Origin: Candidatus Poseidoniaceae archaeon | Lineage (GTDB): Archaea; Thermoplasmatota; Poseidoniia; Poseidoniales; Poseidoniaceae | NCBI GenBank assembly: GCA_938084455.1 | Contig: CALKDX010000028.1 | Location: forward strand, 306-64,305 | Length of the DNA: 64,000 nt | Direction of reading: 5' to 3' | In this document: positions 1-64,000 of the stretch, piece by piece | Numbering within the stretch: position 1 is the stretch's first letter | Layout: every line of letters starts with the position of its first letter | Position numbers and translations under genes: made by a program | The notes under the pieces: generated by a model | The model's input: the letters and a program-made list of their open reading frames with translations, nothing else | Databases searched by the model: none | What the model was told of the DNA's origin: nothing

Positions 1-69
1 TGGCCTTTTACGGACCGCTTCTAAACCTTCCAAAACTTGAATGCTTGAAGCACCATAATCATCGCTCAT
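1..69 (-). CDS. gyrB: DNA gyrase subunit B, N-terminal fragment (continues beyond the window edge)
   Basis: Minus-strand translation from the ATG at 69 reads MSDDYGASSIQVLEGLEAVRKRP, matching the conserved GyrB N-terminus (...[24 protein letters not shown]). A GGAGG Shine-Dalgarno lies 8 nt upstream (rev-comp of ccaagggggg at 81-90). Confidence 0.6.
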   Translation of the reverse strand, partial: MSDDYGASSIQVLEGLEAVRKRP

Positions 70-405
70 ATTTTATTCCTCCAAGGGGGGTGTTTTGGGT
101 CGGTTTTTTGGGGTCGATTCCATGCCTTTTTCGCCGTGCTCTTTGTGGCAATTTTTGCGGCGCAGTCGTCGATTTTTTACCCCTCACTTCCCCTTACAAT
201 AATACCCTATGACGAGGGGGTATAAAGGTAGTGCAATAATCACATCATTCCGTCGAATTTATACCTCAAAAAAACACCTCGCAGAGGCGTGAAATTGAGG
301 GTTTGAAGTGGAGGCTGAAAGCACTTCAAAATGAGGTAGATTTTGCCCCCCGGAAAGAGCCATTCCATGCGAGAGCGTTAAGAAGCGGGCCTAAGTCGGG
401 AAGTC

Positions 406-1203
406 ATGGCTGACCCCTTGGTTTGTGTGTCCCTTGAAGGAACAACTGTGAAAGAAATGCTCGATGAAGCAGCTCGAGCAGGTATTGCAGGTGCTGACCT
501 CATCGAAGTTCGCTTCGATCGACTTTACCTGAGCAAACCTCAACCAACCGTCACAGAAAACGAAGAAGGCGAAGTCACCAAAACCATGCCACCTGCCAGC
601 GAGTGGCCGGTTCGTGACTTTGCAGACATCGACATTGAAGAATCCATTACAGCCCTCAAGGAAGGGATTGCGCTGCCGGTCATCTTTGCCGCACGTCCCG
701 TCAGAGAGGGCGGTCACTTCTCTGGCGATGAAGCGCAACGCATCAGCGCCCTCGAGGCAGGTATTGCATCAGGAGCGACTTGGGTTGACCTCGAAGTGTC
801 CATTGAGGACTCCATTCGAACAAAACTCATGAAGGCTGCAAAGGCGTCTTCCTGCAAGGTTGTTGCATCGATCCATGATACTGACAGCACCCCCAGCTCC
901 GAAGAAATTCAAGGACTGATCAAGGACAACGCTGACAAAGGCGATTTAATCAAATTCTGCGGAACGGTCAATGACCATCAAGATGCTTTGCAGATTGTTG
1001 AAGCCACGCACGCCATGAGCAACGAGAAAATCGATTTCGCTGCTATGGCTCTAGGTAACGGCGGCGACTGGGCACGACTGCACGCACCAGTGCTCAACCA
1101 AACAATGGTCTATGCCACCATGCGCAATGAGTTCCGACTCTCAGACAAAGGACTCGTTAACGTTCGTGATCTCAAAGAGGCTTGGAATCTTCTCGAGTAC
1201 TGA
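406..1203 (+). CDS. aroD: 3-dehydroquinate dehydratase, type I-like (shikimate pathway), with an internal acidic insertion
   Basis: N-terminal 'VCVSLEGTTVKEMLDEAARAGIAGADLIEVRFDRL' matches the type I DHQase signature (xxCvsl...gaDlvElRlD.L). C-terminal 'AAMALGNGGDWARL' resembles the ismG..G..SRi motif. 265 aa. Confidence 0.5.
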   Translation: MADPLVCVSLEGTTVKEMLDEAARAGIAGADLIEVRFDRLYLSKPQPTVTENEEGEVTKTMPPASEWPVRDFADIDIEESITALKEGIALPVIFAARPVREGGHFSGDEAQRISALEAGIASGATWVDLEVSIEDSIRTKLMKAAKASSCKVVASIHDTDSTPSSEEIQGLIKDNADKGDLIKFCGTVNDHQDALQIVEATHAMSNEKIDFAAMALGNGGDWARLHAPVLNQTMVYATMRNEFRLSDKGLVNVRDLKEAWNLLEY

Positions 1204-1209
1204 GCCCCG

Positions 1210-2367
1210 TCAAACATCGAACGGATCAGTGTCGTAGGTCTTCTGCGGCTCAAGTGATTCGCTTTGCACCACAGGCGCTACCATTGATGATTCCTGAGCA
1301 ATTGCTGCCGTAGGCGGCGGAGGGTGAGCGGAAGGGAAAGGAGGCATTGCAGGCTGGGGTGGAGGTAATTCTGGCGCATTCTCAAGCGATGGTACGAGAA
1401 CTTCATTGGCATGCTTAGGCGCCATTCCTGCCTTCATGTACTTGGCATTGGCAATGAATGGAGCAACCAGTGCCCCAAGAATCAGACCCATGAAGGCAAG
1501 AGCGACCGTCCATGGCGGGAGGACAAGCGAACGACTTGTCGTCACAATGGTCACATCAGCTGCAATGGTAACGCCAGGGGCGTCCGCATCGTTATCGTGG
1601 ATGTTGTCCCATGCATCGACAATAATGTAGAAATCCTGCCAATTTGAATCGCCCCAAAGGGAGGTGTAAACTTCGGGACCATCCAAATTCAACGCGAAGT
1701 TCACTGAATTCACGTTTTCATATTCGTGGGCATCACGGTATGACTTCCAGCCCAAAGGATTCCAACTCCTCCACTCCGGCGGTATGTCGCTCAGTGCTTC
1801 CTCAACATCCCCTTCGCCCCAACAGTACCACGATTGCGTATGGGCGCATTCATAGGACGTGACATACGATTCATACTCTGAAGTGGTCAAAAGGTAAACA
1901 TCCCCTTCAACTGGGTTTGAGTTGAGGTCTTGGAGCGTGATGCAGACGGTCGTTCTGTGACTCGCAGAAAGGTTCACCCTCAACGCACCAACACTGTCAT
2001 TGCCGATCAGCATGGTGGTGTAATGGCTGGTTTCCAACGGGTCAAGAGGGGGTAAATTCCAATCATTTTGTTGATACATCCATGGTTCTTCTGGACCATC
2101 AACAACCTCCTGTTCGACTTCATTTTGCCCAAAATTATCATCTTCGTAATACATGTCGTCATCGTAATACGGGTAATAGGATCCAGACCAATGAGGAACT
2201 TCAGCCGTACGTTGCATGGTTTGATTCCACTGAATAGCCTCAGTATCCCCCTCGCATGCCTCCGCTGCTTGAACAGGTTGCACCAACGGACTCCCGATGA
2301 ATGCTGCAAAAATCGGAACCATCAGCAGGACGGTAAGCGAGGATACACCGAGTAAACGCATACGCAT
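1210..2367 (-). CDS. secreted, C-terminally membrane-anchored hypothetical protein with a proline-rich cytoplasmic tail
   Basis: N-terminal signal-peptide-like hydrophobic segment (LTVLLMVPIFAAFIGSPLVQPVQAAEA). C-terminal TM helix (WTVALAFMGLILGALVAPFIANA) followed by PELPPPQPAMPPFPSAHPPPP. No recognisable catalytic motif. Confidence 0.45.
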   Translation of the reverse strand: MRMRLLGVSSLTVLLMVPIFAAFIGSPLVQPVQAAEACEGDTEAIQWNQTMQRTAEVPHWSGSYYPYYDDDMYYEDDNFGQNEVEQEVVDGPEEPWMYQQNDWNLPPLDPLETSHYTTMLIGNDSVGALRVNLSASHRTTVCITLQDLNSNPVEGDVYLLTTSEYESYVTSYECAHTQSWYCWGEGDVEEALSDIPPEWRSWNPLGWKSYRDAHEYENVNSVNFALNLDGPEVYTSLWGDSNWQDFYIIVDAWDNIHDNDADAPGVTIAADVTIVTTSRSLVLPPWTVALAFMGLILGALVAPFIANAKYMKAGMAPKHANEVLVPSLENAPELPPPQPAMPPFPSAHPPPPTAAIAQESSMVAPVVQSESLEPQKTYDTDPFDV

Positions 2368-2414
2368 GGTCTCACCTGCTCTTCCCTAGAGTTGGAGGTT
2401 GAAGGTACTAGCGG

Positions 2415-5400
2415 TCAGCCTCGCCTACGCAGAGGACGAACATAGCCGCTGTCATCGCTACGACGTTCATCCTTTGACAGAATCCCGGGGGCGGGCGGCG
2501 GTGTGTGATGATCCATACCCAATAAGCCGCCTTGACTCTCGACCATTTCAACATCGGAATAGGACTCTGCGGCTTGCTTTGCTTCGTCTTCAAGGTCCGA
2601 CGGTTCACGCATGACAAGCCAGCCTAGAATAAGAGCAACAGAAATCAATGCCACAAAGGTTGCCAAATCCGATCCAGCCTCGGTCAACCAACTCTTCCAA
2701 TCTTCAACGCTGAAGTCTGAAAGGGATGGGGGTTCGGTTGGTGGCGGACTGACTTCGATGTCTTGGACGGTCACTGTGCACATGCCCAAACCATCGCAGA
2801 CTTCGACAAGCAGTGTGTACACGCCTGGCTGTTCATAGTTGGCTGAAACTCGAGTGGTTGAACCCGATAACGGGTCGACCCAATCGTCTGCTGGGTTCCC
2901 ATTTGCATCTTCATCGACCTCAACATCAAGATCCCAACGAACCACGAGGTCAGGGTTCAGAGATTCATCGCGGTCTGAGATTGATCCGTCATTGACATTG
3001 GTGTCCCGATACAAAGCAACACCAAGATCGACTTCAAGGTCAGAAATGTTGGCTCCAAAGGAGTTCGAATCGCCAGAAAAGAGTTCATCTGGAATCAACA
3101 GGTTATGGATCACCGGAGGGTGGTCGACAATCACTGTGAACGTAGCACGGCTAACATCGCCAGTTCCAAAGGCGTCCCGCACGGTCAAGGAGACCGTGTA
3201 TTCACCCGGCAATGTGTAAGCATGCCATGGCGAAGGGGTGTTGTCAATTGGTGTGCCGTCGCCGAAATCCCAAGAATACTGGACCAGTCCGTTCCAATCA
3301 GGCGATTCTGCTTCGAGTGGAATGTACTTGCCCTCGAACATACGGTCACCATCTCGGGTTCCATCTGAATCGAAGTACAGCAGTGTGTTCGGTGCAGCGT
3401 ATGTCTGACCTTCTTCGTTGAACGTTCTTGACCACATATCGGGCATCGAATTTTGATCAAAGGTCGTGGAATCAGTGATGATTTCTCCATTCAACCAAGC
3501 GTCCAAGATCCGAACTGAAATGATTGGCAATGGATTCGCCATTTCGATGGTCATGGTCCTTGGTGCGCTTGATTCACCGGCTTCATCAAACACAATCAGA
3601 GTCACACTGTGCGTCCCTGGTTCGGTGAACGAATGAGTGACCTGTGGCCTGTCGCCAAAGGTGCCGTCCGAGAATGTCCAATTGAAGGTCAAGTCTGATG
3701 AATCACCCACGGTGCCATCGGGATCGAATGAATCACGGCCATCAAAGGTGTAGGGCGTGTCGACTTGTCCGTCTTCAACCCTGAAATCTATGGTCGAAGA
3801 ACCGCTTGTGGCCGTGGTTCGTACAATGAAATCACCAACTGGAAGCTGGTTGTGAACCATTACGCTGAGCGTCGTGTTGACTGAACTCCCGTCATCATCC
3901 GTCACCGTCAACTGTACCGTTTTCAATCCAGGAGAATCCCATGCGGGCATTGGATTGGCACTGTTAGAGGTGGTTTGAGTGAAATCATCAGTTCTGTCGC
4001 TCACGCCACCATCGAGGTTCACTCCGCTTGGGAACGACCAAGCATAAGCGATGATGCTCCCATCGTCATCGGTGAACACATCAGGCATGACGAGAGCGGT
4101 GTAGGTGTACGTCGAAAGATTGTCTGAAAAAATCTGAATTGGTATGCGATTGTTGACGTTGACAATAATTTCTTTGATGCCCGTGTTCACTCCGTCAAAG
4201 ACGGTCAATGTGAGGTTATAACTCACCAATGTGCCTGAAATGTCGCCCCATTCGTGGGCGTATTCATAGCCACCAACAGCAGAGTCAGAGAAACCATCGC
4301 CCCAATCCCAAGAAAATTCGAGTTGGTTCGATGGCACATTGTCCACGGTACGGGCCGCAGAAAAGAGGATCAGTTGGTTGGTCAGAATGTTGATTTCATT
4401 CTCGATGACAACATTGTTCACTGTGATGATTGGAATTGGCGGCGAGGTGTCGCTGACGTTGATCTGCAAGATCGAAGTGTCCGACCATGTGTTGCCTTGG
4501 TCCATGACCCTGAGGGTCACATTGTAGACTCCTGTTGATTCATACGCCCTCAAAGGTGATTTGAGGCCTGAAGTTGAGTTGTCCCCGAAATCCCACGCAT
4601 ACGCCACTGGTGCGTCGAGGTAAGGGAGGGTGTTGTTGTCTAACGACAACCCCCATGCATCGAAGCCATCACCAGTAAATTGAACGTTTTCCCATGTTTG
4701 AGATGCGTTCGGATCGAGGGTTCCATTCGCTGTCGGACGCATGTTGTTCAACACATGAGGTGAGGTCGTGAGGCTGTCAACTGCGGTACCAATCATATCC
4801 ACCATGTCAAGTTGGAAGGTGTATTGGCCGTTGAGTGGGGCAGTGAACCAAAACGATTCCTCAGTGGCGACGCCACCACCTGCAGCAATTCGTTTTGTCA
4901 GCCTGTCCACTTCGACTCCTGACGCATCGAGCACTTTCATTGTGACATCGAGGTCTTCGAAGAAGGCGTTTGAAAAGACCTCGTAGTTGACTTGCGCAGT
5001 GTCTGGAGAACCATCGCCATCACGGTCGATTGTAGCATCGGTCGTGTTGAGCGTGAGGCTGGCCGGTGCAGTGATTCGAGCCGCCTCAATGTCAACTGTG
5101 CCTTGAGGATAAGAAGAGCCACACGATGTGTAATCACAATCGGCGACCGTGCTCGCATACCAAGTGATCGCCCAGACTTCGTCGGTCAAATTGCCAAACC
5201 CTGGAATAAGGGCTGTGGCCACGTTGTTTTGGAAGTTCAAATCGCTCGCAGTCCACAAACCATCGGCTGTTGACTTGCTGACAACGACGCCGTCGAATTG
5301 ACTTACATCGGCGGTCAACCGCATGGTGAGTGGTGCGGGTGCTGCCCCTCCTGGCGTGAACTTGAAGGCGCGAATGCCCCAACCTTCAACGGAATGCCCC

Positions 5401-6647
5401 GTGGACGACCAAGGACCGCTCCAATCGCTGTTTGTGTCTGCAGGTTGCACCCTGCAGAAGGAGCCGGCGGAACACGTCGGGGTCAAATCCAGATTGGAAA
5501 AGCCATAGATGCCTTGATCTGAATCAAGCACTGCTGCAATCGAGAAATTGGCAAAGATCTCACCCATGGTTCGGCCAAGCATACCACTTTGACCGCTGAC
5601 TGGCGATAAGGCGAGGTTTTCTACGCCGAGCCCACCTGTTGCTGAATCTTGTACAAGTTGTCGGACTGCTGGGCCGCCACCAAGATGATCTGCGAGGTAC
5701 ATGGTGAAGATGAAGCCCGCTCCGTAATCTGCAAACCTCTGATTCCACCATCGAACCGAGAGTTCTGAGGAGGCAGTCCATTGGTTGAGGTGCGACACGA
5801 GCGTGGAGTCAGCTCCGAAGCATAGGTAGATTGCAACGTCTGCATTGCCCTCATCAATCCACAGGTTCTCATACGGATCTTGGGCGTTGTGGAGCAAATG
5901 CTCCATTTCGTGGGCGAGAATTGACTTGCCCCAAGAGAGGGTGATGTCAGCATAATCGACATACACGGCTTCCCGAGCGTTGGCGAGCGACGGTGCGAAA
6001 TATCCACCAATGTTGTAGGCTCCATCGATGTCATAAATGACAATTTGAACTTGACAATTGTTGTCCACGTCGGGCGGGGCAAGACCTCGACCATCGGAGT
6101 AATCCTTGCCGTAGTAAGTGGTCATTGTTGGGTAAATGGTGCTGTCCCAAGAGGATGCAAGGTTGTTCAAAACTGTTGAGGAGAGGGTGCGGCCGCTTTG
6201 AACTAAGAAAGCCACCGTGTTGGTTGTCTTTGCCACGTAGACATTGATTGAACCGCCTGAAGTCGGGACGGACAATTGGTCGTTCACAACATGGGGGTTA
6301 CAAGCACGACCTGCAGTTCTGGCCGATGTCTGGGGTTCGATAATCATCGATTCAACTCCGGGCCGACCTTCATCGATCCAGGCGTTTTTGAGGAAGGAAA
6401 AGGCAGAAACGACCGGTACCTCCTCTTCGATCATAATGTATTCACGCCCTTGGCTGGGGTCGAAGTCAGCAATATCGCCGATCACGACACCTCCTGCATT
6501 GTATGCCTCAGGCTCTGCTTCATCGCTTGACGCAGCGGCTGCCGGGGCAAGGACTGGGGCAAAGGCTGCAGCAAATAGAATTGCCACAAGGAAGAAGGCT
6601 GAGTTGGAGCGCGGTTCCGACATAAATGACACCTCAGGTATTCGCAT
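2415..6647 (-). CDS. large secreted zinc metalloprotease (HEXXH) with multiple PKD-like repeats and a C-terminal TM anchor
   Basis: 1410-aa ORF. Signal peptide (FFLVAILFAAAFAPVLAPAAAASS). 'AHEMEHLLHNAQDPYENLWIDEGNAD' is a zincin HEXXH..E motif. At least four PKD-type WDFGDG motifs (YAWDFGDNS, FSWDWGDGF, YSWDFGDGT, FNWTFSDGT). C-terminal TM (LATFVALISVALILGWLVM) plus a cytoplasmic tail. An alternative start, MSEPRS, lies at 6623. Confidence 0.65.
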   Translation of the reverse strand: MRIPEVSFMSEPRSNSAFFLVAILFAAAFAPVLAPAAAASSDEAEPEAYNAGGVVIGDIADFDPSQGREYIMIEEEVPVVSAFSFLKNAWIDEGRPGVESMIIEPQTSARTAGRACNPHVVNDQLSVPTSGGSINVYVAKTTNTVAFLVQSGRTLSSTVLNNLASSWDSTIYPTMTTYYGKDYSDGRGLAPPDVDNNCQVQIVIYDIDGAYNIGGYFAPSLANAREAVYVDYADITLSWGKSILAHEMEHLLHNAQDPYENLWIDEGNADVAIYLCFGADSTLVSHLNQWTASSELSVRWWNQRFADYGAGFIFTMYLADHLGGGPAVRQLVQDSATGGLGVENLALSPVSGQSGMLGRTMGEIFANFSIAAVLDSDQGIYGFSNLDLTPTCSAGSFCRVQPADTNSDWSGPWSSTGHSVEGWGIRAFKFTPGGAAPAPLTMRLTADVSQFDGVVVSKSTADGLWTASDLNFQNNVATALIPGFGNLTDEVWAITWYASTVADCDYTSCGSSYPQGTVDIEAARITAPASLTLNTTDATIDRDGDGSPDTAQVNYEVFSNAFFEDLDVTMKVLDASGVEVDRLTKRIAAGGGVATEESFWFTAPLNGQYTFQLDMVDMIGTAVDSLTTSPHVLNNMRPTANGTLDPNASQTWENVQFTGDGFDAWGLSLDNNTLPYLDAPVAYAWDFGDNSTSGLKSPLRAYESTGVYNVTLRVMDQGNTWSDTSILQINVSDTSPPIPIITVNNVVIENEINILTNQLILFSAARTVDNVPSNQLEFSWDWGDGFSDSAVGGYEYAHEWGDISGTLVSYNLTLTVFDGVNTGIKEIIVNVNNRIPIQIFSDNLSTYTYTALVMPDVFTDDDGSIIAYAWSFPSGVNLDGGVSDRTDDFTQTTSNSANPMPAWDSPGLKTVQLTVTDDDGSSVNTTLSVMVHNQLPVGDFIVRTTATSGSSTIDFRVEDGQVDTPYTFDGRDSFDPDGTVGDSSDLTFNWTFSDGTFGDRPQVTHSFTEPGTHSVTLIVFDEAGESSAPRTMTIEMANPLPIISVRILDAWLNGEIITDSTTFDQNSMPDMWSRTFNEEGQTYAAPNTLLYFDSDGTRDGDRMFEGKYIPLEAESPDWNGLVQYSWDFGDGTPIDNTPSPWHAYTLPGEYTVSLTVRDAFGTGDVSRATFTVIVDHPPVIHNLLIPDELFSGDSNSFGANISDLEVDLGVALYRDTNVNDGSISDRDESLNPDLVVRWDLDVEVDEDANGNPADDWVDPLSGSTTRVSANYEQPGVYTLLVEVCDGLGMCTVTVQDIEVSPPPTEPPSLSDFSVEDWKSWLTEAGSDLATFVALISVALILGWLVMREPSDLEDEAKQAAESYSDVEMVESQGGLLGMDHHTPPPAPGILSKDERRSDDSGYVRPLRRRG

Positions 6648-6711
6648 TACTGCTTAACAACTGCACGACTTGAAATGAGGTATTTAAGAGTGGGTCTATG
6701 AGGCTTCACAT

Positions 6712-7944
6712 ATGCTCACGCACCACGAGGCGATTCTTCCTACCGGAAACCACCCCCTTTGGGCTGTTTTAGCGGCTTTTATGCTGCTTCTCCTTGTTCC
6801 ACCTCAAGCAGGGGCCCAGGCCGTCGATGCACCCTATGCCCCCGTCGACGCTTGCGCGAGCATCGGCCAACTAGAATTCAACGGAACCTCCGCGAATCAA
6901 TCAATCACGGAACAGGTCGAACTGGGCCCTCGTACCACTGGCTCAAATGGCTCCGCCGCTTTGCGTGCCATGATCCACGAACAACTTCCTTCGTGGGACG
7001 TCGTGAACCATACTTACACCGAAGAAAACTTTACATTCACAAATGTCGTTGCAACTTATTCCTCTGTGGCCGTCAACCCTTTGACTCCGAGAGTGGTCCT
7101 CGTGGCTCATTATGATTCTAGAGATATCGCCGAACGAGATCCTGATGCCAACCGCACTGGCGACCCGATTCCCGGAGCGAATGACGGGGCGAGTGGGGTT
7201 GCGGTGTTGCTTGAACTCGGACGCCTCATCCCAATGATGAACCTGACGTATGAAGTGGAAATTTTGTTTACTGATGCTGAAGACCAATCGCATTCAAGCG
7301 AAAACCAACGGTTGTATGGAGCGGAAGCCTGGGTCGACAAACAAACTGAAGAAGACCTCAATCGCACAACAGCTTACATCGTTGTCGACATGGTAGGCGA
7401 TGCCTACCTGCAACTGACGCATGTTTATCCCGGTGATCTTACCTTGTGGTCAACTATTTCACCCCTAGCATCTGCATTGGGATTAATGGAGAACCAGCAA
7501 GATTGCAACGGCGACTTCGGACGTGACATTGTGAATTTGAGCATCAGCACTGGTGTCATTGACGACCATGTCCCTGCGCTCAATCGTGGCATCCGTGCAA
7601 TTGACCTGATCGACATACGGTTCGGACCGGATGCTGAACCCTTCGAAGGGTACTGGCACACGCATGAAGACACACCTGACAAAGTGAGCGCTCAATCGTT
7701 AGCAGATGTCGGCCTATTGGTCGAATTGGGTTTGCGCTCCAACGCATGGATCTACGACCTGCCTTTGCAGGAGGAGACCCAAGACGAAGGTCAAGAAGAC
7801 AGCGTGCCTCTGAAGGAAGACGAACCGGCGGCAAATGTTGAGGTGTATGTTGGACTCGGCATTGCTGCATTGATTGGGTTGTTAGCAACCATCACCCTGC
7901 TGGTTGTTCTTGGCCGATCTGTAAATCTCCATCCACCTCGATAA
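6712..7944 (+). CDS. M28-family peptidase (aminopeptidase / glutaminyl-cyclase-like), secreted with a C-terminal TM anchor
   Basis: Signal peptide (LWAVLAAFMLLLLVPPQAGAQA). 'VVLVAHYDSRD...GANDGASGVAVLLELGR' matches the M28 zinc-binding region. C-terminal TM (VYVGLGIAALIGLLATITLLVVLG). Many N-x-S/T sequons. Confidence 0.55.
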   Translation: MLTHHEAILPTGNHPLWAVLAAFMLLLLVPPQAGAQAVDAPYAPVDACASIGQLEFNGTSANQSITEQVELGPRTTGSNGSAALRAMIHEQLPSWDVVNHTYTEENFTFTNVVATYSSVAVNPLTPRVVLVAHYDSRDIAERDPDANRTGDPIPGANDGASGVAVLLELGRLIPMMNLTYEVEILFTDAEDQSHSSENQRLYGAEAWVDKQTEEDLNRTTAYIVVDMVGDAYLQLTHVYPGDLTLWSTISPLASALGLMENQQDCNGDFGRDIVNLSISTGVIDDHVPALNRGIRAIDLIDIRFGPDAEPFEGYWHTHEDTPDKVSAQSLADVGLLVELGLRSNAWIYDLPLQEETQDEGQEDSVPLKEDEPAANVEVYVGLGIAALIGLLATITLLVVLGRSVNLHPPR

Positions 7945-8010
7945 GGCGCGGACAGGAAGGGAAAGGCGTATTATCCGCGCACATGCCCACTTCGACTAAG
8001 CGGGGGTGAT

Positions 8011-8895
8011 GTGATGGCCGATGATTCAGAAATCGAAGCGCGACGCCAAGCCCTCAAAGAACGAGTGCAGGCTCAGATTCAAGCCTCCCGTGAAGCAAAA
8101 GAAGAGCGAGAATTGACCGCCGCATCAGAACTTGTGGTTGATGAATCAGATCTTAACGCTGCAATCGAAGAAGCCAACCAAGATTTCAACGAACATATGG
8201 CTTCTTTGAACAAAGCTAACGCATCCCAGTTGAGGACTCTTGCAGCATCCCTAATCCTCGTAGGAAGCATCCTTGGCATGGCGTCTGGAGGTTTGATTTT
8301 ACAGGGAAACCCGGCGGAGTTGATGAACAGTTTTAGCCTCCTTGGCGACGATGAAACGGTCGATGTTTCAGGGATTGCCCTTGAGACAGACGGGGCTGCA
8401 ATATCCGGAGTGGAAGTGGAACTGATGAGCTATGAAGGTCAAGACATCATTGGCGTCACGACGACGGATGAGAATGGCTATTTCTGGTTCAAAACGATTG
8501 ATATTACTGAATTACAACTTACCTTTACTTTGGATGGGCACAAAACAGTTGAGCGTATATTCATCCCTGATGGAGCCCAAATCCGACCAGTGACCATGCA
8601 TCTGGGCAATGAAACGGTGGTTGAAAATGAGATTCGATCAAGCGATGGATGGAACTCCGAAGATGCAGTCGCCCTTTCAACGGCAGTTGGTGTCCTCACT
8701 GTCCTCACCGGATTGGTCGGGGTCCAGGCTGCAGTCGGAGCACGGCGAGCGAAACGCTATCGCCGCACACAATACCTCGCCGGTGTGGCCCTGTTCAGCC
8801 GTGGCCTGATCATCTTCGGACCAGCAATGATCCTCGCTGGCATGGTCATGTTGATGATTTCAAAAGACCAATTCGAAGATGTAGGCGGTGAGTGA
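8011..8895 (+). CDS. membrane protein with a carboxypeptidase-regulatory-like (CarbopepD_reg) beta-sandwich domain
   Basis: 'VTTTDENGYFWFKTIDITELQLTFTLDGHKTVE' resembles CarbopepD_reg_2 domains. It is flanked by TM helices (LAASLILVGSILGMASGGLIL and a C-terminal pair). Confidence 0.4.
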   Translation: MMADDSEIEARRQALKERVQAQIQASREAKEERELTAASELVVDESDLNAAIEEANQDFNEHMASLNKANASQLRTLAASLILVGSILGMASGGLILQGNPAELMNSFSLLGDDETVDVSGIALETDGAAISGVEVELMSYEGQDIIGVTTTDENGYFWFKTIDITELQLTFTLDGHKTVERIFIPDGAQIRPVTMHLGNETVVENEIRSSDGWNSEDAVALSTAVGVLTVLTGLVGVQAAVGARRAKRYRRTQYLAGVALFSRGLIIFGPAMILAGMVMLMISKDQFEDVGGE

Positions 8896-10248
8896 TTGTA
8901 CCTCATCAGCGTCGAGGGCGGCGATGGTTCAGGCAAAGGTGAAGCGGCCAGAATCCTTCTTGAATTAGCGGCTGAATTTCCCTTTCCACAAATCCATGCA
9001 ACACACGAGCCGAGGCGTCACAGTGAACTTGGCAAGTTAGCCCTTACTTCTGTAAAACTCGGCGATAAAACCCCTCTTGAAGAAGCTGGGCTTTTTGCTG
9101 CGGACCGTCTTGACCATTCCCACACGTGGATTCGTCCATTGCTCGAAAAGGGGCACATCGTGATTTCAGATCGAAACATCCATTCGTCGTTAATCTATCA
9201 GGGTGTGGTTGGTAATTTAGGCGTTTCACAGGTTGCCAAAATGAATGCTGCGGCTATGATCCCTGACCTGGTCCTCTGGATTGATTGTGACCCCGATAAG
9301 GCCATCAAACGAATTCGAACAGGTACATTGCGAATGACGAGCCAGAAGCAAGAATACTTCGAAACACCAGAAATTCAACGAACAATTCGACAAGGATTCA
9401 ATGATTTACTCTCCGGCAGCATCGAGGTTCCACCTCCATTTGACCGATGCTGTGTCATTGGACCAATCCTTAACGAAGGAGGTCTTGACGATCTTCGGAA
9501 AAAGTTGAGAGAGGTGCTCAGGGCCTTCTTCAACCGAAAACCGACACCCCTCAATGTCGATGCAGATGAAGTGGACCGCTACTTACTGAGCACACTCGTC
9601 AAGGACGTGCAAAAGCAAAGACGACTCCCTGGAGCTCCTCAAGAGCGAACTGCAATCCACATTGGATGGCTTTCCGGCCGCTCTCCGGCCCAGTGGATGC
9701 AAGAGGCAGAAGACCAATGGCCGCACGAGAGTGCAAAAGCCTACGATGTACCCGCATCCCCTCACTCCCAATCGTGTTGGTCGGTTCTTGGCACTCTTTC
9801 TCTCATTGTTGGGTCAAGTGAAGTTCCAAGGTTGCACCGTGCATTTGGGCCGCACAGAATGGTCACACAACGCCACACTCAACGGTTGGTCAAATGGTTG
9901 GAAGAAGAACGGTGGATTCACAAACAACAATCGCATGTTCCATTCGCAGAAGCCCAAGTCTTCAAACTGCGTGATGAACGCTTAGGTTACGGGCGCCTAG
10001 CCCTCGCCATGTGGCCACTGCGACCTCAGTTAGCCTCGTGGCGAAGAGCAAATCCAAAGGGCAACTGGTCGGATGCATTGCCCGCTATTGCTGCACCAGC
10101 TGATGGCAAAACACCACCACCAGCCGTCCGCAAGGGTTTGGAAGACATCATGAAACGATTGGAGATGTTGAGCAGTGGGCATGAACAATGCCCTGTTCCA
10201 GAAACTGTGGAACAGTTGCTGGCATGGTGGCAATTGCCACCACCGTAA
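8896..10248 (+). CDS. tmk: thymidylate (dTMP) kinase domain fused to a ~250-aa C-terminal extension of unknown function
   Basis: P-loop 'LISVEGGDGSGKG' sits at residues 2-14. 'DRNIHSSLIYQG' matches the Tmk DR..S..aYQg lid region. The start is TTG, immediately after the stop of the upstream gene, which suggests translational coupling. Residues ~200-450 have no Tmk similarity. Confidence 0.55.
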   Translation: MYLISVEGGDGSGKGEAARILLELAAEFPFPQIHATHEPRRHSELGKLALTSVKLGDKTPLEEAGLFAADRLDHSHTWIRPLLEKGHIVISDRNIHSSLIYQGVVGNLGVSQVAKMNAAAMIPDLVLWIDCDPDKAIKRIRTGTLRMTSQKQEYFETPEIQRTIRQGFNDLLSGSIEVPPPFDRCCVIGPILNEGGLDDLRKKLREVLRAFFNRKPTPLNVDADEVDRYLLSTLVKDVQKQRRLPGAPQERTAIHIGWLSGRSPAQWMQEAEDQWPHESAKAYDVPASPHSQSCWSVLGTLSLIVGSSEVPRLHRAFGPHRMVTQRHTQRLVKWLEEERWIHKQQSHVPFAEAQVFKLRDERLGYGRLALAMWPLRPQLASWRRANPKGNWSDALPAIAAPADGKTPPPAVRKGLEDIMKRLEMLSSGHEQCPVPETVEQLLAWWQLPPP

Positions 10249-11019
10249 TCACTCCTCGCCATCGACTTCGCTTTGCAACTGGAATTTGGCATTTCCGGGC
10301 AGCACCACTGAAGCGGCTGAAGCGAATTTTTCCGCACGGGCTGCGAAGGTTGAACCGATCAAGATTGCAATGCCAAAACCAAAGGGTGCGCCTGTGAGCG
10401 GGCGAGTGAAGTTGTTCGACTCATACGACGTGAGCAGTTGAGTGAACCCGTCGATCATGAGGGGGACGCAAAGGAGGACACCACAAGCAAGCCAAGCGAT
10501 GGTGCGTCGGTTTTTCACATACACATCGACAAGCCATGGATCTGGTAGCATGGAAAGGCAAGTGTCACGAACTGTCCATCGGTTGTGCGCTCTCCGGGAA
10601 AACGCCAGTCCACCAACCATGAACCCAAAGAAAATCCCAACGTCCCGGGTGCAGACCGGCATTTGATTGCCTCCAATGACCCAAGAGCGCTCATGGTTTT
10701 GATGGCAATTCAAATCCCCAAACGCATAGATGAAACCAGAATAAGGATCCAGTTCCGTCCACGCAAATGTCTCGTGCTGGTGCAGGGTTCCGTCAGCGTG
10801 TTGATGCAGGCTGCCGCTTTGTGAGTTCCCGTAGGACATCGAACCATCAGCAGTGGCGAAATCGAATGCATTCGCTCGACCGTTAAGTTCGACCACGGTG
10901 CCTTCAGGAAGCATCAGGGGGGCAAGGAAAAACGAGAAGAAAAAAAATCCACTGATTGAAGCAATCCATAATCCGATTTTCCGCTCCCTTAGACGGTCTT
11001 CAAGACCGTTTTTCTCCAT
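10249..11019 (-). CDS. DUF2085-family integral membrane protein
   Basis: 'NCHQNHERSWVIGGNQMPVCTRDVGIFFG' matches the DUF2085 CHQ..eRSf....q.PvCaRc.G signature. Several TM helices. Confidence 0.45.
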   Translation of the reverse strand: MEKNGLEDRLRERKIGLWIASISGFFFFSFFLAPLMLPEGTVVELNGRANAFDFATADGSMSYGNSQSGSLHQHADGTLHQHETFAWTELDPYSGFIYAFGDLNCHQNHERSWVIGGNQMPVCTRDVGIFFGFMVGGLAFSRRAHNRWTVRDTCLSMLPDPWLVDVYVKNRRTIAWLACGVLLCVPLMIDGFTQLLTSYESNNFTRPLTGAPFGFGIAILIGSTFAARAEKFASAASVVLPGNAKFQLQSEVDGEE

Positions 11020-11092
11020 GTGTTGCGCAACCGTGCTGAATCAATAGAGTTTCGCACTCGCTAATGCGAGCCTTGATGAGTCCCACCCCGAC

Positions 11093-11737
11093 TTGCGGAG
11101 CATGAACCTTGAGGAGGGCGAACCTGTTGGATTGTCCACCGGCCTCCAAGCAGGTGCCTTTTTGGGCCTTTATCTCGGATTCAGTCTAGCGGTCATTTCC
11201 GTGTTGACAGACCCCACAAAACTTCAACGCCTAGCGGGGTTAATGTGCACTCCACCTCTGTTTGGCGCCATCCTTCTTGGGCCTTTTTTGGCCAGAAGAC
11301 GTAAACCTGTGGACCTCGGAAGAAAACCACTTGCTCACGCACGTGAACTGCTGGAACCATTCAACGAAGGGCGAGGGAAGTGGCGGGTGTTAAGCCATGT
11401 CAAGAGCGATGGCATGTCGATTCGCATTGATATGCATGATTTGTCAAACTTATCCGGCGTGGTGGATGCTGCCCTTCCGCTTGCTGATTTATGTTCCTTG
11501 AAGTTCATTGTTGGACGAGGAATACCAAATTCCCGTCAACCTGAATTAAGGAAAGTGGTCCTCGACCTCGTGGAAGAAAGGGTCAGGATCACTCGACGAA
11601 GGCGAACTGCAAAATCAATTGAAATATCCCCCGTACCAACGGTGAAATATGTCAATCAGCAACAAAAAATTAATCGCGCTCTTATGATTTTATTACCGGT
11701 ATTCTCTTTCTTAGCCTGGCTAGAAATGCGTCACTGA
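11093..11737 (+). CDS. hypothetical membrane protein
   Basis: 214-aa ORF with two N-terminal TM helices and a C-terminal TM. No recognisable motif. Confidence 0.3.
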   Translation: MRSMNLEEGEPVGLSTGLQAGAFLGLYLGFSLAVISVLTDPTKLQRLAGLMCTPPLFGAILLGPFLARRRKPVDLGRKPLAHARELLEPFNEGRGKWRVLSHVKSDGMSIRIDMHDLSNLSGVVDAALPLADLCSLKFIVGRGIPNSRQPELRKVVLDLVEERVRITRRRRTAKSIEISPVPTVKYVNQQQKINRALMILLPVFSFLAWLEMRH

Positions 11738-11774
11738 GAAGCCTCATAGGAGTACTTAAGTCCAGAGGGTCGAT

Positions 11775-12707
11775 GTGACAACTATGCGGGAGGTCACCTT
11801 TTTCTGGAAACGGGCTCACGCTGGCAATCTGGTCAACGGGCCGCTGACAGATGTTTTTCAGAGCATACATTTCATTTCCTACGCACGTCGAATACCGAAA
11901 GATATTCGCTGTATTTTCAAGGTTCATTTTCAAGCAGGAAAAGGACCAAAAGACATTGATGGTTTGGAAATTCTTGACCTCTTGGAAGTGTTGATGGAAC
12001 CTGAAGCGGATTCCGACAGCACCATCATTTTAGCCCGACTCAACCATCCTGCTGCGAACCTCAGTGCTCGATCAAATGGCACTTCTGCGGTCCCTGGTGC
12101 TTGCTTCCTCGACGGTGAGGGCATTACCTATACCATTCAGGGACCACCCCTCAAACTCAGACTTTTCAGTGGTTTTTTGAGGATGTTTGCAAAGCCTGAC
12201 AGAACCAGTGCGAGAACCGTGAAGTTCGTATCAGATGATAATGGCCCTTTATCTCAAAAGCAAGTCAAGCTCGCCAAATTCGCCTACGACCGGGGCTATT
12301 TCGACACCCCAAAACGCATTCGTATTGCTGAGTTGGCACAAGAACTTGGGTTGGCTCGTGCAACGATTTCCGAGCACATGGCACGAATTGAATCCGCTAT
12401 TATGGATGATATGTTTTCTTCGTTTTCAGAAGTCTATGTTGCCCCAGAGACATTGCGAGAATTGTTGCAAATGATTTCCGATGACCACGACGATTTGGAT
12501 GGTGCGCACACCGACGGTTTCCGAGCGCTGATGATGCAGATGAGAACATCGATTGGAAACGAGGTCGCAAGCCTTGAACTTCATGGAATGGAAAGCGATG
12601 TTGATATTGAGGCCTTGATACAAGAATCCATGTCGAAGCACCAAGGCAACATCAGTTTCATCGATGATAAGTTGGACAACATAAACGATAATTTCAATCA
12701 ACATTGA
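11775..12707 (+). CDS. transcriptional regulator with a C-terminal HTH_10 (Bat/bacterio-opsin-activator-type) DNA-binding domain
   Basis: 'LSQKQVKLAKFAYDRGYFDTPKRIRIAELAQELGLARATISEHMARIESAIM' is a typical HTH_10 helix-turn-helix. Its stop overlaps the start of the downstream pcm gene. Confidence 0.5.
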   Translation: MTTMREVTFFWKRAHAGNLVNGPLTDVFQSIHFISYARRIPKDIRCIFKVHFQAGKGPKDIDGLEILDLLEVLMEPEADSDSTIILARLNHPAANLSARSNGTSAVPGACFLDGEGITYTIQGPPLKLRLFSGFLRMFAKPDRTSARTVKFVSDDNGPLSQKQVKLAKFAYDRGYFDTPKRIRIAELAQELGLARATISEHMARIESAIMDDMFSSFSEVYVAPETLRELLQMISDDHDDLDGAHTDGFRALMMQMRTSIGNEVASLELHGMESDVDIEALIQESMSKHQGNISFIDDKLDNINDNFNQH

Positions 12708-13717
12708 GCCGATGCTTTACATGGGCCGGCGCTCAACAGTTACATGTGTCGGACATCGCAGCCCTCCTCCGCCGACTGGAAAAGGGCGGCATTCCCATTT
12801 CGAAATCAATTCGAGAGGCCATGATTGATGTCGATGTGGAAGATTTCACAGACTATGACACGGACGCCTTTTACTCCGACCGCCCAGTCCCGTTTATGGA
12901 AACTGACCAAGGGGCAATCAAGACCATTTCAGCACCTCACATGGTTGCTACACTGCTGCACCATATGGAATTGAACTCCGGTGAAGAAATCGTAATCTTG
13001 GGAGCAAAGGGCGGTTACATTGCCGCCTTGACCGCTAAAATCGTTGGCGAACATGGGTCTGTGCGAGTGTTGGACCCATCAGAAGACGCAATTCATCATT
13101 TGCGATCTCGCCTAACCCACTGGCCAACGGTTGAGGCACGGGTTCTTGAATCGGTGGACGTAGCTCCCGTTGCTTTCCCAGGTGAATTCGATCGCGTCCT
13201 CGTGACTGGGCAACTAAGCAGCCTCCCTGCTTGGATGACAGAACGCCTTGTTGATGGCGGGTTTATTTTGGCCCCCCTCGGCCCCAAAACAAGCCAACAA
13301 CTGGTAAAGGTCGAACGGCAAGGCCACGAGATGTTTCCGACTGAACTCGGGCCTGTTGCGTTCGGTCCAGTTGATCTAAAGCATGCAGAACAAGGCCCAA
13401 TGGACGCCAATGAACTTGCTGACCTCATCGAACTCGCCATTCAAACCTGCGAAGACCTCGAATTGTTCGAAGACGGTGAGCGCCATGCAATGGAAGACTT
13501 GGTGGTCAACCTTCGAACTCTACCCGATGACCTACCACCGCCCGGAGATGGGTCATTGCCAATAGAAGAACACCCCATGATTCAATTAATGTGGCAAGCA
13601 GCACCGTCTTTTTTCAGACTATGGCCAATGCTACAAACCATGATACAACCGAACCTTGCTCAACCTGGAGCAACTGAATGGGACGAAGAAGACGGGTTCG
13701 ATGATTTTGGATTGTAA
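12704..13717 (+). CDS. pcm: protein-L-isoaspartate O-methyltransferase with a ~130-aa acidic C-terminal extension
   Basis: 'ISAPHMVATLLHHMELNSGEEIVILGAKGGYIAALTAKIVGEHGSVRVLD...FDRVLVTGQLSSLPAWMTERLVDGGFILAPLG' matches PIMT SAM-binding motifs. Start is probably TTG or GTG, since there is no in-frame ATG before the conserved region. Confidence 0.6.
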   Translation: MSRCFTWAGAQQLHVSDIAALLRRLEKGGIPISKSIREAMIDVDVEDFTDYDTDAFYSDRPVPFMETDQGAIKTISAPHMVATLLHHMELNSGEEIVILGAKGGYIAALTAKIVGEHGSVRVLDPSEDAIHHLRSRLTHWPTVEARVLESVDVAPVAFPGEFDRVLVTGQLSSLPAWMTERLVDGGFILAPLGPKTSQQLVKVERQGHEMFPTELGPVAFGPVDLKHAEQGPMDANELADLIELAIQTCEDLELFEDGERHAMEDLVVNLRTLPDDLPPPGDGSLPIEEHPMIQLMWQAAPSFFRLWPMLQTMIQPNLAQPGATEWDEEDGFDDFGL

Positions 13718-13759
13718 CTGACGTCCAGATAGGAACATCCACAGGGCTATGAAGCGGGG

Positions 13760-14773
13760 ATGCTTCGTCCTTCCATGGCAGGTGGCATTGATGGGGAGAT
13801 CTCCAAGTTACGCCACCGGGACGTGCGAGAACGGCGTAGAGCAGTACGTGTTCTGTTTGACACCGACATACCTCGTGCTCTGAAGGGCTTCGTGCCCCTC
13901 TTGAATGATAAAGATCCATGGTTCCGAACAAAGGCGCTGGACGCTCACCGACGCTGGGCTGTTGCCATGGGCCCAGAGGCCCTTGAATCATTAGCGAAGC
14001 ATCGCTCTATAGAGGCAAGGCGATGTGCCGCAAACCTGTTGGCCGACTACGAAGAAGATGTCTCTAGAATCGCATTAATGTTGGTCGAAGATGAAGATTT
14101 GACTTGTAAACGTCAGAGCGCTGCAGCACTGCTTGCGAGTGAAGGTGCCTCTGAGCATGTAAGCAAGTTTCTGAATGATGAAGACCCATACCTTCGCCGC
14201 TTGGCCGTCGCAAGTCACGGGGCAAGTGAATCAAATCGCCGTGAAGGTCTGCTCGATCAAAACGCGTCGGTCTGCGAGGCTGCAGTTCACGCACTGACAA
14301 GAAACGGCGAGGCATTGGGTGAGGCGTCGATTTTACGATTGCTTAAATTGAACATCGAGGGAACTGCATTGATTGATGCTGCTATCGAGCTTGACGGTCC
14401 CGCATTGATTGAACTGGCAAAGCACGCAAAGGGTCCGGCCCTGAAGCACCTCGTCAAGGCATTAAGAGCGACGTGCACCTCAATTGAGGACAGTCAAATC
14501 AAAACCCTACTCAAGGCTGAGCAGTATGTTGTCCTCGGGCGTTGGCTCCAAGGCCAGCGCAGCGAAGAGATGGATCAACTCCGCTGGCGCCTCTTACGCG
14601 AGTCAAGCGTTGATTCGATTGAGCGAAGCCGTTGGCTTGAACGCCTTCTTGGACGATGTTCGGAGGAAAAATTGGTCACGGAAGCACGGGTTTTTGCGAC
14701 TGAAGATCACCCAAGTTTGCTGCTGGACGCAGCACATAACCTTTCAACCGCCTTCGATAAACTTGAATCATGA
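13760..14773 (+). CDS. HEAT/PBS-lyase-type alpha-helical repeat protein
   Basis: Repeated ~30-aa units with the pattern 'D.D..VR..A..AL' (PWFRTKALDAHRRW, IEARRCAANLLADY, PYLRRLAVASHGA). Overlaps the downstream peptidase gene start by 4 nt. Confidence 0.45.
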   Translation: MLRPSMAGGIDGEISKLRHRDVRERRRAVRVLFDTDIPRALKGFVPLLNDKDPWFRTKALDAHRRWAVAMGPEALESLAKHRSIEARRCAANLLADYEEDVSRIALMLVEDEDLTCKRQSAAALLASEGASEHVSKFLNDEDPYLRRLAVASHGASESNRREGLLDQNASVCEAAVHALTRNGEALGEASILRLLKLNIEGTALIDAAIELDGPALIELAKHAKGPALKHLVKALRATCTSIEDSQIKTLLKAEQYVVLGRWLQGQRSEEMDQLRWRLLRESSVDSIERSRWLERLLGRCSEEKLVTEARVFATEDHPSLLLDAAHNLSTAFDKLES

Positions 14774-16608
14774 GCGGCATGCAATCCGGTATTCGATTTC
14801 AAATTGATGCGACCGAAGGGTCCAGCCGACGCCTCCATGTCGGCTTAGAAATCGAGGGACCATTTACGGCATCAACAGTGATGCTTCACTTCCCAAGATG
14901 GGTCCCAGGATCGTATTTCCTGAGAGAGCCAATCCAGCACATGACGGAATTCAGCGCCAACGATCAAGCAGGCCAGCCGCTCAAATTCAACCGCGTGAAC
15001 GTCGACGCTATGCGAATTGTTGTGCCGGAAGGGGCAAGCAAAATTCACATCCATTACCGATTGCTAGCCAATGATCTCTCTGTACGCTCAAACCACCTTG
15101 ATGAGAGCCACCTCCACATGATGCCACCGTTCACTTGGTTCCTGCCAACCAGCGGAGTGGATGCTGAGCGAATGAATACAAACCACACCATCGAAGTTCA
15201 TGCTCCAAGTTCATGGATACCCGCAACCCAATACGAACTTGTGTCGAGCAGCACGGGTGTGGGGACCTTGACAGGCAACAAGGGGAAAACCCATGTGTTC
15301 ACCGCACCTGATCGAGATGAACTGCTTGACGGTATCATCGAAATCAACCCAAATGAAAACCAAACCTGGGTTGTCGAAGGACGCACACACCACCTCAAAT
15401 TATGGGACAGTGGTGGCCATCCAGTCGATGAGGAGATGCTTGAACGATTCAAGCAAGACATGGATCGCGTCGTGAAGGAGCATCATGCCCTTTTTGGAAT
15501 TCCAAAATGGGACAATTACGTCACGGTCATCCAACTCACGGAAAAAGCAAGAGGAGGTTTGGAGCATCTAAACTCACAAACATCGATGCTTCCCCGACAA
15601 TGCCTTATCCCCGGCCATGAAGATGAATACAGAGATCTGATCAGTTTGTACAGCCATGAGTACCTCCATCAGTGGAACGTCAAGCGTTTACGTCCCCGTA
15701 GCTTCCTCGATTATGACCTCCAAAAAGAAGGCCATTCAGACCTCTTATGGTGGTTTGAAGGTGGTACTTCTTGGCTCGGAGACATGCTCTGTGTCCGTTC
15801 AGGCGCTTGGACAGAAGAGGATTGGAGAAAGGATTTCACAAGGAAAATGAAGCGTCACACCACCAGACACGGCATGGCGTACGAATCCCTTACCGAGTCA
15901 AGTCATGATGCATGGATTCATCTTTATCGAGGTCACGCATTTTCAAGAGAAAGCCAAATCTCATACTACCTCGAAGGCGAATTGACAATCATGGAACTTG
16001 ATATGGAACTGCGAAAACGTTCCAAGGGACTTCATGGTGTATGCGACCTGATGGCCCTTTTGTGCCAAACGCACGCGCTTGAATGTGACCCGAGTGGCCG
16101 GTTGGGGGTAACCCACAAGGACATTCGAAAGGCACTTGTTTCAATGAAAGGCGGAGGGCGTCTAGGCGTCATGCTTGACGAGTTGGTGAACCGCAAAGCC
16201 GCGCCTGACATGGAGCAAGTCATGGCGTACTTCGGATTAAAAATGGAACCAGAACATCAACCGAAGGAGGGACAACCACAACCCGCATGGCTTGGACTCA
16301 ACCTTTCACATAAGGCAGGTCGGGTGATGGTCAGCACACACATGGCAGCCAGTCCACTTCGCTTGGAGATCATGCCGGGTGACGAGATTGTGGCCATCGA
16401 TGGTCTGCGTACTTCAAACATCAAAAGCCTCGAAACTGCATTGAAAGGCAAGGCCGGGCAAGCCGTTGCGATCACCTATGCCCACGAAGGAATCATCCGA
16501 GAACACACGCTTTCTTTGCCTTCACCACCTCACCACAACGTCAAGTTGGTTGGCAAAGGAAACAACAAATGGCGAGCATACATTGCAACACGTCAGACCA
16601 ACCAATGA
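14770..16608 (+). CDS. M61-like glycyl aminopeptidase with a C-terminal PDZ domain
   Basis: 'YSHEYLHQWNVKRLRP' resembles the HExxHxW metallopeptidase motif of the M61 family. A C-terminal PDZ-like segment follows ('LEIMPGDEIVAIDGLRTSNIKSLETALKGKAGQAVAITY'). No signal peptide. Confidence 0.5.
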   Translation: MSGMQSGIRFQIDATEGSSRRLHVGLEIEGPFTASTVMLHFPRWVPGSYFLREPIQHMTEFSANDQAGQPLKFNRVNVDAMRIVVPEGASKIHIHYRLLANDLSVRSNHLDESHLHMMPPFTWFLPTSGVDAERMNTNHTIEVHAPSSWIPATQYELVSSSTGVGTLTGNKGKTHVFTAPDRDELLDGIIEINPNENQTWVVEGRTHHLKLWDSGGHPVDEEMLERFKQDMDRVVKEHHALFGIPKWDNYVTVIQLTEKARGGLEHLNSQTSMLPRQCLIPGHEDEYRDLISLYSHEYLHQWNVKRLRPRSFLDYDLQKEGHSDLLWWFEGGTSWLGDMLCVRSGAWTEEDWRKDFTRKMKRHTTRHGMAYESLTESSHDAWIHLYRGHAFSRESQISYYLEGELTIMELDMELRKRSKGLHGVCDLMALLCQTHALECDPSGRLGVTHKDIRKALVSMKGGGRLGVMLDELVNRKAAPDMEQVMAYFGLKMEPEHQPKEGQPQPAWLGLNLSHKAGRVMVSTHMAASPLRLEIMPGDEIVAIDGLRTSNIKSLETALKGKAGQAVAITYAHEGIIREHTLSLPSPPHHNVKLVGKGNNKWRAYIATRQTNQ

Positions 16609-16635
16609 CGCACAGTCAATTGAGGCCCTGACGCC

Positions 16636-17061
16636 TCATTGAATGGAGGCGTGCTGAGAGAGGACCTCAAGCGGGACATGAATTGGGGGTAAATGATCCG
16701 CAATCCGATGCCTACTTGTTTTTGGCGGGAACACTTCGCCTGAAAGGCTCATCGCAATCACTTCTTCTTTGGTCAAGGAGTCAACCCCTGCAGAAGGCCA
16801 AACATCAACCTCAATGGTCTCATCGAGAAGGTAATCAACAGCGATCACTGGAAGTTGAGCAAGGTTAAGTTCGAGCGCAATGGAGTACCGATGGTGTCCA
16901 TCAAGAATAGCCCCCGTGACTCGGTCCACAATCAGCGGTTTGGTGTAGCCGCCCCATCGCTTGGTCATCTCAAGAAGCTTGTCGCGATTCCGTGGTTTGA
17001 TCTCCTCGTGAGGTTTCAACCACTCCACAGGGACCAATTGAACATCCTCTTCATCCCACAT
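16636..17061 (-). CDS. ParB/sulfiredoxin (ParB-N-like) domain protein
   Basis: 'VPVEWLKPHEE....PLIVDRVTGAILDGHHRYSIALELNLAQLPVIAVDYL' matches the ParB N-terminal/Srx fold signature (GHHR motif). 141 aa. Diverges from the nucleotidyltransferase gene. Confidence 0.5.
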   Translation of the reverse strand: MWDEEDVQLVPVEWLKPHEEIKPRNRDKLLEMTKRWGGYTKPLIVDRVTGAILDGHHRYSIALELNLAQLPVIAVDYLLDETIEVDVWPSAGVDSLTKEEVIAMSLSGEVFPPKTSRHRIADHLPPIHVPLEVLSQHASIQ

Positions 17062-17110
17062 TGTCCCTCGCGAATGGCTTACCTGCGATAATGCTATTCA
17101 TTCAGCGACC

Positions 17111-18499
17111 GTGGTATGGCTTGGTAGGGAGCCCATGTCATCGAACCAGACATCTGCTCCCGACCCAATCATTGGCGATACGCCTGGCACCCCTCTACCG
17201 CCCCTGCTTGAGCAATGGGTCGAACAATTGCCGACAGAATTGGATTCAATCATCACAACAATCGCCCAAGCAAAAGGAGGCGTATGGGTTGTGGGGGGTG
17301 CAGTCAGAGACGCCCTTCTTGGGGTTGAAACTGAAGACATCGACCTTGCCGTCTCATTGGAGCCGTCACGCATGCTCGAACTGTTCCCAAATGCCATTTC
17401 AACAGGAATTCAATACGGTACGTTGACCCTAAGAGGAGTTGATGGTGGATTCTACGAAGCAACAACCCTTCGTACGGAAAGCATGTATGAGGATGGTCGG
17501 CGACCAGAAATCGTGGATTTTGGAACGTCTCTTCGCGGGGATTTAGAGCGACGTGATTTCACCTTCAACGCCATGGCGGTCGATGTTCGACGGCGGTTGC
17601 TTCATGACCCTTACAATGGACTACGTGACTTAAAGCAAGGCCGAGTCAAAGCCGTCGGGCAAGCCTACCAAAGGTTGGCTGAAGATGGATTACGCATCTT
17701 ACGTGCTTACCGTTTCCTTGACCGTGGCGAGGCAGGAGTTTGGCAATTCGATCATGAACTGGCAGAGGCACTGAAGCAACATAGAACGATGTTATCTGGT
17801 GTCACCAATGAACGAATATGGATGGAATGGAAGAAGATCCTCAATGGCCAACATGCTGCAGAAGTGGTTGAGCGCATGGCCCGCGATGAGGTCTTGGATC
17901 GATTCTTGCCGGGCCAATGGCGGGCGCAAACACATCGCTTCTTCGCCCAAAGGCACCCGCTGGCGGTTGGCATTACTGGCGCAGAGCGATTCGCATTATT
18001 GCTTTCTGAAAACTCTTCTATAGAGGTCGCAAACACCCTTAAAAACTTAAAACTCTCGAAAAAAGAACGTCAGGAAATTGAATTGATTCATCGACGCTTC
18101 GGAAGGGTTCCAGGCCATACAAAGGCAGACTTGCGTGTCTTCAGAGCAGTCATGCAAGAACGCTCTGCATCTCATCTTAACCTCGAGACCGTTCTCCGAG
18201 AGTCTGGCTTGAAGACTGGAAAAATGGATGATGTATCGGCGCAATACCTCGAAAAAACGCTCCAAGAACTGATTCATCTTGCTCCGCTGAGAGCCGGCGA
18301 TGAACCACTCGTTGATGGCCACTGGATTATGCAACGAACCGGACTGGCAAAGGGAATTGCGCTTGGTCGCCTGAAATCATGGCTGCATCGTTTACAGATT
18401 GAGCGCGATTTGGGCACTGAGGAAGAAGTTGAAGACGTTCTTTGTTCATTGATTTGGAACCAAGACGACCATGCGAATTGGCCAAAGGTAGAATTCTAA
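17111..18499 (+). CDS. class II (bacterial/eukaryotic-type) tRNA nucleotidyltransferase / poly(A) polymerase family protein (CCA-adding-like)
   Basis: 'VVGGAVRDALLGVETEDIDLAVS' (GGxVRD...DxD) and 'RRDFTFNAMAV' are hallmark Pol-beta-type class II CCA/PAP head motifs. C-terminal 'LKLSKKERQE' resembles the Bacillus CCA body. The true start may lie downstream of the ORF-track start. Confidence 0.6.
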   Translation: MVWLGREPMSSNQTSAPDPIIGDTPGTPLPPLLEQWVEQLPTELDSIITTIAQAKGGVWVVGGAVRDALLGVETEDIDLAVSLEPSRMLELFPNAISTGIQYGTLTLRGVDGGFYEATTLRTESMYEDGRRPEIVDFGTSLRGDLERRDFTFNAMAVDVRRRLLHDPYNGLRDLKQGRVKAVGQAYQRLAEDGLRILRAYRFLDRGEAGVWQFDHELAEALKQHRTMLSGVTNERIWMEWKKILNGQHAAEVVERMARDEVLDRFLPGQWRAQTHRFFAQRHPLAVGITGAERFALLLSENSSIEVANTLKNLKLSKKERQEIELIHRRFGRVPGHTKADLRVFRAVMQERSASHLNLETVLRESGLKTGKMDDVSAQYLEKTLQELIHLAPLRAGDEPLVDGHWIMQRTGLAKGIALGRLKSWLHRLQIERDLGTEEEVEDVLCSLIWNQDDHANWPKVEF

Positions 18500-18515
18500 C
18501 ATCAACGGCATCATC

Positions 18516-19751
18516 TTGATGAAAGAGAACAGTTTCTTCTCAGATAAGGGGAACCTCATGTCCGACCTTATTATGCAACAAATCGAAACCAGAATGGCCC
18601 AGAAGGGAATCGATCTCAATCTTCTAAGCGATCAAGAATTATCCTTAGTTGCAGAGCGATTTTTGGGCGATGCACCGCCCGGTCACCTTCCACGAGAAAC
18701 CGTGATTTCAACCCTCCAAAGCCAAGAACCAATTCAGCAATGGGCTATGGGCATCAAGTCGAGGGTAGCCGCTGCCGCTGCTGAAAAAATGACCGACACC
18801 ACTCGAACGGCTGTAACTCAAGCAAGGTCAGCATACGAGGCTCGCCGAGACAAAGACCCTCGATTGGCCATGATTGCCGACAAATTTGGCGAATGGCTCA
18901 ATGAATCAAATTACAACTCTGCAGAATTGACCGCAATGGCTGATGCAAATCAAGATGGCATCATCAGCAATGACGAAATTCTCAACCTGATACGCACCAT
19001 GTCAAATGCCGAACCCCCATCTTGGGTGGTCGACCTTGTTGTGCAGCACATTGATGCTGACGGCAACGGATCAATCACGCTTCCAGAATGGTGGGCCTTC
19101 CTCGAGTCGATTGGTTTTGAGGGTGCCAGCCCAGTCTTGGACCCCATCGTCCCAGAACCAACCGCTGCGCCAACTCCGAAACCAATCGCTGCGCCAACTC
19201 CGGAACCAATTATTGCGCCAACTCCTGCACCCGAACAAGATGCCCTTGCTGGCATAGCTTCGACGACCGCAGCCCCAGCAGCGGTTGCGGTCGCAGCAAC
19301 TGCAGCAGCAGTTGCCCCCCAAGCAGTTGCAAAGCCTACGCCTGAACCAGTTGCACAACCAACCCCCGTCGTAGAGGCCGTTCCTGCTGCTCCCGCATCA
19401 AGCGTCGACCCAATGAGTCACGAAGGCATCATTGAGGCACTCTCTGGAGCAAGACTGTTGTCTGAATTCAACTCTATTGTTGCCCAATCAACCTCGCAAA
19501 CATGCACGGTCAAAGTTCAGAGTACTGAGCGATCGCTCATGGCAAGCGGAGAATACCGCGGTGGTCAAACCATCACGGGTGCCCTCAACGGAAGCGATCA
19601 TGTTGTGGCCATTCGATTCCCAGTGGCCGAAACTGAATTCATTGAAGGACTCAAAACTGGCCAAATTGTAACCTCAGAGGCAGTCATTTACCGATGGTCC
19701 GGCGCACTTAAGCAGGCCAACCTAGAAGCCACTGGCGCTCGAATTGCTTGA
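18516..19751 (+). CDS. cytoplasmic EF-hand calcium-binding protein with a Pro/Ala/Thr-rich tandem-repeat linker and a C-terminal unknown domain
   Basis: Two canonical 12-residue EF loops, 'DANQDGIISNDE' and 'DADGNGSITLPE' (DxDxDG/NG...E). Linker 'PTAAPTPKPIAAPTPEPIIAPTPAPE'. No signal peptide. Starts 16 nt after the nucleotidyltransferase gene. Confidence 0.6.
   Translation: MMKENSFFSDKGNLMSDLIMQQIETRMAQKGIDLNLLSDQELSLVAERFLGDAPPGHLPRETVISTLQSQEPIQQWAMGIKSRVAAAAAEKMTDTTRTAVTQARSAYEARRDKDPRLAMIADKFGEWLNESNYNSAELTAMADANQDGIISNDEILNLIRTMSNAEPPSWVVDLVVQHIDADGNGSITLPEWWAFLESIGFEGASPVLDPIVPEPTAAPTPKPIAAPTPEPIIAPTPAPEQDALAGIASTTAAPAAVAVAATAAAVAPQAVAKPTPEPVAQPTPVVEAVPAAPASSVDPMSHEGIIEALSGARLLSEFNSIVAQSTSQTCTVKVQSTERSLMASGEYRGGQTITGALNGSDHVVAIRFPVAETEFIEGLKTGQIVTSEAVIYRWSGALKQANLEATGARIA
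19143..19235 (+). repeat. in-frame ~27-nt tandem repeat (about 3.4 copies) encoding P-[TI]-AAPTP-[KE]
   Basis: 'caaccgctgcgccaactccgaaac' / 'caatcgctgcgccaactccggaac' / 'caattattgcgccaactcctgcac' are seen directly. Confidence 0.5.
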
Positions 19752-20933
19752 TCACTTCAAGGCACGTGCAATCACAATGCGTTGGACTTCTTGAGTTCCT
19801 TCGTAAATTTGAGTGATCTTGGCGTCCCTGAAGAACCGCTCAACCGGGAATTCCTTGGTGTAGCCGTAGCCGCCGAGGACTTGGATTGCTCGTTCAGTCA
19901 CCCACATTGCGGTGTCGCCAGCAAAGAGTTTCGCCATACTGGCTTCTTTGGAGTGTCGGGGGCCACCGTGTTCGTAATGCTGTTGCTTGACCCATGACGC
20001 TTGGTAAATGAGCAAACGTGATGCCTCAATTTTTGTTGCCATGTCGGCAAGGTAAGCCATAATCATTTGATGGTGAGCGATTGGTTTTCCGAAGGCTTCT
20101 CGCTCGTGAGCGTACTTCAACGCAGCCTCGTATGCACCCTGAGCGATGCCTAGAGCCTGGGCGGCAATACCAATTCGACTGTTGTCGAGGGCGTTCATGG
20201 CGATTGGGAACCCTTTACCAACGCCTTTCAGGACGTTCTTGACTGGGACCTTGCAGTTGTTGAGGACAAGCGTGCAGGTGTCCGATGAGCGGATACCAAG
20301 TTTGTCTTCCTTCTTTCCAACGGAGAATCCTTCGAAGCTTGAGTCGACGATAAATGCCGTCGAGCCACCGTGCTTCTTGACGCCGTAATCAGGATGATCG
20401 ACATCTTTTGCAAAGAGAACAATGATTTTTGCTTGGGCACCGTTGGTGACCCACATCTTCTCACCATTGAGGATGAAATGTTCACCATCGTCTGAGAGTT
20501 TTGCTTTACAGGTCATTGCTGCTGCATCAGTACCAGCTCCCGCCTCAGAAAGTGAGTATGCCCCTACATCACCTGCTGCGAGCCGGGTGAGGTACTCTTG
20601 CTTTTGTTCTTCATTCCCATGTAGGGCAATTGTTTTCGAGCAAAGACCAACATGAACACAGTACATGACGGCAAAAGAAGGATCCACACGAGCGAGTTCT
20701 TCGACGATGATTGACTCAGAAATGTCATCGACAGGTGAACCGCCGTATGCTTCTGGAATCGTCACGCCTTGCAGGCCGTATTCTAGGAATTCTTCCCATT
20801 CCTTGCTTGGGGGGATTTGTTGTTGGTCGCGATGCTCTACGGTTTGCGAAAGAACGCTCTCTGCGAAGTCTCGAACCATCTCTCGAATCATTTGCTGTTC
20901 TTCGGTTTCTCCGTAGTTCATGTTCGTCCCCAT
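19752..20933 (-). CDS. acyl-CoA dehydrogenase
   Basis: 393 aa. 'YEGTQEVQRIVIARAL' is the ACAD C-terminal signature. The usual N-terminal alpha-helical, middle beta and C-terminal alpha-helical ACAD domain order is present (...GYGYTKEFPVERFFRDAKITQIYEG). Confidence 0.8.
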   Translation of the reverse strand: MGTNMNYGETEEQQMIREMVRDFAESVLSQTVEHRDQQQIPPSKEWEEFLEYGLQGVTIPEAYGGSPVDDISESIIVEELARVDPSFAVMYCVHVGLCSKTIALHGNEEQKQEYLTRLAAGDVGAYSLSEAGAGTDAAAMTCKAKLSDDGEHFILNGEKMWVTNGAQAKIIVLFAKDVDHPDYGVKKHGGSTAFIVDSSFEGFSVGKKEDKLGIRSSDTCTLVLNNCKVPVKNVLKGVGKGFPIAMNALDNSRIGIAAQALGIAQGAYEAALKYAHEREAFGKPIAHHQMIMAYLADMATKIEASRLLIYQASWVKQQHYEHGGPRHSKEASMAKLFAGDTAMWVTERAIQVLGGYGYTKEFPVERFFRDAKITQIYEGTQEVQRIVIARALK

Positions 20934-21043
20934 GGTGCGGAAAACGCCAACTCACTTAACCCGTTTGACGAAATTCGACGGCGTGCTTATTTGCCTCAAA
21001 TTGATATACAATGGTGATTGGGGCGTTTTGTGGGAGTGCCCCT

Positions 21044-21445
21044 ATGGATGAAGAAGTTGTAGAATTCAGCGTTGCGCACAACAGGAAATATTCGAGAGAC
21101 CACCTTTGGTATCAAGAAAAAGACGACCGTTTGATGATTGGAGTCAGCGAATTCCTCGCTGTCGAAATCGGCGAAGTCCTTCGGGTGATTTTGCCTCAAG
21201 CGGAGAATGAAATCGATGAAGGGCGAGACATGTTCTCCATTTGGACCGCTGATGAAAAGGTCGCTTTCCCATCAATGTTTTCTGGAATCATTGCCGAAGT
21301 GAACGGCGAAGTTGAGATCAACCCCGACCTCGTCAATGACTCAGCCTACGACCATGGATGGATCATCATCATCGAACCTCACGAACTCGACCTCGAGAAC
21401 CTTCTGGAACCCGACGAGTACGTCGAGTTCATCGCCGAACTTTGA
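21044..21445 (+). CDS. glycine-cleavage H-protein-like lipoyl-carrier protein (orphan GcvH homolog)
   Basis: 'KYSRDHLWYQEKDDRLMIGVSEFLAVEIGEV' matches the GcvH N-terminus (kYt.dHeWv...g..vGit.yAq..lG.v). 'WTADEKVAFPSMFSGIIAEVN' aligns with the lipoyl-lysine region (ESVKAAS..sPvsG.vvevN). 'YDHGWIIIIE' fits the GWl.k motif. Confidence 0.5.
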   Translation: MDEEVVEFSVAHNRKYSRDHLWYQEKDDRLMIGVSEFLAVEIGEVLRVILPQAENEIDEGRDMFSIWTADEKVAFPSMFSGIIAEVNGEVEINPDLVNDSAYDHGWIIIIEPHELDLENLLEPDEYVEFIAEL

Positions 21446-21481
21446 GCAAAGGTCTTACCCCGCCACGCGGGCCAATTCAGC

Positions 21482-22057
21482 ATGAGCAATGCCTTGCAGC
21501 GACTCCGAGCCAGCCTCGCTGATGCACCAGTGATTTGGAAAGGAGATTATCCTTACTTCATCCACCCCATTACCGATGGCGTCCCAAGGCTCGACCCGGA
21601 AGTCCTTGCTGCCGTAACTGAATTGTGCCAACAGGCCATTGAGTGGTCAACCATCGATTTGATCCTCGGCATCGAAGCGATGGGGTTGCCGTTGACAGCA
21701 CCCCTAAGCATCCGCACAGGCATCCCTCTTGTCGTTGGCCGCAAGCGTTCCTATGGTCTGGAAGGTGAAGTTGTCATCGACCAAGCCACAGGGTATTCGA
21801 AGCAACCCATGTACCTCAACGACATCGCCCCCGGTGAACGCATTGCCATCGTTGACGATGTCCTTTCGACTGGAGGCACACTGAGGGCAGTGATTGAAGG
21901 CGTAAAGGCCACAGGGGCAACCATTGCGCATATTCTTGTTGTGGTCGAAAAAGGCCCGGGATTGAAGCAACTTCAAGCTGATTACCCTGGCATCACAATC
22001 CAATCATTGGTGCGCTTGGAAATGAACGGCGCTGATGTGGTTCTCTTGGACGATTGA
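21482..22057 (+). CDS. type I phosphoribosyltransferase (archaeal purine/HGPRT-like)
   Basis: 'ERIAIVDDVLSTGGTLRAV' is the PRPP-binding PRTase motif. 191 aa. Confidence 0.55.
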   Translation: MSNALQRLRASLADAPVIWKGDYPYFIHPITDGVPRLDPEVLAAVTELCQQAIEWSTIDLILGIEAMGLPLTAPLSIRTGIPLVVGRKRSYGLEGEVVIDQATGYSKQPMYLNDIAPGERIAIVDDVLSTGGTLRAVIEGVKATGATIAHILVVVEKGPGLKQLQADYPGITIQSLVRLEMNGADVVLLDD

Positions 22058-22118
22058 TGCCGATTTGTCAAAGGGTGGATTGATGAGGGGGTGGCGAGCC
22101 CCTGCAACAGGGACGACT

Positions 22119-23228
22119 ATGGATTTGGACCGCCACGATTTCCAGCTTGACAAATTGATGGAACGCATTCAAGCGAATGACAATCGCTTGATTGCGCTTC
22201 AGATCCCAGAGGGTTTGAAGATGCAAGCCCTCGAAATGATGGACACCATCGAAACCGAAACAAGCGCAAAGGTGGTCCTTGCTGCTGACCCTTGTTATGG
22301 TGCATGCGATCTTGTCCATGATAAAATGAAACTCATGGGCGTGGAATTGGTCGCTCACATGGGGCATTCCCAGATGAACATCGATTCAGGCATGCCAACT
22401 CAGTTCATCGACGTCACCTACGATGGAGACCCAGAACTCACGCCTGTGTTGCCGTTTTTGGACACACATCGCGCCATGGCAAAGCAACGCATGGCAGACC
22501 AAGGCACAACCGAAGGCATGACAGAAGAGGAAGCACAAGACAGATTCCTCGACGCAGTGGGCCGTATGGCGCCACTCACCGGAACCAAACTCGGCCTCGT
22601 AGGCTCGATTCAGCACCTTCACCTGCTACCAGAGTTCCACGACCGATTGGAAAAGGCTGGTTACGACGTGACCATCCCTATTGGTGGCGCTCGACTTTCG
22701 TTCCCAGGCCAGGTGCTTGGCTGCAATTACTCAGGTGATGACGACTCCATTGGCCACTATCTGTTCCTCGGCTCGGGGGATTTCCACCCGATTGGACTTG
22801 TCCTCCACACTGGCAAACCATTGGCCATGCTCGACCCTTACACTGGAGACGCTGAAGAAATGTCCCTTGAGCGAATCGAGCGGATCCTTCGCCAGCGCTC
22901 CGGGTTAATCATGGCATGCGGTGACGCAGAACGCTTTGGAATTTTGATTGGCGAGAAGCCTGGACAGATGCGCCGAACCCTCGCCTTGCGAATGAAGCGC
23001 ATGCTCGAAAAGCATGGCAAGAAAGGATACTTACTGGCCCTAGAGCACATCGGTCCTGATTTGATTGACTTCTACCCTGTTGACGCATTTGTCAACACAG
23101 CATGCCCGCGCATCGCCATCGATGATGCTGTCCGGTACAGCAAACCCCTCATCACACCTTTTGAACTCGAAGTGGCTCTTGGTGAGAAGAAATGGGAAAC
23201 AGGATATCAGTTTGATGAAATCCCCTGA
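22119..23228 (+). CDS. dph2: 2-(3-amino-3-carboxypropyl)histidine synthase (diphthamide biosynthesis Dph2)
   Basis: 'LIALQIPEGLKMQALEMMDTI...VVLAADPCYGACDLVHDKMKLMGVELVAHMGHSQM' matches the Dph2 signature (vlLQfPeGL ... tyGaCdi ... vHyGHs). Start chosen at the internal ATG at 22119; the ORF-track start at 22035 overlaps the upstream gene. Confidence 0.55.
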   Translation: MDLDRHDFQLDKLMERIQANDNRLIALQIPEGLKMQALEMMDTIETETSAKVVLAADPCYGACDLVHDKMKLMGVELVAHMGHSQMNIDSGMPTQFIDVTYDGDPELTPVLPFLDTHRAMAKQRMADQGTTEGMTEEEAQDRFLDAVGRMAPLTGTKLGLVGSIQHLHLLPEFHDRLEKAGYDVTIPIGGARLSFPGQVLGCNYSGDDDSIGHYLFLGSGDFHPIGLVLHTGKPLAMLDPYTGDAEEMSLERIERILRQRSGLIMACGDAERFGILIGEKPGQMRRTLALRMKRMLEKHGKKGYLLALEHIGPDLIDFYPVDAFVNTACPRIAIDDAVRYSKPLITPFELEVALGEKKWETGYQFDEIP

Positions 23229-23281
23229 CCACAGACCTTGCACAATCCGAAACAGGCTTTCTTTGGCCCGAAGGAAACCGT

Positions 23282-24517
23282 ATGTTCAAGAACGGTTGGC
23301 GTAAGCCTTCTGTTGTTATGACAAGTTACCTCGACCGAATTGGGGCAGGCGCTGTGCTTGCCAATCCGGAAGTCTTGGACTTCGATTGGACTCCGCCAGA
23401 ACTTGTGGGGCGTGAGCTGGTTCAACGCGAGTTGGCTGCTAAATTCTCGACACTCAATCACCCAGAGGGGGCAGGTCGGGCGGTGATCACTGGCCCGGTA
23501 GGAAGTGGAAAAACCGTGCTGGCAGACACGTTCTGCAGGGACATTCAACGACATCTTGCTGGAAAAAGGAATGTGCGCCATGTCAAAGTCAACTGCCGCA
23601 ACGCCTCCACGAGCATGCGGGTCGTTCAACGAATCCTCCACTTGCTCGACCCCGGGCATCCGGACAGAGGCTTGTCCATGGGCGAATTGCTCTTGAGCCT
23701 GAGGCGGTTATTGCGCAGAGAATCTTCTCACCTGATCGTTGTCCTTGATGAGGTGGACCACATGTTGCGACGAAGTGGAGACGATCTGCTTTACCAACTG
23801 CTTCGAATTGATGAAGACCAAGAAGGAAAGGGCACCATGTCATTGATTCTCATCAGCCAAGAGCAAGTCCTTGACATGCTTGAAACAGCTGTCATTTCTC
23901 GTATGGGTGCAACAAACCACATTCGAATCCAACCCTATACCGTTGAGGGGCTCGAAGCCATCGCTCTTCAAAGAGCACAACTTGGCCTTGTCCACGGAAC
24001 ATGGACACCAGAGATCATTCGACTTATTGCAGAGAAAGCAGCCCCGAGTGGAGATGCGAGAAAGGCCATTGAGTTGCTCAATGCTGCTGTAGAACGGTGT
24101 GAATTCCGCCAGGATGGACATAATGAGCCTCACCTCATCATCGAGGACATTCACGAGCCAGCAAATTCCTCAGCGGTGATTTCAGGAAGCAATCTCGAAG
24201 TCATTGACGATTTACCAAGTCACGCCATGTTGGTGCTGCTGGCGATGTGCCGGCGTCTTACCAACCAAGAGTCGATGACCACCGGTGATGTTGAACAATT
24301 GTATGCGGTAGTGTCAGAGGAATACGATGTCAAGATGAAGAGCCATACAACCGTTTGGAAATACCTCAAAGAGTTCGAAACAAGGCAACTGACCGTCTCC
24401 CGAGTGGCCACAATTGGCGGAGGACGAGGACGTACAACTCACTTGAGCATGCCACATTTCCTTCCAAAGGACCTCTCAAGCCGGCTCGAAATGTTGCTGA
24501 AAAAGCGATTCCGCTGA
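23282..24517 (+). CDS. orc1: Orc1/Cdc6 replication initiator
   Basis: 411 aa. Walker A 'ITGPVGSGKTVLADTF', Walker B 'LIVVLDEVDHM', and a C-terminal winged helix ('VVSEEYDVKMKSHTTVWKYLKEFETRQL'). Confidence 0.8.
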   Translation: MFKNGWRKPSVVMTSYLDRIGAGAVLANPEVLDFDWTPPELVGRELVQRELAAKFSTLNHPEGAGRAVITGPVGSGKTVLADTFCRDIQRHLAGKRNVRHVKVNCRNASTSMRVVQRILHLLDPGHPDRGLSMGELLLSLRRLLRRESSHLIVVLDEVDHMLRRSGDDLLYQLLRIDEDQEGKGTMSLILISQEQVLDMLETAVISRMGATNHIRIQPYTVEGLEAIALQRAQLGLVHGTWTPEIIRLIAEKAAPSGDARKAIELLNAAVERCEFRQDGHNEPHLIIEDIHEPANSSAVISGSNLEVIDDLPSHAMLVLLAMCRRLTNQESMTTGDVEQLYAVVSEEYDVKMKSHTTVWKYLKEFETRQLTVSRVATIGGGRGRTTHLSMPHFLPKDLSSRLEMLLKKRFR

Positions 24518-24593
24518 CCAAAAACTCGTTTCGTTTCATACGGTGGGGCTAAATACGGGTCGATGGTCGGAAGGTCGTTCTAGAGGTGTAAAT

Positions 24594-25085
24594 ATGGCTG
24601 TTGGACAACAAGGAGAATTCGTCGCCGTCGTCAATGATACGGACCCTGCCAGCGGTGGCAAGGCCTACTCACTGAAAATCAGTGGAAACAACCACGCCCA
24701 ACTCTTGGGTAAGAAAATCGGCGACACCGTTGACGGTATCTTCGTCGGAGAAGGCGAGCAAACCCTCTCTGGATACAAACTACAAATCACTGGTGGATCC
24801 GACAAAACAGGAACACCCCTCCGAAGAGACCTCGATGGCGGCTCCCGCCAAGCGGTTCTTGTGACCCAATCAACCGGTTTCAAGGGCCACAAACTCGTCT
24901 TCAAGACCAAGGGCGGCGAAAAGAAGCGATTCCGATACAAGCCTGACGGTCTGCGCAAGCGCCGAAACTTCCGCGGTAACACCATCAACCAAGACACCCG
25001 TCAAATCAACCTCAAGGTCATCGACTCAGGAAACAAATCCTTGGCCGACATTCTCGCACCAGGTAGCGAAGAAGCATCGGATTGA
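24594..25085 (+). CDS. rps6e: 30S ribosomal protein S6e
   Basis: 'GEFVAVVNDTDPASGGKAYSLKISGNNHAQLLGKKIGDTVDG...ITGGSDKTGTPLRRDLDGGSRQAVLV' is the S6e family pattern. Start is the internal ATG. Confidence 0.8.
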   Translation: MAVGQQGEFVAVVNDTDPASGGKAYSLKISGNNHAQLLGKKIGDTVDGIFVGEGEQTLSGYKLQITGGSDKTGTPLRRDLDGGSRQAVLVTQSTGFKGHKLVFKTKGGEKKRFRYKPDGLRKRRNFRGNTINQDTRQINLKVIDSGNKSLADILAPGSEEASD

Positions 25086-25124
25086 AACCCGAGAGGGCGT
25101 TCGAGATAATGGAGTGGTGGAAGC

Positions 25125-26363
25125 ATGGCACGAGCGCTTCCGGCACAACCTCAAGTCAACATTGGCCTTGTCGGTCACGTTGACCACGGTAAAACCACTT
25201 TGACGCAGGCATTGTCCGGTGTTTGGACCGATACTCACTCTGAAGAACGCAAGCGTGGAATCTCGATTAAACTCGGCTACGCCGACACTGCGTTCTACAA
25301 AACCAAGGATGGGCAATTCTACCCAACTGGACGCCGCCCTGATGGTAAAGAAGATGTCAAAGAAGAACTCCAGCGTGTGGTTTCCTTCGTCGATGCCCCA
25401 GGTCACGAAACGCTGATGGCAATCATGATCACTGGTGCATCCATTATGGACGGCGCCATGCTCATGGTGGCTGCAAACGAAACCTGCCCTCAACCCCAAA
25501 CACGAGAACACCTGATGGCTTTGGAAATTGCTGGCATTGAAAACATCGTGATTGTGCAGAATAAGATTGACCTGGTGACCCGTGAACGAGCGCTCGAATC
25601 ACACAAGGAAATCTCAGAGTTCCTAAAGGGCACCATTGCTGAAAGCGCACCCATCATACCAGTTTCTGCTCACCACGATGTCAACCTCGACATCCTCATC
25701 GACGCCATTGAGCAAACCATTCCAACTCCCGATCGTTCCACCGATAAACGCTCAATCATGCATGTTGCTCGCTCATTCGATATCAATCGACCAGGGACCC
25801 GACCAACCAAACTTCGTGGAGGCGTGATTGGTGGCAGCATCGTCGAAGGCACGTTCGAGTTGGGGGATGAAATCATCATCGGGCCAGGTCGAAAAATCGA
25901 GCAGGGCAACAAAACCCGTTGGGAACCGATTGAGGCAACCGTTAGCAGCATGCAGGGAGGAGGACTCAGCCTTGACGCAATGCACGCTGGCGGGTTGTGT
26001 GGAATGGCTACGATGCTTGATCCTTCAATCACAACCTCTGACAATCTATCCGGACAGGTTGTCGCCCGTAAGGGCGACCTCCCGGAAGTGCGGTCCTCAG
26101 TGAACATCGAAGTTAAACTCATGGAAACAATGGTGGCTGGAGAAGGTGAAGCTCCCGAAAAAATTCATCCTCTTCGTAACAATGAGATGTTGATGATCAA
26201 TGTGGCAACTGCAACCTCAGTCGGCGTTACACGAAGCGCAGAAAAAGGAAGAGCCACGCTTGAACTTCGTCTGCCGATATGCGCAGACCCCGGCCAACGC
26301 GTCTCCCTTTCTCGACGAGTCGGCACACGATGGCGTTTGATTGGGTACGGTACGATTGAGTGA
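25125..26363 (+). CDS. eif2g: translation initiation factor aIF2 gamma subunit
   Basis: 'VNIGLVGHVDHGKTTLTQALSGVWTDTHSEERKRGISIKLGYA' and 'VVSFVDAPGHETLMA...QNKIDLV' are GTPase G1-G4 motifs. A zinc-knuckle-less gamma subunit of 412 aa. Confidence 0.85.
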   Translation: MARALPAQPQVNIGLVGHVDHGKTTLTQALSGVWTDTHSEERKRGISIKLGYADTAFYKTKDGQFYPTGRRPDGKEDVKEELQRVVSFVDAPGHETLMAIMITGASIMDGAMLMVAANETCPQPQTREHLMALEIAGIENIVIVQNKIDLVTRERALESHKEISEFLKGTIAESAPIIPVSAHHDVNLDILIDAIEQTIPTPDRSTDKRSIMHVARSFDINRPGTRPTKLRGGVIGGSIVEGTFELGDEIIIGPGRKIEQGNKTRWEPIEATVSSMQGGGLSLDAMHAGGLCGMATMLDPSITTSDNLSGQVVARKGDLPEVRSSVNIEVKLMETMVAGEGEAPEKIHPLRNNEMLMINVATATSVGVTRSAEKGRATLELRLPICADPGQRVSLSRRVGTRWRLIGYGTIE

Positions 26364-26400
26364 TCGACATCACGCCTCGTGATTGCATGGAGGTTTCAAA

Positions 26401-26784
26401 ATGCAAAACCTCCTCATCGATGCTTGTGGATGGGCCGCTGTCATTGATTCTGGAATGAATTTTGACATCGAACTTGGGAAAGTCCTCGGAAAACCGGACA
26501 TCCTCTTGCTGCCAAAGGTCCTCGAAGAATTGGAGACCTTGGACTCACAACGCCCGAGAGCAAAGAAACTCCTCCTTGGGATGTTGAAGGGCAAAGCAAC
26601 CCAAATCGATGAACATGAAGATTCAGGCGCACATACCGATGATCAAATTCTTGACCTCGCCTGTGCCAACGGATGGGTTGTGCTGACGGTCGACGTTCAA
26701 TTGAAGCGAAGGTTGTTTGAAGCTGGAAGACCGGTCTTAGAAGTTACTAAAGGGAAACGACTTCATCTCCTAGAAGGTCTATAG
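26401..26784 (+). CDS. PIN-domain protein in the conserved archaeal position downstream of aIF2-gamma
   Basis: 'MQNLLIDACGWAAVIDS' carries the first PIN acidic residue. 'VLTVDVQLKRRL' carries the last conserved Asp. 128 aa. Confidence 0.5.
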   Translation: MQNLLIDACGWAAVIDSGMNFDIELGKVLGKPDILLLPKVLEELETLDSQRPRAKKLLLGMLKGKATQIDEHEDSGAHTDDQILDLACANGWVVLTVDVQLKRRLFEAGRPVLEVTKGKRLHLLEGL

Positions 26785-26852
26785 AACGACCCTAATGTGT
26801 CGAAAATTTACTTTCGAAAAAATGAGCATGATAGGGCCATGCCGGTAGTTAG

Positions 26853-27293
26853 TTGATATATGATAAAATGCAACTATGCCTTATGAGTGAATCCGAAAGC
26901 GTCGATGGGAGCCGAACATCAGCCCAAATCAACTCGGTAAAGAGCCAAGCGTTCGCACTCACTGATGCCCTGATCGACCTTGGAGTCTCAGTAGGAGTTG
27001 TCCGAGTCATGATCTGCCTTTATTTGAATGGAGAAACAACAAGCAAGAATCTGCAAGCCAGTTGTGAATTGCGTCAGCCCGAAATAAGCACGGCCATCAA
27101 GCAATTGACTGATCTTTCACTTGTCACGACTCGACGTTCGGGGTCCGAAGGACGAGGACGCCCATCTCACCTCTACAACCTATGCATGCCAATCAACAGC
27201 TGCGTGGAGATTCTGTTGTCAGATGTCGAAGAGAGAATACAGGCTATGAAAAATGGTGTCCTCAAGGTCGAACGACTGACCCAAGGGCTTTGA
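26853..27293 (+). CDS. winged-helix transcriptional regulator (TrmB/MarR-like)
   Basis: 'ETTSKNLQASCELRQPEISTAIKQLTDLSLVTTRRSGSEGRGRPSHLYNL' is the HTH plus wing 'RGRP..Y' typical of TrmB-like regulators. An AT-rich promoter-like region (ttgatatatgataaaatg) lies upstream. Confidence 0.4.
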   Translation: MIYDKMQLCLMSESESVDGSRTSAQINSVKSQAFALTDALIDLGVSVGVVRVMICLYLNGETTSKNLQASCELRQPEISTAIKQLTDLSLVTTRRSGSEGRGRPSHLYNLCMPINSCVEILLSDVEERIQAMKNGVLKVERLTQGL

Positions 27294-27593
27294 TCAGGGC
27301 AGCGTAAACAGGACATCGTCCCCGTGCCCGTCAAGCAATCCAAGTTTGACACCTGCATCAATCCAGGCATGTGCGTAGTTGATTGCACCAAAAGCACGCA
27401 CATGATCTCCAATGTTGAGGAAATGCTGAGCGTCTGATGCATAATCATCGGCCATGCGAAGCATGATCGATAATTGCGAGGACTCCGGGGAGCCATCAGC
27501 ATGAATTGGAGTTGCTTTTTCACGGGCCCTTCGGGTGATATCGAGGTACTTCTCGACCCGTCCAACTGAAACGTGTTCTAGGTCTTCAGTCAC
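27294..27593 (-). CDS. DUF357-family archaeal protein
   Basis: 'FGAINYAHAWIDAGVKLGLLDG' matches the DUF357 YaHaWlDaGvrlGl signature. 99 aa. Start overlaps the stop of the upstream gene. Confidence 0.45.
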   Translation of the reverse strand: MTEDLEHVSVGRVEKYLDITRRAREKATPIHADGSPESSQLSIMLRMADDYASDAQHFLNIGDHVRAFGAINYAHAWIDAGVKLGLLDGHGDDVLFTLP

Positions 27594-28639
27594 TCTCCAC
27601 CCTCCTTTTGACGCTTGAGCAAGCGACGAACATCTTCCGTTCTGCCTAATGCTCCGTAGAGTTCCACTGCGCGGGACAACCGGCCTTCATCCTCCGCCAG
27701 TTGTGCGCGGGTGAAGATCGCCTTGCGTTCTTCCCAATTCTTGGCCAATGCGGCTTCAGCAGCGGCTTCGAACCGCCCTTGCCGCTCTGCTTGTGCCAAG
27801 TGAGGGGCCGACCATCTTCGGAGAAGTCCATCGCGAGTGGCGGTCGCCATGGCGTCAGGCGTGAGCGCCACAAGAAGGTCGCCCAAGTCCATGTCATGCC
27901 CGAGGACGGTGGTCTCTTCCTCGACACCAGATACGCTTGACAGGTGGTGCAATTGACCTTCAATGCCCAAGACCCACCAACCATCTGCGCTTCTCACACC
28001 TTCCATAGGTTCGAGGGAATCGTATTCAACGCGTTCAAGCCCATCCCAGCCAAATGGATGAGGCACACCTTCCCAAAGCCCACCGTCGCTGGCTTGCATC
28101 AACAAGCGGCCTTGCATGAGGGGGGTAACCCAACTCCAGACCCTGTCCTCTAAGCATCGCTTTTGGTCGGTCTGAGCAAGTCTTGCGCACCAAAGGCGAC
28201 CGTCTGAGGCTTGCCACATCATGTGTTCTCGGTCCAGCCAACCTAACAAACGGCGTACTTTTCCACTTTCCAAGCGCCTTAGACCCCGACCTTCGTGCGA
28301 GAAAAGATGGAGGTGCCCTTGGCGCCCAGAAAGGATCCAACCGCCACCTGGACGCGCTGAAACATCTGTGAACCCACCTGTTGTTGAACGGCCTTCATGC
28401 AGCATGGAACCGTCCATTGTGGAGAGCACATAGAATCCGTGCGCAGCGAGCACCGCAACAACACCGTTGTTCACCTGAAGGGCATGGGCTTTGAATGGCA
28501 ATTCGATGCGCCAGCGTTGCGTACCATCAACCTCAAGCATGAACAAATCCAGACCGCTGCTGACAATCATTCCGCCTTCTGCTGGAGCGAGCGCTGCAAT
28601 ACGGTTTGGTGCTTGCCACGACCATGTGATTGTCCACAT
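27590..28639 (-). CDS. beta-propeller (PQQ/WD-like) repeat protein
   Basis: Repeated ~40-aa units with D/S-G-x-L/W patterns (ASDGRLWCA, ASDGGLWEG, SADGWWVLG). A C-terminal alpha-helical tail. ATGA start/stop overlap with the upstream gene. Confidence 0.4.
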   Translation of the reverse strand: MWTITWSWQAPNRIAALAPAEGGMIVSSGLDLFMLEVDGTQRWRIELPFKAHALQVNNGVVAVLAAHGFYVLSTMDGSMLHEGRSTTGGFTDVSARPGGGWILSGRQGHLHLFSHEGRGLRRLESGKVRRLLGWLDREHMMWQASDGRLWCARLAQTDQKRCLEDRVWSWVTPLMQGRLLMQASDGGLWEGVPHPFGWDGLERVEYDSLEPMEGVRSADGWWVLGIEGQLHHLSSVSGVEEETTVLGHDMDLGDLLVALTPDAMATATRDGLLRRWSAPHLAQAERQGRFEAAAEAALAKNWEERKAIFTRAQLAEDEGRLSRAVELYGALGRTEDVRRLLKRQKEGGE

Positions 28640-30507
28640 CAGGCTTCACCCCCTTCGATGCCCCAGGCAACAAGCTGGGCTTTTGCCGTCGATGTCATTG
28701 TGTAATACCTACTCCGACCGGTGGCTCGCACGTTCAGAACACCACCTTTGAGAAGACGGTTACAAATCTGAGAGAGCCGTGAACGTTTAACACCCAAATC
28801 CTCCAGGAGCGCTTTATCAGAGGGTGAGAACTTTCGGTGTTTAGCCACGGCGAGGACCGCCATTTCATTAGCGTTCAAAGCAGAGAGTAAACCGATGTCT
28901 AAATGATGCTCCTCATGGTTGATGATTGGCTTGTTTTGCAATGCGGCAAGTGCGTCGATGAAGGCTCGTTGAGAAGTCGCGTTGGTTGGCCCCGCTTCGT
29001 TGTTTGAAAGTGCATTGACAAGCGCTTGGACAGCCTTGGTGAGGGCCTGTACCTCCCCGGGTGCAGAGGGGTGAGAAGGAACAGTTTCTTCCTCTGTGTA
29101 TTGATTGGGCGCCACTGCGTATTCATCGTCGTTGACCTCCGCCTCGTAGAAGCCAATTTCATCATGAATCAATTCGGCAAAGGAAGCGCCTTCCGGTACA
29201 TCGGGAAACCCATCATCTAGAGCCTCTGGATCAAGAATGGGCACTGGATCCCCGCCCTCGCCAACCCAAAGTTCTGCACCTGTTTCTTCAGGAGGCATTG
29301 GTGAATTTTTCACATCCCGTATCCGTCCAACAATACTTGAGAACATACCTCCAATTTGAGGAGGGCCTGAATCGTCGAGGATTGGAACATACTCAGGGGT
29401 TTGGGGGAGGGCTTTGAACGGCATTTCAGGAAGTTCTGCATCCGTTGATTTTTCTTCATCAAGCTGTTCTAAATCCAACTCAAACCCATCCATGGAATCC
29501 ATAATTTTCACATCATCCTGAATGTCCCTCAGTTCTTCACGCTCTGTCCATGGTGCAGAAGCATCAATAAGAGTCCCGAACGGCTTGTTTTCATCAGCCA
29601 TGACGTCGCCTTGTGCTGAAGCCTCATCTTCCTCCTGCACAATGGTTTTCTGCTCGAACGGGGTAAACTCAACCGGCTTTTCAGGCGCTTGTGGCATTGG
29701 TAAGGGCGACCTCAAGATTTGATTGATTCCAGCAAGGGAGGAAGGATTCCTGGCTGCGTCAACTGCGTTTCTGAGAGTTTTTATGATGGCTCCGGGATTT
29801 CCGTAGGTCTTTGACAGCAAATGGCGAGCGTCCTCTACTGAGAGTTGAAACTCTTCTTCGGACACACTTTGAATTCGTGTTTCCACGAGCGCTTGGATTT
29901 CGTCTATTGTAAACGGTTCAAGGTGATGTTCGCTATCGAACATGTGGAGCAACTTTTCTGGAAATTGAGCCTTTTGTCGTGTTTCAAGAACGACTACAAG
30001 TACGCATTGTATGCGATTTAATGAGGAACTAGCAGAGCTGAGCGCTTGTGAAAGCAGATTCATTTCTACGCCTTGGGCATCGATGACAATCAATGGCAGG
30101 CTATGCTTGTAGGCTCTTGAGGCATCTACGAGTTTTTCGACAACCTGTGACCACCCGGACGGACCTTCGTCCCCTGTAAGTTGAAAGTACACTTCACGAA
30201 GAAGCCCCAATGCGGGGTTTTGGAAAGAAATATGGTCGATATGCACCGATTCAGGCGCATGGTTTGCCAGACACCGCAAGAGTGAAGATCGCCCCGAACC
30301 CATTTCCCCAGAAAGCAGAATACGTCGAGAAGACATGAAGCGAATGTACTGCTGCAAGGCAGTTTTCAATTGGACACGGCCCACCAACAGGTGGCTTTGA
30401 CTGGACTCAAGGGGGAGAGTCGAGAATGGATTCGACGAAAGGGTTGGTAGAACGATCTCTTTGCCTTCAACTTCCATGAGACAAGCAACGGCAGAGGGGT
30501 ATTTCAT
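28639..30507 (-). CDS. AAA-like NTPase domain (Walker A Lys replaced by Arg) plus a long acidic low-complexity linker and a C-terminal winged helix, with Orc1/Cdc6-like architecture
   Basis: 'RRILLSGEMGSGRSSLLRCLANHA' is a P-loop with GxxGxGRS. 'LPLIVIDAQG' is Walker-B-like. About 250 aa are D/E/P-rich. C-terminal 'MAVLAVAKHRKFSPSDKALLEDLGVKRSRLSQICNRLLKGGVLNVRATGRSRYYTMTS' is a wHTH. Confidence 0.5.
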   Translation of the reverse strand: MKYPSAVACLMEVEGKEIVLPTLSSNPFSTLPLESSQSHLLVGRVQLKTALQQYIRFMSSRRILLSGEMGSGRSSLLRCLANHAPESVHIDHISFQNPALGLLREVYFQLTGDEGPSGWSQVVEKLVDASRAYKHSLPLIVIDAQGVEMNLLSQALSSASSSLNRIQCVLVVVLETRQKAQFPEKLLHMFDSEHHLEPFTIDEIQALVETRIQSVSEEEFQLSVEDARHLLSKTYGNPGAIIKTLRNAVDAARNPSSLAGINQILRSPLPMPQAPEKPVEFTPFEQKTIVQEEDEASAQGDVMADENKPFGTLIDASAPWTEREELRDIQDDVKIMDSMDGFELDLEQLDEEKSTDAELPEMPFKALPQTPEYVPILDDSGPPQIGGMFSSIVGRIRDVKNSPMPPEETGAELWVGEGGDPVPILDPEALDDGFPDVPEGASFAELIHDEIGFYEAEVNDDEYAVAPNQYTEEETVPSHPSAPGEVQALTKAVQALVNALSNNEAGPTNATSQRAFIDALAALQNKPIINHEEHHLDIGLLSALNANEMAVLAVAKHRKFSPSDKALLEDLGVKRSRLSQICNRLLKGGVLNVRATGRSRYYTMTSTAKAQLVAWGIEGGEA

Positions 30508-30584
30508 CTTTGAGGGAAACCGGGGCTCTTGTGGACCTGTTATGAGGCGTTATTCACGCAACGGGCAGCACCTCCTATGGCCCT

Positions 30585-30642
30585 TTAACGCAACATTAAC
30601 GCATTGTTAACGCGTTAGAAAAGCCGTTAAACCCGTTAATCT
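30585..30642. promoter_or_regulatory. array of five TTAACG hexamers (three direct, two inverted) at ~10-11 bp spacing in the divergent promoter region
   Basis: 'tTTAACGCaacaTTAACGCattgTTAACGCgttagaaaagcCGTTAAaccCGTTAAtc'. Direct copies start at 30586, 30597 and 30607. Inverted copies (CGTTAA) start at 30624 and 30633. 'AACGCGTT' is palindromic. Confidence 0.4.
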
Positions 30643-30748
30643 CGAAGATCATAACCCCACGAGAGGACCCCCAAGTGGCAGCACCAAACCCTTGCCAGTG
30701 CGATTGCTTGATGGGCTAAGTGCACGTGGAGTGAACAAGGGGAGCACC

Positions 30749-32047
30749 ATGGCAGTTGAAAACAGTCGTTTGAGCGGTTTTTTCCGCCACTCAGTACCAG
30801 AACGCCGTCAAATTGTGGCAGAACTTGCCAACTTAACTCCACAGCAAATCGAGGCACTGAGCGCATGTGGAGAGTTGAAGGAAGACGCTGCTGATCGAAT
30901 GATTGAAAACGTAATTGGAACGATGTCCCTGCCAGTTGGCGTTGCTACAAATTTCGTGATTGATGATAAGCACTACTTGGTCCCATTCTGCCTTGAGGAA
31001 TCGAGCGTGGTGGCTGCTGCCTCAAACATGGCCAAAAGATGCCTCAAAAACGGCGGTTTTAGATCCAATAACGACCAACCGCTCATGATTGCCCAGTTGC
31101 AAATTATGGACACGAGAGACCCTTCCAAGGCTTCCGAAGCCTTACACGGAGCCAGTCAAGAACTGATGGACCTGTGCAACAGCCTACCTTCGACCATGAT
31201 CCGACTAGGTGGAGGGTGCAAGCGCATTGAAACTCGGACGCTTGAATCATTAAGTGGTACAATGGTCATTTTGCACATTGTCGTGGATTGCAGGGACGCC
31301 ATGGGCGCTAACGCAGTCAACACCATGGCAGAGCTTATTGCACCAAGAGTCGAACAACTGACGGGTGGACGAGTCCACCTGAAGATCCTCTCAAACTTGG
31401 CAGTCCATCGTCTCGCCCGTATTGAAGCGACATTCACGCCCGAAGAACTCGCAGATGACGGCACAAGAGAGAACGGCCTAGCGGTGATCCAGGGCATCCT
31501 AGAAGCACACCATTTTGCGGTCGCAGACCCGTTTCGAGCAGCCACACACAACAAAGGCGTCATGAACGCAATCAGCAGCGTTGGTCTTGCTTGTGGGCAG
31601 GACTGGCGTGCAATTGAAGCAGGGTGCCATGCATACGCCGCTTATTCCAATGACACCTACGGCTCAATGACGAAATGGGAGCGTCTCGAAGACGGTAACC
31701 TCCTCGGATCGATTGAAACACCGATGGCGGTTGGTACCGTCGGAGGAGCCTCGAAGGTTCATCCAGCGGCCCAAGCAAACTTGGCAATTCTTGGCGTTGA
31801 ATCTGCGCAGGAATTAGCCGGTGTGATTGCAGCCGCAGGATTGTCCCAAAATTTGGGAGCGTTGAGGGCTCTTGCCACAAAGGGCATTCAGGCAGGTCAC
31901 ATGAAGCTTCATTCACGCAATATGGCGGTCAGCGCTGGTGCTGTCGGTGAAGAGATAGAAATTGTGGCCAAACGATTGCAATCGGTTGATGGACCAAAAA
32001 CACAGACAGTGGTTGAACAACTGCTGAAAGCGCTCCGCTCAGAATGA
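30749..32047 (+). CDS. hmgA: class II (NAD(P)H, bacterial-type) HMG-CoA reductase
   Basis: 'ENVIGTMSLPVGVATNFVIDDKHYLVPFCLEE', 'DCRDAMGANAVNTMAE' and 'MAVGTVGGA' match class II HMGR motifs of the Pseudomonas mevalonii MvaA type. They do not match the class I EDAMGMNM pattern. Start is the internal ATG. Confidence 0.7.
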   Translation: MAVENSRLSGFFRHSVPERRQIVAELANLTPQQIEALSACGELKEDAADRMIENVIGTMSLPVGVATNFVIDDKHYLVPFCLEESSVVAAASNMAKRCLKNGGFRSNNDQPLMIAQLQIMDTRDPSKASEALHGASQELMDLCNSLPSTMIRLGGGCKRIETRTLESLSGTMVILHIVVDCRDAMGANAVNTMAELIAPRVEQLTGGRVHLKILSNLAVHRLARIEATFTPEELADDGTRENGLAVIQGILEAHHFAVADPFRAATHNKGVMNAISSVGLACGQDWRAIEAGCHAYAAYSNDTYGSMTKWERLEDGNLLGSIETPMAVGTVGGASKVHPAAQANLAILGVESAQELAGVIAAAGLSQNLGALRALATKGIQAGHMKLHSRNMAVSAGAVGEEIEIVAKRLQSVDGPKTQTVVEQLLKALRSE

Positions 32048-32049
32048 AG

Positions 32050-32661
32050 TCACTCTTCTTCGAGCAACGGAAGCGTTGCTTGCACAAAGCCGTCAACTTC
32101 ACTTTCTTCCTTGAGGACTGTAGAATCCGTCATGCCATCGAGCATCCCAGAACCTTTGACCTGTTCTCTGAACCACGCTTTGACCTTTTTACGGTCCGTG
32201 TATGGGCATCCAAACGCCTCTGAGAAGCGACGAGTGGTGATCAAACGTCGTGTATTACCGTCCTTACGGCGGTCAATCATTCCCAATTGAGCGAGTTCAC
32301 GAACGTAATCATAGGCTTTCTGACCGAGCAATTCCACAAGCCTCGATTGGGCCATTGGTTGATGATAAGCAATCAAGGCGGCAGCCTTGAGGAGTTTCTG
32401 AGGGATTTCGGTCTTGGTCTCCTTCGGCAAATGTCCCGCAATGTCCGGTTTGACCTCAATCGCCCAACGATCACCAACTTCCGCCACTTGCAGGGCCCCT
32501 CCTCTTCGACGCTTCAATGTTGAACGAAGTGAATAAAGCGAATCGAGCATCTCATCCTCATCATACCCAAGAGCGACCGAGAGTTCCGCGACGGTCATTG
32601 AACGACCTGCACCAAACAGGGTTGCTTCTAGCAATGTGTCAACTGGTACTTCAGACATCAT
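32050..32661 (-). CDS. scpB: segregation and condensation protein B (ScpB)
   Basis: Two winged-helix repeats: 'LLEATLFGAGRSMTVAELSVALG' and 'AALIAYHQPMAQSRLVELLGQKAYDYVRELAQLGMI'. 203 aa. Follows scpA. Confidence 0.65.
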   Translation of the reverse strand: MMSEVPVDTLLEATLFGAGRSMTVAELSVALGYDEDEMLDSLYSLRSTLKRRRGGALQVAEVGDRWAIEVKPDIAGHLPKETKTEIPQKLLKAAALIAYHQPMAQSRLVELLGQKAYDYVRELAQLGMIDRRKDGNTRRLITTRRFSEAFGCPYTDRKKVKAWFREQVKGSGMLDGMTDSTVLKEESEVDGFVQATLPLLEEE

Positions 32662-32667
32662 TCTCCC

Positions 32668-33870
32668 TCATTCAACAAGCCAATCATGTGGCTCAAACGC
32701 TTCATCTGGCTCGGCAGAGATCGGTTGCACTTCTGCAACTGACTGGATTTGTGAGGTTTTTTCGGCTTTCTTAGCAGCGGCTTCTTCAGCCTTCTGAGCC
32801 TTCTCTGCACGAAGTTGTGCGTGGCGGACTGAGCCGGTGTCTTGAGATTGAATGCGATCTGATTCTTCTTCTTGAGCTCCTTCGACAAGCAGTTTGACTT
32901 CCTCGAACGTCTCGATGTTCGGCCAAGCATCCTCCAAACAGATGACTCCATCAGGCACTTGGTCTTGGGTAATTGAGGCGAAGCCACGGTGGGTGAGGAA
33001 CAAACCTGCGATGAAGGAAGCAACCTTGGCTTCGTCATCATACCCCTCGGGCAGTTCGCCAAAGGTGCTTTCCAGAACAACAGCTAAGTTGACCATCACA
33101 TCGGTAACAGGAACCTTTGAGGTGCCAGCTGCTTGGCATGTTTGCCGCATGGCCGTCCAGCACCGTTGAATGTCTCCTTCGAGATCTTCATTGTGCATTC
33201 GGCCTCCAACATCGGCTAGATACTCTTGCAGTTCCAATTCATGGGCGATGCGATTTTCTTCGCGCAGTCGCAATGCTTCTGCATCATCCGCAGCATTCTT
33301 GAACGCTGAAAGCAATTCACCGAGCGTCACTGGGCGTCCCTCTTCACGACGAACACGTTCATCGAACAAAGTGGGTAAGATTTCGTCTGCTTCGCCTTGT
33401 AGAATGGTGTTTGTGAAGTGGAAGGCTTCGTCATCGTAGTCAGCTTCCCAACCGAAATCAAATCCTTCATCCCATTCATCCTCTTCTTCGACGAACTGGA
33501 CTCGATCAAACAGCACGGCTGCTTGCTGGTGAAGCACTTCCCAGGAGAGACGAATAAGGCGCCCGCATGCAGGCAAATCCAGTGCTGAAGCCTCACTTTT
33601 CACCCGTTGAGTGAACACCTTGAGGAAACTCGACAAATCAACGTTCCAAGGATCAAGTTCCTCTTCTCGCACCAATGAAAGCACAAGGGCGACGGAACGG
33701 TCAAACGGATCGACAAGAGTTTGGTGCTCCGCTTCCTCAGTTTCTGCGATGGCCAGGATACGGTCAGCAAAGAGAGATGCGTCGGAGGACGCCTCACCAG
33801 ATGCGAGCAATTGGTCCATTACGTCTTGACGAAGGAACCACTTGTCCAAAACTTCCTGCTGCCCCACCAT
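32668..33870 (-). CDS. scpA: segregation and condensation protein A (ScpA kleisin), elongated to 400 aa
   Basis: N-terminal 'DPFDRSVALVLSLVREEELDPWNVDLSSFLKVF' matches the ScpA N-terminal helical motif. Sits between smc and scpB. The central region is acidic. Confidence 0.5.
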   Translation of the reverse strand: MVGQQEVLDKWFLRQDVMDQLLASGEASSDASLFADRILAIAETEEAEHQTLVDPFDRSVALVLSLVREEELDPWNVDLSSFLKVFTQRVKSEASALDLPACGRLIRLSWEVLHQQAAVLFDRVQFVEEEDEWDEGFDFGWEADYDDEAFHFTNTILQGEADEILPTLFDERVRREEGRPVTLGELLSAFKNAADDAEALRLREENRIAHELELQEYLADVGGRMHNEDLEGDIQRCWTAMRQTCQAAGTSKVPVTDVMVNLAVVLESTFGELPEGYDDEAKVASFIAGLFLTHRGFASITQDQVPDGVICLEDAWPNIETFEEVKLLVEGAQEEESDRIQSQDTGSVRHAQLRAEKAQKAEEAAAKKAEKTSQIQSVAEVQPISAEPDEAFEPHDWLVE

Positions 33871-33879
33871 ACGATCGCC

Positions 33880-36800
33880 TCACTGTAGGGTTTCTTCGTT
33901 TTCCTGTTCTTGCTCTATAGAGGAATCCGAATCAGCTTCACGGACTGCCTCAGCAACCTCTTGATATTCTTCGATGTCTTCTGTCAGTTCTGCAGTTCGT
34001 TCGGAAAGGCCCGCCAGGCTCTTTTCTGGCTCTTGCTGCGGCTCCATGTGTGAGAGCAGACCGCCCAAACTGGACGGTGCAGACAGTGCCTCGGGGACCT
34101 GTGGCATATCATGCGATGCAAGTCTTGCTTCTTCGATGCGTGAGTGATTCTGTTCATTGTCTTTTTGTGCCTCAGCAAGGGCTTTTTCTCCCAAAGCGAT
34201 GGCACGTTCTCGATCAAAGTCGACGATTCTTCGGCTGCAACCATCCCCACCGTGCGTGATGCCGATGTGATGATCTGCCAAGCGCAAGGACACCTTACGG
34301 AGAGTCACCATGATGAATTGAGCCCGCTTACTTCGTTCTCGACACATCATTGCAATCCGTTCAGCATTGTACCCATCGAGGTTTTGGTCAACTTCATCAA
34401 AGTAGTAGAATGGACTTGGGTCATAATCTTGGATGGCAAAGATCAGGGCGAGTGCCGCCATTGATTGCTCACCACCCGACAATTGATGGCGGGTCACTTT
34501 CGCAGATTTACCTCTTGGTTGGGCCCAGAGTTCGAGTCCGCCCTTGAACGGTTCTTCCGGGTTCTCGAGGAAGAGTTCACCTCGTCCACCATCGCTCAGT
34601 GAATTGTAAGCCACCTTGAAGTTCTCATTGACCTTCTCAAGAACATTGAGCAAGCGTTCCTTTCGTTGTGATTCGAGTTTTTCTGTGACATCCAAAAGGT
34701 GCTTTCTTCGGTTCTGTAGGGTCTTGAAATCCTCTTTCATTCCATCAAGGCGAGCCTGACAAGCATCGAATTGTTCAATCGCAAGCATGTTCACAGGACC
34801 ATGTTCATCCAAACGACGTTGAAGCCTTCGCTCCTTTCGCTCAGCATCGCCAAGGCTTGGCAAGATGGCACCTTCTTCCGCCGGTTGGTAACCTTGTTCG
34901 CTCATCTCTTGGAGTGTTTCAGCAATGGTGATTTCCTTTTGCTCCAATGCTCTACCGATTTCTCCGCTCAACTGGCGGCGTGATTGGGCTTCCTGCACCT
35001 TCTGGTGAAGGTCAGCCTTGAGAGCGCTGCGCTCTTCGATTAAGGCGACACGTTCGTCTTCAAGGCCTTGGTTCTCTTCCAAGAACTCTCGACGCTCGGC
35101 TTCCTTTGCCTCTAATGCAATCTTATCCGAGGCGACTTGAGCCTGGAGTTCGTCCATGCGCTCACTTCGAGCAATCGCAGCCTCCTTGATGCCGGTGATT
35201 CTAGTTTGGCATTCATCGATTCTCTGTTGAAGCAAGGAACGGTGCCCTGAATCATTGGAGAGTGAGGCTTCTGCTTTGGCTTTGAGGCCTTCAGCTTCCA
35301 CTCGCTTCACTTCCGTTGCATGAAGGCGGTCTTTGAGGTGGAGCGGGCTTGCATCTTCCAGAGCAGTTTGGGCTGCTTGACGCGCTTGATTGGCGTTGGC
35401 CAAGTGTGCCTGTGCGTCGTCAAGGGCCTCGAGTTGTTGTGCACCCTCGAGTTCGAGGTCACGCAGTCGCTTTTCAGCAGCACCTACTGCACCAATGGCA
35501 GTTGTGTGATTGGTTTTGGCTTGTTTGTGGGTCGCTTTCCAATCGGAATAGCGTTCTGAATGATCGTTGTTCGAAAGTTCATTGATGCTTGAGCGGATCT
35601 CGCCTTGTTGACGCCGGGCCTCAGCCAATGCGCCGTTTACGGTTTCAGCCATCAAGCGGAACCTTTCCACATCACTGCTCAAGGTTTGAACTTCATTTGC
35701 TCCTTGGATGTTGCCGCCAAAGGAAGTGGTCATCTTTCGCTTTGCGCCACCAACCATGGCGCCTCCGGCTTCGGTGACATCACCGCGGAGGGTGACAAGA
35801 CGCACACCGCCCATGTTTGCCCTTGCTGTGGCGAGGCTATCGACAATGAGGGTGTTCCTAAGCACAAAACGAATGGCTACATCGATGCGAGGATCATAAT
35901 CCAGGAGTTCATTAGCGAATCCAATCACACCAGGTTTTCGAGCGATGATGGTCGCTCTTCCGGCCGGCCGGGTGTTGTTGAGTTTGTTAAGGGGCAGGAA
36001 TGTCGCACGCCCAGCACGGTTTTGAGAAAGCCATTGGATGGCTTGTGCAGCGACTTCATCGTTGTCGACAACCACGGAAGTCATACCGCCTCCAATTGCG
36101 GTTGCAAGAGCATCTGTATGACTTGAATCACGCGGTTGGCACAATTCAGCAACCGTCCCGATGATGCCGCGCAGTTCGCCGCGGTCACGCGCTGCAAGCA
36201 CCGCAGCCGCCCCACCGGCCATGCCTTTAGCACCGGCACGGTTTTCCATCTCCGCTTTGGCGGCGGAAAGTTTTCGTTCTGTTTCACGAAGACGGGTTTC
36301 TACCGCTTGAGATTCCTCGAGGAGTTTTGCCTCTGAACGTTGTGCTGCGTGAAGGCGTTCAGCAAGTTTCGTCCGGTCTTGCTCAGGTGCATTTTCGCTC
36401 AGTTGCTCGCCTTCATGCTCGGATTCTGCAAGTGCCAATCTTGCTGATTCAGCTGCTTCTTGGACTTCGCTTAGTTGTTCACCTAACATCTCAGCCTGCG
36501 TTGCAACCCTGTTGACTTCAGTTTGAGCGGCAATAAGTGATGCTTGAGCCGCTTCTGCTCCTTCTGTTGCTTTGGAAAGGGCGCGTGTAAGTTCAGCGCT
36601 TTCAGAACCTGAGGACTCGAGGGCTTTGCGAACTTCGCCTTCCTCTTTCTTTGCTTCTTCAAGAGACTCAAGAGCTTGTTTGAGATCGATGGTTGCTTCA
36701 TTGAGGTCCTTTTCGAACGCTTCAAGATCTGCGATGGCTGAGGTGCTTGCTTCCGCCAGATGTTTGAGCTCTTCTGCCTCCTCAGCATCTTTATCGGAGG

Positions 36801-37770
36801 ATTCCTCAAGACGGTCTTGGCTTGTAGCAATCCGAATTTGCAGGTCATTAATGGCTCCCATCAAGCCGTTATTATCGCCTCCGAGAAGGTCCTCAATTTG
36901 CTTTTGAAGCGTCCCAATTTGGTCGTCGAGGGTGACCATCACTTTGTCGCCCTGTTGGACTTGAGCCAGCAGGACCTCTGCCTCTTCTTCGATTCGAACG
37001 CGTTCCCTGATTTGGTATTGGCGTTCTGCTTGCTGACTTGCATACTTCGCTTGTGCTGAAAGCTGACGAGCAACCTTCAGATCTTCGACCAGGTCAGCGA
37101 CTTTGAGAGCGAGGTCCTTCTCTTTAGTCAGATCTTTGAGTCGTGCTTTTTGCTCGTCTTCGAGCAGACCAATCCGTTCGATGTAGCCCTCAACCATGCT
37201 GCGTTGCTTCTCTGCCTTGCGAATCTCATCATCGTAGGATGTGACACCTGCCACTCCATCGAGGACTTTGCGTCGTTCCTTAGCGGTCATTTTTGCCAAT
37301 CTTGTTACGTCGCCTTGGAGCACAATGTTGTAGCCATCAGGGCGAGCGTTCGCGGAACTGAGGAGCCTGTGGAATGTTTTCTGGGTGCTTTCTTCATCGT
37401 CGAGCAGGTATTCTGTCACGATGTTGTTGCTTTTCGTCAAACGAACAGCGCGTGTCATCCTCACTTCGTCTTGGTCGAGAGGAAGCCTTCGTCTCCCACT
37501 TGAAAGAAGTGGATTGGCGAACACGAGGGTGACTTGACAAGCACGAGCTGGCTTGTTGTTCTTCCCGCCGTTGAAGATGAGGTCCTTTGCATTCTGGGCT
37601 CGAATCACCTTGTTTGAGCGAGGTCCAAGAACGAATTGAATCGCGTCGCCGCAATTCGATTTCCCTGAGCCATTTGGACCGGTGATTGCAGTGAAACCAC
37701 GATCCATTGGGATGGTTAATTCTCCCTTGAATGATTTGAAATTCGAAACTTCCAACGCTTTGAGATACAT
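33880..37770 (-). CDS. smc: chromosome segregation protein SMC (1296 aa) with an acidic C-terminal tail
   Basis: N-terminal Walker A '[47 protein letters not shown]'. Long coiled coils. Hinge ([10 protein letters not shown]...). C-terminal signature/Walker B ([36 protein letters not shown]). The final ~120 aa are D/E-rich. Confidence 0.85.
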   Translation of the reverse strand: [1296 protein letters not shown]

Positions 37771-37951
37771 CCCATTCCCTCGTAATCGAGAATTAAATCC
37801 CCGACCTCATCCGCGACACCCGTCCCCCACGGGTCTTAAAGAATGCGAGTGATGGAGGCCCAGTCCACCGGTTTTGAAGTGGAGCTTCTCGAAGCCAGAG
37901 GGTCAATTAAGTCGACGAAAAATCACACTTCATGAAAAAAGAAACACTGGC

Positions 37952-38737
37952 TCACAGTGTACCTTTATTGCCGCATTTGGCGCAACCTCCGCCAGAACAG
38001 AACGGGCATGTTGCGTAGACTTTGAGTCCTTTTGCGGTTTGCTTTCTCATTTTCAGGTGTGAATCTTTATGTAAAATCTTTGAACGAGTGATTCGTTGAT
38101 TCGACCCCGCACGAGCATGGAGGGGAAGCGTTTCTGAACCGAATTTAGTCCTGAATTCGTGAGCTATGTTGCGCCTCTTAGAGACGCTTTCAGTCGCCTG
38201 AGTGATTGCCTCCGCCTCCCAGTACTTTGGACCCATCATCAGCAAGCAACCCACGGCAGCAATTCCAATTTGCACGCCTAAGGGCGGTAAGTTGAGTGGA
38301 ATGAGATCCGATAAGCCCTCTGAATTGACTTGGGTTGGAAGGACACCTAAACGATCCATGATGGCGATGGAGAAAATTGCAACCCCTGCCGCAAATGCTC
38401 CTTTGTAGAATCGGTCTTTCTTGGTTCCAACACGCGCCATCTTGATCCGGCCCGAGAGCAGAATGAACAATGAAGGCCCCATCACCATGAAATCAACGCC
38501 GCTCCATTCACCCGGCGGGGTGAAGCAATTTGTCTCGGACCCTTCTGCGAGCAAGAGTTCCAATCTGTCAAAGGGTGGTGAGCAATCTGGCTCAATCATC
38601 TGAGACATGTCGAATTTTTCATTGGGGGCACCCGTGATGACTTCTGGGGCGATGGCGCCAAACTGAGCGTTAGCACTTACAGCGACAACAATAGCGAGAG
38701 CTATGGCTTGCCCAATGAAAACACGTAGGTTCGCCAT
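37952..38737 (-). CDS. polytopic membrane protein with a C-terminal four-cysteine zinc ribbon
   Basis: Several TM helices (FIGQAIALAIVVAVSA, FMVMGPSLFILLSG, GAFAAGVAIFSIAIM, IGIAAVGCLLMMG). C-terminal 'YATCPFCSGGGCAKCGNKG'. Start chosen at MANLRVF, because the longer ORF would overlap nadB. Confidence 0.35.
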   Translation of the reverse strand: MANLRVFIGQAIALAIVVAVSANAQFGAIAPEVITGAPNEKFDMSQMIEPDCSPPFDRLELLLAEGSETNCFTPPGEWSGVDFMVMGPSLFILLSGRIKMARVGTKKDRFYKGAFAAGVAIFSIAIMDRLGVLPTQVNSEGLSDLIPLNLPPLGVQIGIAAVGCLLMMGPKYWEAEAITQATESVSKRRNIAHEFRTKFGSETLPLHARAGSNQRITRSKILHKDSHLKMRKQTAKGLKVYATCPFCSGGGCAKCGNKGTL

Positions 38738-38830
38738 GGCACCCTTAGCGGTGCTCCGGACATAGTGATATCGCTTAGCGATGGGGTGAAATGGTCCGGC
38801 CAACTCCCCATGATTCAACGGGTTGGAGTC

Positions 38831-40456
38831 ATGGCGCACATTGTCATCATCGGAAGTGGAATTGCAGGGCTCTTTGCAGCCCTACGATTGGCTGATGCCA
38901 ACCATACCGTCACCGTTGTCACCAAGCAACGACCAACCGACTCATCGACCAATTGGGCCCAAGGAGGCATTGCAGCTATCCTTGACAAAACCGATGGAGT
39001 CGGTTTGGAAGCCCATGTAAAAGACACACTCCAAAGCGGCGATGGATTGTGCGATGAAAGCGTGGTTCGGACCGTCATCACTGAAGCTGCCGAACGAATA
39101 CAGGATCTTCTTCAAATTGGGGTTCGTTTCGAAACCAATGAAGATGGAGCGTTCAATCTCGTTCGAGAAGGCGGACATTCGGAACGCCGAATTCTTCATG
39201 CTAAAGATGCGACTGGAAAGGAAATTGAAAGGGCCCTCTCCGAAGGTGCCGCTCAACACCCAAACATCACCATCAAACCAAACACGCTAGCCATTGATTT
39301 GATCCAGCGTGAACACGGCAATCCCAACCAAGGAATAGCGGGTGTTTGGTGCCTTGACCAAGTAAGTCAAGAAGTGCTTACATTGTCAGCAGACATCGTC
39401 TTTTTGGCCACTGGAGGCGTTGGTCAACTTTGGTCAACAACAACGAATCCGACCGTCGCAACCGGCGATGGATTGGCAATGGCCTACAGGGCTGGGGCGG
39501 CTGTGAAGGACATGGCTTTCATTCAATTCCATCCAACAGCACTTGCTCGCCAAGATGACCGTCCATTCTTGATCACTGAGGCTGTTCGTGGTGAAGGCGG
39601 AGTCATTCTCGACAAAGCGGGGCTTCATGCTTGGCAGAAAGCCACAAAGAAGGCCCGAGATGAGGGGCACAATGAGCCTCTTCCGGATGAATTCTCCTTC
39701 ACTCTTGCACACTCACCTCTTGGCTCCATGGCGACCCGAGACATCGTAGCCAGAAGCATTGACCAAACCATGAAACGAACCGGTTCAGGACACGTGTTCT
39801 TGGTGACAAGCCACCTCGACCAAACCCACCTCTTAGCCCACTTCCCGACCATTCAAAAGAGACTTGAACGGCATGGTCTGAAACTTGGAAGGGATCCCTT
39901 ACCGGTGGCGCCTGCTGCGCATTATGTCGTTGGAGGGCTTGCTGTTGACGGCATTGGGCGACCTCATTCCCGGGACAGCGGAGCCATCATTCCCTCACTG
40001 TATGCCATCGGTGAAGTTGCATGCACGGGCATGCATGGGGCCAACCGCCTCGCCTCCAACAGCTTGCTTGAGGCAGTTGTGTATGCGGCCAGGGCAGCAG
40101 ACCACATCATCGAAACCGATCCGAGTCCGAGCAAACGTTCACTTCCCGATTGGCGAGCAGATGGCCTCACCAACCTCGTCGAACATGCACCTGCAATCAA
40201 TGACCGTGCATCGCTTCGCACAACCATGTCTCAAGAAGTTGGGATTGTGAAACGGTTTAACCGATTGCATAGGGCGCGGCGCAGACTCGATCTGCTTCAC
40301 GAAGAAGTGGACATGATTTGGAAGACAGCATTGCCTTCTCGGGAGATTGTGGAATTGCGTAATATGACGCTAGTTGGCAGATTAGTCATTGAAGATTCCT
40401 TGCAAAGAAAGGAAAACCGTGGATTGCACTTTAACGCCGATCTTGTTGAGGAGTAA
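38831..40456 (+). CDS. nadB: L-aspartate oxidase (FAD flavoprotein of the fumarate reductase/succinate dehydrogenase family, non-covalent type)
   Basis: 'MAHIVIIGSGIAGLFAALRLAD...TNWAQGGIAAI' is a dinucleotide-binding fold lacking the covalent-FAD His. 'HYVVGGLAVD...ACTGMHGANRLASNSLLEAVVYA' matches the NadB/FrdA active-site region. 542 aa. Confidence 0.55.
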   Translation: MAHIVIIGSGIAGLFAALRLADANHTVTVVTKQRPTDSSTNWAQGGIAAILDKTDGVGLEAHVKDTLQSGDGLCDESVVRTVITEAAERIQDLLQIGVRFETNEDGAFNLVREGGHSERRILHAKDATGKEIERALSEGAAQHPNITIKPNTLAIDLIQREHGNPNQGIAGVWCLDQVSQEVLTLSADIVFLATGGVGQLWSTTTNPTVATGDGLAMAYRAGAAVKDMAFIQFHPTALARQDDRPFLITEAVRGEGGVILDKAGLHAWQKATKKARDEGHNEPLPDEFSFTLAHSPLGSMATRDIVARSIDQTMKRTGSGHVFLVTSHLDQTHLLAHFPTIQKRLERHGLKLGRDPLPVAPAAHYVVGGLAVDGIGRPHSRDSGAIIPSLYAIGEVACTGMHGANRLASNSLLEAVVYAARAADHIIETDPSPSKRSLPDWRADGLTNLVEHAPAINDRASLRTTMSQEVGIVKRFNRLHRARRRLDLLHEEVDMIWKTALPSREIVELRNMTLVGRLVIEDSLQRKENRGLHFNADLVEE

Positions 40457-41378
40457 GGGCGTCAATCATGGCGCTGAGCATTTGATTCATCGGGGCTCTC
40501 ACACCGATGCGTTCGCCACGTTGAACGACTGCTTGGTTGAGGTACTCGATTTCTGTCTTCCTTCCCGCACGCACATCTTGCAACATGCTGCAATGGTTTT
40601 CAGCGGTCGCTTTCAGAACGGATTCGAGGTGCATTTCCAATTCTAAATCATCTGGAAGATGGATGCGTTCTTGCCTCGCAATTCGGGCCCCCTCGAGCAT
40701 CGTTTCGAGCGAAGAAGTAAACAACCCTGGCTCTAATAAGGCCCCATTCGCAACACCACAAAGCGCCGCAATGGGATTGATGGCAATGTTGAGCAGCACC
40801 TTCATCCAAACTGCTGCAGGCCCGTTCTGCGTCCATTCCGCGGTAAGGCCAGCTTGTTCAAAGAGATCAAGCAGTGGTTTTGCATCCACCTCTGAAGGGC
40901 CACCTTGAATCTGACCGAGGATGACATTTCCTTTTCCTGCAAACTGAACCCGCCCGGGAGTTGGCCTCCAAGCGGCGTAAGTTGTGGTTCCTGCCACCAC
41001 CCGATGCACACCTACAACCGCACCACAAGCCTCAGCATGGCCGAGGCCATTGCTCAAACAAACAAGGACACCGTCGGGGCGCAACAAACCTCTAGCGAGT
41101 GTTGCCAAATCGAAGGTCGCTGCACCTTTGCCCGTGAGAAGAACAGCATCCATCGTACCGTTCAGTGAGGAGGGTATACCAACCTCTTCCAGTGTAAACA
41201 GGGCTGCATCTTGTGAAAGATGAAACGTGGCTTCACCTTCGATGTGAAGCCCTTTTGCGACCATCATCGCCCCGTGCTCACCTTTACCATGAATCAAGAC
41301 CTCAGTAGTTTGGACTTGAGCCAGCATACCAGCAAGGAGGGAGCCAAGTGAACCTGCCCCTAGTACCGCAACCCTCAT
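40431..41378 (-). CDS. panE: 2-dehydropantoate 2-reductase (ketopantoate reductase, ApbA/PanE family)
   Basis: 'MRVAVLGAGSLGSLLAGMLA' Rossmann GxGxxG. C-terminal ApbA_C-like region with conserved Lys/Glu (LNIAINPIAALCGVANG..., ...QAVVQRGERIGVRAPMNQML). Confidence 0.55.
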   Translation of the reverse strand: MRVAVLGAGSLGSLLAGMLAQVQTTEVLIHGKGEHGAMMVAKGLHIEGEATFHLSQDAALFTLEEVGIPSSLNGTMDAVLLTGKGAATFDLATLARGLLRPDGVLVCLSNGLGHAEACGAVVGVHRVVAGTTTYAAWRPTPGRVQFAGKGNVILGQIQGGPSEVDAKPLLDLFEQAGLTAEWTQNGPAAVWMKVLLNIAINPIAALCGVANGALLEPGLFTSSLETMLEGARIARQERIHLPDDLELEMHLESVLKATAENHCSMLQDVRAGRKTEIEYLNQAVVQRGERIGVRAPMNQMLSAMIDALTPQQDRR

Positions 41379-41387
41379 GCCAACCCC

Positions 41388-43931
41388 TCAGATGTAACTG
41401 CCTAGATGAATGACAATCTGGCCTTCGACATGCTCGAACCACATGGTGGAAAGCGTTGAGTTGCTGGGTGAAAATTCAAAGAAATTATCGCCAGGTTGAA
41501 GCGTTGTGGTCGAGTTTATCGTGGTCCACTGTGGCCCATTACCTTCGAAGTTAAGTTGAACTGAGGCAGTTGAGTTGCTTGGATTATAGAAGTTGAAGGT
41601 CCCACTGCTTGGATGAAGAAGTGTACCATTTGTTGCAGCGGTCCACGCAGTCGACCACATTCGGTGAACAACATCCGATCGGAGCAAAATGACTTCCGGG
41701 CCCTCTTCTACGGTAAAATTGAGCCTTGGTAGAGGCGACAAAGGTTCTGAACACACCAACACAGTCGACCCATCTTGCATGAGGACAGTCAGGTTTTGTG
41801 CACCATTGGAGATGGATGGAATGCTTGAAATTTCTCGGATATCAAGGTCCCATACCCATTCACCGCTGGCAGGAGGTAAAGGCGTTGCGAGCGTTGCGTT
41901 GAGCGGACATGGCTCTCCCGTGGCGCTCATTACAGTGCCTGCCCCGAGTTCGAACCCCCAACCTGTTGTCGATTCGTTGGTGATGTTCCACCCATGACCC
42001 GGGACAACTGCTGTCATCGGGAGGGCTGGCGAGCCAGCATGGTACTGGACCTCTTCAAGTTGAATCACATCGAGCACAGAGCCTTGCAGAACAACCCGAT
42101 CTTGACCCCGGACACACACTCGGTCTGGTGCTTCTTCGTACGTTGCTGAAAGCCCTTCATAGCCTTCTATCCAATGCAAACGGGCTTCAGTATCAAACGC
42201 ACCTTGGGCGTTCGGAATTGAGATATTCACGGCTTGCGTACTCATGCCACCAAGGCTCAAGCAGCGTTTGAGTTCACCGTCCTCTTGAGTGAAAAACCAA
42301 GGGGAGGCGACAAAGAGGTCAACATCGGGTTCGAGCGTGATGGTTTCAATGCTGAGGCGCTCCTCTGATTGCGTGAGGACGCCAAAACCAATTGAAATTG
42401 GTGCATCGCCCTGTCCAGACCAAACCATATTCAAAGTGACAGTGCTTTGGGTGCTGGGTGGCAGAACGCTTCCACAGCCACCCTCTGCAATCGAGCGTGT
42501 ATCCTCTCCATCGCATTGCCATGTGAGATCCCAAAACGTGAGATCTGGATCATACCGGTCTTCGAGAATCGCCCAGCCTTTGCTAAGAGATGAAGGGTTT
42601 TTCACCGTTACAACAACTTCGGCGCTCCAAGTTTCATTGACAAGGACTGCTTTGGCGAAACCATCAATGTCGTATTCCACCTCATCGTTCCAATCCTCAT
42701 CCACTGCAAATGGAATCTGCTGAGGGAGTGCGAGAAGAACGATGGCAAGGGCTACAAGGCCCATGTTTTTCATCGATGACAATTCCAATCCCTTGGGTTC
42801 GTCAAGAACAACTGGGGTTCTGCGATCTGAGCCCATAAACAACAGCAATGGAACCGACATTGAAAGCACAAGAAGCCAGATATTGAACCCATTGAAGGCA
42901 TCAAACATCCAAGCAAAGGCCAACAAAAGAAGGAAGATGAAAATCTGATTCGAACTGCTTCTAGCCTCACCATGGCCCGCCCTTGCAACCATCAAACGGC
43001 CACCAGGGAAGGTTGGAATTGGAAGCATGGAAAGGCAACCGAAGAAAGTGAGAACTGCCCCTGCATGCACGAAGGGGTGCGCCCAAACCAACCTTTGCTG
43101 GTATCCATCGGAAAGCGTGAGTTCGCTCAACAACTCCACAGCGAGTGGCGGGTAAGCAATGTTTTGCTGAGAAGTGATGGCCACATAGTCTGGAGTGAGC
43201 CACAAACCAACGCCCCAAAGCACCATGCCCAAACTCACAAGAGTTGCAGGGACGCTGACGGCAGACCACCCGAGGGCTTTGCGATCGGGCCATAGGCGGG
43301 CATCCATTCGTGGCAAAGATGGGATCAGGAACAGACCAAAGGGCCAGATGAGCATGGATTTTGGCAAGGCACCTAAGCTCCATAACGAGATGGAAGGTTC
43401 GGGGACTGGGACAATGTGTCCGACACGAAGCCCAAACCTTGCCGCAACCGCTCGTTGGATATGCGAGGCGATGAATAAACAGCCAAGAACAGGAAGGGTG
43501 TAACCAATCACCGCATCAAGGAAGGACGATTCCGTGAACCAACCGCCTTCGGGAGTTGCCCCCTCAGTCCAGTAGGCGCCCGCCAGGGTGAGGGTCAGCG
43601 CGCTGATGCCCCACATGATCCATTGGAAACTTTTCATCGGAAATTGCCGCTCTGGGACTGGTAAAATCTGAACAACCCATGGTTCGTCAACCAGAAGTTT
43701 ACCCATCCACCCAAGTTTGGCAAGATGTTCGTTCAATCGCAACAACTGTTCGTGTGCATCTTCTTCTGCCTTCACTGAAACATTCCAGGCCGGTAAAACA
43801 GTACCGCCTATCGAACCATGAACCAAAAAATGGCGTTCAAGAATCGTCTTGAGGAGATCTTGCTGCGACCACACATCCTTGTGCGCCTCCATTGGTTCAA
43901 AGGAGGTAGCGTCCGGCTCTGCGTCTTTCAT
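41388..43931 (-). CDS. membrane protein with a degenerate site-2-protease (M50)-like core and a ~450-aa extracytoplasmic C-terminal domain
   Basis: 'FIASHIQRAVAARFGLRV' aligns with M50 'iHELGHalaAr.yGv.v' but has HIQRA instead of HELGH. 'LSMLPIPTFPGGRLM' aligns with 'NLLPipPLDGGr', with Asp replaced by Pro. Multiple TM helices. The C-terminal domain is N-x-S/T rich. Confidence 0.45.
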   Translation of the reverse strand: MKDAEPDATSFEPMEAHKDVWSQQDLLKTILERHFLVHGSIGGTVLPAWNVSVKAEEDAHEQLLRLNEHLAKLGWMGKLLVDEPWVVQILPVPERQFPMKSFQWIMWGISALTLTLAGAYWTEGATPEGGWFTESSFLDAVIGYTLPVLGCLFIASHIQRAVAARFGLRVGHIVPVPEPSISLWSLGALPKSMLIWPFGLFLIPSLPRMDARLWPDRKALGWSAVSVPATLVSLGMVLWGVGLWLTPDYVAITSQQNIAYPPLAVELLSELTLSDGYQQRLVWAHPFVHAGAVLTFFGCLSMLPIPTFPGGRLMVARAGHGEARSSSNQIFIFLLLLAFAWMFDAFNGFNIWLLVLSMSVPLLLFMGSDRRTPVVLDEPKGLELSSMKNMGLVALAIVLLALPQQIPFAVDEDWNDEVEYDIDGFAKAVLVNETWSAEVVVTVKNPSSLSKGWAILEDRYDPDLTFWDLTWQCDGEDTRSIAEGGCGSVLPPSTQSTVTLNMVWSGQGDAPISIGFGVLTQSEERLSIETITLEPDVDLFVASPWFFTQEDGELKRCLSLGGMSTQAVNISIPNAQGAFDTEARLHWIEGYEGLSATYEEAPDRVCVRGQDRVVLQGSVLDVIQLEEVQYHAGSPALPMTAVVPGHGWNITNESTTGWGFELGAGTVMSATGEPCPLNATLATPLPPASGEWVWDLDIREISSIPSISNGAQNLTVLMQDGSTVLVCSEPLSPLPRLNFTVEEGPEVILLRSDVVHRMWSTAWTAATNGTLLHPSSGTFNFYNPSNSTASVQLNFEGNGPQWTTINSTTTLQPGDNFFEFSPSNSTLSTMWFEHVEGQIVIHLGSYI

Positions 43932-44025
43932 ATGTCCCCCTCATCTCAACGGGGGGCAAGCCTCCCCCATCAATGAATCCCTCATGCTTTTCAAACATAG
44001 GGGCGGTAATCAACCCAAGTTGACT

Positions 44026-44643
44026 TCACTTGTTCTTGAATCGCTTGAGCCTGAAGGTCTCTTCACGTTCCATCTCTTCAAGACGGAGTTGAATGAATAC
44101 GCGTGCTTCTTCGAGTTCTGGGATGACTTTGAACTCGAGAGCGTTGACACGTCGCTTTGTAGCCTCAATTTCTTGGAGCAAGCGCTTGAGTGTAGCTTCC
44201 ATTTCTGAAGCACGAACGATTTTTTCAATCAAATTCCCAAAGGACTCACCGGCTTCATCGATGTAGGGTGATGATCCAATGTAACCAACACCACGCTCTT
44301 GGAACGTCGACTTGAGGTTTGTACCGCTCACGCTTGGCACGACGACACCCATGATGTTTCGGCGTTCAACTTCGACTTCGGGGTGGCCTGTGTTTGCGAT
44401 TGCTGCTGCCCGAACCGCCAATCCACCTTCGATGGCGTTAGCAAGGTCAATCCGTTGCTTAGCAAGTCGATAGGTTGCTGTCAAGTCTCGCTTTGCTTCG
44501 ATCATTTCAGCCAAGAGTTGTCGGAATTCGTGGAACAATCCGTCCCGCTTCATCTTCAACAGCTTGTACCCGTTCTTGGTTTGCTTGATGCGCCCCTTGA
44601 GTTTAATCAACTCACTTCGGGTTGGCTTGATGTCGAGTGCCAT
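44026..44643 (-). CDS. atpD: A-type ATP synthase subunit D
   Basis: 'MALDIKPTRSELIKLKGRIKQTKNGYKLLKMKRDGLFHEF' is the canonical AtpD N-terminus. Last gene of the operon. Confidence 0.8.
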   Translation of the reverse strand: MALDIKPTRSELIKLKGRIKQTKNGYKLLKMKRDGLFHEFRQLLAEMIEAKRDLTATYRLAKQRIDLANAIEGGLAVRAAAIANTGHPEVEVERRNIMGVVVPSVSGTNLKSTFQERGVGYIGSSPYIDEAGESFGNLIEKIVRASEMEATLKRLLQEIEATKRRVNALEFKVIPELEEARVFIQLRLEEMEREETFRLKRFKNK

Positions 44644-44673
44644 GTTCTTTGCCTCCAAATCTGTTTACCGAGT

Positions 44674-46053
44674 TCAAGCCTTGTTGTCAGGGTGGTACTT
44701 ATCGATCCACTTCTGGTCAAGTCGCACGAGGTACTTGGTGTCGATTGAAGACATCAAGGTCCAGCAAAGGTCGAGGGTTTCCTCGATGGAACGGTCTTCG
44801 TCACGGGTTTGGCGAAGGAACTTGTCTTCGAACACACCAGAGAAGTCAAGCAGTTGCTTGTCACGCTCGTTGAGTGCGTCTTCACCAACAATGGCAACCA
44901 ATCCACGGAGTTCACGGCCTTGAGCGTACGCAGCGTACATCTGGTCAGAAACTGATTTGTGGTCTTCACGGGTGGTTTTCTCACCAATACACGAACCCAT
45001 CAATCGAGAGAGCGACGGAAGAACGTTGATAGGCGGATAGATACCCTGTTGATGCAATTCACGGGAGATAACAATCTGTCCTTCAGTGATGTAACCGGAC
45101 AAGTCAGGAATCGGGTGAGTGATATCGTCACCGGGCATGGTCAAAATTGGGAATTGAGTGATTGAACCCTTCTTACCCTTGACCAGACCTGCACGTTCGT
45201 AGAGCATGGCCAAGTCGGTGTACATGTAACCGGGGTAACCACGTCGTCCTGGAACTTCTTCTCGAGCAGCACCAATTTGTCGCAAAGCGTCACAATAGTT
45301 GGTCATGTCAGTGTAGATGACAAGAACGTGGTAGTCTTTCTCGAACGCCAGGTATTCTGCTGCGGTTAAAGCAAGACGAGGTGTGATAATTCGCTCAACA
45401 GCAGGGTCGTCCGCTAGGTTGACGAACAACACAGCGTTCTCAAGAGCACCGGTTCGCTCCAAATCGGAACGGAAGAAGTTGTATTCTTCAGCGGTGATGC
45501 CCATAGCGCAGAACACAACAATGAATTCTTCATCAGAATCCTTGAGTTTGGCTTGTCGAGCGATCTGCAGAGCGATGTCGTTGTGTGGGAGACCAGATGC
45601 CGAAAAGATCGGTAGTTTCTGTCCACGGACGAGGCTCGTACACAAGTCGATTGCAGAAACACCAGTTTGAATGAAATCATTTGGGCTCTGTCGGCTGTAC
45701 GGGTTAATCGCTGCGCCGATGATGTCTTCCTTCTGGTCTGCGACGATTTCCGGACCGCCGTCACGTGGGCGTCCTGCTCCGTCGAGAATTCGTCCGACGA
45801 GGTCGGTGCTCACAGGGAGTTTGAAAACGTCACCCATGAAGGTAACACCAGCTTCTCGGTCGATTTTGGAGGTTCCTTCGAACACTTGAACGATAACGAG
45901 GTCATCGGAAGTGTCGAGAACTTGTCCGTTCTTGATGGTTCCATTTGAAAGTCGTAGGGTAACGATTTCACCAAATGCAACAGGCTCAGTCTTGTTCAAA
46001 AAGACCAGAGGTCCTTTCACGTCGGTAATGGTTCGGTATTCTTTTCCAGTCAT
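44674..46053 (-). CDS. atpB: A-type ATP synthase subunit B
   Basis: 459 aa. '[17 protein letters not shown]', '[13 protein letters not shown]' and '[22 protein letters not shown]' are the non-catalytic subunit pattern. Confidence 0.9.
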
Positions 46054-46066
46054 GATATTCCTCTCC

Positions 46067-47806
<1,740 letters not shown>

Positions 47807-47834
47807 TTTTATTTCCTCCATTTTGGTTGGAACA

Positions 47835-48134
47835 TTACTTCCAAAGGTCGACTCCTATTGCCTTGCGAATTGTGTCTCGCAAAGCGGTGTCTTCTTCCGT
47901 TCCGATGCCAAGCACGGTCGGAGAGACAGATGCCGAGAGTTGGTCACGAAGACGCTCTGGCAGTGCGGCAAGGATTGCGGAGTCAACCACGACAATCCCG
48001 ACGCTTTTGTTGTTGAGTAGTGATCTGAAAGTGGCAACCATTGCGTCTTCACCTTCAGGGTTGTGCAGATGATCGACACCTGCAAGTTGGAAACCGAGGG
48101 TGAATTCCGGCGTACCTACGACTGCGATATCCAT
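47835..48134 (-). CDS. atpF: A-type ATP synthase subunit F
   Basis: '[20 protein letters not shown]' is the AtpF N-terminus. 99 aa. Sits between atpC and atpA. Confidence 0.7.
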
Positions 48135-48144
48135 TCATCTCACC

Positions 48145-49188
48145 TCAATTCAGTATGTGTGCTTCGAGCACATCCGTTGGCAAGCCCGCAAGACGGCCTC
48201 GCACAATGAGTCGCAAGTCATCCACTTCTTGTACCTTCATGGCGATGTAATGGATGACTGGAAGAGCGGACACTGGATGCAGGAAACTCATTCGAGCCAT
48301 CATCTTGTGTTCGCGTTCTTTCAGCCAGGTGACCACAGCGTCAAGGCTGCGGGTTTCTGCTGAGGTTGCTAGTGCTTCATCAAAAGAAGCACCATCAAAG
48401 CGTGCTGCGTTACGAAGCAGATCGAGTAAGGCGTCCTTTCCACCGGTAGCAATGGCGGAAAAAGCGCGCTTAGGTACGACCCGTCCTCCGGGTATTAGCA
48501 GGTCAACGATTTGTTCATTGGACAGTCCAACGGCCCCTGCTTCGAGGACGTTGAGGATGTTCCGGTGATCAATTTCACTTGCGACCAAGTCCTTCAAGAA
48601 CCGAACATCGGGTCCTTTTCCTGTTAAGGCTTTGAGTGCGTTTGCGAAGTAATGACGGTCAAGTGCATCTTCGTAATCGGAGAGACGGGCATCTTCTGGC
48701 ACGGCTGCAAGAGCAGAACCGAACGACTTTCGTCTCATCTGAGTCGATGCTGAACGTAGGTCATCAGCGCTTTCGATGATTTTAATCCAAGGCGTATTGA
48801 TATCGTTTAGTTCTGGCAGAATGGAATGAGTAATTTTCTCCATGTCTACATCGTTAGCCACAGACCGCAACACGACCTTTGCGTTGTGGTATTGGTAACG
48901 TGAGGTGTAGATCTCAACCATGGCACGGATTTTTCCGTTGCAAAGGCCGACCATCTTATCCAGTTCGTGTTCGAGGTTGTGAGTGAGGGCTGCTTCTACC
49001 AAATCGCCACCGGTCAAGCGACCAGCGTACATGTCCATTTCAGCACGATAACCAATGTCACCAATGGCGACGGTCAACTGATCCGGTGATTGGCTAATGA
49101 GCTGGCGCAGACGGGCACGATCCGCGAGTTTCTGCCGACGGGACTTTGCCCGGGCAGCAACGTAGGGTGTGTTTCCTGTCATTACCAT
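48145..49188 (-). CDS. atpC: A-type ATP synthase subunit C (d-subunit homolog)
   Basis: 347-aa all-alpha protein. Position between atpE and atpF in the operon. 'YVAARAKSRRQKL' N-terminus. Confidence 0.7.
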   Translation of the reverse strand: MVMTGNTPYVAARAKSRRQKLADRARLRQLISQSPDQLTVAIGDIGYRAEMDMYAGRLTGGDLVEAALTHNLEHELDKMVGLCNGKIRAMVEIYTSRYQYHNAKVVLRSVANDVDMEKITHSILPELNDINTPWIKIIESADDLRSASTQMRRKSFGSALAAVPEDARLSDYEDALDRHYFANALKALTGKGPDVRFLKDLVASEIDHRNILNVLEAGAVGLSNEQIVDLLIPGGRVVPKRAFSAIATGGKDALLDLLRNAARFDGASFDEALATSAETRSLDAVVTWLKEREHKMMARMSFLHPVSALPVIHYIAMKVQEVDDLRLIVRGRLAGLPTDVLEAHILN

Positions 49189-49198
49189 TTAGAATCCC

Positions 49199-49759
49199 TC
49201 ATTCAAACAAAATTGCTGTGGTTGCGCTCAATTCCTCTTTCCAAGATTTTTCGAGCAAGGTGTCAAAGCGCATGTCGTAGGACACTGAGCCGTCGGTGGC
49301 TTCGAGGACGAAGCCTCCCAAACCATCAACTGCATCACCCATGGGTCGCTTTCCAGCGAGTTCTGAGAGCGCCTTTCGATCCATTTCAACAGGGCGGACG
49401 CTGTAATCGCTGCCGATTTCGTCAGCCTTGGCCATCAACGATTTGAGCAAACTTGCTCGACCCTTCATTTTCGGGCTGCTGAGTTGGGCTCGTGTCGTTC
49501 CAAGGGTCTCATCGAGCACCTTTCGGCGTGCGACCAGAATTTCCTTTTGGTTGGCCTGGCGTGCGCTGGCAACGACCTCACGGGCAAGCTGTGCTGCTTC
49601 GCGTTCGGTGCGGCTGGCCGCTTCCGAGCGGATTGTTGCAGCTTTTTCGGTTGCTTCAGCCACAACTGCGTCGGCTTCTTTCTTAGCCTCCGCAATCATA
49701 GCATCGGCTTCCGCCTTTGCTGATTTTGAGATGTCTTTTGCGAGTGTTTCAAGCGTCAT
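49199..49759 (-). CDS. atpE: A-type ATP synthase subunit E (peripheral stalk)
   Basis: 186 aa. N-terminal Ala/Lys/Glu-rich coiled coil (DISKSAKAEADAMIAEAKKEADAVVAEA) plus a C-terminal globular part. Operon position. Confidence 0.7.
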   Translation of the reverse strand: MTLETLAKDISKSAKAEADAMIAEAKKEADAVVAEATEKAATIRSEAASRTEREAAQLAREVVASARQANQKEILVARRKVLDETLGTTRAQLSSPKMKGRASLLKSLMAKADEIGSDYSVRPVEMDRKALSELAGKRPMGDAVDGLGGFVLEATDGSVSYDMRFDTLLEKSWKEELSATTAILFE

Positions 49760-49822
49760 TGTATTTCCTCCGTAATGGTGATTTCAATTGGTCGAAGATC
49801 GACCCTTCAATCGATGGTTCCC

Positions 49823-50128
49823 TCATAGGAAGAGTGGTAGAGCACCGAGAATGACGATGGATTCAGGCAAAGCAGTGAAAATCAATGCTGGACCGAACTT
49901 GCTTCCGTCTTCTGCGAGCATACCGACAGCTGCGCTGCCAATGGCTGCTTGGGACAGACCTGCACCGATTGCGGCCAGGCCGAGTGCGATTCCAGCGCCG
50001 ATGGCTGTGTATCCGTCACCGTCTGATGCCCCGGTTGGGTCTGCTGCTGCTGCTCCTTGAGCAACCATAGTGATGGCTGCCAAAAGGATCAATGTTCTTA
50101 GGCTCGTTTTTAGGGTGTTTGCGTTCAT
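49823..50128 (-). CDS. atpK: A-type ATP synthase proteolipid subunit K (c-subunit, single hairpin)
   Basis: 101 aa. Two TM helices. 'GAGIALGLAAIGAGLSQAAIGSAAVGMLAE' is the Gly/Ala-rich helix 1. The conserved carboxylate Glu sits in helix 2 (FTALPESIVILG). A GGAGGT Shine-Dalgarno lies 8 nt upstream of ATG 50128. Confidence 0.8.
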   Translation of the reverse strand: MNANTLKTSLRTLILLAAITMVAQGAAAADPTGASDGDGYTAIGAGIALGLAAIGAGLSQAAIGSAAVGMLAEDGSKFGPALIFTALPESIVILGALPLFL

Positions 50129-50163
50129 ATTTGCTACCTCCGTGTTTTTTTTGTGTCCGTGGA

Positions 50164-52551
50164 CTATGATTGACCCTCGACGTGGAGGGAACGGCCACCG
50201 AGCGGTGCGAAAGCACGGCCGGATCCGTCGTAGAATTTGCCCATCCATTCCACAAAGTGGAGACGGGCTGCGTGAATGGTTGGGGAAAGAATACCGAGGG
50301 CCAAGGCGAAAACTTGGACGAAGAGGAAGATGACGAGGCAGAGGGCTGCAGTCAAGTATCCAGAGGCGCCTCCTGTTTCAAGGCCGGCTAAGATGTTCTC
50401 CCAACCGAGGATGATGGAAACTTCTGCAATCTTGACACCGGCAACGCCGACCGCCATGATGCGGAGGTAGGACAAAGTGTTAGCAAGAAGACCGAATGTT
50501 TCGATTGGACCCATGATGATGCCACCAGCCCAACCGAACCCTTCGTAGACAGCAAGACCGACAATAAGGCAGCAAATGCCGCCGATTAGAAGGAGGTTCC
50601 AGAGGGGTTGAACTTCAAACAATTCATTGTACCCCATCACGAAGTTACGGCAGACCATGAAGCCTCCAACGAGGATCATCAACCAAGAGCCTTTCTCGAA
50701 GAAAGCAGCGCTAAATCCGTGAGCTTTGTTGACATTGAGGAATCCGATGATGAGGCCAACCAAGATGTGGAAGACGCCGAGGTAAACGGCGAGAGAAACA
50801 TATTGCTCCAACCCGTGGCCTGCACTTGCACGGTGGAACGGCATCATCACGAATGGGTGGTCTGGGTCGCCAAGTCCGAGCAGAACTGCAAGTCCTTCGG
50901 GCAGGACAAACACATCGTATGTCCAATCATAGATGCTGGTGAGGAAGGCAATGTCTGGGCCCCATCGGTACCCGTCTTTGAGCGCCCCCGTTGCGTCATA
51001 CATGCTGCCATCCCACACGAAGCCAAAGCCTTCTGCGAAGATGATGCCCCAAATGATGCACCAAACACCCATCCAGCGGAGGACAGTCATGCCTTTCTGA
51101 GCAAGGGGGTCAACGGCGAAGGGCTTAGATCCAAGCCACAAAGAGAGAGCGACAAGAACCGCACCGTAGCCAAAGTCACCTAGAATCATTCCATAGATGA
51201 AAGGGAAGGTCATCATAATGAGCATTGATGGCTCAAAGGTACCATACTTTGGGCGACCGACGAGATCGACCAAAAGTTCGAATGGTTGGGTGGTTTTTCC
51301 ATTTTGGAATTCGATTGGGGGGACGGCGTCTTCATGGTGTTCATCCACTGAAGGCATAGCACGAATCATTGTGAGAGAGATGTCGAGTTCGGGGAGGTTG
51401 ATTTTCCCATCGCCATCCAGATCCATTGCTTTGACAAGAGGACCAATGTCCCAAGGAGGCAAATCGCCGATGCTCGTAGATTTCAAGGCCTGTTGGAACT
51501 CGTAACTATCGATCTTACCAGAATCATCCAAGTCGATTGATTTGAAGAATTCAAACACGGATTGCTTGGTCTTGATGAGGTAATCAGAAAGCATCACCAA
51601 TTCCTTGGCGACCTCGGGCGAATCATGATGGTCGTCGTGACCGTGGCCGTGGTGTGGGTCAACATAGGCTTCAATCGAAACGTGAGAAGCGATGGCACCG
51701 AGTTTATCCTTCACCATATCGCCTTCAGAGGTCGGAACCCAGCCGTCCAAAGCAAACGCTTGGTCGCTGACAGCCACGAGGGTTGGAGAGGTGTAGATTG
51801 CGTCTTCACGGGTCAAGTGTTCCTCAAGAGCGACAAGTGAGCGACCGTTTCGATCGACCCAAGCGTCGAGCGCTTCTTGAGAGGAAGCGATAGTGTTCTC
51901 GAGTGCGTCGATTTGAGAGAGTACGCTCGAGGCTTTTGAGGCAGGGGAGCCTTCGCCTGCTGGAATTTGAACCGCTTTAGCACCAAGTTCAGCAAGGCAG
52001 ATTTGCACCTCTGCTGCGTGTTGAGTCTGGCAAGCAACTGCGACGATGCCTGGTGCGGAGTGTAGAAGGATTTCCGTTCCAAGCGCTGAGAAGACAGACT
52101 TTGCTTTGCTGGCTCTTGGAGTTTCGCCCACATAGACTTCCAGACCGTCGAACCCGCCCATCAATTCCAGAGGGATGTCCAAAGGAGCAAGGCGTTCGAG
52201 GACCTGATGTTGTTCTTTCAAAGAGGAAATTGAGGCTTCACTTTCCCGGATGGTGTCAAGGTAGGAAAGTGCATCATCGATTTTGGATTCGAACCCTTCT
52301 ACCAATTTCTTGACTTTACCGAGCGACACTGGCCCCTCGATGTTCATCGCCTGAACGGAGGAGGAAACACCGCGAACCTTGGTGAGCAAGGCACTGGTTT
52401 TGTTTGCGCCTTCGGTGGAAAGCGCACGTCCAACACCGATTCCATCTTGGAAATGGCCGTATTCTTCAATGTGAACACATGAGAGCGTAGCGCACATTCG
52501 CAGAACTTCTTCCATCTTATCGACGGGAGCCGCCACGGTAAGGCGGGACAT
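50164..52551 (-). CDS. atpI: A-type ATP synthase subunit I (a-subunit/stator) carrying a His-rich and double EF-hand insertion
   Basis: ~795 aa. N-terminal cytoplasmic domain, then an insertion (aa ~305-412: PHHGHGHDDHHD ... DLDDSGKIDSYE ... DLDGDGKINLPE), then a C-terminal multi-TM domain with the conserved Arg region (LRIMAVGVAGVKIAE). Operon position between atpH and atpK. Confidence 0.8.
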   Translation of the reverse strand: MSRLTVAAPVDKMEEVLRMCATLSCVHIEEYGHFQDGIGVGRALSTEGANKTSALLTKVRGVSSSVQAMNIEGPVSLGKVKKLVEGFESKIDDALSYLDTIRESEASISSLKEQHQVLERLAPLDIPLELMGGFDGLEVYVGETPRASKAKSVFSALGTEILLHSAPGIVAVACQTQHAAEVQICLAELGAKAVQIPAGEGSPASKASSVLSQIDALENTIASSQEALDAWVDRNGRSLVALEEHLTREDAIYTSPTLVAVSDQAFALDGWVPTSEGDMVKDKLGAIASHVSIEAYVDPHHGHGHDDHHDSPEVAKELVMLSDYLIKTKQSVFEFFKSIDLDDSGKIDSYEFQQALKSTSIGDLPPWDIGPLVKAMDLDGDGKINLPELDISLTMIRAMPSVDEHHEDAVPPIEFQNGKTTQPFELLVDLVGRPKYGTFEPSMLIMMTFPFIYGMILGDFGYGAVLVALSLWLGSKPFAVDPLAQKGMTVLRWMGVWCIIWGIIFAEGFGFVWDGSMYDATGALKDGYRWGPDIAFLTSIYDWTYDVFVLPEGLAVLLGLGDPDHPFVMMPFHRASAGHGLEQYVSLAVYLGVFHILVGLIIGFLNVNKAHGFSAAFFEKGSWLMILVGGFMVCRNFVMGYNELFEVQPLWNLLLIGGICCLIVGLAVYEGFGWAGGIIMGPIETFGLLANTLSYLRIMAVGVAGVKIAEVSIILGWENILAGLETGGASGYLTAALCLVIFLFVQVFALALGILSPTIHAARLHFVEWMGKFYDGSGRAFAPLGGRSLHVEGQS

Positions 52552-52578
52552 TTCTGCGGTTGCGAACATGGGAACAAC

Positions 52579-52890
52579 TCACTGAGAATTTACTTTTTCA
52601 AGCAAGTGGGCGACTGCCTTGTCCTTGCGATCTGCTGCCGAAGATTCGATGGCGTCAACCACTTTTTGGCCTTCTTTGGCAACACCTTCTGCTTCTTTGT
52701 TTGCTTTGGCTCGAGCAGCGTCGAGGGTGGCTTGAGTATCTGAGACTGAACCATCGGTTGCGTCAGCAATGAGTTGGACGGATTGGCGGCGGGCTTCCGC
52801 TGCAATTTTTCCGACTTCAGCTTGGGCATCTGCAAGTTGCTTTTCGGCATCTTGTTCTGCTTGCTTGATTTTGCGAAGGACGTCAGCCAT
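52579..52890 (-). CDS. atpH: A-type ATP synthase subunit H
   Basis: 104 aa. Ala/Glu/Lys-rich coiled coil (ADVLRKIKQAEQDAEKQLADAQAEV). First gene of the operon. Confidence 0.6.
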   Translation of the reverse strand: MADVLRKIKQAEQDAEKQLADAQAEVGKIAAEARRQSVQLIADATDGSVSDTQATLDAARAKANKEAEGVAKEGQKVVDAIESSAADRKDKAVAHLLEKVNSQ

Positions 52891-52986
52891 ACCCAAGATA
52901 ATCACCAGCAATTCGGCTGAATGGGAGGGGGTTTATGAGGCTAATGGGGAGGTCTCTATGGCCAAACAAGGGGCCTGCGTCGATGT

Positions 52987-53766
52987 TCATTGCTTTGGCT
53001 TCGTTCCACGGAACCGGCTCGCCATGGCAAACGGCCATAATAAACGCCCTTGGACGTCCTGGTATCCGACCTCTTTGATCATGGTCCGGTAGTATCCATT
53101 TGTTCCATAATGAGAGTATGTGTTTGCGAGTCCTTTCCAGGGGTGGTCCTTGTCTTTGGTCACGATCCGTGCAAGCAATTGCACGGCAGTGGCCATCCAG
53201 ATTCGCCCGGCAAGCCCATGCAACCAATTGGCTTTCCCGGCATCACAAATCACCAAGCGACCACCTGGCTTGAGCACCCGATAAATTTCCTCAAGCCCTT
53301 TGCGTTTGTCTTGAAAATCTCTGAAGGAAAACAAACAGAACACCATGTCGAAGGTGTCATCTGGAAGAGGAATTGACTCCGCTATTGCTTCGACATAAAC
53401 TGCGGGTGACTCGCCTCTCGAGGCACGAGATGCATCGACTCTTTTCTTAGCGACTTTCAACATTTCAGGAGAGGGGTCAAGGCACGTGACATCAAGCCCA
53501 ACCAAATCTTCGGCGAAGGATCCTGGCCCACATCCAACTTCGAGCACCTTCATGCCGGGTGTTGCGTGGTTGCGAACATTTCGCCTCCAGCGTTTGTCTT
53601 GACCAAAGGTCATCAGTTTGTTGACCCTGTCGTAATTAGGAATGGTCGCTTCAAGTTGGCCCTCAAGGATGGTCCATGCTTCCAAATCGATACCAGATGG
53701 GTCGTAACCCCCGGTTGCTTCACGGCTTCCCATGGTCCCCCCCCATCTGCCGACCCCTTTGGACAT
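52987..53766 (-). CDS. UbiE/MenG-family SAM-dependent methyltransferase (demethylmenaquinone/ubiquinone-type C-methyltransferase)
   Basis: 'YDRVNKLMTFGQDKRWRR' is the UbiE hallmark (YD.mN..mS.G.hr.WR). 'VLEVGCGPG' is SAM motif I. 'LKPGGRLVICD' is the post-II motif. Confidence 0.6.
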   Translation of the reverse strand: MSKGVGRWGGTMGSREATGGYDPSGIDLEAWTILEGQLEATIPNYDRVNKLMTFGQDKRWRRNVRNHATPGMKVLEVGCGPGSFAEDLVGLDVTCLDPSPEMLKVAKKRVDASRASRGESPAVYVEAIAESIPLPDDTFDMVFCLFSFRDFQDKRKGLEEIYRVLKPGGRLVICDAGKANWLHGLAGRIWMATAVQLLARIVTKDKDHPWKGLANTYSHYGTNGYYRTMIKEVGYQDVQGRLLWPFAMASRFRGTKPKQ

Positions 53767-53812
53767 GTCGCAGGACGAGGCCGGCGCAGAGCGGGTGGTT
53801 TTTGAAAGACCA

Positions 53813-54616
53813 TCAAGCGATACGCTCGACGGTTTCTGGAGTGATTCCTTCTTCTGGAGTCACTCGGAACACAAGAATTTTCAAGTTCTCAGGAGCGTTT
53901 CGGAATTTCGAAACAACCATCGAAGTTTCAAAATCTGTACCAATAGTTCGTACATTGAACGAGAGGACCATGTCTGCGATGGTGGACAGTTCTTGCTTGA
54001 TTGCTGCATCCAACCCGTTGGTTGATACTGAAATTAACAAGAGGCCTCGGTGCAATTGAGCGTGGGCTTGGAGCATTCGAACCATAGCGACAACACGAGC
54101 TGGATCTTCACGCTGTAGGAAGAAATCGAGGCTATCGACAACGGCCCTAAAGTAAGGACCAAGGGCCATAATTTCATTGGTGACTTCAGTCAGATAATCC
54201 TGATTGTTTTCATCAACAAATCGGGTTTGTGCAAGTCGTTGAATGTCAGCAAGTTGGAAGCCTTCAAGGCGATATCGGCTTGCCAATAGTTCTCGTTCCA
54301 AGACGGTTGAGTTGTATTCTTCGCCGATGGTTCGAACGTTGATGTCCATTGGCCAACTGTACTTTTGGAAGATTCTGACGATTTCAGCCTGACCTTCGTT
54401 TGTGGAGATGTAGAGGGTGTTTTCAGATTCTTCGGCAGGGGAGGTGAATTGCTTTGCGAACAATTCGCTTCCTGAACCAGTGTCTGTGAACGCAATCAGG
54501 GTAAACCCACGCGGGATGCCACCGTGCATTTCATTGTCGAACTTTGGCACGCCAAAGGAACCGACCTTACTGAAGAACTCCTCATCCTCGGGATCGAACT
54601 CAAATTTACGTGCCAT
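53813..54616 (-). CDS. KaiC/RecA-superfamily paralog with a degenerate Walker A (pseudo-ATPase)
   Basis: 'GGIPRGFTLIAFTDTGSGSELFAKQF' aligns with KaiC 'GG.p.gs.tLi.G.pGtGKT.fa.qF' but reads GSGSE instead of GTGKT. Walker-B-like 'RAVVDSLDFF'. Confidence 0.55.
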   Translation of the reverse strand: MARKFEFDPEDEEFFSKVGSFGVPKFDNEMHGGIPRGFTLIAFTDTGSGSELFAKQFTSPAEESENTLYISTNEGQAEIVRIFQKYSWPMDINVRTIGEEYNSTVLERELLASRYRLEGFQLADIQRLAQTRFVDENNQDYLTEVTNEIMALGPYFRAVVDSLDFFLQREDPARVVAMVRMLQAHAQLHRGLLLISVSTNGLDAAIKQELSTIADMVLSFNVRTIGTDFETSMVVSKFRNAPENLKILVFRVTPEEGITPETVERIA

Positions 54617-54627
54617 ACTTGTTCACC

Positions 54628-55218
54628 TCAATGGATTACGACTTGGCCACGGTCAATTAAATCGGTGCAGTACAAGTCAAGGTTGGACAACACCAATGGC
54701 GGGGTTTGGTCAGGAACATTGAGCACGACAGAGAGGATTTCACGCTGGCGGAAGGTGTTGATGAAGGTGTGAAGGTATTCAGCGAGAATGCGGTCTTCGT
54801 TGTAGATTGCGAGTGCATTGACGCTGTCGAGGAAGACGAAGTTTCTCACAGATGTTGTGGTCCGGAGAATGTAAAGCGTGCGCAACAAAACGGACTCGAG
54901 CATGATTGGACTGTCGACGAAATGAATGTTGGAGTAAGGAACATCAGTGCCTCCCAAAATACCAGATGAGACCAAATCGATGAATTGAATGTTGGAAACA
55001 TCCATTCCAATCGATTCGAAGGCTTGGATGATTTCGACTGCACCTCGGTTTGCGCTGATGTACACCCCACCCATCTCGAACATTTGCATGAGCGGTATGA
55101 TGGTGCTTGCAGTGACCATGAAGGCGTTCGAGTTTCCGCAACGAACCTGGACGGCACTGTTGAGGGCGACTTCGGTGAGTTGTTCAGCAATGCGTTGATC
55201 CAATTCGAACATAATCAT
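54628..55218 (-). CDS. truncated KaiC/RecA-fold paralog lacking a P-loop
   Basis: 196 aa. Retains the Walker-B-like hhhhDS ('NFVFLDSVNAL') and the downstream KaiC-like core, but has no GxxGxGK[ST]. ATGA overlap with the upstream KaiC gene. Confidence 0.45.
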   Translation of the reverse strand: MIMFELDQRIAEQLTEVALNSAVQVRCGNSNAFMVTASTIIPLMQMFEMGGVYISANRGAVEIIQAFESIGMDVSNIQFIDLVSSGILGGTDVPYSNIHFVDSPIMLESVLLRTLYILRTTTSVRNFVFLDSVNALAIYNEDRILAEYLHTFINTFRQREILSVVLNVPDQTPPLVLSNLDLYCTDLIDRGQVVIH

Positions 55219-56093
55219 GACCCCCAGCGCGACGTTTTATCGCTTTGTGCGCCCCATTTGAGCATCGGCGTGAGCATGACACCCAAAGGCGTGAGTTCGA
55301 TGGCGTGCTTGGCACGGCTGTGTGCTGTTCCACGCATTTTGACCACTTGTAAAAACCTGAGTAGGTGGCCCATTCGCTCAACGTCACCCATCACAATGAT
55401 GCCGTCTGCGATTGCTTCTTCCACACCGAAAGAGGACCAGTGGGCGTTTTCTGTTGCTGAAGTAATCTCCGAAATCAAAATGGTTGTGCATCCTAGTGTG
55501 GCCAGTTTCTTTCCAAGGGTGAACAGGAAATCACGAATCAATTGCTCGCTCTTAATTTTGTAACAAAGCGTGGTGACTGAATCGATGACGAGGCGGGTCA
55601 CACCGATGGTGTTGACGATATCGACGATGGCTTTGATCAATGCGTGAACGTCATCAAGTTCGAACGACGCCTTCTCAAGACCAAGCCACGAATACAAAAC
55701 GTCCATGTCGAAGACGTTGATGAGACCTGAGTCGACCATGTTCATGTCAAAAAAGGCATATTGGCGGATGTTTTCAAGCAACTTCACAGAAGGTTCTGTT
55801 GCTGTGAAGTGGGCACAAGCCTCTCCAGCCAGCGCACCACGGACAAGAAATTCCATTCCAAGGGTTGTCTTTCCTGAACCACATGTACCTGCAGCGAGCA
55901 CGGTAGAACCGTAGGGGATACCACCACGCAAAATCTCATCCAATCCATGAATCCCTGTGACACATCGGTCTCGGGTGTAAACGGCGGCTGGCTGCATGGG
56001 TAACAAACCGACCAGTTCGGTCGGGTTCATCAAGCAATCGCCCACAACCCAATGGATGAGAGCATTGCAACGCTTCCAAGCGTTGGTCGTCAA
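55215..56093 (-). CDS. KaiC-like RecA-superfamily ATPase (intact Walker A/B)
   Basis: 'GIHGLDEILRGGIPYGSTVLAAGTCGSGKTTLGMEFL' (P-loop) and 'TRLVIDSVTTL' (Walker B). The alternative start MNPTELV at 56030 would remove the 4-nt overlap with the upstream gene. Confidence 0.65.
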   Translation of the reverse strand: MTTNAWKRCNALIHWVVGDCLMNPTELVGLLPMQPAAVYTRDRCVTGIHGLDEILRGGIPYGSTVLAAGTCGSGKTTLGMEFLVRGALAGEACAHFTATEPSVKLLENIRQYAFFDMNMVDSGLINVFDMDVLYSWLGLEKASFELDDVHALIKAIVDIVNTIGVTRLVIDSVTTLCYKIKSEQLIRDFLFTLGKKLATLGCTTILISEITSATENAHWSSFGVEEAIADGIIVMGDVERMGHLLRFLQVVKMRGTAHSRAKHAIELTPLGVMLTPMLKWGAQSDKTSRWGS

Positions 56094-57193
56094 GCATCAC
56101 CGGGTGTGGGGGTTTCTTCGATGTACCACGACGTGAAGGCCGTTGAAATCCCATCCCACGCCAAGGATTGGCCTGTGACCATGAATAAACCGGTATCACC
56201 GCCCCATTCAGCCCGGAACATATCGTAGGGCCTGGCCTCATCAATTTGGGTGTAACGCAATTTCAAAACACCCGATCCATCGCTCATTCCGTTAAACATC
56301 CCAACACCCAAGAAACCCTCTACGCCAAGGTCGATCACCTGAGAGGCATTTCCACCGGCCTGGGAACTGGGATCACCTGTGAACAACACGGTGGTTTTTC
56401 CAGCAATAACTCCGGATTTAAACAGATGGTCGGAGACGATGGTTGAGGAGGTATGATTCAACGACCAACCTCGCAAAGCAATGGCGAAGTCGTTTGGATT
56501 ATAGATTTCAATCCACTCCGGACCACCGTCTGATGGCCGGGTCATAACCTCGGTAATTTGCAGGTCGTTATTGAGGCGCCCACCTTTGTGAACTTCAAGC
56601 ACAACTTGCCACGTTTCACCATCCTGGATAAACTGTCGATTCGCGGTGGATGAAGCGGTTGCAGTCCTGCGCTCGGTTCCGCCATCAAACAGCATTGTTC
56701 CAATTCTGCTTGCATTGCTGCTTTCAACGACCTCAATGGTTAGATGAATTGAAAACCCTTCGTCCAATCCTAAGCCGTCGATCATGTCGCCTTCAGTAAG
56801 GTTTTGAATGGCATTCACTTTCTGAATGTTGAGAGTTCCATCGCTCACCAATCCCGCCTGAACTCGGCCGTCATCAAGAGACAGGGCGGATTGGAGATGC
56901 CAATCGGCCGTTGCGTTGGCGTAATCCATACCGTCAACACCGGCGGGGACAAACCATCCCCCGTCGGATGTCAAGCGGTCTAAACCTTGTACTGCTGAGC
57001 GGTCAAGCCGATCCACAGCAGGGTCGTTTGAACCCATTTGGAGTTGAGCGAGTGATAAAAATGCAGTGAGGATCATCAAGAATAAGGCAAAGGCCGAAAG
57101 AAACTCGATGACAGCGGTGAGAGCAGTCTCGTCCCTTTCGAGTGAACGAGGCCCCCTGCTGCGCATGATTGTGCGTGGTCTTGGGCGATTCAA
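56090..57193 (-). CDS. lamin-tail-domain (LTD) protein with a TadE/class-III-signal-like N-terminal hydrophobic segment
   Basis: N-terminus 'RSLERDETALTAVIEFLSAFALFLMILTAFLSL' is basic, then acidic, then a ~22-aa hydrophobic segment, similar to TadE-like pseudopilins. C-terminus 'LQITEVMTRPSDGGPEWIEIYNPNDFAIALRGWSLNHTSSTIVSDHLF' matches LTD (PF00932 pattern I.Ev.....g..EfIElyN....a..LsGw.L). Confidence 0.5.
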   Translation of the reverse strand: MNRPRPRTIMRSRGPRSLERDETALTAVIEFLSAFALFLMILTAFLSLAQLQMGSNDPAVDRLDRSAVQGLDRLTSDGGWFVPAGVDGMDYANATADWHLQSALSLDDGRVQAGLVSDGTLNIQKVNAIQNLTEGDMIDGLGLDEGFSIHLTIEVVESSNASRIGTMLFDGGTERRTATASSTANRQFIQDGETWQVVLEVHKGGRLNNDLQITEVMTRPSDGGPEWIEIYNPNDFAIALRGWSLNHTSSTIVSDHLFKSGVIAGKTTVLFTGDPSSQAGGNASQVIDLGVEGFLGVGMFNGMSDGSGVLKLRYTQIDEARPYDMFRAEWGGDTGLFMVTGQSLAWDGISTAFTSWYIEETPTPGDA

Positions 57194-57292
57194 GAGGTTG
57201 CCGCATGGAGCGGGAGCAGAAAGTGAAATTCACGGTCCTTGCCCCCTTCGGGGGCGATGAGTCTTTGAAGCCCCCATGCGAGGCAGGGGTTA

Positions 57293-60250
57293 ATGTCGAA
57301 CCGGACGCAAGGGACCAGCGGCCAAAAAACGGGCAGTCTTTCGATGGTGCTGTTGCTCCTCCTAGCGTCCTTTGCGGGGCTGGCAAGCCTCCCCTTGTCC
57401 GGTGCTACAGAAAGCGGTGATGTCGCCATTTTGGGAACCGTATCTCCAACCAACGATTCATGGAGTTCATCTTGGGACCCGGTCACATTTGAAATAACGG
57501 TGGAAAACCAAGGGCTTGGCACAAGCACAAACCGGGCAACAAAGTGGTATGTTTGTCTGGGAGACATGCTCGGTTCCGTCTGTAAGTCATCCCCAGATGA
57601 ATCTGGTTCATTTTCCCTATCGAACATTTTTCCCGGAACCACCGTGGACATCACTTCGGACGCTGATTGGAACCCTGCAGGCGACGAAGGAACATTCACC
57701 ATCGTCTATGCCTTTGATGAAAACGACCAAGACTCAAGCGATGACATGCTGACCTTCAACATCAATTTGACCCGGTCCTATGTTGACCTCGCCGTTGACC
57801 CGACCTACAATCCGTTGAACGATGTAGAAAACACCGCCACCTATGACGGCAACATTGTCCTCAATTCCGGTACATCCTATGTGCTCGATTCGAAAGGCCA
57901 AGTGACAGCATGTAACACTTGCAATTTTGTGGCCATGCTCGGTTGGCAATTGTGGAGTTTAGATCAAGTCCCCGTGATGATTTCTGAAGCCTACACGAAT
58001 GTATCCAATCTGCCTTCCTGGGGAGGACAAACCTCGTTCACCCGTGCATTACCTGCCCTGAGCAGCGCCAACGAAGGTCAATTCAACCTCAAGTGGGGAT
58101 TGTTCAACAGCACTGGCACCCCGTACAGCGATCTTGACCCTTCAAATGATGTTTCGAGTGTCATCGTCACCTTCGATGACACAATCGATCTTCAAGCCAC
58201 ATCGATGGCCCCCTCCCATGATTCCAGTTCTGCGAGTTACTTCTACGGAGAAGACATGGTGACTGCAACGGTATCGAACATCGGAAATAAGACGGTCAAT
58301 CTTGTATCCGTCGCCTTCCAGGTGTACGATCCGATTGGTGAAGTGGAGTATGAAAGTTCATGCCTCCTCACAACCTTCCTACCGGGTGAAACTCGTACTT
58401 GCACCTTCAATGTCACAACCGTGGGCGACGACCGAACCCTGACCATTCAAGTGCCATCAGGCCACGATGAAGGCGATGAAGATAAATTCAGTAACAATGC
58501 ATTGTCGGAAGTCACAGACCTCGTCGCTGGTGCCATCAATGCCAACATCGATCAAGCCAGCACCACGGGCACCTACACCACCGGTGAAAACATTCAGATG
58601 TCTGCTCGTACAAGTTCGACAGCACCAGGGCCTCTGAACTATTCATGGTGGGTATCTGGTATCATCAACCTCGGTTATGGTCCTGAGTTGAACGTCTCTG
58701 GTGGCAGCTTAGGCCTAGGCGACCACATCATCACCTTGCGTGTGACCGATGTGTTTGGAGAATTAGAATCGGCCCACAAAGACATCACTGTGTACGATTA
58801 CATCTCTCTCGACAACGGCGAGTTGTTCACTGGACAAGCTGTTGCCCGGAGTTCAGCCTATTTCCATCATGAGTCATCGCTCCCAATCTTGGGCACCTCC
58901 TACGGTATCGGCGACGGAAAGGAGCCTTTGTTGCTGCTCTCCTTCGAAGTGCTTTCGACGGTCGATGATTCCCCGGAGGTCGGTATGGATTGGATGGAAA
59001 TTCAACTGAATATATCCTCTCTGCTGCCAACAAATATTCCACTTGAAACTGTGGATGTACGTTACCTGCCAACCATGGATGATTACATCTGGACCTACCT
59101 TGACGAGTACACGGTCAATGAGGATGACACAATTGATGTGACCCTCACCAGCAACGGTGTAATCCTCATCATAGGGGAATCCCCTCCAGCGAACCTCAGC
59201 ACAGGGCCAATCACAAGCACACAACTTGAAGGTGGCCAATTGCAACTCAATTGGACCACCACGGGCGACATAAACAACCCCTATGTTGGTGGATGGAACA
59301 TCTACAAACTCATGCTTGTACAACAAGCAGGCACATTGTTCCCTGACCCCGCCAACGGTGTGAACGAATTCATTTGGAAGGAACTGACTTCCGACACTCT
59401 GGCTGCCTCGATTGACCCTTCAAGCATCTCATGGATTGATCCTGAACCACTATCAACAGGTGATTGTGCTTCTTATGCGATTATGCCCGCCAGCAGAGAA
59501 GGTGCGCCAGATTTCGAGCACATCAATGTCAGTCTTGATGAAAATGGACAAGCGACTGCCTTCTGTGGTGATGCAATACCCCCTGTTTCAAGCGTCAGTA
59601 ACTTCCAGCACACATCCTCATTCACCAACGATACGGAGTGCTACAAAGTCGTCAACGATTGGAACATGTGCTATGAACTCAATCTCACATGGATGTGGCC
59701 AGAAAACGAACCAAACGGACAGCTGTTCTGGAACCTCTACATGATTGAGCAACAACCAGACGACATCGATTTGCGCTTCCTTACCCCGATTGCAAGCAAT
59801 CTAGCCTCCGTACCCGGGGAACAAGGCTATTACAACACCTCGGGCCTAGATGACTCCAGCATCCGCCCACTGAGGACGTATTACTTCATTCTCGCACCTG
59901 TGGATTCAGTTGGGAATGAACAATTGATTGCCGACTACCCATCCCCGAACGTCGAGCGTGTAACGATTGAGGATGATTGGTGGGACTTCTACCAACACTT
60001 GATCCCTGAGCCAGAACCTGAGCCAGAACCACCATTGGGTGTGCCATGGCTTGGAACATTGACAGATTACATGCAAGAGGATGAATTTACCACAACCGGG
60101 TTGGCAGCCTTGATCATGCTCGTTATGTCAATCATCACCTTGCCGTTGTTGTTGCAGAGGCGAAAGCGCCTCAAGCGGATCATGGCTGCAAGAAATCGCC
60201 GAGCAGGCGTGGAAACCACCGCCGATGAGTTTGACGACTTCTTCGATTGA
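57293..60250 (+). CDS. large secreted surface protein with CARDB-like repeats, a PEPEPEP linker, a C-terminal TM anchor and a basic cytoplasmic tail
   Basis: 985 aa. Signal peptide (MVLLLLLASFAGLASLPLSGA). 'FEITVENQGLGTSTN' and 'TATVSNIGNKTVNLVSVAFQVYD' are CARDB-like. 'PEPEPEPEPPLG'. TM 'LAALIMLVMSIITLPLLL', then RRKRLKR. Very many N-x-S/T sequons. Confidence 0.55.
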   Translation: MSNRTQGTSGQKTGSLSMVLLLLLASFAGLASLPLSGATESGDVAILGTVSPTNDSWSSSWDPVTFEITVENQGLGTSTNRATKWYVCLGDMLGSVCKSSPDESGSFSLSNIFPGTTVDITSDADWNPAGDEGTFTIVYAFDENDQDSSDDMLTFNINLTRSYVDLAVDPTYNPLNDVENTATYDGNIVLNSGTSYVLDSKGQVTACNTCNFVAMLGWQLWSLDQVPVMISEAYTNVSNLPSWGGQTSFTRALPALSSANEGQFNLKWGLFNSTGTPYSDLDPSNDVSSVIVTFDDTIDLQATSMAPSHDSSSASYFYGEDMVTATVSNIGNKTVNLVSVAFQVYDPIGEVEYESSCLLTTFLPGETRTCTFNVTTVGDDRTLTIQVPSGHDEGDEDKFSNNALSEVTDLVAGAINANIDQASTTGTYTTGENIQMSARTSSTAPGPLNYSWWVSGIINLGYGPELNVSGGSLGLGDHIITLRVTDVFGELESAHKDITVYDYISLDNGELFTGQAVARSSAYFHHESSLPILGTSYGIGDGKEPLLLLSFEVLSTVDDSPEVGMDWMEIQLNISSLLPTNIPLETVDVRYLPTMDDYIWTYLDEYTVNEDDTIDVTLTSNGVILIIGESPPANLSTGPITSTQLEGGQLQLNWTTTGDINNPYVGGWNIYKLMLVQQAGTLFPDPANGVNEFIWKELTSDTLAASIDPSSISWIDPEPLSTGDCASYAIMPASREGAPDFEHINVSLDENGQATAFCGDAIPPVSSVSNFQHTSSFTNDTECYKVVNDWNMCYELNLTWMWPENEPNGQLFWNLYMIEQQPDDIDLRFLTPIASNLASVPGEQGYYNTSGLDDSSIRPLRTYYFILAPVDSVGNEQLIADYPSPNVERVTIEDDWWDFYQHLIPEPEPEPEPPLGVPWLGTLTDYMQEDEFTTTGLAALIMLVMSIITLPLLLQRRKRLKRIMAARNRRAGVETTADEFDDFFD

Positions 60251-60259
60251 ACTTCGTTA

Positions 60260-60346
60260 TGGCGCGGCAGGGGAGATTTGAACTCCCGAGGTGAGACACC
60301 ACTGGATTAGCAATCCAGCGCAATGGCCAGGCTATGCGACTGCCGC
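60260..60346 (-). tRNA. tRNA-Ser (anticodon GCU), type II with a long variable arm, CCA encoded
   Basis: Reverse complement: GCGGCAG-U-CGCA-UAGCCUGGCCAU-UGCG-C-CUGGA-UUGCUAA-UCCAG-UGGUGUCUCACCUC-GGGAG-UUCAAAU-CUCCC-CUGCCGC-G-CCA. Acceptor 7 bp, D-stem 4 bp, anticodon stem 5 bp with loop UU-GCU-AA, variable stem-loop GGUG/CACC, T-arm 5 bp with UUCAAAU. Confidence 0.85.
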
Positions 60347-60434
60347 AGACAAAGCCGCCGACCGATGAAGCAGTCATGAACATGACGGTGCCGACTGAAT
60401 GAGCCAGGAGCGAGGCGAATGGGTCACTGAAGGC

Positions 60435-61445
60435 TCATAACGGCCCAAGAGGACCGAGCCAAGATGCTGGTGGAACACACACCAAGACGAGGGCGAGGTG
60501 CATCCAACCGAGGTAGTACAACGAGCGGAAGAAGGATTTCGCTGCCTTTGGCATTCGGCCGTTCTCGTCTGTTGGCTCCTTGGGATCGATGTCCCAAACT
60601 GATTTTGCGTACCAAATGGTCAAACCACCGGCGAGGAAGGCCCACAACAAAGGCAAGCCCGATTCTGGCCAAAAGCAAGGAACGCTCCCTAGGAGAAGCA
60701 AACAAACACAGTACACTTTGGAGAGGAACACCGTGTGCTCTGGACCCCTCACTTCGTTCATCATCGGGACCTTGGCTTTGGCGTATTCGCCAGAGCGATA
60801 CAACGCTAACGCCCAGAAATGAGGAGGTGTCCAAAAGAAGATGAGCGCAAAGAAAAGCCAAGGCACTGGAGAGCCAAGGGCAAGAGGATTCAGCGTGTCT
60901 AGTACGGTATCTCCTGCTGCTGCCGCCCAGCCAATGAGTGGGGGGGTGGAGCCTGCGATTCCCCCGATGACGATGTTTTGAGGCGTTCTGCGTTTAAGCC
61001 AGATTGAGTAAATCAGGACGTAAAAAACAACAGAAAAGAAGGACCAGAAGGCTGCTTTCCAACTGACTATCAAGAACAGAGATGAACCAAGAACAGCAAT
61101 AATGAGGCCGAAAAATAAGGCTCCACGAGGTGAAATATGGCCTTGGGGGACTGGCCGGTTTTTGGTGCGCCTCATCAGCGGGTCGATGTCTGCATCATAC
61201 CACATGTTGATCGCGTTTGAACCACCTGCAGATAACGTACCACCGACGACTGTGATGCCAATTGTGACCAGTGTATCCATCCACGTTCGGTCAGTTACAG
61301 CGATCAAATCATGAACTAAAATAGCGCAAATAGCTGTGACTTGAAGCAAAACGATGACCCTTAATTTCATCAAACGCTGGAACACCACAATCCAGCCAGG
61401 GTGTGGTTCCAGTGCCACTTCATCGACGCCGAGATCCACGCTCAT
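60435..61445 (-). CDS. ctaB: protoheme IX farnesyltransferase (heme O synthase, UbiA family)
   Basis: 'GGSNAINMWYDADIDPLMRRTKNRPVP' is the UbiA-family NxxxDxxxD motif. 8-9 TM helices. 336 aa. Confidence 0.8.
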   Translation of the reverse strand: MSVDLGVDEVALEPHPGWIVVFQRLMKLRVIVLLQVTAICAILVHDLIAVTDRTWMDTLVTIGITVVGGTLSAGGSNAINMWYDADIDPLMRRTKNRPVPQGHISPRGALFFGLIIAVLGSSLFLIVSWKAAFWSFFSVVFYVLIYSIWLKRRTPQNIVIGGIAGSTPPLIGWAAAAGDTVLDTLNPLALGSPVPWLFFALIFFWTPPHFWALALYRSGEYAKAKVPMMNEVRGPEHTVFLSKVYCVCLLLLGSVPCFWPESGLPLLWAFLAGGLTIWYAKSVWDIDPKEPTDENGRMPKAAKSFFRSLYYLGWMHLALVLVCVPPASWLGPLGPL

Positions 61446-62509
61446 TCCTCTCCTTCATGGTGATCTTGGTATGATGCTGAGATGCGAATGGAAAACAACG
61501 CAATCGTGGCAACAAGCAATCCGGTGACACCAACAATCAGGTGAAGCAAGGAAACCCATTCAGGGAAACTATCCATTTTCGCAGCGATGATGTATGAACC
61601 ACCAATCATCACGTTGAGCATCCAGAAACCTGCGGTCATATCGGTGATGCGGCCAAACTTAGGCGTTGCACCGTGCTCACGGGCTTCCGAGCGCACTCGG
61701 GCAGACCCCGCAATGAGCACCAAACCAACGACAAGAGCTCCAAAGCGATGGACCATTTGAACAAGAACACCCGGGCCATCAAAGGAAGGTAAAACACTGC
61801 CATTGCACGTCGGCCAGCCAGTTGGGAATCCGACAGAGCAACCCTGATTGTATTGACCTCCTGCTGTCGAAGACACCCAAGCACCCAGAATGAGGAGCGT
61901 AAACACAGACCCAACCATGGCATCGACCCTCTTCTTGTTGGCGGCGATGAAGGCCTTTGGCAACGTGTACAACGGATGGACTGATCCCTCTTTTGGTCTC
62001 ATTTCCATGTGCTGATAAATAAAAGCAGAAGAGAACACGCACGCCATTGAAAGGTGGAGCGCAACCGACCAATCGGCATTGTCATAAAACACAGTGACTG
62101 CCCCTGCAGCGGCTTGTAAAATCAACATCACGCCCGCGAAAATGGAGAGGTGATAGGCTCGTGTGCCATAGACAGCACGTTTTGAACGGAGAAGAAGGGC
62201 ATTGAACAGCACTGGTAAGGCAATCACCCCGACCATCGCCCTGTGAATCCATTCAGTGAAAATTTCGAAGGTTGTGTAGCGGTGGTCTTCACCACGCGAA
62301 TCTATTTCTTCCGGGTTCGCTTCCCAGTAGGCAGTTTGTTCCTCTACGGAGATGTCGAAGCCCCAGGTTCCGAAACATTGCGGCCAATCTGGACATGATT
62401 CACCTGCGTCATTAATCCGAATCGTACCACCTGCAAGGATGATAACGAGAGCCATGCCGAGCAAAACAAGAGGCAGGGTTGACGGGCGACGCCACCATAC
62501 AGCCTCCAT
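61442..62509 (-). CDS. ctaA: heme A synthase (CtaA/COX15 family)
   Basis: 'GGTIRINDAGESCPDWPQCFG' matches the CtaA RlTdsGLsCPDWP.C motif. Multiple TM helices with conserved His ('HRAMVGV', 'HRFGALVVG'). Start chosen at the internal ATG at 62509 to avoid overlapping the divergent gene; the longer ORF runs to 62614. Confidence 0.7.
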   Translation of the reverse strand: MEAVWWRRPSTLPLVLLGMALVIILAGGTIRINDAGESCPDWPQCFGTWGFDISVEEQTAYWEANPEEIDSRGEDHRYTTFEIFTEWIHRAMVGVIALPVLFNALLLRSKRAVYGTRAYHLSIFAGVMLILQAAAGAVTVFYDNADWSVALHLSMACVFSSAFIYQHMEMRPKEGSVHPLYTLPKAFIAANKKRVDAMVGSVFTLLILGAWVSSTAGGQYNQGCSVGFPTGWPTCNGSVLPSFDGPGVLVQMVHRFGALVVGLVLIAGSARVRSEAREHGATPKFGRITDMTAGFWMLNVMIGGSYIIAAKMDSFPEWVSLLHLIVGVTGLLVATIALFSIRISASYQDHHEGEE

Positions 62510-62567
62510 GGGTGAAGGTGAGAGGAGACCCCTTTTGAACACATTCATACACCCAACAACCGTTAGG

Positions 62568-63467
62568 GGGGAAAACATGCGAGGCTTTGCTCTTCTTACT
62601 GTGCTGCTCTTCACCTCAAGTTTGTTCTTGAACGGGGCTCACGCCGAGGAAAACTCTGGCCAAGAAGAAGGGACAACGCTCGACATACTCACCTTCACCG
62701 ATGCGTGCATCAGCGACGCTGAGTGCGGTGGTGATCGGCCACTCCATTTCATTGAATATTTTGGCGCAGATTGGTGTGAACCTTGCAAGGTCCTGGACAA
62801 TGACTTGGACGACCTCATTAACAATCAGACGTTCGTGATGAGGCATCACCCCTCCCCGCAAGATTTGTCCTATAATTCAGACTCGTACCAACGGTTTAAC
62901 ACGATGTATAGGCTTCTGTTTTTACCAAGTCTGATTCATAATGGTAACGCACTGATGACCGGGACAAGTCAGGCACAAGACCTAGGGGCGGTCATGAGCA
63001 ACAGCACTGATTCGTTTGAGGGGCTCAATGAAGTGTCCATAGAAAACGGAACCATCGAGTGGAACACCACGGTCAACGGAAGTGTTTCGATATGGCGCCT
63101 TGGACAGGTCGCCCATGAGTATGAACCGTACAACCACAGCGATATGGTCATTGGTGCAATGCATTTCAACGCCAGCGCAGGGCAAGGAAACATCAGCGAG
63201 TTAATCCAGATGAATGGCACAGGTCTTGTGGTCATGCTCGAAAGCGATGGAGTTAGAAAACTCACTGTTACGTCCCAAAACCCTGCCGTGGGATTTGATC
63301 TCAATGAGGATGAAGGGAAAAGCGGATCGCAGGAACCAGTCCAGACCTCGACGACATTCATTGCTGTGGCGACAACGGTCGTATTGTTGTTGTTGTTAGC
63401 TCCTGCTCTGCTGATGTGGTACAGCACCGTGACAACCTCAACCACGGCACTCAACGAGCAGGAATAG
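62568..63467 (+). CDS. secreted thioredoxin-fold (CxxC) protein with a C-terminal TM anchor
   Basis: Signal peptide (FALLTVLLFTSSLFLNGAHA). 'YFGADWCEPCKVLDNDL' is a thioredoxin/TlpA-like W-C-x-x-C motif. C-terminal TM 'TFIAVATTVVLLLLLAPALLMWY'. Multiple N-x-S/T sequons. Confidence 0.5.
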   Translation, partial: GENMRGFALLTVLLFTSSLFLNGAHAEENSGQEEGTTLDILTFTDACISDAECGGDRPLHFIEYFGADWCEPCKVLDNDLDDLINNQTFVMRHHPSPQDLSYNSDSYQRFNTMYRLLFLPSLIHNGNALMTGTSQAQDLGAVMSNSTDSFEGLNEVSIENGTIEWNTTVNGSVSIWRLGQVAHEYEPYNHSDMVIGAMHFNASAGQGNISELIQMNGTGLVVMLESDGVRKLTVTSQNPAVGFDLNEDEGKSGSQEPVQTSTTFIAVATTVVLLLLLAPALLMWYSTVTTSTTALNEQE

Positions 63468-63553
63468 CCATCGTCTACCTGTGAGTGCCTTGGGTTAGAT
63501 TCAAGAAGAGTAGGCAAGTCGCCAAGATGCGACACTGTCGCAGGTGCACCCCT

Positions 63554-63808
63554 ATGGTCAAGCCAGCACGACTCCACACACGCTTTGAACGAGCCCGAAT
63601 TATTGGTGCACGAGCACTCCAAATTGGAATGGGTGCCCCACTCTATGCAAACGAAGAGGTTCTTCGTGATGCGTTTAAGGAAGAACTTGTCTCACTGTAT
63701 GGTCTTGAAGAAGCAAATGTACGATTCGTTTTGGACCCACTCAAGATTGCGCTCTATGAATACGAGCACGAACTGATTCCAATCGATATTGACCCTCACG
63801 AAGACTGA
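63554..63808 (+). CDS. rpoK: DNA-directed RNA polymerase subunit Rpo6 (RpoK/omega)
   Basis: '[24 protein letters not shown]' is the conserved Rpo6 core ([19 protein letters not shown]). '[20 protein letters not shown]' is the C-terminal motif. Confidence 0.7.
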
Positions 63809-63810
63809 GA

Positions 63811-64000
63811 TCATTCATCCGTTGCAAACCCGTAATACTCGGGTGATGTTACATCCGTAAGTGCGTCACGCTTGACGAGCATTGTTCGAACGGCCCACAA
63901 ATCGACGAACACTCGGTATTTGGTTGTGGCATCGAGGTAATCAACACCGCTTGATCCTCCAGTCCCCATGCGTCGTCCAATCATACGCTCAACCATTCTT
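63811..64000 (-). CDS. C-terminal fragment of a CDS whose start lies beyond the window end; product unassigned
   Basis: The open frame runs to the window edge on the minus strand ('...GTGGSSGVDYLDATTKYRVFVDLWAVRTMLVKRDALTDVTSPEYYGFATDE*'). No family recognised. Confidence 0.3.
   Translation of the reverse strand, partial: RMVERMIGRRMGTGGSSGVDYLDATTKYRVFVDLWAVRTMLVKRDALTDVTSPEYYGFATDE

What the first reader, a model, noticed from the sequence alone, without database searches (positions are those of the whole stretch)
30585..30642. Helically phased TTAACG hexamer array in the divergent promoter between the AAA-like/wHTH gene and hmgA
The 241-bp region between the minus-strand AAA-like+wHTH gene (start 30507) and hmgA (start 30749) holds five TTAACG hexamers. 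Three direct copies start at 30586, 30597 and 30607, spaced 11 and 10 bp apart. Two inverted copies (CGTTAA) start at 30624 and 30633. The array also contains the palindrome AACGCGTT. This looks like a cooperative binding platform for a dimeric or oligomeric DNA-binding protein, all on one face of the helix. The adjacent divergent gene encodes a wHTH domain, so it is an obvious candidate binder, and this could be autoregulation. The array may also control the mevalonate-pathway gate enzyme HMG-CoA reductase.
Basis: seen in the sequence. Interest (0 to 1): 0.62.

Follow-up and report, generated by a model that had tools for sequence, protein, structure and literature searches.

The report
Conserved TTAACG operator array beside hmgA
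A cluster of six to eight short TTAACG repeats, kept intact in every Marine Group II archaeon examined, sits between the gene for the key lipid-precursor enzyme HMG-CoA reductase and a lineage-specific ATPase/DNA-binding gene, and is most likely that protein's own docking and control site.

Summary
Four of the five start coordinates were off by one. TTAACG starts at 30585, 30596 and 30607 (spacing 11/11). CGTTAA starts at 30625 and 30634. A degenerate sixth copy, CGTTAG at 30613, completes the near-palindrome TTAACGCGTTAG. Five of the window's 14 copies lie within 55 bp.

The window comes from a Poseidoniales (Marine Group II) archaeon. In 50 species-level genomes, TTAACG is about 96-fold enriched upstream of hmgA. 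Hexamer columns are 95% conserved against 55% for the spacers. Direct copies are 11 bp apart. Twenty-nine outgroup hmgA loci show no enrichment.

The array sits in a fixed register with the 5' end of the divergent gene, while its distance to hmgA varies from 42 to 175 bp. That gene encodes a Poseidoniales-only protein with three parts: a degenerate ORC/Cdc6-like AAA+ domain, a long acidic linker and an ArsR-type winged helix. It lies next to hmgA and an array in every locus checked (65 of 65 further metagenome contigs).

My best reading is an autoregulatory binding platform for this protein, which probably also affects hmgA. Binding has not been tested. I could not test whether the motif controls genes elsewhere in the genome. 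An origin-like or centromere-like role is unlikely but not excluded, because a canonical orc1/cdc6 lies 6 kb away and smc-scpAB lies beside hmgA.

The parts
30585..30591 (+). Iteron 1, TTAACGC
   Evidence: Exact match. The column block is conserved in the MGIIa alignment.
30596..30602 (+). Iteron 2, TTAACGC, 11 bp after iteron 1
   Evidence: The 11-bp step is the commonest spacing between adjacent direct copies across loci (38 cases).
30607..30612 (+). Iteron 3, TTAACG; left half of the central near-palindrome TTAACGCGTTAG
30613..30618 (-). Iteron 4, degenerate (CGTTAG on the + strand); right half of the central palindrome. Most relatives have CGTTAA here.
30625..30630 (-). Iteron 5, CGTTAA on the + strand
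   Evidence: The N6 spacer length after the palindrome is invariant in MGIIa.
30634..30639 (-). Iteron 6, CGTTAA on the + strand, 9 bp after iteron 5
   Evidence: The N3 spacer length is invariant in MGIIa.
30539..30554 (.). Block A: GTTA-N6-CGTTAT, two further half-sites 10 bp apart, lying between the array and the AAA-wHTH gene
   Evidence: 81% column conservation in MGIIa. Its distance to the array is fixed, apart from a 10-11-bp insertion in two genomes.
30498..30515 (-). Conserved A/T-rich box (sense strand CCTCAAAGATGAAATACC). Probably the TATA-like element of the AAA-wHTH promoter. It contains the annotated ATG at 30507.
   Evidence: In the view anchored on the NPF codon, the box is conserved in MGIIa 22-28 nt upstream of the M11-type ATG, and it often contains no ATG. 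Its role as a promoter element is inferred.
28639..30507 (-). Gene for the AAA+ / acidic linker / ArsR-type wHTH protein (622 aa as annotated; the likely true start is the ATG at 30477). Candidate binder of the array.
   Evidence: Adjacent to hmgA in all loci checked.
27590..28639 (-). orf349. Its start overlaps the stop of the AAA-wHTH gene, so it is a probable operon partner. Function unknown.
30701..30714 (+). Block C, CGATTGCTTGATGG: a conserved element 35-48 nt upstream of the hmgA ATG. Probably part of the hmgA core promoter or a separate factor's site.
   Evidence: 78% column conservation. Related copies lie upstream of other genes in the window.
30749..32047 (+). hmgA, class II HMG-CoA reductase, transcribed divergently from the AAA-wHTH gene
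   Evidence: Pfam PF00368 at 6e-103 and TIGR00532 at 4e-122.

Best explanation
The TTAACG cluster is a cis-regulatory protein-binding array conserved across the order Poseidoniales.

What is shown:
- It is built from an 11-bp iteron, aTTAACGCnTT.
- The iterons form two opposed sets that meet at a central palindrome, TTAACG|CGTTAA.
- Two further half-sites (Block A) lie nearer the divergent gene.
- The whole array holds a fixed register with the 5' end of the gene at 28639-30507.

What that gene encodes: a Poseidoniales-specific protein with three parts. The first is an ORC/Cdc6-like AAA+ domain whose ATPase motifs are degenerate (Walker A GSGR[ST]S, and no Walker B glutamate). The second is an acidic, low-complexity linker of roughly 250 residues that I take to be disordered. 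The third is an ArsR/SmtB-type winged helix.

What is inferred:
- The winged-helix domain reads the hexamers.
- Neighbouring bound copies are held together through the AAA+ domains on the 11-bp-phased sites.
- The resulting complex sets transcription of the protein's own operon (AAA-wHTH plus orf349).
- Because the right-hand iterons point towards hmgA and in compact genomes end 8-12 bp from its conserved promoter-proximal element, the complex probably also modulates hmgA, the committed step of archaeal isoprenoid lipid synthesis.
- In this window the sites lie upstream of both presumed core promoters. That geometry suits an activating or architectural upstream element better than simple occlusion of the TATA box.
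- In MGIIb genomes, degenerate copies abut the TATA-like box, so repression at high occupancy is also possible.
For: The element is real and under selection.
- Five of 14 window copies lie within 55 bp.
- In 50 Poseidoniales hmgA loci there are 259 copies in the 400 bp upstream of hmgA (13 per kb), against 53 in 392 kb elsewhere (0.135 per kb). In 29 outgroup loci there is no enrichment.
- Hexamer columns are 95% conserved; spacers 55%; flanks 25-50%.
- The extended iteron is aTTAACGCnTT.
- 11 bp is the dominant step between direct copies (38 cases).
- Spacer lengths inside the array do not vary within MGIIa.

The array is tied to the AAA-wHTH gene.
- The distance from the array start to the conserved NPF codon is 154/155 bp in MGIIa, or +11/+22 bp where the first copy is degenerate. 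In MGIIb it is 191-193 bp. The standard deviation is about 7.
- The distance from the array end to the hmgA ATG is 42-175 bp, with a standard deviation of 24-35.
- The only length change between Block A and the array is one helical turn.

The candidate binder fits.
- The C-terminal domain is highly conserved (SPSD..L...L.V.R.RLSQI.N.L.K.G.L.VR..GRSR).
- Its predicted fold matches DNA-binding ArsR/SmtB regulators such as NolR, HlyU, Rv0081 and SqrR.
- The N-terminal domain is an AAA+ fold. Its top structural matches are archaeal Orc1/Cdc6, Hda, ORC, TnsC and MuB, all of which assemble on DNA.

The gene pairing is universal in the sample.
- About 48 of 50 genome loci reach the AAA gene, and all of those show the pairing.
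- All 65 metagenome loci anchored on the wHTH domain that had enough upstream sequence show it.
- The three most divergent family members checked all carry an array. hmgA lies alongside in two of them; in the third the contig ends before it could be seen.
- Gene order to the left of the AAA gene differs between MGIIa and MGIIb, but the AAA|hmgA junction is never broken.

It is not an RNA element: there is no Rfam match, and the fold z-score is only -1.85.
Against: - No binding data exist.
- The co-occurrence of array, protein and hmgA reflects one evolutionary origin inside a block where synteny is conserved generally (eIF2-gamma to SMC). It is therefore weak statistical evidence for who binds.
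- ArsR-type dimers usually read inverted half-sites about 10 bp apart, not 11-bp direct repeats or half-sites 6 bp apart. The binding geometry is unresolved.
- The long linker that I take to be disordered loosens any geometric coupling between AAA+ oligomerisation and site phasing.
- The variable distance to hmgA argues against a strict position-dependent effect on that promoter.
- Promoter and transcription-start positions are inferred from sequence only.
- I could not test whether the motif occurs at other loci in Poseidoniales genomes.
Confidence: 0.55

Rival explanations
1. The array is a genuine regulatory operator or upstream element for hmgA and/or the divergent operon, but an unlinked or different transcription factor reads it. 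Candidates include the MreA/Lrs14-like regulator at 26868-27293 or a regulator encoded elsewhere. On this reading the AAA-wHTH protein is only a regulated target.
For: Conservation and phasing show that some protein binds, but not which one. Archaeal genomes encode many small wHTH regulators, and an MreA-like one lies 3 kb away in MGIIa. An ArsR-type dimer is not an obvious fit for 11-bp direct repeats.
Against: The MreA-like gene is missing from the neighbourhood in most MGIIb loci, although the array persists there. The AAA-wHTH gene is the only sequence-specific DNA-binding candidate present in every locus. Both the motif and the wHTH recognition region are essentially invariant across the order. 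The array's fixed register with this gene's 5' end is typical of autoregulation.
Confidence: 0.25
2. The array is a chromosome-level element rather than a promoter operator. It could be an unconventional replication-origin component, or a centromere-like or condensin-loading site. On this reading it is bound by the ORC/Cdc6-like AAA+-wHTH protein, near orc1/cdc6 and next to smc-scpAB, in a manner analogous to DnaA-box arrays, ORB clusters, or ParR/parC and AspA centromeres.
For: - A canonical orc1/cdc6 lies at 23282-24517, 6 kb away. Its flanking intergenic regions are only 53 and 76 bp, and no canonical ORB motif occurs anywhere in the window. The origin is therefore not where it would usually be expected.
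- The same synteny occurs on a 1.5-Mb contig.
- smc-scpA-scpB abuts hmgA in all loci.
- The N-terminal domain's best structural matches belong to the initiator clade of AAA+ proteins.
- AspA, a centromere-binding ArsR-like protein, appears among the C-domain matches.
- Opposed sets of 11-bp-phased sites resemble the DnaA arrays at oriC and the parC iterons (my own knowledge).
- In the related Methanomassiliicoccales, the origin lies near orc1/cdc6.1 and the ATP synthase genes (PMC4153887). The ATP synthase operon is also in this window.
Against: - There is no AT-rich unwinding element. The intergenic region is 53% GC against 51% for the window, and it shrinks to 157 bp in some genomes.
- The motif bears no resemblance to ORB.
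- Genes converge on this locus, + on the left and - on the right. That is the reverse of what is expected at an origin.
- A regression of skew at fourfold-degenerate sites is inconclusive.
- The ATPase motifs are degenerate.
- The C-domain is ArsR-like, not a Cdc6 winged helix.
- The array's fixed register with a promoter-like box is most simply explained by transcriptional control.
Confidence: 0.1
3. The hexamers are not factor-specific sites. They are repeated TATA/BRE-like core promoter elements (CGTTAA[A/G/T]) for TBP/TFB, or a chance low-complexity cluster.
For: Putative TATA-like boxes in this genome often contain TTAA (for example GCGTTAAGAAG, 30 nt upstream of the 3-dehydroquinase gene at 406). 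Each half of the array reads CGTTAA in the direction of the gene on its own side.
Against: The G/C positions (ACGC) are as invariant as the TTAA core, which TBP binding through the minor groove would not require. The copies lie 60-160 bp from the start codons, not 25-40 bp. Outside this locus the hexamer occurs at background frequency: 62 observed against 56 expected. Chance is excluded by the clustering statistics and by conservation in more than 100 loci.
Confidence: 0.04

Closest known systems
Orc1-2 of Sulfolobales (an Orc1/Cdc6 paralogue that acts as a global DNA-damage-response transcription factor; PMC6061795, PMC9738581)
   Same: It has an AAA+ domain followed by a C-terminal winged-helix DNA-binding domain. 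It is not an initiator, and it recognises a short hexanucleotide motif in promoters.
   Different: Orc1-2 is a true Orc1/Cdc6 family member with an ISM and a Cdc6-type winged helix. The protein here matches no Cdc6 lid or Cdc6_C model. It has an ArsR-type winged helix, degenerate Walker motifs, a long acidic linker, and one dense local array rather than a dispersed regulon, as far as could be seen.
Archaeal AAA_16/ATPase_2 (PF01637) + wHTH proteins, also labelled 'ORC-CDC6-like' (PF24389); uncharacterised
   Same: These are the nearest sequence relatives outside the family. They are 370-440-aa proteins with the same N-terminal P-loop domain and a C-terminal ArsR/MarR-type wHTH.
   Different: They lack the acidic linker of about 250-300 residues. 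None has a described DNA target or a link to hmgA. Similarity is marginal (E about 1e-9 to 1e-7 against a library of 1.84 billion proteins).
ArsR/SmtB-family repressors (NolR, HlyU, SqrR/BigR, CzrA)
   Same: The C-terminal domain has the same fold, including flanking helices of the kind that form the dimer interface. These regulators are commonly autoregulatory at divergent promoters.
   Different: ArsR proteins are stand-alone dimers of about 100-120 aa that bind one or two imperfect inverted repeats. Here the domain is fused to an AAA+ module and faces 6-8 short sites, most of them direct repeats with an 11-bp step.
DnaA-box arrays at bacterial oriC and the dnaA promoter
   Same: An initiator-clade AAA+ protein with a C-terminal DNA-binding domain; two opposed sets of closely spaced, helically phased short sites; the sites lie next to the protein's own gene; autoregulation (my own knowledge).
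   Different: The protein family, motif and domain of life all differ. There is no unwinding element here, and the ATPase motifs look inactive.
ParR/parC (plasmid R1) and AspA (pNOB8) centromere complexes
   Same: Arrays of 11-bp iterons flank or adjoin the promoter of the operon that encodes the binding protein. Binding is cooperative and also represses the operon (my own knowledge). AspA has an ArsR-like fold and appears among the fold matches.
   Different: No partition NTPase of the ParA or ParM type is encoded here. The locus is chromosomal and paired with a metabolic gene. There are fewer iterons, and they are arranged as mirror-image sets.

Membership tests
Transcription-factor operator / upstream array in a divergent promoter | Lies in the non-coding region between divergently transcribed genes | tested here: met
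   The region 30508-30748 lies between the gene at 28639-30507 (-) and hmgA at 30749-32047 (+). The arrangement is the same in all related loci.
Transcription-factor operator / upstream array in a divergent promoter | Motif cores conserved across species while spacers and flanks drift (phylogenetic footprint) | tested here: met
   95% conservation in hexamer columns, 55% in spacers and 25-50% in flanks. 96-fold enrichment in 50 genomes and none in outgroups.
Transcription-factor operator / upstream array in a divergent promoter | Fixed spacing or helical phasing between sites and relative to a core promoter | tested here: met
   11-bp steps. Invariant internal spacers. Fixed distance to the 5' end of the AAA-wHTH gene. 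The core promoter position itself is inferred.
Transcription-factor operator / upstream array in a divergent promoter | Demonstrated sequence-specific binding and an effect on transcription | not testable with these tools
   Needs EMSA, footprinting, DAP-seq or reporter assays.
Archaeal replication origin (oriC with ORB elements) | ORB or mini-ORB consensus repeats (…TTCCAGTGGAAA…) | tested here: not met
   With up to 2 mismatches there are 10 matches against 8.4 expected, and none in this intergenic region. TTAACG is unrelated to ORB (consensus taken from PMC4153887).
Archaeal replication origin (oriC with ORB elements) | AT-rich duplex-unwinding element flanked by the repeats | tested here: not met
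   The intergenic region is 53% GC against 51% for the window. No low-GC stretch lies within or beside the array.
Archaeal replication origin (oriC with ORB elements) | Immediately adjacent to orc1/cdc6 | tested here: inconclusive
   A canonical orc1/cdc6 lies 6 kb away (23282-24517), not adjacent. The adjacent gene is only ORC-like in fold.
Archaeal replication origin (oriC with ORB elements) | Strand-composition or gene-orientation switch of origin polarity | tested here: inconclusive
   Gene orientation converges on the locus, which is terminus-like. The skew regression at fourfold-degenerate sites gives a weak, broad signal of origin sign between 26 and 48 kb.
Orc1/Cdc6 protein family (for the 622-aa protein) | Matches to the Cdc6 lid and Cdc6 C-terminal winged-helix models | tested here: not met
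   Pfam gives only AAA_16 and AAA_22. The genuine Orc1 in the same window matches Cdc6_lid and Cdc6_C. A profile comparison with that Orc1 aligns only the Walker A region.
Orc1/Cdc6 protein family (for the 622-aa protein) | Intact Walker A lysine and Walker B acidic pair | tested here: not met
   Walker A reads GSGR(S/T)S in most members, with K in only a few. Walker B reads hhhhD followed by A, Y, T or V, with no glutamate.
Orc1/Cdc6 protein family (for the 622-aa protein) | AAA+ base-plus-lid fold of the initiator clade | tested here: inconclusive
   The top Foldseek matches are Orc1/Cdc6, Hda, ORC, TnsC and MuB (E about 1e-8, TM about 0.55). They are only about tenfold better than other AAA+ clades.
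ArsR/SmtB winged-helix family (C-terminal domain) | Winged helix-turn-helix fold with flanking dimerisation helices | tested here: met
   AlphaFold2 model with pLDDT 76. Top matches are NolR, HlyU, Rv0081 and SqrR, with rmsd 2.4-2.7 A over about 80 residues. The profile matches BigR at E 1.7e-4. Dimerisation is inferred.
ArsR/SmtB winged-helix family (C-terminal domain) | Reaches the curated family score thresholds (Pfam HTH_5, NCBIfam HTH_metalloreg) | tested here: not met
   Only sub-threshold matches: NF033788 at 15.7 bits against a cut-off of 55, and MarR_2 at 12 bits.
ParR/parC-type centromere | Iteron array adjoining the promoter of an operon that encodes the centromere-binding protein plus a partition NTPase (ParM or ParA) | tested here: not met
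   The iteron array next to the binder's own operon is present. However, no ParA- or ParM-like gene is present, and the operon partner orf349 has no such match.

The most novel reading that the evidence does not exclude
The AAA+-wHTH protein and its mirror-image iteron array form a chromosome-organising complex specific to Marine Group II archaea. It would be an origin-proximal centromere-like or condensin (SMC-ScpAB) loading site, or an unconventional initiator/origin pair. On this reading the promoter location and the linkage to hmgA are secondary, in the way that parS/parC-type sites double as operators.
Probability: 0.1. Interest if true: 0.85.

Novelty: new variant of a known kind. Interest (0 to 1): 0.6.

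Why it matters
Poseidoniales (Marine Group II) are among the most abundant archaea in the surface ocean. None is in culture, and I found no paper describing their gene regulation (my own knowledge). This locus gives a precise, testable pairing of regulator and DNA site:

- a defined 55-bp array plus two auxiliary half-sites;
- a defined 118-residue DNA-binding domain;
- a direct neighbour, HMG-CoA reductase, the committed step of the mevalonate pathway that feeds archaeal membrane lipids.

If the link to hmgA holds, it would be, to my knowledge, the first proposed transcriptional control point for isoprenoid lipid synthesis in a planktonic archaeon. It would also assign a function to a member of the large, uncharacterised class of archaeal 'ORC/Cdc6-like ATPase + winged helix' proteins. 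The test needs only recombinant protein and synthetic DNA, so no culture is required.

Tried and rejected
1. RNA element. There is no Rfam match, and the RNA fold of the array is not better than shuffles (z -1.85). Conservation falls on the hexamers and shows no covariation. Rejected.

2. Bacterial-type promoter or terminator scan. Nothing relevant was found, and the organism is an archaeon.

3. Canonical origin. No ORB motif, no AT-rich stretch and no repeat family near orc1. Skew analysis of a 64-kb window cannot locate an origin.

4. Genome-wide avoidance of the hexamer. Under an order-4 Markov model the hexamer is at expectation outside the array, 62 against 56. Rejected.

5. Regulon search in public collections. 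I therefore did not use a pattern scan on metagenomes, and whether the motif occurs at other loci stays open.

6. Looking for a natural experiment in which the AAA-wHTH gene has separated from hmgA. None was found in 65 metagenome loci or in 3 divergent family members.

8. Literature searches found no description of Poseidoniales promoters or factors, or of an archaeal hmgA regulator.

9. orf349 has no informative sequence match.
Full report
**1. The observation**

The sequence at 30585-30639 reads TTAACGCAACA TTAACGCATTG TTAACGCGTTAG AAAAGC CGTTAA ACC CGTTAA.

- Exact TTAACG copies start at 30585, 30596 and 30607 on the + strand.
- Exact copies on the - strand (CGTTAA on the + strand) start at 30625 and 30634.
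The direct spacing is 11/11 bp, not 11/10.
- The palindrome AACGCGTT is at 30609-30616. It is the core of TTAACGCGTTAG (30607-18), one base short of a perfect 12-mer.
- One mismatch adds a sixth copy, CGTTAG at 30613. A separate pair, GTTA-N6-CGTTAT, lies at 30539-30554.

The window holds 14 copies, as many as shuffles predict, but five of them lie within 55 bp. The Poisson probability is about 2e-12 per window and about 1e-7 after scanning the whole window. No other hexamer clusters as densely, and no other phased pair exists in the 64 kb.

**2. Organism and neighbourhood**

The window is archaeal. It encodes eIF2-gamma, ribosomal protein S6e, a TFIIE/MreA-like regulator, SMC-ScpA-ScpB, an A-type ATP synthase and Orc1/Cdc6.

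The hmgA product is a class II HMG-CoA reductase. Its closest genomic relatives are all Candidatus Poseidoniales, the Marine Group II archaea.

**3. Conservation**

I fetched the hmgA locus from one genome per species. Fifty of these loci are Poseidoniales, covering both Poseidoniaceae (MGIIa) and Thalassarchaeaceae (MGIIb), with HmgA identity down to 55%. All of them carry TTAACG copies upstream of hmgA.

| Region | Copies | Length | Density |
|---|---|---|---|
| 400 bp upstream of hmgA, 50 Poseidoniales loci | 259 | about 20 kb | 13 per kb |
| Rest of the same loci | 53 | 392 kb | 0.135 per kb |
| 400 bp upstream of hmgA, 29 outgroup loci | 4 | about 10.7 kb | 0.37 per kb |
| Rest of the outgroup loci | 73 | 204 kb | 0.36 per kb |

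The outgroups include Marine Group III, other Thermoplasmata, Archaeoglobi and others, and show no enrichment. Outside the array, the hexamer occurs at the frequency an order-4 Markov model predicts (62 against 56).

An alignment of 18 MGIIa intergenic regions shows a clean footprint. Its consensus is TTAACgC-N4-TTAACGc-N4-TAACGCGTTA-N6-CGTTAA-N3-CGTTAA.

- Hexamer columns are 95% conserved.
- Spacers inside the array are 55% conserved.
- Flanking sequence is 25-50% conserved.

Pooling 264 sites gives an 11-bp unit, aTTAACGCnTT. Adjacent direct copies are 11 bp apart in 38 cases.

MGIIb genomes use the same unit in a different layout: two direct copies, two inverted copies, one direct copy, and an isolated copy 77 bp away, which is seven steps of 11 bp.

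**4. Which gene the array belongs to**

Synteny is orf349 <- AAA-wHTH <- | -> hmgA <- scpB <- scpA-like <- smc in every Poseidoniales locus that reaches far enough.

I measured distances from a conserved codon (the NPF motif) in the AAA-wHTH gene to the first exact copy of the array.

- In MGIIa the distance is 154/155 bp, or 165/166 or 177 bp where the first copy is degenerate. Those larger values are +11 and +22 bp.
- In MGIIb it is 191-193 bp.
- The standard deviation is about 7.
- The distance from the array end to the hmgA ATG runs from 42 to 175 bp, with a standard deviation of 24-35.
- The only length variation between Block A and the array is a 10-11-bp insertion in two genomes.

The array, Block A and the 5' region of the AAA-wHTH gene therefore form one rigid module, whereas the hmgA side varies in length.

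Anchoring on the NPF codon also shows a conserved A/T-rich box, GTGAAACATCA(A/T)ATAC. In the window it reads CCTCAAAGATGAAATACC, at 30498-30515. It lies 22-28 nt upstream of the ATG at 30477, which is the start most orthologues use (MEVEG… or MRVxG…).

I infer that this box is the TATA-like element, that the transcript is leaderless or nearly so, and that the annotated ATG at 30507 lies inside the box and is not the true start. On that reading:

- Block A lies at about -62 to -77 from the 30477 start.
- The array lies at about -108 to -162.
- On the other side, the array ends 61 bp before Block C (CGATTGCTTGATGG, 30701-30714). Block C is conserved 35-48 nt upstream of the hmgA ATG.
- In compact genomes the array ends only 8-12 bp before Block C.

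**5. The candidate binder**

The 622-aa product matches only generic P-loop models, AAA_16 and AAA_22. Its homologues number 178 in the word-indexed search. In the exhaustive search of 1.84 billion representatives, 86 clusters at 50% identity reach E 1e-10 or better. Every one that carries a taxonomic name is Poseidoniales.

The family has three parts.

- **N-terminal domain, about 250 residues.** Walker A reads GSGR(S/T)S, and Walker B has an aspartate but no glutamate.
- **Acidic linker, about 250-300 residues.** It is low-complexity, and I take it to be disordered.
- **C-terminal domain, about 115 residues.** It is highly conserved.

AlphaFold2 models the N-terminal domain confidently (pLDDT 89.6). 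Its best PDB matches are archaeal Orc1/Cdc6 (2qby, 1fnn), Hda, eukaryotic ORC/Cdc6, TnsC and MuB. These are only about tenfold better than other AAA+ proteins.

The C-terminal domain model (pLDDT 76) matches ArsR/SmtB regulators: NolR, HlyU, Rv0081 and SqrR. The archaeal centromere protein AspA appears lower in the list.

The nearest sequence relatives outside the family are 370-440-aa archaeal-type proteins. They combine AAA_16/ATPase_2 (with a weak 'ORC-CDC6-like' match) and an ArsR/MarR wHTH.

The protein is not a true Orc1/Cdc6. It matches no Cdc6 lid or Cdc6_C model, and a profile comparison with the genuine Orc1 in the same window aligns only the Walker A region.

**6. Universality of the pairing**

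I anchored a metagenome scan on the wHTH domain. Sixty-five loci had enough upstream sequence. All 65 have hmgA divergently adjacent and carry 2-7 exact hexamers in the intergenic region.

I also checked three of the most divergent family members. All three carry an array. hmgA lies alongside in two of them, and in the third the contig ends before hmgA could be seen.

Gene content to the left of the AAA-wHTH gene differs between MGIIa and MGIIb, but the junction with hmgA is never broken.

**7. Interpretation**

The data show a protein-binding DNA array under strong purifying selection. It has strict internal geometry and a strict register with one promoter.

- The most economical reading is that the adjacent AAA+-wHTH protein binds it and regulates its own operon.
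- The mirror-image right half, the unbroken junction with hmgA and the closeness to Block C in compact genomes make co-regulation of hmgA plausible but less secure.
- The sites lie upstream of both presumed core promoters. In archaea this is the usual place for activators or architectural factors.
- In MGIIb, degenerate copies (GCGTAA or GCGTGA) abut the TATA-like box, which suggests repression at high occupancy.
- Eleven-bp direct repeats suit head-to-tail assembly of AAA+ modules. The long linker and the ArsR-type dimer fold leave the exact geometry open.

**8. Rivals**

- **A different transcription factor.** This cannot be excluded. The MreA-like gene nearby is not conserved in MGIIb.
- **An origin or centromere-like role.** It deserves mention for three reasons. 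A canonical orc1/cdc6 lies 6 kb away with very short flanking spacers. No ORB motif occurs in the window. smc-scpAB abuts hmgA. Against it: there is no AT-rich unwinding element, genes converge on the locus rather than diverge, the skew analysis is inconclusive, and the fixed register with a promoter-like box points to transcription.
- **An RNA element, tandem TATA boxes, or chance.** All three are rejected.

**9. Limits**

- Binding, transcription starts and the direction of regulation are inferred.
- Whether the motif occurs elsewhere in Poseidoniales genomes could not be tested. Only the region around this locus was available, and short patterns saturate the collection scans.
- The co-occurrence of protein, array and hmgA has a single evolutionary origin. 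It is consistent with the model but is not independent proof.

**10. Verdict**

It is a new, order-wide cis-element paired with an uncharacterised class of ORC-like ATPase / winged-helix proteins, next to the gate enzyme of archaeal lipid synthesis. In kind it is a known thing, an iteron-type operator array at a divergent, probably autoregulated promoter. In composition it is new.

Noticed in passing
window 23282-24517 (+): A canonical Orc1/Cdc6 gene (AAA_22, Cdc6_lid, Cdc6_C) lies 6 kb from the array. Its flanking intergenic regions are only 53 and 76 bp. No ORB-like motif or AT-rich repeat region occurs anywhere in the 64 kb. The Poseidoniales replication origin is therefore not in the usual place beside orc1. 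The same synteny occurs on a 1.5-Mb contig (L201).
   Followed up: partly
window 30701-30714; related copies at 27094-27107(-), 27328-27341(-), 43967-43980(-), 53810-53823(-), 56027-56040(-): A second conserved motif, CGATTGCTTGATGG (Block C), lies 35-48 nt upstream of hmgA in MGIIa. It is over-represented in the window: 22 matches with up to 3 mismatches, against 9 expected. Near-copies lie upstream of a UbiE/COQ5-type methyltransferase, a KaiC-like gene and an 847-aa ORF. It could be a promoter element or another factor's site.
   Followed up: partly
window 30475-30515: The annotated start codon of the AAA-wHTH gene (ATG at 30507) lies inside a conserved A/T-rich, TATA-like box. Most orthologues start at the equivalent of Met11 (ATG at 30477), which suggests a leaderless transcript and a protein of 612 aa.
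   Followed up: partly
window 1-64000: Gene orientation switches from mostly + (406-27293) to mostly - (27294-63361), so genes converge on the array region. This is the pattern expected at a replication terminus rather than an origin, even though orc1 is nearby.
   Followed up: partly
window 27590-28639 (-): orf349 overlaps the stop codon of the AAA-wHTH gene, so the two are probably translationally coupled. It has no family match. It shows repeated 'DG.LW'-type segments suggestive of a beta-propeller, followed by a helical tail. It is conserved in MGIIa and part of MGIIb.
   Followed up: partly
L017 3844-4000 (intergenic region upstream of hmgA): In one genome both right-hand copies read CGTGAA instead of CGTTAA, and the leftmost copy reads TTGACG. 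Its wHTH also differs in the recognition region (…RLSQMCNRLLRFGILEAQREGRYRKY…). This could be co-variation between protein and site.
   Followed up: no
L020-L049 (MGIIb loci), about 25-60 nt upstream of the AAA-wHTH start: Degenerate iterons GCGTAA and GCGTGA, repeated at a period of about 10-11 bp, run into the TATA-like box (…ATGCGTAAGTATGCGTGAATGTTATG…). An isolated exact copy lies 77 bp from the main array.
   Followed up: partly
window 50164-52569 (-) and 18519-19751 (+): The ATP synthase subunit I homologue carries an EF-hand pair inserted at residues about 337-394. A separate 410-aa protein also has EF-hand motifs. Calcium-binding motifs are unusual in an archaeal ATP synthase stator subunit.
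   Followed up: no
window 19290-19335, about 35960, about 40018: Other hexamer clusters occur: CAACTG/GCAGCA x4, CCGGCC x4 and CATGCA x4. I read the sequence only at the first of them. It lies in coding sequence and is low-complexity (repeats of GCAGCA and CAGTTGC).
   Followed up: partly
window 60260-60346 (-): A tRNA-Ser (GCT) gene lies between a large CARDB-domain protein gene and the UbiA/CtaA (heme O/A synthase-like) gene pair.
   Followed up: yes

What the first reader, a model, noticed from the sequence alone, without database searches (positions are those of the whole stretch)
51334..51660. Double EF-hand plus His-rich insertion in the A-ATP synthase stator subunit I (atpI)
Between the N-terminal cytoplasmic domain and the membrane domain, the a-subunit homolog carries an insertion of ~110 aa. 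It contains 'PHHGHGHDDHHD' (His-rich) and two canonical 12-residue EF-hand loops, 'DLDDSGKIDSYE' and 'DLDGDGKINLPE'. Both have D/D/S-or-D/G/I/E at positions 1, 3, 5, 6, 8 and 12. They are about 26 residues apart, the usual spacing for a paired EF-hand. Archaeal AtpI subunits are normally ~650-700 aa, and EF-hands are rare in archaea. This would place a Ca2+/metal-binding module on the stator next to the rotor interface, so divalent-cation regulation of the A-ATPase is a testable idea. A second EF-hand protein sits at 18516..19751 in the same window, which makes a random match less likely.
Basis: partly seen in the sequence, partly recalled or inferred. Interest (0 to 1): 0.78.

Follow-up and report, generated by a model that had tools for sequence, protein, structure and literature searches.

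The report
Calcium-binding module inserted in archaeal ATP synthase
One subgroup of the abundant marine Group II archaea has a conserved, calmodulin-like pair of calcium-binding EF-hands built into the stator subunit of its rotary ATP synthase, an unreported arrangement suggesting that calcium may regulate energy conversion in these cells.

Summary
ORF 50164-52569 (- strand, 801 aa) is subunit I of an A-type ATP synthase, inside a complete H-I-K-E-C-F-A-B-D operon. Residues ~319-404 form a canonical EF-hand pair: Pfam scores above threshold, matches to centrin and calmodulin, and an AlphaFold helix-loop-helix x2 fold.

- **Where it sits:** the module lies in the flexible tether between the cytoplasmic N-terminal domain and the membrane domain.
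- **Who has it:** only one monophyletic subclade of Poseidoniaceae (MGIIa), 11 of about 76 Poseidoniales species representatives retrieved. Sister lineages at 57-64% identity lack exactly ~97 aa.
- **Constraint:** every Ca2+-ligand position is invariant (one is D or N) in 130 sequences, and dN/dS is about 0.03-0.05.
- **Likely origin:** the module is 55-84% identical to free-standing EF-hand proteins of MGII, the probable source.

It is an ancestral linker also present in relatives without the insert, and the module landed inside it.

Function is inferred, not shown. My best guess is a Ca2+ sensor tethered in cis that modulates the ATP synthase. A purely structural Ca2+ site or a docking module remain live rivals. 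I found no published description. It is a new variant of a known kind.

The parts
50164..52569 (-). atpI: A-type ATP synthase stator subunit I (a-subunit homolog), 801 aa including the EF-hand insertion
   Evidence: Pfam V_ATPase_I 110 bits; NCBIfam V-type ATP synthase subunit I models; Foldseek top hits are T. thermophilus V/A-ATPase chain N and eukaryotic a subunits; 982 homologs.
51667..52569 (-). N-terminal cytoplasmic domain (aa 1-301): alpha/beta lobes plus long coiled-coil hairpin
   Evidence: AF2 pLDDT 70-94 with helices 83-130 and 209-259; Foldseek match to 3rrk, the N-terminal domain of subunit I.
51616..51666 (-). N-side His/Asp-rich tether (aa 302-318, YVDPHHGHGHDDHHDSP); ancestral, not part of the insertion
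   Evidence: Present in insert-less Poseidoniales AtpI; 32% His and 30% Asp+Glu; pLDDT <50.
51358..51615 (-). Inserted EF-hand-pair module (aa 319-404): helix 0, EF-hand 1, EF-hand 2
   Evidence: Pfam EF-hand_1/5/6/7 above threshold; phmmer to centrin 9e-11 and calmodulin ~1e-8; AF2 helices 322-334, 338-345, 355-364, 375-382, 392-403 with a beta bridge between the loops; Foldseek hits all EF-hand proteins; absent from sister AtpI.
51568..51606 (-). Helix 0 (aa 322-334, KELVMLSDYLIKT): conserved helix preceding the first EF-hand, shared with free-standing homologs
   Evidence: E323, L324, L327 and L331 are 100% conserved, M326 and Y330 99%; the same ELVMLxDYL motif occurs in the free proteins; helix in both AF2 models.
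51499..51534 (-). EF-hand loop 1, DLDDSGKIDSYE (aa 346-357)
   Evidence: D346, D348, S350, G351 and E357 are 100% conserved in 130 AtpI and invariant in the free homologs.
51388..51423 (-). EF-hand loop 2, DLDGDGKINLPE (aa 383-394)
   Evidence: D383, D387, G388, N391 and E394 are 100% conserved; position 385 is D or N only.
51286..51357 (-). C-side tether (aa 405-428): residual His/acid patch (DEHHEDA) followed by the conserved PPIEFxNG segment leading into the membrane domain
   Evidence: HH(D/E)(D/E)x-xPPI aligns with the end of the ancestral linker in insert-less relatives; the PPI..PFELL..GRPKYG segment aligns with E. hirae NtpI residues 336 onward; low pLDDT.
50167..51285 (-). Membrane domain (aa 429-801) with the conserved LSYLR arginine (R703, nt 50461-50463)
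   Evidence: NCBIfam profile positions 308-640 match aa 408-793; S700, Y701 and R703 are invariant in alignment A1; long tilted helices 679-732 and 734-780 in the AF2 model.
52579..52911 (-). atpH (peripheral-stalk subunit H, V-ATPase G-like), upstream in the operon
   Evidence: Weak Pfam V-ATPase_G_2 hit, E 4e-4, below threshold; conserved position in related loci.
44026..50128 (-). Rest of the operon: K/c (49823-50128), E (49199-49759), C (48145-49188), F (47835-48134), A (46067-47821), B (44674-46053), D (44026-44658)
   Evidence: Pfam ATP-synt_C, vATP-synt_E, vATP-synt_AC39, ATP-synt_ab (x2) and ATP-synt_D. F is assigned from the ORF's position in the operon and my reading of its sequence, with no HMM run. 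K start reassigned to the internal ATG at 50128 by inspection.
18516..19751 (+). Second EF-hand-pair protein in the window: distant paralog of the module, not part of the ATP synthase
   Evidence: Loops DANQDGIISNDE and DADGNGSITLPE; Pfam EF-hand_5/1/6 marginally above threshold; BLASTP to the AtpI insert 28% identity over 76 aa, E 4e-8, including the helix 0 and PPxW equivalents.

Best explanation
**What it is (shown).** A single ~97-aa insertion happened once, in the ancestor of a subclade of Poseidoniaceae (MGIIa). It placed a calmodulin-lobe-like module (helix 0 plus two canonical EF-hands) into the disordered His/Asp/Glu-rich tether of A-ATP synthase subunit I. That tether links the cytoplasmic N-terminal domain to the membrane domain. 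The module belongs to an MGII-specific EF-hand family that also occurs as free or otherwise-fused proteins. It has since been kept under strong purifying selection, with all Ca2+ ligands intact.

**How it most likely works (inferred).**
- The N-terminal domain is cytoplasmic and the module precedes the first transmembrane helix, so the module faces the cytoplasm, where free Ca2+ is normally sub-micromolar.
- It would therefore be largely empty at rest and fill when cytosolic Ca2+ rises.
- Ca2+ binding would open the EF-hand pair and expose its Met/Phe/Leu-rich groove.
- The groove would then clamp a nearby amphipathic segment. Candidates are its own helix 0, the conserved PFELLVDLVGRP segment at the membrane surface, or a neighbouring stalk or rotor subunit (C/d, c-ring loops, E/H).
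- This would change the length or stiffness of the stator tether, or obstruct the rotor, and so tune or brake the enzyme. One example would be limiting wasteful ATP hydrolysis when ion gradients, and with them Ca2+ extrusion, collapse.
For: - **Identity and fold.** Pfam EF-hand families score above threshold. Centrin matches at 9e-11 and calmodulin at ~1e-8. AF2 gives helix-loop-helix x2 with an inter-loop beta bridge, at pLDDT 75-91. All top Foldseek hits are EF-hand proteins.
- **Insertion and single origin.** The nearest relatives (57-64% identity) lack exactly this segment. In an NJ tree with the insert masked, all insert-bearing AtpI form one clade, sister to insert-less L011/L043.
- **Constraint.** Ligand positions are invariant (one is D or N) in 130 sequences. 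The insert is as conserved as, or more conserved than, the N-terminal domain (58.5% vs 55%), while the flanking linkers are less so (41%). dN/dS is 0.03-0.05 in the unsaturated pairs.
- **Ca2+-type ligand set.** Glu at position 12 of both loops matches the usual Ca2+-preferring bidentate ligand (established EF-hand chemistry).
- **Flexible tethers.** Residues 302-319 and 406-465 have pLDDT <50.
- **Met enrichment.** Met is 4.5% in the insert, 2.1% in the N-terminal domain and 2.8% in the window's long ORFs.
- **Reusable module.** It also occurs fused to TM segments and to SAP domains.
- **Precedent.** Ca2+-calmodulin binds the N-terminal region of Drosophila V-ATPase subunit a1 (PMC3987144).
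Against: - No experiment shows Ca2+ binding, a conformational switch, or any effect on ATPase activity. No target of the module has been identified.
- Partner subunits H, K, E and C show no clade-specific indels that would mark a co-evolved docking site.
- The junction tolerates unrelated insertions in other lineages (P0206). The site is permissive, so position alone does not imply regulation.
- Close relatives function without the module, so it is not needed for core catalysis.
- Met enrichment is modest.
- The AF2 models say nothing reliable about where the module docks. The full-length model has pTM 0.36.
Confidence: 0.5

Rival explanations
1. Structural calcium site. The EF-hand pair is constitutively metal-loaded (Ca2+ or Mg2+) and simply adds a folded, rigid spacer or brace to the stator tether. 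This would stabilise the link between the N-terminal domain and the membrane domain in this lineage, with no signalling role.
For: EF-hand-like domains attached to V-ATPases can be purely structural: the mEAK-7 EF-hand-like domain is reported not to sense Ca2+ (PMC9263379). Strong conservation fits a structural role equally well. The module replaces part of a disordered linker.
Against: Unlike mEAK-7, every canonical Ca2+ ligand is present and invariant. A constitutive site in a sub-micromolar-Ca2+ cytoplasm would need unusually high affinity. Long disordered linkers remain on both sides, which suits a rigid brace poorly. Sister lineages do without it.
Confidence: 0.25
2. Docking or oligomerisation module. 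The EF-hand pair recruits another protein to the ATP synthase, or pairs two ATP synthases as in EF-hand dimers such as S100 and polcalcins. Its role would be localisation or supercomplex formation rather than control of rotation.
For: The same module is fused to unrelated partners in MGII (TM proteins, SAP domains), as expected of a general interaction module. The only documented role of Ca2+-calmodulin on V-ATPase a1 concerns SNARE assembly, not pumping (PMC3987144). The tethers are long enough to reach outside the complex.
Against: No candidate partner gene is linked to the operon. Gene order and the lengths of the subunits compared (H, K, E, C) match those of insert-less relatives. Nothing suggests dimeric A-type ATP synthases in archaea (my own knowledge). 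This was not tested directly.
Confidence: 0.17
3. Functionally neutral passenger. A paralogous EF-hand cassette was copied into a permissive disordered linker and merely tolerated.
For: The junction accepts unrelated insertions elsewhere (P0206). Close relatives lack the module. The module resembles free paralogs by up to 84%, so copying or gene conversion does occur.
Against: It is retained in every member of the clade sampled (130 sequences), with invariant ligands and dN/dS 0.03-0.05. That is lower than for the adjacent N-terminal domain. The flanking linkers drift freely (41% identity).
Confidence: 0.04
4. Artefact. A chimeric assembly or mis-called ORF joins an EF-hand gene to atpI.
For: None beyond the existence of near-identical free-standing modules.
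Against: The same continuous ORF is found in at least 118 protein clusters at 90% identity. They come from ENA, JGI, NCBI, Tara and Logan assemblies, some on contigs of hundreds of kb, and in 11 GTDB species representatives. The insertion point is identical throughout.
Confidence: 0.01

Closest known systems
Canonical A/V-type ATPase subunit I/a (T. thermophilus V/A-ATPase chain N, e.g. 6QUM/6R0Z; E. hirae NtpI 8WCI; N-terminal domain crystal structure 3RRK)
   Same: Same overall architecture: cytoplasmic hairpin N-terminal domain, then a C-terminal membrane domain with the conserved LSYLR arginine, in the same operon context.
   Different: None of the solved subunits aligns with aa ~318-400. 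T. thermophilus residue ~301 and E. hirae residue ~336 align directly after the insert. No EF-hand is present in them, nor in any other of the best 150 50%-identity cluster representatives.
Ca2+-calmodulin binding to Drosophila V-ATPase V0 subunit a1 (V100) (PMC3987144)
   Same: A calmodulin-type EF-hand Ca2+ sensor is associated with the a-subunit of a rotary V/A-type ATPase.
   Different: There calmodulin is a separate four-EF-hand protein binding in trans. The reported role is SNARE assembly and spontaneous neurotransmitter release, not pump control. Here a single two-EF-hand lobe is covalently inserted in cis, in an archaeal ATP synthase.
EF-hand-like domain of the TLDc proteins mEAK-7 / Rtc5p / OXR5 that bind V-ATPase (PMC9263379; bioRxiv 10.64898/2026.07.01.735876)
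   Same: An EF-hand-type fold is physically associated with a V-type ATPase and its peripheral stalk and stator region.
   Different: Those proteins act in trans and bind V1 subunits. For mEAK-7, the domain lacks the acidic Ca2+ ligands and was shown not to respond to Ca2+. The MGII insert keeps a complete, invariant ligand set.
Prokaryotic calmodulin-like EF-hand domain fusions (Schaffer et al. 2020, PMC7016017)
   Same: A calmodulin-like EF-hand pair is used as a portable module fused to membrane or enzymatic proteins in prokaryotes.
   Different: The fusions described there are bacterial (7TM, heme oxygenase, NOS, NADPH oxidase and others). None of the fusion partners in the passages I read was a rotary ATPase subunit.
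Free-standing MGII EF-hand-pair proteins (P0121-P0184; annotated 'Ca2+-binding EF-hand superfamily protein')
   Same: Same module from helix 0 (ELVMLxDYL) to the end of EF-hand 2 (INLPELDIAL..IR). Identity is 55-84%, with the same invariant ligands.
   Different: They are stand-alone, TM-anchored or SAP-fused proteins, encoded upstream of a YchF/OLA1-type GTPase rather than in the ATP synthase operon.

Membership tests
A/V-type ATPase subunit I/a (Pfam PF01496, NCBIfam PRK05771) | Significant match to the family HMM | tested here: met
   PF01496 110.1 bits against a threshold of 30.7. NCBIfam subunit I models reach E 4.7e-103 but stay below their strict equivalog cut-offs (346 vs 670 bits), as expected for a divergent lineage with an insertion.
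A/V-type ATPase subunit I/a (Pfam PF01496, NCBIfam PRK05771) | Cytoplasmic N-terminal hairpin domain followed by a multi-helix membrane domain with two long tilted C-terminal helices | tested here: met
   AF2 secondary structure. Foldseek hits to T. thermophilus chain N, to eukaryotic a subunits and to the 3rrk N-terminal domain.
A/V-type ATPase subunit I/a (Pfam PF01496, NCBIfam PRK05771) | Conserved essential arginine in the LSYxR motif facing the c-ring | tested here: met
   S700, Y701 and R703 are invariant in alignment A1.
A/V-type ATPase subunit I/a (Pfam PF01496, NCBIfam PRK05771) | Encoded within an A-type ATP synthase operon | tested here: met
   H-I-K-E-C-F-A-B-D on the - strand. H is a sub-threshold Pfam hit and F is assigned by position only. 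The order around atpI (H, K, E, C) is the same in related loci.
Canonical EF-hand pair (Pfam PF00036 / PF13499) | HMM scores above the gathering threshold | tested here: met
   EF-hand_1 34.5 (25.4), EF-hand_7 33.0 (30), EF-hand_6 32.3 (25) and EF-hand_5 30.5 (25.9).
Canonical EF-hand pair (Pfam PF00036 / PF13499) | 12-residue loops with oxygen ligands at positions 1, 3, 5, 9 and 12 (Glu at 12), Gly at 6 and a hydrophobic residue at 8 | tested here: met
   Both loops fit. D346, D348, S350, G351, E357 and D383, D387, G388, N391, E394 are 100% conserved; position 385 is D or N in 130 sequences.
Canonical EF-hand pair (Pfam PF00036 / PF13499) | Helix-loop-helix twice, paired through a short beta bridge between the loops | tested here: met
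   AF2 gives H338-345 / loop / H355-364 and H375-382 / loop / H392-403, with strands at 353-354 and 389-390. pLDDT is 75-81 in the full-length model and 82-91 in the domain model. Foldseek matches ACF7 EF1-EF2 (TM 0.58-0.60, rmsd 2.9 A), centrin, calmodulin and CaBP7.
Canonical EF-hand pair (Pfam PF00036 / PF13499) | Actual Ca2+ binding | not testable with these tools
   Requires ITC, 45Ca overlay or NMR on the recombinant module.
Calmodulin-type Ca2+ sensor | Four EF-hands in two lobes | tested here: not met
   Only one two-EF-hand lobe plus an extra N-terminal helix. It is calmodulin-lobe-like, not a calmodulin.
Calmodulin-type Ca2+ sensor | Ca2+-dependent opening and binding of an amphipathic target helix | not testable with these tools
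   Only indirect hints: Met/Phe/Leu-rich conserved core and modest Met enrichment. No target identified.
Dockerin type I (PF00404) | Duplicated ~22-residue F-hand segments lacking the entering helix; HMM above threshold | tested here: not met
   Dockerin_1 gives only E 0.079, 13.6 bits against a threshold of 22.9. Both loops have entering helices in the AF2 models and Glu at position 12.

The most novel reading that the evidence does not exclude
The rotary ATP synthase of a major clade of marine Group II archaea is directly gated by cytosolic Ca2+. A calmodulin-like lobe built into the stator would act as a Ca2+-dependent clutch or brake on the rotor or on stator compliance. It would be one output of a wider, lineage-specific Ca2+ signalling network built from the same EF-hand module (free, TM-anchored and SAP-fused paralogs). 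That would be the first second-messenger switch hard-wired into a prokaryotic rotary ATPase. By Rosetta-stone logic, it would also suggest that the free EF-hand proteins regulate the enzyme in trans in insert-less relatives.
Probability: 0.25. Interest if true: 0.85.

Novelty: new variant of a known kind. Interest (0 to 1): 0.62.

Why it matters
- **Ecological weight.** Marine Group II archaea (Poseidoniales) are among the most abundant archaea in the surface ocean and are uncultured, so their physiology is inferred almost entirely from sequence.
- **Gap in ATPase regulation.** Rotary ATPases are regulated in many ways: the epsilon subunit, IF1, the zeta subunit, reversible disassembly and TLDc proteins. 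No regulatory EF-hand built into the stator turned up in my literature searches or among the solved a/I subunits I compared.
- **Gap in archaeal signalling.** Ca2+ signalling in archaea is essentially uncharted.
- **A concrete handle.** A strictly conserved, canonical Ca2+-binding lobe in subunit I is easy to express as a soluble domain of roughly 90-130 aa. That allows a direct test of whether Ca2+ links to energy conservation in these organisms.
- **A clean evolutionary example.** It dates a domain insertion by intragenomic module shuffling into a core bioenergetic enzyme.
- **If only structural.** It would still mark a clade-specific change in stator architecture, useful as a taxonomic marker for this MGIIa subclade.

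Tried and rejected
1. **His-rich stretch as part of the insertion: rejected.** It aligns with a His/Asp/Glu linker in insert-less AtpI.
2. **Dockerin, SPARC or other extracellular Ca2+ motifs: rejected.** The hits are sub-threshold, entering helices are present, and the N-terminal domain puts the module in the cytoplasm.
3. **Assembly artefact: rejected.** The same ORF recurs in many independent assemblies.
4. **Co-evolved indels in partner subunits H, K, E and C: none found.**
5. **The same fusion in other lineages: none found.** None of the other 149 best cluster representatives has EF-hand loops. The remaining ~5,800 weaker homologs could not be listed, so independent fusions elsewhere are not excluded.
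6. **Insert-only protein search.** It returned free-standing homologs but, oddly, not the AtpI proteins themselves. It cannot be used as a census.
7. **Taxonomic placement of the free paralogs through cluster names.** Too coarse: 'Poseidoniaceae', 'Euryarchaeota', 'Thermoplasmatota'.
8. **dN/dS.** Synonymous sites were saturated in the insert for 16 of 21 pairs. The two clearly unsaturated pairs (insert dS 0.62 and 1.55) carry the estimate.
9. **Full-length AF2 model.** pTM 0.36, so the relative placement of the module and the rest of the subunit was not interpreted.
10. **Literature.** Five searches for a prior description of the insertion found none. Three more located analogues and context.
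11. **+ strand ORFs over the region** (51197-51505 and 51562-51840). I treated them as shadow frames of the well-supported - strand gene and did not search them separately.
Full report
**1. What is in the sequence**

The finding lies inside a single - strand ORF, 50164..52569, of 801 aa. All three quoted motifs are present:
- PHHGHGHDDHHD at aa 305-316
- DLDDSGKIDSYE at aa 346-357 (nt 51499-51534)
- DLDGDGKINLPE at aa 383-394 (nt 51388-51423)

The protein is subunit I, the a-subunit homolog, of an A-type ATP synthase. Pfam V_ATPase_I scores 110 bits. NCBIfam subunit I models reach E 4.7e-103, with profile positions 308-640 matching aa 408-793. The whole-protein AlphaFold model matches T. thermophilus V/A-ATPase chain N and eukaryotic a subunits. 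The essential LSYLR arginine (R703) is invariant. The gene sits in a complete H-I-K-E-C-F-A-B-D operon on the - strand.

**2. Is it an EF-hand pair, and more than chance?**

Four Pfam EF-hand families score above their gathering thresholds over aa 337-394. The isolated segment matches centrin (9e-11) and many calmodulins (~1e-8) across both hands in the PDB sequence search.

AlphaFold2 predicts the following elements:

| Element | Residues |
|---|---|
| Helix 0 | 322-334 |
| Entering helix, EF-hand 1 | 338-345 |
| Exiting helix, EF-hand 1 | 355-364 |
| Entering helix, EF-hand 2 | 375-382 |
| Exiting helix, EF-hand 2 | 392-403 |
| Short strands pairing the two loops | 353-354 and 389-390 |

pLDDT is 75-81 in the full-length model and 82-91 in the domain model. 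All top Foldseek hits for the domain model are EF-hand proteins. They include ACF7 EF1-EF2 (TM 0.58-0.60, rmsd 2.9 A), CaBP7, centrin, calmodulin and parvalbumin.

The loop pattern occurs 5 times in the window's open frames against 0.83 expected. A properly spaced pair never arose in 300 shuffles.

**3. Is it an insertion, and whose?**

I ran a full HMMER search of 1.84 billion cluster representatives. It gave 5,997 homologs, of which only the best 150 are listed. Among those, only one full-length cluster (P0105, 783 aa) aligns end to end with the query. The next best are P0185 (684 aa, 57% identity) and P0186 (679 aa, 49%). Both align in two stretches and lack ~97 residues (query 416 aligns with residue 319). 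Of the other representatives, only the 220-aa fragment P0198 shows an EF-hand loop. P0185's cluster is annotated Candidatus Poseidoniaceae.

Among the 80 best loci returned from GTDB species-representative genomes:
- 11 (L001-L010 and L036, including an isolate labelled MGIIa-L1) carry both loops.
- All others lack them. These include Ca. Poseidonia alphae, Poseidonia spp., an MGIIa-L2 isolate and every Thalassarchaeaceae (MGIIb) genome.

In a neighbour-joining tree of AtpI with the insert masked, all insert-bearing sequences form one clade. Its sisters are the insert-less L011 and L043. That indicates a single gain within Poseidoniaceae. The closest species representative to the window is a Poseidoniaceae MAG fragment, L037 (93% identity over the C-terminus).

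**4. Correction: the His-rich run is not part of the insertion**

Insert-less relatives have a His/Asp/Glu-rich linker at the same position, for example VDDHHGHDGHDDHHEPEPPV in P0185. Most Poseidoniales AtpI have one, and so do a few distant homologs.

In the insert-bearing proteins the left part of this linker (HHGH..DD) precedes the module. The right part (..HH[D/E][D/E]x-xPPI) follows it. The module therefore landed inside an ancestral disordered linker. Both remnants have pLDDT below 50. They are 32% His and 30% acidic.

**5. Is it functional?**

In 130 insert-bearing AtpI sequences, the ligand positions and the loop glycines are invariant. These are D346, D348, S350, G351, E357, D383, D387, G388, N391 and E394. 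Position 385 is D or N only. Helix 0 is also nearly invariant (E323, L324, M326, L327, Y330, L331).

| Region | Identity between divergent pairs |
|---|---|
| Insert | 58.5% |
| N-terminal domain | 55% |
| Flanking linkers | 41% |
| Membrane domain | 74% |

Nei-Gojobori dN/dS could be estimated reliably only for the two clearly unsaturated pairs. It is 0.048 and 0.031 for the insert, against 0.069 and 0.066 for the N-terminal domain. The module is clearly under purifying selection.

**6. Where did it come from?**

A search with the insert alone found 64 clusters of small MGII proteins (81-245 aa). They share the whole module from ELVMLxDYL to INLPELDIAL..IR at 46-71% identity. Some carry an N-terminal TM segment and some a C-terminal SAP domain. 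Over the module proper, AtpI-to-free identity averages 55% and reaches 84%. Their genes lie upstream of a YchF/OLA1-type GTPase. The same ligand columns are invariant in them.

The window's second EF-hand protein (18516-19751) is a more distant member of the family (28% identity, E 4e-8). Meheust et al. 2022 had already noted MGIIa- and MGIIb-specific families with calcium-binding domains (PMC9258230). So the AtpI insertion is best read as intragenomic recruitment of a lineage-specific EF-hand cassette.

One pattern remains unexplained. In a tree of the module, AtpI inserts and free modules interleave. L001-type inserts are up to 84% identical to the free proteins P0121 and P0125. They are only about 57% identical to MGIIa-L1-type AtpI inserts. 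Gene conversion or recent copying between the two loci could explain this. So could the limited resolution of an 86-residue alignment.

**7. How it probably works**

These points are shown:
- a canonical, conserved EF-hand lobe
- on flexible tethers of roughly 18 and 24 residues
- between the N-terminal domain and the conserved PPIEF..PFELLVDLVGRPKYG segment, which aligns with E. hirae NtpI residue 336 onward

These points follow from the established architecture of V/A-ATPases, which is my own knowledge:
- The N-terminal domain is cytoplasmic and holds the peripheral stalks.
- Its C-terminal end lies in the membrane-proximal lobe, near the c-ring and subunit C/d.
- The module is therefore cytoplasmic and close to the rotor-stator interface.

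The rest is inference:
- With sub-micromolar resting Ca2+, a calmodulin-type site would fill only when Ca2+ rises.
- It would then open and clamp an amphipathic segment, either its own or one from a neighbouring subunit.
- That would alter stator compliance or obstruct rotation.

I give this cis-tethered-sensor reading about 0.5. The rivals are a constitutive structural Ca2+ site (0.25), a docking or oligomerisation module (0.17) and a neutral passenger (0.04, disfavoured by the selection data). Partner subunits H, K, E and C show no clade-specific indels, so no target can be nominated.

**8. Comparison with what is known**

- **Solved a/I subunits.** None has anything at this position.
- **Closest functional analogue.** Ca2+-calmodulin binds Drosophila V-ATPase subunit a1, in trans, with a role in SNARE assembly (PMC3987144).
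- **TLDc proteins.** mEAK-7, Rtc5p and OXR5 bring an EF-hand-like domain to V-ATPases. The mEAK-7 domain lacks Ca2+ ligands and does not respond to Ca2+ (PMC9263379).
- **Bacterial fusions.** Calmodulin-like EF-hands are fused to many bacterial proteins. No ATP synthase subunit appears among the partners in the passages I read (PMC7016017).
- **Prior description.** Five full-text searches for one found none.

The gene is a bona fide member of the subunit I family, and the insert is a bona fide EF-hand pair. It is calmodulin-lobe-like but not a calmodulin, because it has one lobe only. It is not a dockerin.

**9. Verdict**

This is a new domain architecture, a new variant of a known kind. It is conserved in a defined subclade of a globally abundant archaeal group, and it offers a direct biochemical test of Ca2+ control of an archaeal ATP synthase. 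Interest 0.62.

Noticed in passing
window 51616-51666 and 51322-51357 (- strand; AtpI aa 302-318 and 405-416): A His/Asp/Glu-rich disordered linker between the N-terminal and membrane domains is ancestral in Poseidoniales AtpI and present in insert-less relatives. Its function is unknown. It might be a metal site or a proton-collecting patch near the cytoplasmic half-channel.
   Followed up: partly
proteins P0121-P0184; loci L081 6001-6444, L082 1854-2297, L083 2033-2476: A family of free-standing, TM-anchored or SAP-fused MGII proteins carries the same EF-hand module (55-84% identity). It is encoded just upstream of a YchF/OLA1-type GTPase. In a module tree these proteins interleave with the AtpI inserts, which hints at gene conversion or repeated copying.
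   Followed up: partly
window 18516-19751 (+): A 411-aa protein has a distant copy of the EF-hand module at aa ~116-191. This is followed by a long Pro/Ala-rich linker and an uncharacterised C-terminal domain.
   Followed up: partly
window ~50850-51010 (- strand; AtpI aa ~520-575): The window's own subclade (801-aa proteins) has about 18 extra residues in a loop of the membrane domain, compared with other insert-bearing AtpI (~783 aa).
   Followed up: no
window 49823-50128 (- strand), c/K subunit: The c subunit has an N-terminal hydrophobic extension and a single hairpin with Q in helix 1 and a PES motif in helix 2. From memory this resembles Na+-binding c-ring signatures. Coupling-ion specificity was not examined.
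   Followed up: no
window 41388-43931 (- strand): An 847-aa ORF lies directly downstream of atpD and has no Pfam match at E <= 0.001.
   Followed up: no
L042 (PBRN01000018.1), match 1079-3088: The record is titled 'Pseudobdellovibrionaceae bacterium' but encodes a Poseidoniales-type AtpI (49% identity) with the archaeal H, K, E and C neighbours. It is probably a mis-binned contig.
   Followed up: no
proteins P0206 and P0195 (alignment A1): P0206 has an unrelated Lys/Glu-rich insertion at the same N-terminal/membrane junction. P0195 (842 aa) has a ~130-aa insertion in the C-terminal membrane region. The subunit I scaffold tolerates lineage-specific insertions at several sites.
   Followed up: no

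Follow-up and report, generated by a model that had tools for sequence, protein, structure and literature searches.

A conserved triad of KaiC-family genes next to pilin-type and surface proteins in Thermoplasmatota

Three adjacent genes, encoding one active and two degenerate KaiC-family proteins (K1, K2 and K3), form an ancient operon that extends across the Thermoplasmatota. The array to which they belong is more than a chance arrangement: it is preserved in lineages across an archaeal phylum, with strong purifying selection acting on it. In Marine Group II (MGII), genes for a lamin-tail-domain (LTD) protein and for a large surface protein, here called BIG, have been added to the conserved triad. 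Judged from sequence, the whole suggests an uncharacterised switch for cell-surface structure in MGII. The array was analysed in a stretch of 64,000 nucleotides from a Candidatus Poseidoniaceae archaeon (the window), where its features are as follows.

57293..60250, plus strand: BIG, 985-aa surface protein (open reading frame)
57167..57292, no strand: divergent intergenic region between the BIG and LTD genes, 126 bp (sequence inspection)
56090..57166, minus strand: LTD protein, 358 aa (start set by homologues)
57047..57166, minus strand: N-terminal 40 residues of the LTD protein, MRSRGPRSLERDETA/LTAVIEFLSAFALFLMILTAFLSLA, a putative class III signal peptide and hydrophobic helix (translation)
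55215..56030, minus strand: K1, KaiC-family ATPase (PF06745, 176 bits)
54628..55218, minus strand: K2, 196-aa truncated KaiC-like paralogue (PF06745, 20.9 bits, sub-threshold)
53813..54616, minus strand: K3, 267-aa KaiC-family pseudo-ATPase (PF06745, 58.7 bits)

Organisation and conservation of the array

All five open reading frames of the original prediction are present in the window, at the coordinates given there. The translational coupling that it proposed for the four minus-strand genes applies to part of them, and the conserved unit is the triad alone. The stop of K1 and the start of K2 overlap as ATGA, and K2 and K3 are spaced by 11 nt, with GGTGA inside the gap. An overlap between the LTD and K1 genes would require a TTG start at 56093, which homologues do not back. 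Because K1 homologues correspond to ATG codons at 56030 or 55997 (the latter giving 260 aa), the spacer between these two genes is 59–92 nt; at other MGII loci it is 62–93 nt. Homologues of the LTD protein favour a start at ATG 57166 over TTG 57193, so the divergent intergenic region measures 126 bp instead of the 99 bp first reported. It holds a 17-nt element, TTCAAAGACTCATCGCC, and a palindrome, GCCCCCGAAGGGGGC, both of which may have a promoter or operator role. The 17-mer is identical in the matching region of L084, a genome whose LTD protein is just 57% identical.

The order K1-K2-K3, with K2 in the middle, is kept in 82 of 84 sources and at more than 80 loci, spanning MGII, Marine Group III (MGIII), DHVE2/Aciduliprofundum, Methanomassiliicoccales and other Thermoplasmata. 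The reading frames mostly overlap or abut (median gaps of -8 nt for K1-K2 and -4 nt for K2-K3; 75–78 loci), and K1 and K2 are fused as a single open reading frame in one MAG. Absence of co-localisation in related genomes had been named as the outcome that would overturn the prediction; instead, the order BIG (divergent), LTD, K1, K2, K3 is found at all 80 metagenomic MGII loci as far as their contigs reach, 63 of them complete. The LTD protein and BIG occur only in MGII among the triad loci compared, and are MGII-specific additions.

The absence of catalytic motifs from K2 and K3, together with two in-frame stops in the K3 of L084 (one MAG), might indicate pseudogene fragments decaying after a recent duplication. 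This is ruled out by the conservation data. Loci from the whole phylum show the same degenerate state (79 of 79), all 63 complete metagenomic arrays have intact reading frames, and K2 is 85–99% identical across MGIIa. Values of dN/dS are about 0.01–0.04 for all three proteins (approximately 0.01 for K2 and 0.01–0.035 for K3), and K2 and K3 are therefore ancient pseudo-ATPases, not pseudogenes.

One active and two degenerate KaiC-family proteins

K1 is a competent KaiC-type ATPase, to judge from its sequence. It is a single-domain protein with the intact P-loop that had been noticed at the outset (Walker A GTCGSGKTT, 55863..55889) and a KMRG motif, and its alignment with KaiC relatives has Walker A, Walker B and K-x-R-G in common. 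Walker A is canonical in K1 at 71 of 72 loci. The nearest solved structures are the KaiC CI domain, PH0186 and PH0284, at 97–143 bits, compared with just 25.6 bits for FlaH and 22.5 bits for XRCC3; the ArlH model gives 34 bits (cutoff 215). Identity is 80% to MGIIb and 51–54% to other classes.

K3 can make no canonical use of its own P-loop, yet it keeps the KaiC K-x-R motif. Its Walker A is replaced by GSGSEL (54461..54478), Lys-Thr having become Ser-Glu, as the original prediction of a mutated KaiC paralogue had it. In the alignment with KaiC, GsGse stands opposite GtGKt and KFRN opposite KFRG, so that K-F-R is kept. A canonical Walker A is found in K3 at none of 79 loci, and G[SA]G-x-[ED]-L at all 79. 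The best NCBIfam match of K3 is the ArlH model (56.9 bits; cutoff 215), and DUF7125 matches below threshold (22.9 bits; cutoff 29.1).

K2 is a stripped-down KaiC core, lacking both the P-loop, or glycine-rich loop, and the C-terminal K-x-R segment. Its match to the KaiC family falls under the 26.6-bit threshold, and a search with its sequence against the PDB gave no match. The proposal that it is a KaiC-fold paralogue is borne out by profile comparison: hhalign links the K2 family to the K3 family with 94% probability over K2 residues 48–195, the alignable part being the post-P-loop core of K3 only. An AlphaFold2 model of K2 has a pLDDT of 45, too low to be of use, and K2 homologues are annotated as 'FlaH' by JGI.

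Surface proteins and the pilin connection

The LTD protein begins with a short, basic segment in the cytoplasm; a cleavage motif resembling class III (pilin) signals and a hydrophobic helix come next, followed by an alpha/beta domain (residues ~66–195) and a C-terminal lamin-tail Ig-like domain (~200–350). The family is confined to Poseidoniales. Within MGII, TAVIEFL.AF.LFL.I..AF of the N-terminus is invariant, and the remainder is 40–65% identical. The N-terminus had been called pilin/TadE-like, and at the level of the class III motif this stands: it fits the pilin pattern [DE]-x-[AG]/[LVIM]-[ST]-[PA]-V-I and parallels the DESA/VSPVIATILMVAITVVLAAVLY of Pilin_N genes adjoining the triad in other lineages. 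The profile models do not bear out the label. Neither TadE nor Pilin_N matches the LTD protein even at E ≤ 10, and profile-profile alignment of its N-terminus to pilins by hhalign is not significant (probability 0.2%). The residue at -2, ahead of the putative cleavage site, does not consistently carry a charge, and the middle domain matches PAS/Cache sensor folds about equally to pilin heads.

BIG is, as predicted, apparently secreted and anchored at its C-terminus. A signal-peptide-like N-terminus leads into a large ectodomain rich in N-x-S/T sequons, a PEPEPEP linker and a transmembrane helix; the cytoplasmic tail of ~35 aa has a basic cluster and ends in the acidic-aromatic DEFDDFFD. The label 'CARDB-repeat' is not sustained, there being a single match just under threshold (22.3 bits versus 22.7). 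A divergently placed homologue is present at every MGII locus, and although the ectodomain is only 26–42% identical between lineages, the C-terminal motif is kept (as DDFDEFFD in L001 and DELEDLFY in L085).

The link to type IV filaments that had been suggested at the outset is supported more strongly than the window alone could show, by true Pilin_N genes. These follow directly and co-directionally after the triad at 15 of 35 informative Thermoplasmata loci outside MGII and MGIII, and at the two MGII-type loci L085 and L086. These pilins score 42–43 bits (cutoff 25.2) and lie 4–142 nt from the triad; within 20-kb flanks, open reading frames with a pilin motif occur only there. In MGIIb, a gene with A24 prepilin-peptidase motifs stands beside the array. 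A pilin gene does not always take the fourth place, and the outputs of the triad may therefore be several: the gene after it is DUF763 in DHVE2 and TraB/PrgY-like in some Thermoplasmata, and in MGIII a small acidic cytoplasmic protein of 141 aa is encoded upstream, with an adjoining pilin at none of 31 loci.

As first observed, no ArlI/ArlJ-type gene is found among the long open reading frames of the window, nor is any PilB/TadC-type gene, and a Walker-A regular expression, applied to 84 sources, detected no PilB/ArlI-type ATPase less than 10 kb from the triad. A separate FlaHIJ operon is located at another site in MGIIa genomes (PMC6461757, PMC6336850). The view that the gene combination matches no described module was too strong, since KaiC-family ATPases had already been reported to recur beside the loci of archaeal type IV pili (Makarova et al., 2016; PMC4858521).

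A candidate nucleotide switch and its alternatives

The explanation that we favour, tentatively, is that a hetero-oligomer of KaiC-like proteins serves as a nucleotide switch for pilin-type surface proteins, in the manner of ArlH or CirA. Synteny, coupling and complementary motifs point to a hetero-oligomer of the triad: K1, K2 and K3 would form one complex, probably ring-shaped, on the cytoplasmic face of the membrane. Only K1 would bind and hydrolyse ATP, and it could phosphorylate itself; K3 would supply trans-acting residues, and K2 and K3 binding surfaces. The complex would control, in a nucleotide-dependent way, the membrane retention, assembly or expression of type-IV-pilin-like membrane proteins. 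This would be akin to the modulation of the archaellum motor ArlI/ArlJ by ArlH, and to the way in which the KaiC-like CirA couples surface behaviour to pilin status in Haloferax. The clients of the complex in most Thermoplasmata would be small Pilin_N proteins from the genes immediately downstream. The MGII module would have gained a large pilin-like client, the LTD protein with its extracellular alpha/beta and Ig-like lamin-tail domains, as well as the divergently transcribed BIG, whose conserved acidic-aromatic tail could plausibly serve the complex as a docking peptide. Prepilin peptidase and any ArlI/J- or PilB/C-type machinery would be supplied in trans from elsewhere in the genome.

A less likely reading, which nevertheless carries some weight, makes the triad a general KaiC-type signalling hub, phospho- or nucleotide-driven, with inputs and outputs that vary by lineage and no direct action on pilins. 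The pilin and MGII surface link would then be one of several regulatory connections, such as transcriptional control. A hub role was reportedly put forward by Makarova and co-workers in 2017 for archaeal KaiC homologues, inactivated ones included. It would suit the variety of genes attached to the triad (Pilin_N, DUF763, TraB/PrgY-like or the MGIII acidic protein), the proximity of K1 to the KaiC CI domain and single-domain Pyrococcus homologues rather than FlaH, and the finding that CirA lowers arl transcription (PMC10983859). However, the window and the conserved flanks showed no output domain, whether DNA-binding, KaiB-like or of another kind, and pilin genes, where present, are very tightly linked to the triad and co-directional with it.

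That the triad mediates DNA repair or recombination like RadA/Rad51 paralogues (cf. Rad55-Rad57 and archaeal aRadC), possibly in connection with DNA uptake through pili, in which the lamin-tail domain would bind DNA outside the cell, seems improbable. Sets of active and pseudo-ATPase subunits are typical of Rad51-paralogue complexes, and K3 homologues are named 'RAD55 family ATPase' at NCBI. SSO2452, which we take to be a RadA paralogue, scores 103 bits with the K3 profile and 68.5 bits with K1. The DUF763 directly after K3 in DHVE2 has an apparent helix-hairpin-helix motif (GIGPSTVRALAYI), and haloarchaeal proteins that act in extracellular DNA metabolism include some with lamin tail domains (PMC5118699). 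These points are opposed by the far better match of K1 to KaiC in Pfam than to RadA, RadB or RecA (E 3e-4 to 0.06), and by its low XRCC3 score. Genes of nuclease, helicase or Ced/Com type show no consistent linkage; MutS/MutL, which occur near L085 and L086, lie on the opposite strand and are missing from other loci, and a nuclease domain is lacking in the LTD protein. We consider it very unlikely that the adjoining pilin-like proteins are assembled or extracted by the triad itself as the motor, in place of an ArlI/PilB-type ATPase and TadC-type platform. We know of no KaiC-family protein that drives filament assembly, the array encodes no polytopic membrane platform, and in MGIII and DHVE2 the triad is retained although no pilins adjoin it. 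The lack of nearby PilB/ArlI-type ATPases in the regular-expression search would favour a motor, as would persistence of the triad in MGIIb, half of whose genera are without an archaellum operon (PMC6461757), but genes for euryarchaeal pilins commonly lie apart from those for the corresponding ATPase and TadC (PMC4858521).

For the proposed switch on pilin-type proteins, ArlH (FlaH) offers a model: a single-domain KaiC/RecA-fold protein encoded among type-IV-filament genes that serves as a nucleotide- and phosphorylation-dependent modulator, not a motor. ArlH, however, has an intact Walker A and adjoins ArlI and ArlJ, whereas the present locus has three paralogues, two of them inactive, with neither gene nearby. 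CirA of Haloferax volcanii is likewise KaiC-like and genetically tied to type IV pilin status and surface behaviour, connecting the pilin H-domain to motility (PMC10983859); likened here by description, it differs in being one active protein, encoded next to the arl cluster, whose action is at least partly on transcription. Cyanobacterial KaiC, PH0186 and PH0284 are the best sequence relatives of K1, but KaiC is a fused CI-CII pair, while K1–K3 have one domain per polypeptide and two of the three are catalytically disabled. Pfam/NCBIfam scans of the window's open reading frames and of sampled flanking genes found no KaiA or KaiB partner. Rad51-paralogue complexes (Rad55-Rad57, the Shu complex) are also hetero-oligomers of active and degenerate RecA-fold paralogues, and the aRadC protein SSO2452 is a detectable relative of K1 and K3; the triad, in contrast, is much closer to KaiC than to RadA/Rad51, and its partners are surface proteins, not repair genes.

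The LTD protein itself resembles euryarchaeal PilA-type and large Ig-like minor pilins (arCOG02911), in which a class III-type N-terminus precedes beta-rich or Ig-like domains. It differs from them in failing the Pilin_N model, in bearing extra alpha/beta and lamin-tail domains and in its restriction to Poseidoniales. Minor pilins of 250–550 aa are known, and S-layer-like proteins as well as KaiC ATPases recur beside such pilin loci (PMC4858521).

Layout of the locus and its gene models

The locus consists of five long open reading frames (ORFs): a divergent gene for a giant surface protein (BIG) on the plus strand and, on the minus strand, a gene for a lamin-tail-domain membrane protein (the LTD protein) followed by three KaiC-like paralogues, K1, K2 and K3, which we refer to together as the triad.

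57293..60250, plus strand: BIG, 985 aa
Minus strand, first gene: LTD protein
Minus strand, second gene: K1, KaiC-family ATPase
Minus strand, third gene: K2, 196 aa
Minus strand, fourth gene: K3, 267 aa

One tRNA-Ser gene lies just beyond BIG. On the other side, K3 is followed on the same strand, at a distance of 46 bp, by a UbiE/MenG-type methyltransferase gene and then by the A-type ATPase operon. The remaining genes of the window are housekeeping genes (Orc1/Cdc6, SMC/ScpB, eIF2-gamma, HMG-CoA reductase and CtaA/CtaB). Close to identical homologues carry the name Candidatus Poseidoniaceae, which places the window in MGIIa.

The original prediction, of one active and two degenerate KaiC-like paralogues behind an LTD protein and facing a giant surface protein, was largely correct, but its details of coupling, TadE assignment and CARDB repeats were not. 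It had the LTD and K1 genes translationally coupled and a 99-bp promoter region between LTD and BIG. For the LTD protein, homologues support the ATG at 57166 over the TTG at 57193 as the start, which makes the divergent intergenic region 126 bp long. Similarly, an LTD/K1 overlap requires K1 to start at the TTG at 56093, and its homologues (252–260 aa) begin at the ATG at 56030 or 55997. With ATG starts the two genes are separated by 59–92 nt, and the corresponding spacer measures 62 nt in L084 (an MGIIa metagenome-assembled genome, MAG), 93 nt in L085 (an MGII-type metagenomic locus) and 86 nt in L001 (MGIIb). Since a spacer of this kind (60–93 nt) is kept in other MGII loci, K1–K3 may have a promoter or regulatory hairpin of their own. 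Further along, K1 and K2 overlap as ATGA, and an 11-nt gap containing GGTGA separates K2 from K3.

The non-coding stretches hold several further elements. The BIG/LTD intergenic regions of the window (57167..57292) and of L084 (7686..8000), whose LTD proteins are 57% identical, share an unchanged 17-nt element, TTCAAAGACTCATCGCC, which may be an operator or promoter element. In the window a perfect palindrome, GCCCCCGAAGGGGGC, comes after it. Another palindrome, AACGCTTGGAAGCGTT, lies within the LTD–K1 spacer of the window (56031..56089, minus strand).

Family membership, age and division of labour of the triad

Two of the three paralogues score above the Pfam cutoff for KaiC, and K2 falls below it. 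K2 can nevertheless be placed by comparison with the K3 family, to which it aligns over residues 48–195 with an hhalign probability of 94%; the alignment covers solely the post-P-loop core of K3 and stops short of the K-x-R segment. The AlphaFold2 model of K2 (pLDDT 45), built from a shallow alignment of sequences 84–97% identical to the query, was left out of the fold search.

Pfam matches of the five proteins
K1: KaiC (PF06745), 176.3 bits, cutoff 26.6
K2: KaiC (PF06745), 20.9 bits, cutoff 26.6, sub-threshold
K3: KaiC (PF06745), 58.7 bits, cutoff 26.6
LTD protein: LTD (PF00932), 46.2 bits, cutoff 34.3, member of the family
BIG: CARDB (PF07705), single stretch, 22.3 bits, cutoff 22.7, below the cutoff

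The proteins are distinct from the better known members of the superfamily. Circadian KaiC has two tandem RecA-like domains (~500 aa) and works with KaiB and KaiA, whereas K1, K2 and K3 are single-domain proteins of 196–271 aa. The NCBIfam KaiC equivalog models gave 97–127 bits against cutoffs of 408–546, which excludes bona fide circadian KaiC, and Pfam and NCBIfam scans of the window ORFs and the sampled flanking genes found no KaiA or KaiB family member. Nor do they belong to ArlH/FlaH, for which K3 scored 56.9 bits and K1 34.1 bits against an NCBIfam equivalog cutoff of 215 bits. FlaH structures in the PDB reached just 20.6–25.6 bits; the closest relatives of K1 are the KaiC CI domain and single-domain KaiC homologues from Pyrococcus, with FlaH distant.

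In the archaellum operon ArlH/FlaH adjoins ArlI and ArlJ, and the triad has neither nearby. As predicted, ORF scans of the window revealed no ArlI/ArlJ-type gene; they revealed no PilB/TadC-type or A24 peptidase gene either, and a Walker-A regular expression found no ArlI/ArlJ-type gene within 10 kb of the triad in 84 sources. Every MGIIa genus and half of those in MGIIb have an archaellum operon with FlaHIJ at a separate locus (PMC6461757, PMC6336850), so that ArlI/ArlJ-type machinery could act in trans. An anti-phage defence system was also considered and rejected: PADLOC gave K1 a weak mad8 match (23 bits) and the other four proteins none.

The triad is old. Searched against 1.84 billion representative proteins, a K3 profile retrieved full-length relatives at 100–220 bits, among them two clusters with the source names ‘Candidatus Poseidoniia archaeon’ (P0243) and ‘Thermoplasmata archaeon’ (P0255). 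We then used a distant alignment of seven K3 sequences to scan a genome set with a single member for each GTDB species, and the 80 loci recovered came from Marine Group III, DHVE2/Aciduliprofundum, Methanomassiliicoccales and many other Thermoplasmata, with Aciduliprofundum and Methanomassiliicoccales represented by MAGs only. Genes in these loci were identified by ORF calling and iterative HMM searches. A K1-type gene, K2 and a K3-type gene follow one another on one strand in 82 of 84 sources, with median gaps of -8 nt (K1–K2) and -4 nt (K2–K3). The conserved unit is thus the triad, and it was already present in the ancestor shared by much of Thermoplasmatota.

Two loci call for separate mention. 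K1 (residues 1–258) and K2 (residues 26–190) form a single fused ORF in a soil Thermoplasmatota MAG (L043, 1..1275). The fusion may be natural, in which case it would support a physical interaction, or it may be an artefact of assembly. An MGIII-type triad on a contig labelled Candidatus Neomarinimicrobiota bacterium (L022), whose K3 is 89% identical to the MGIII query, is probably bin contamination.

The division of labour within the triad is also fixed. Both quoted P-loop motifs were recovered in the window: K1 carries GTCGSGKTT at 55863..55889, which conforms to the canonical Walker A pattern GxxGxGK[ST], and K3 carries GSGSEL at 54461..54478, which does not. K2 has no glycine-rich loop and hence no Walker A motif. 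Across the loci, a canonical Walker A is present in 71 of 72 K1 proteins, the lone exception being truncated by a contig end, and in none of 79 K3 proteins, where the motif is invariably G[SA]G-x-[ED]-L. An acidic residue thus occupies the Mg-coordinating Ser/Thr position of K3, and the Lys is retained in only 37 of the 79. HMMER aligns GtGKt of KaiC with GsGse of K3, and KFRG with KFRN. In structures of KaiC CI, the equivalent Lys and Arg touch the nucleotide bound to the adjacent subunit; by analogy K3, which keeps KFR, may still act in trans.

Selection acts on all three genes alike. Values of dN/dS are 0.01–0.04 for K1, K2 and K3, at dS values above 1 and near saturation, indicating equally strong purifying selection, and 0.06–0.13 for LTD and BIG. 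Between the window and MGIIb, identity declines from K1 (80%) through K2 (66%), K3 (57%) and LTD (40%) to BIG (26%). The conservation and dN/dS values refute the scenario in which K2 and K3 are pseudogenes. At strain level, the K3 gene of L084 (~10520..11380) has two in-frame stops where the window encodes Glu and Gln, in an otherwise well-conserved sequence; the stops may come from an error in sequencing or assembly, or the gene may be inactivated in this strain.

Pilin-type genes, the LTD protein and BIG

The genes attached to the triad differ between lineages. We examined the 35 non-MGII/MGIII Thermoplasmata loci with enough 3' sequence, and in 15 of these the next co-directional gene encodes a small protein starting ...DE(S/K/E)(A/G)VSPVIATILMVAITVVLAAVLY; it lies one ORF further on in 3 more loci, and up to three tandem copies occur. 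One of these proteins matches Pilin_N (PF07790), the archaeal type IV pilin N-terminal domain, at 42 bits against a cutoff of 25.2, and the genes following the triad in L050 and in the MGII-type locus L085 score 42–43 bits. Within the 20-kb flanks pilin-motif ORFs are confined to the position next to the triad. A Pilin_N gene also stands directly 3' of K3 in two MGII-type metagenomic loci, giving the order BIG (opposite strand), LTD, K1, K2, K3, Pilin_N in L085. The window has no Pilin_N gene after K3, and the sole pilin-motif ORF in its 64 kb is that of the LTD protein.

The LTD protein is specific to MGII: its 342 homologues are all from Poseidoniales, and none occurs in the 80 non-MGII loci. 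A metagenome scan with the LTD alignment recovered 80 loci (58–99% identity), all with BIG on one strand and LTD, K1, K2 and K3 on the other. The array is complete in 63; the remaining 17 lack genes at one end of the array only, consistent with contig ends. MGIIb loci have the identical array.

Within this protein, the N-terminus TAVIEFL.AF.LFL.I..AF is invariant across MGII, with identity over the rest falling as low as 40%. A basic stretch, an acidic pair, [A/G] and [L/I/M]-T-A-V-I are followed by a hydrophobic helix, a pattern that parallels the neighbouring Pilin_N pilins. A FlaFind-type motif has a short charged N-terminus, [GA] at -1 and a hydrophobic helix of about 20 residues; RDETA|LTAVIEFLSAFALFLMILTAFL is a candidate that would fit save for Thr at -2, where homologues have R, E, G or S, and the bona fide neighbouring pilins are equally variable there (DESA|VSPVI). 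Profile methods gave a different answer. The TadE model (PF07811) did not match the LTD protein at E <= 1 or its isolated N-terminus at E <= 10, the Pilin_N model did not match the protein, neither the N-terminus nor the middle domain, scanned separately, had a Pfam match even at E <= 10, and the hhalign probability between the LTD family and the neighbouring Pilin_N proteins was a non-significant 0.2%. Given these negative comparisons and scans we have dropped the description ‘TadE-like’; judged from its sequence, the N-terminus resembles pilins at the motif level only. In the AlphaFold2 model (pLDDT 74) a long helix at the N-terminus is followed by an alpha/beta domain that is predicted well (residues 66–195) and by the Ig-like LTD, and Foldseek of the whole model against the PDB found the lamin Ig domain only.

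Beside the MGIIb array of L001, and convergent to K3, lies a gene (10825..11841) for a 338-aa polytopic membrane protein with A24 prepilin-peptidase-like motifs (LDHKTRRVSND and GGADAK) and a sub-threshold Arc_PepC_II match. It has no homologue in the window.

BIG diverges rapidly, at 26–42% identity between lineages, and the CARDB repeats attributed to it come down to the one sub-threshold stretch. What remains constant is the C-terminal part, where a PEPEP linker and a transmembrane helix are joined by a polybasic stretch next to the membrane and, at the very end, an acidic-aromatic motif. The cytoplasmic tail peptide is QRRKRLKRIMAARNRRAGVETTADEFDDFFD (tail region 60137..60250, plus strand), and its terminal motif is DEFDDFF[DE] in MGIIa (DEFDDFFD in the window) and, in the MGIIb-type loci, DDFDEFFD (L001) and DELEDLFY (L085). 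The motif is conserved in L001, L084, L085 and about 60 metagenome loci, over ectodomains that are ~26% identical. That the tail is kept despite this divergence suggests a docking peptide for a cytoplasmic partner, for which the triad is the obvious candidate.

Possible roles of the triad and their significance

KaiC-like regulators with a link to type IV pilus genes are already known, and the triad would be a variant of these. At the type IV pilus loci of archaea, KaiC-family ATPases are recurrent neighbours and probable regulators, and PilA-type systems come with large Ig-like minor pilins and with S-layer-like proteins (PMC4858521); in Haloferax, the KaiC-like CirA connects pilin status with motility (PMC10983859). 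The best-supported mechanism, which we put forward tentatively, is a hetero-oligomeric KaiC-like switch in which one catalytic and two non-catalytic subunits would act on pilin-type surface proteins, extended in MGII to the pilin-like LTD protein and the tail-anchored giant surface protein.

The main rival, which we regard as doubtful though serious, is a more general signalling hub with outputs that vary by lineage. In MGIII (L004..L041, e.g. L004 8202..8627) a conserved acidic 141-aa protein lies upstream of K1 and overlaps its start; it has no Pfam match, and together with the triad it forms a different four-gene operon. A pilin gene accompanies the MGIII triad in 0 of 31 loci. Elsewhere, a DUF763 gene is attached in eight DHVE2 loci and a TraB/PrgY-like gene in three. 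Weaker still, and in our view unlikely, is a part played in repairing or taking up DNA; the RadA, RadB and Rad51 paralogue models of NCBIfam gave at best 19–20 bits against cutoffs of 172–278. The DUF763 protein (361 aa) begins 1–6 nt past K3 in L055, L058, L070, L071, L074, L075, L080 and L082 (DHVE2/Aciduliprofundum), and its apparent helix-hairpin-helix segment, GIGPSTVRALAYI, may indicate that the partner in this group has a nucleic-acid-related role; a literature search on DUF763 yielded nothing useful.

In a bolder reading, which we think improbable, the K1–K2–K3 complex would serve MGII as the cytoplasmic engine or switch for a surface apparatus that is not a filament and has so far gone unrecognised. 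Here a pilin-like sensor or adhesin (class III helix, PAS/Cache-like domain and lamin-tail Ig domain) and BIG would be wired to the KaiC-type hetero-oligomer through the invariant pilin helix and the acidic-aromatic cytoplasmic tail DEFDDFFD; alternatively, a DNA-binding pilin and RecA-fold proteins would serve DNA uptake. If this reading were true, the most abundant planktonic archaea would own a surface signalling device that works inside-out or outside-in.

Among the archaea of the surface ocean, the still uncultured Poseidoniales (Marine Group II) predominate, and their particle attachment and cell-surface building have largely been inferred from gene lists. Makarova et al. (mBio, 2017) reportedly proposed KaiC-like ATPases and their inactivated paralogues as archaeal signalling hubs, and the triad provides a concrete, testable case. 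The literature that we searched, whose reach did not extend to that most relevant work, contained no description of the triad or of the MGII five-gene array. Newly defined here are a strictly conserved five-gene surface module of MGII and a KaiC-like core repeatedly wired to type IV pilin genes. The triad is also a natural example of a predicted RecA-fold hetero-oligomer that would combine a single catalytic subunit with two non-catalytic ones and work outside DNA repair. Its phylogenetic depth, fixed pseudo-ATPase subunits and strict MGII array make it a valuable biochemical target. The components are small, soluble proteins or proteins with short, defined tails, and biochemistry is feasible without an MGII culture.

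Finally, in the neighbouring ATPase operon, the A/V-type ATPase subunit I (801 aa; 50164..52569, minus strand) has a pair of EF-hands inserted at residues ~334–394 (Pfam EF-hand_1, 34.5 bits; EF-hand_7, 33 bits). In L084 the homologue measures 677 aa, and its record shows V_ATPase_I alone. A Ca-binding insert in a stator/proton-channel subunit is unusual, and a second EF-hand protein is encoded at 18516..19751.
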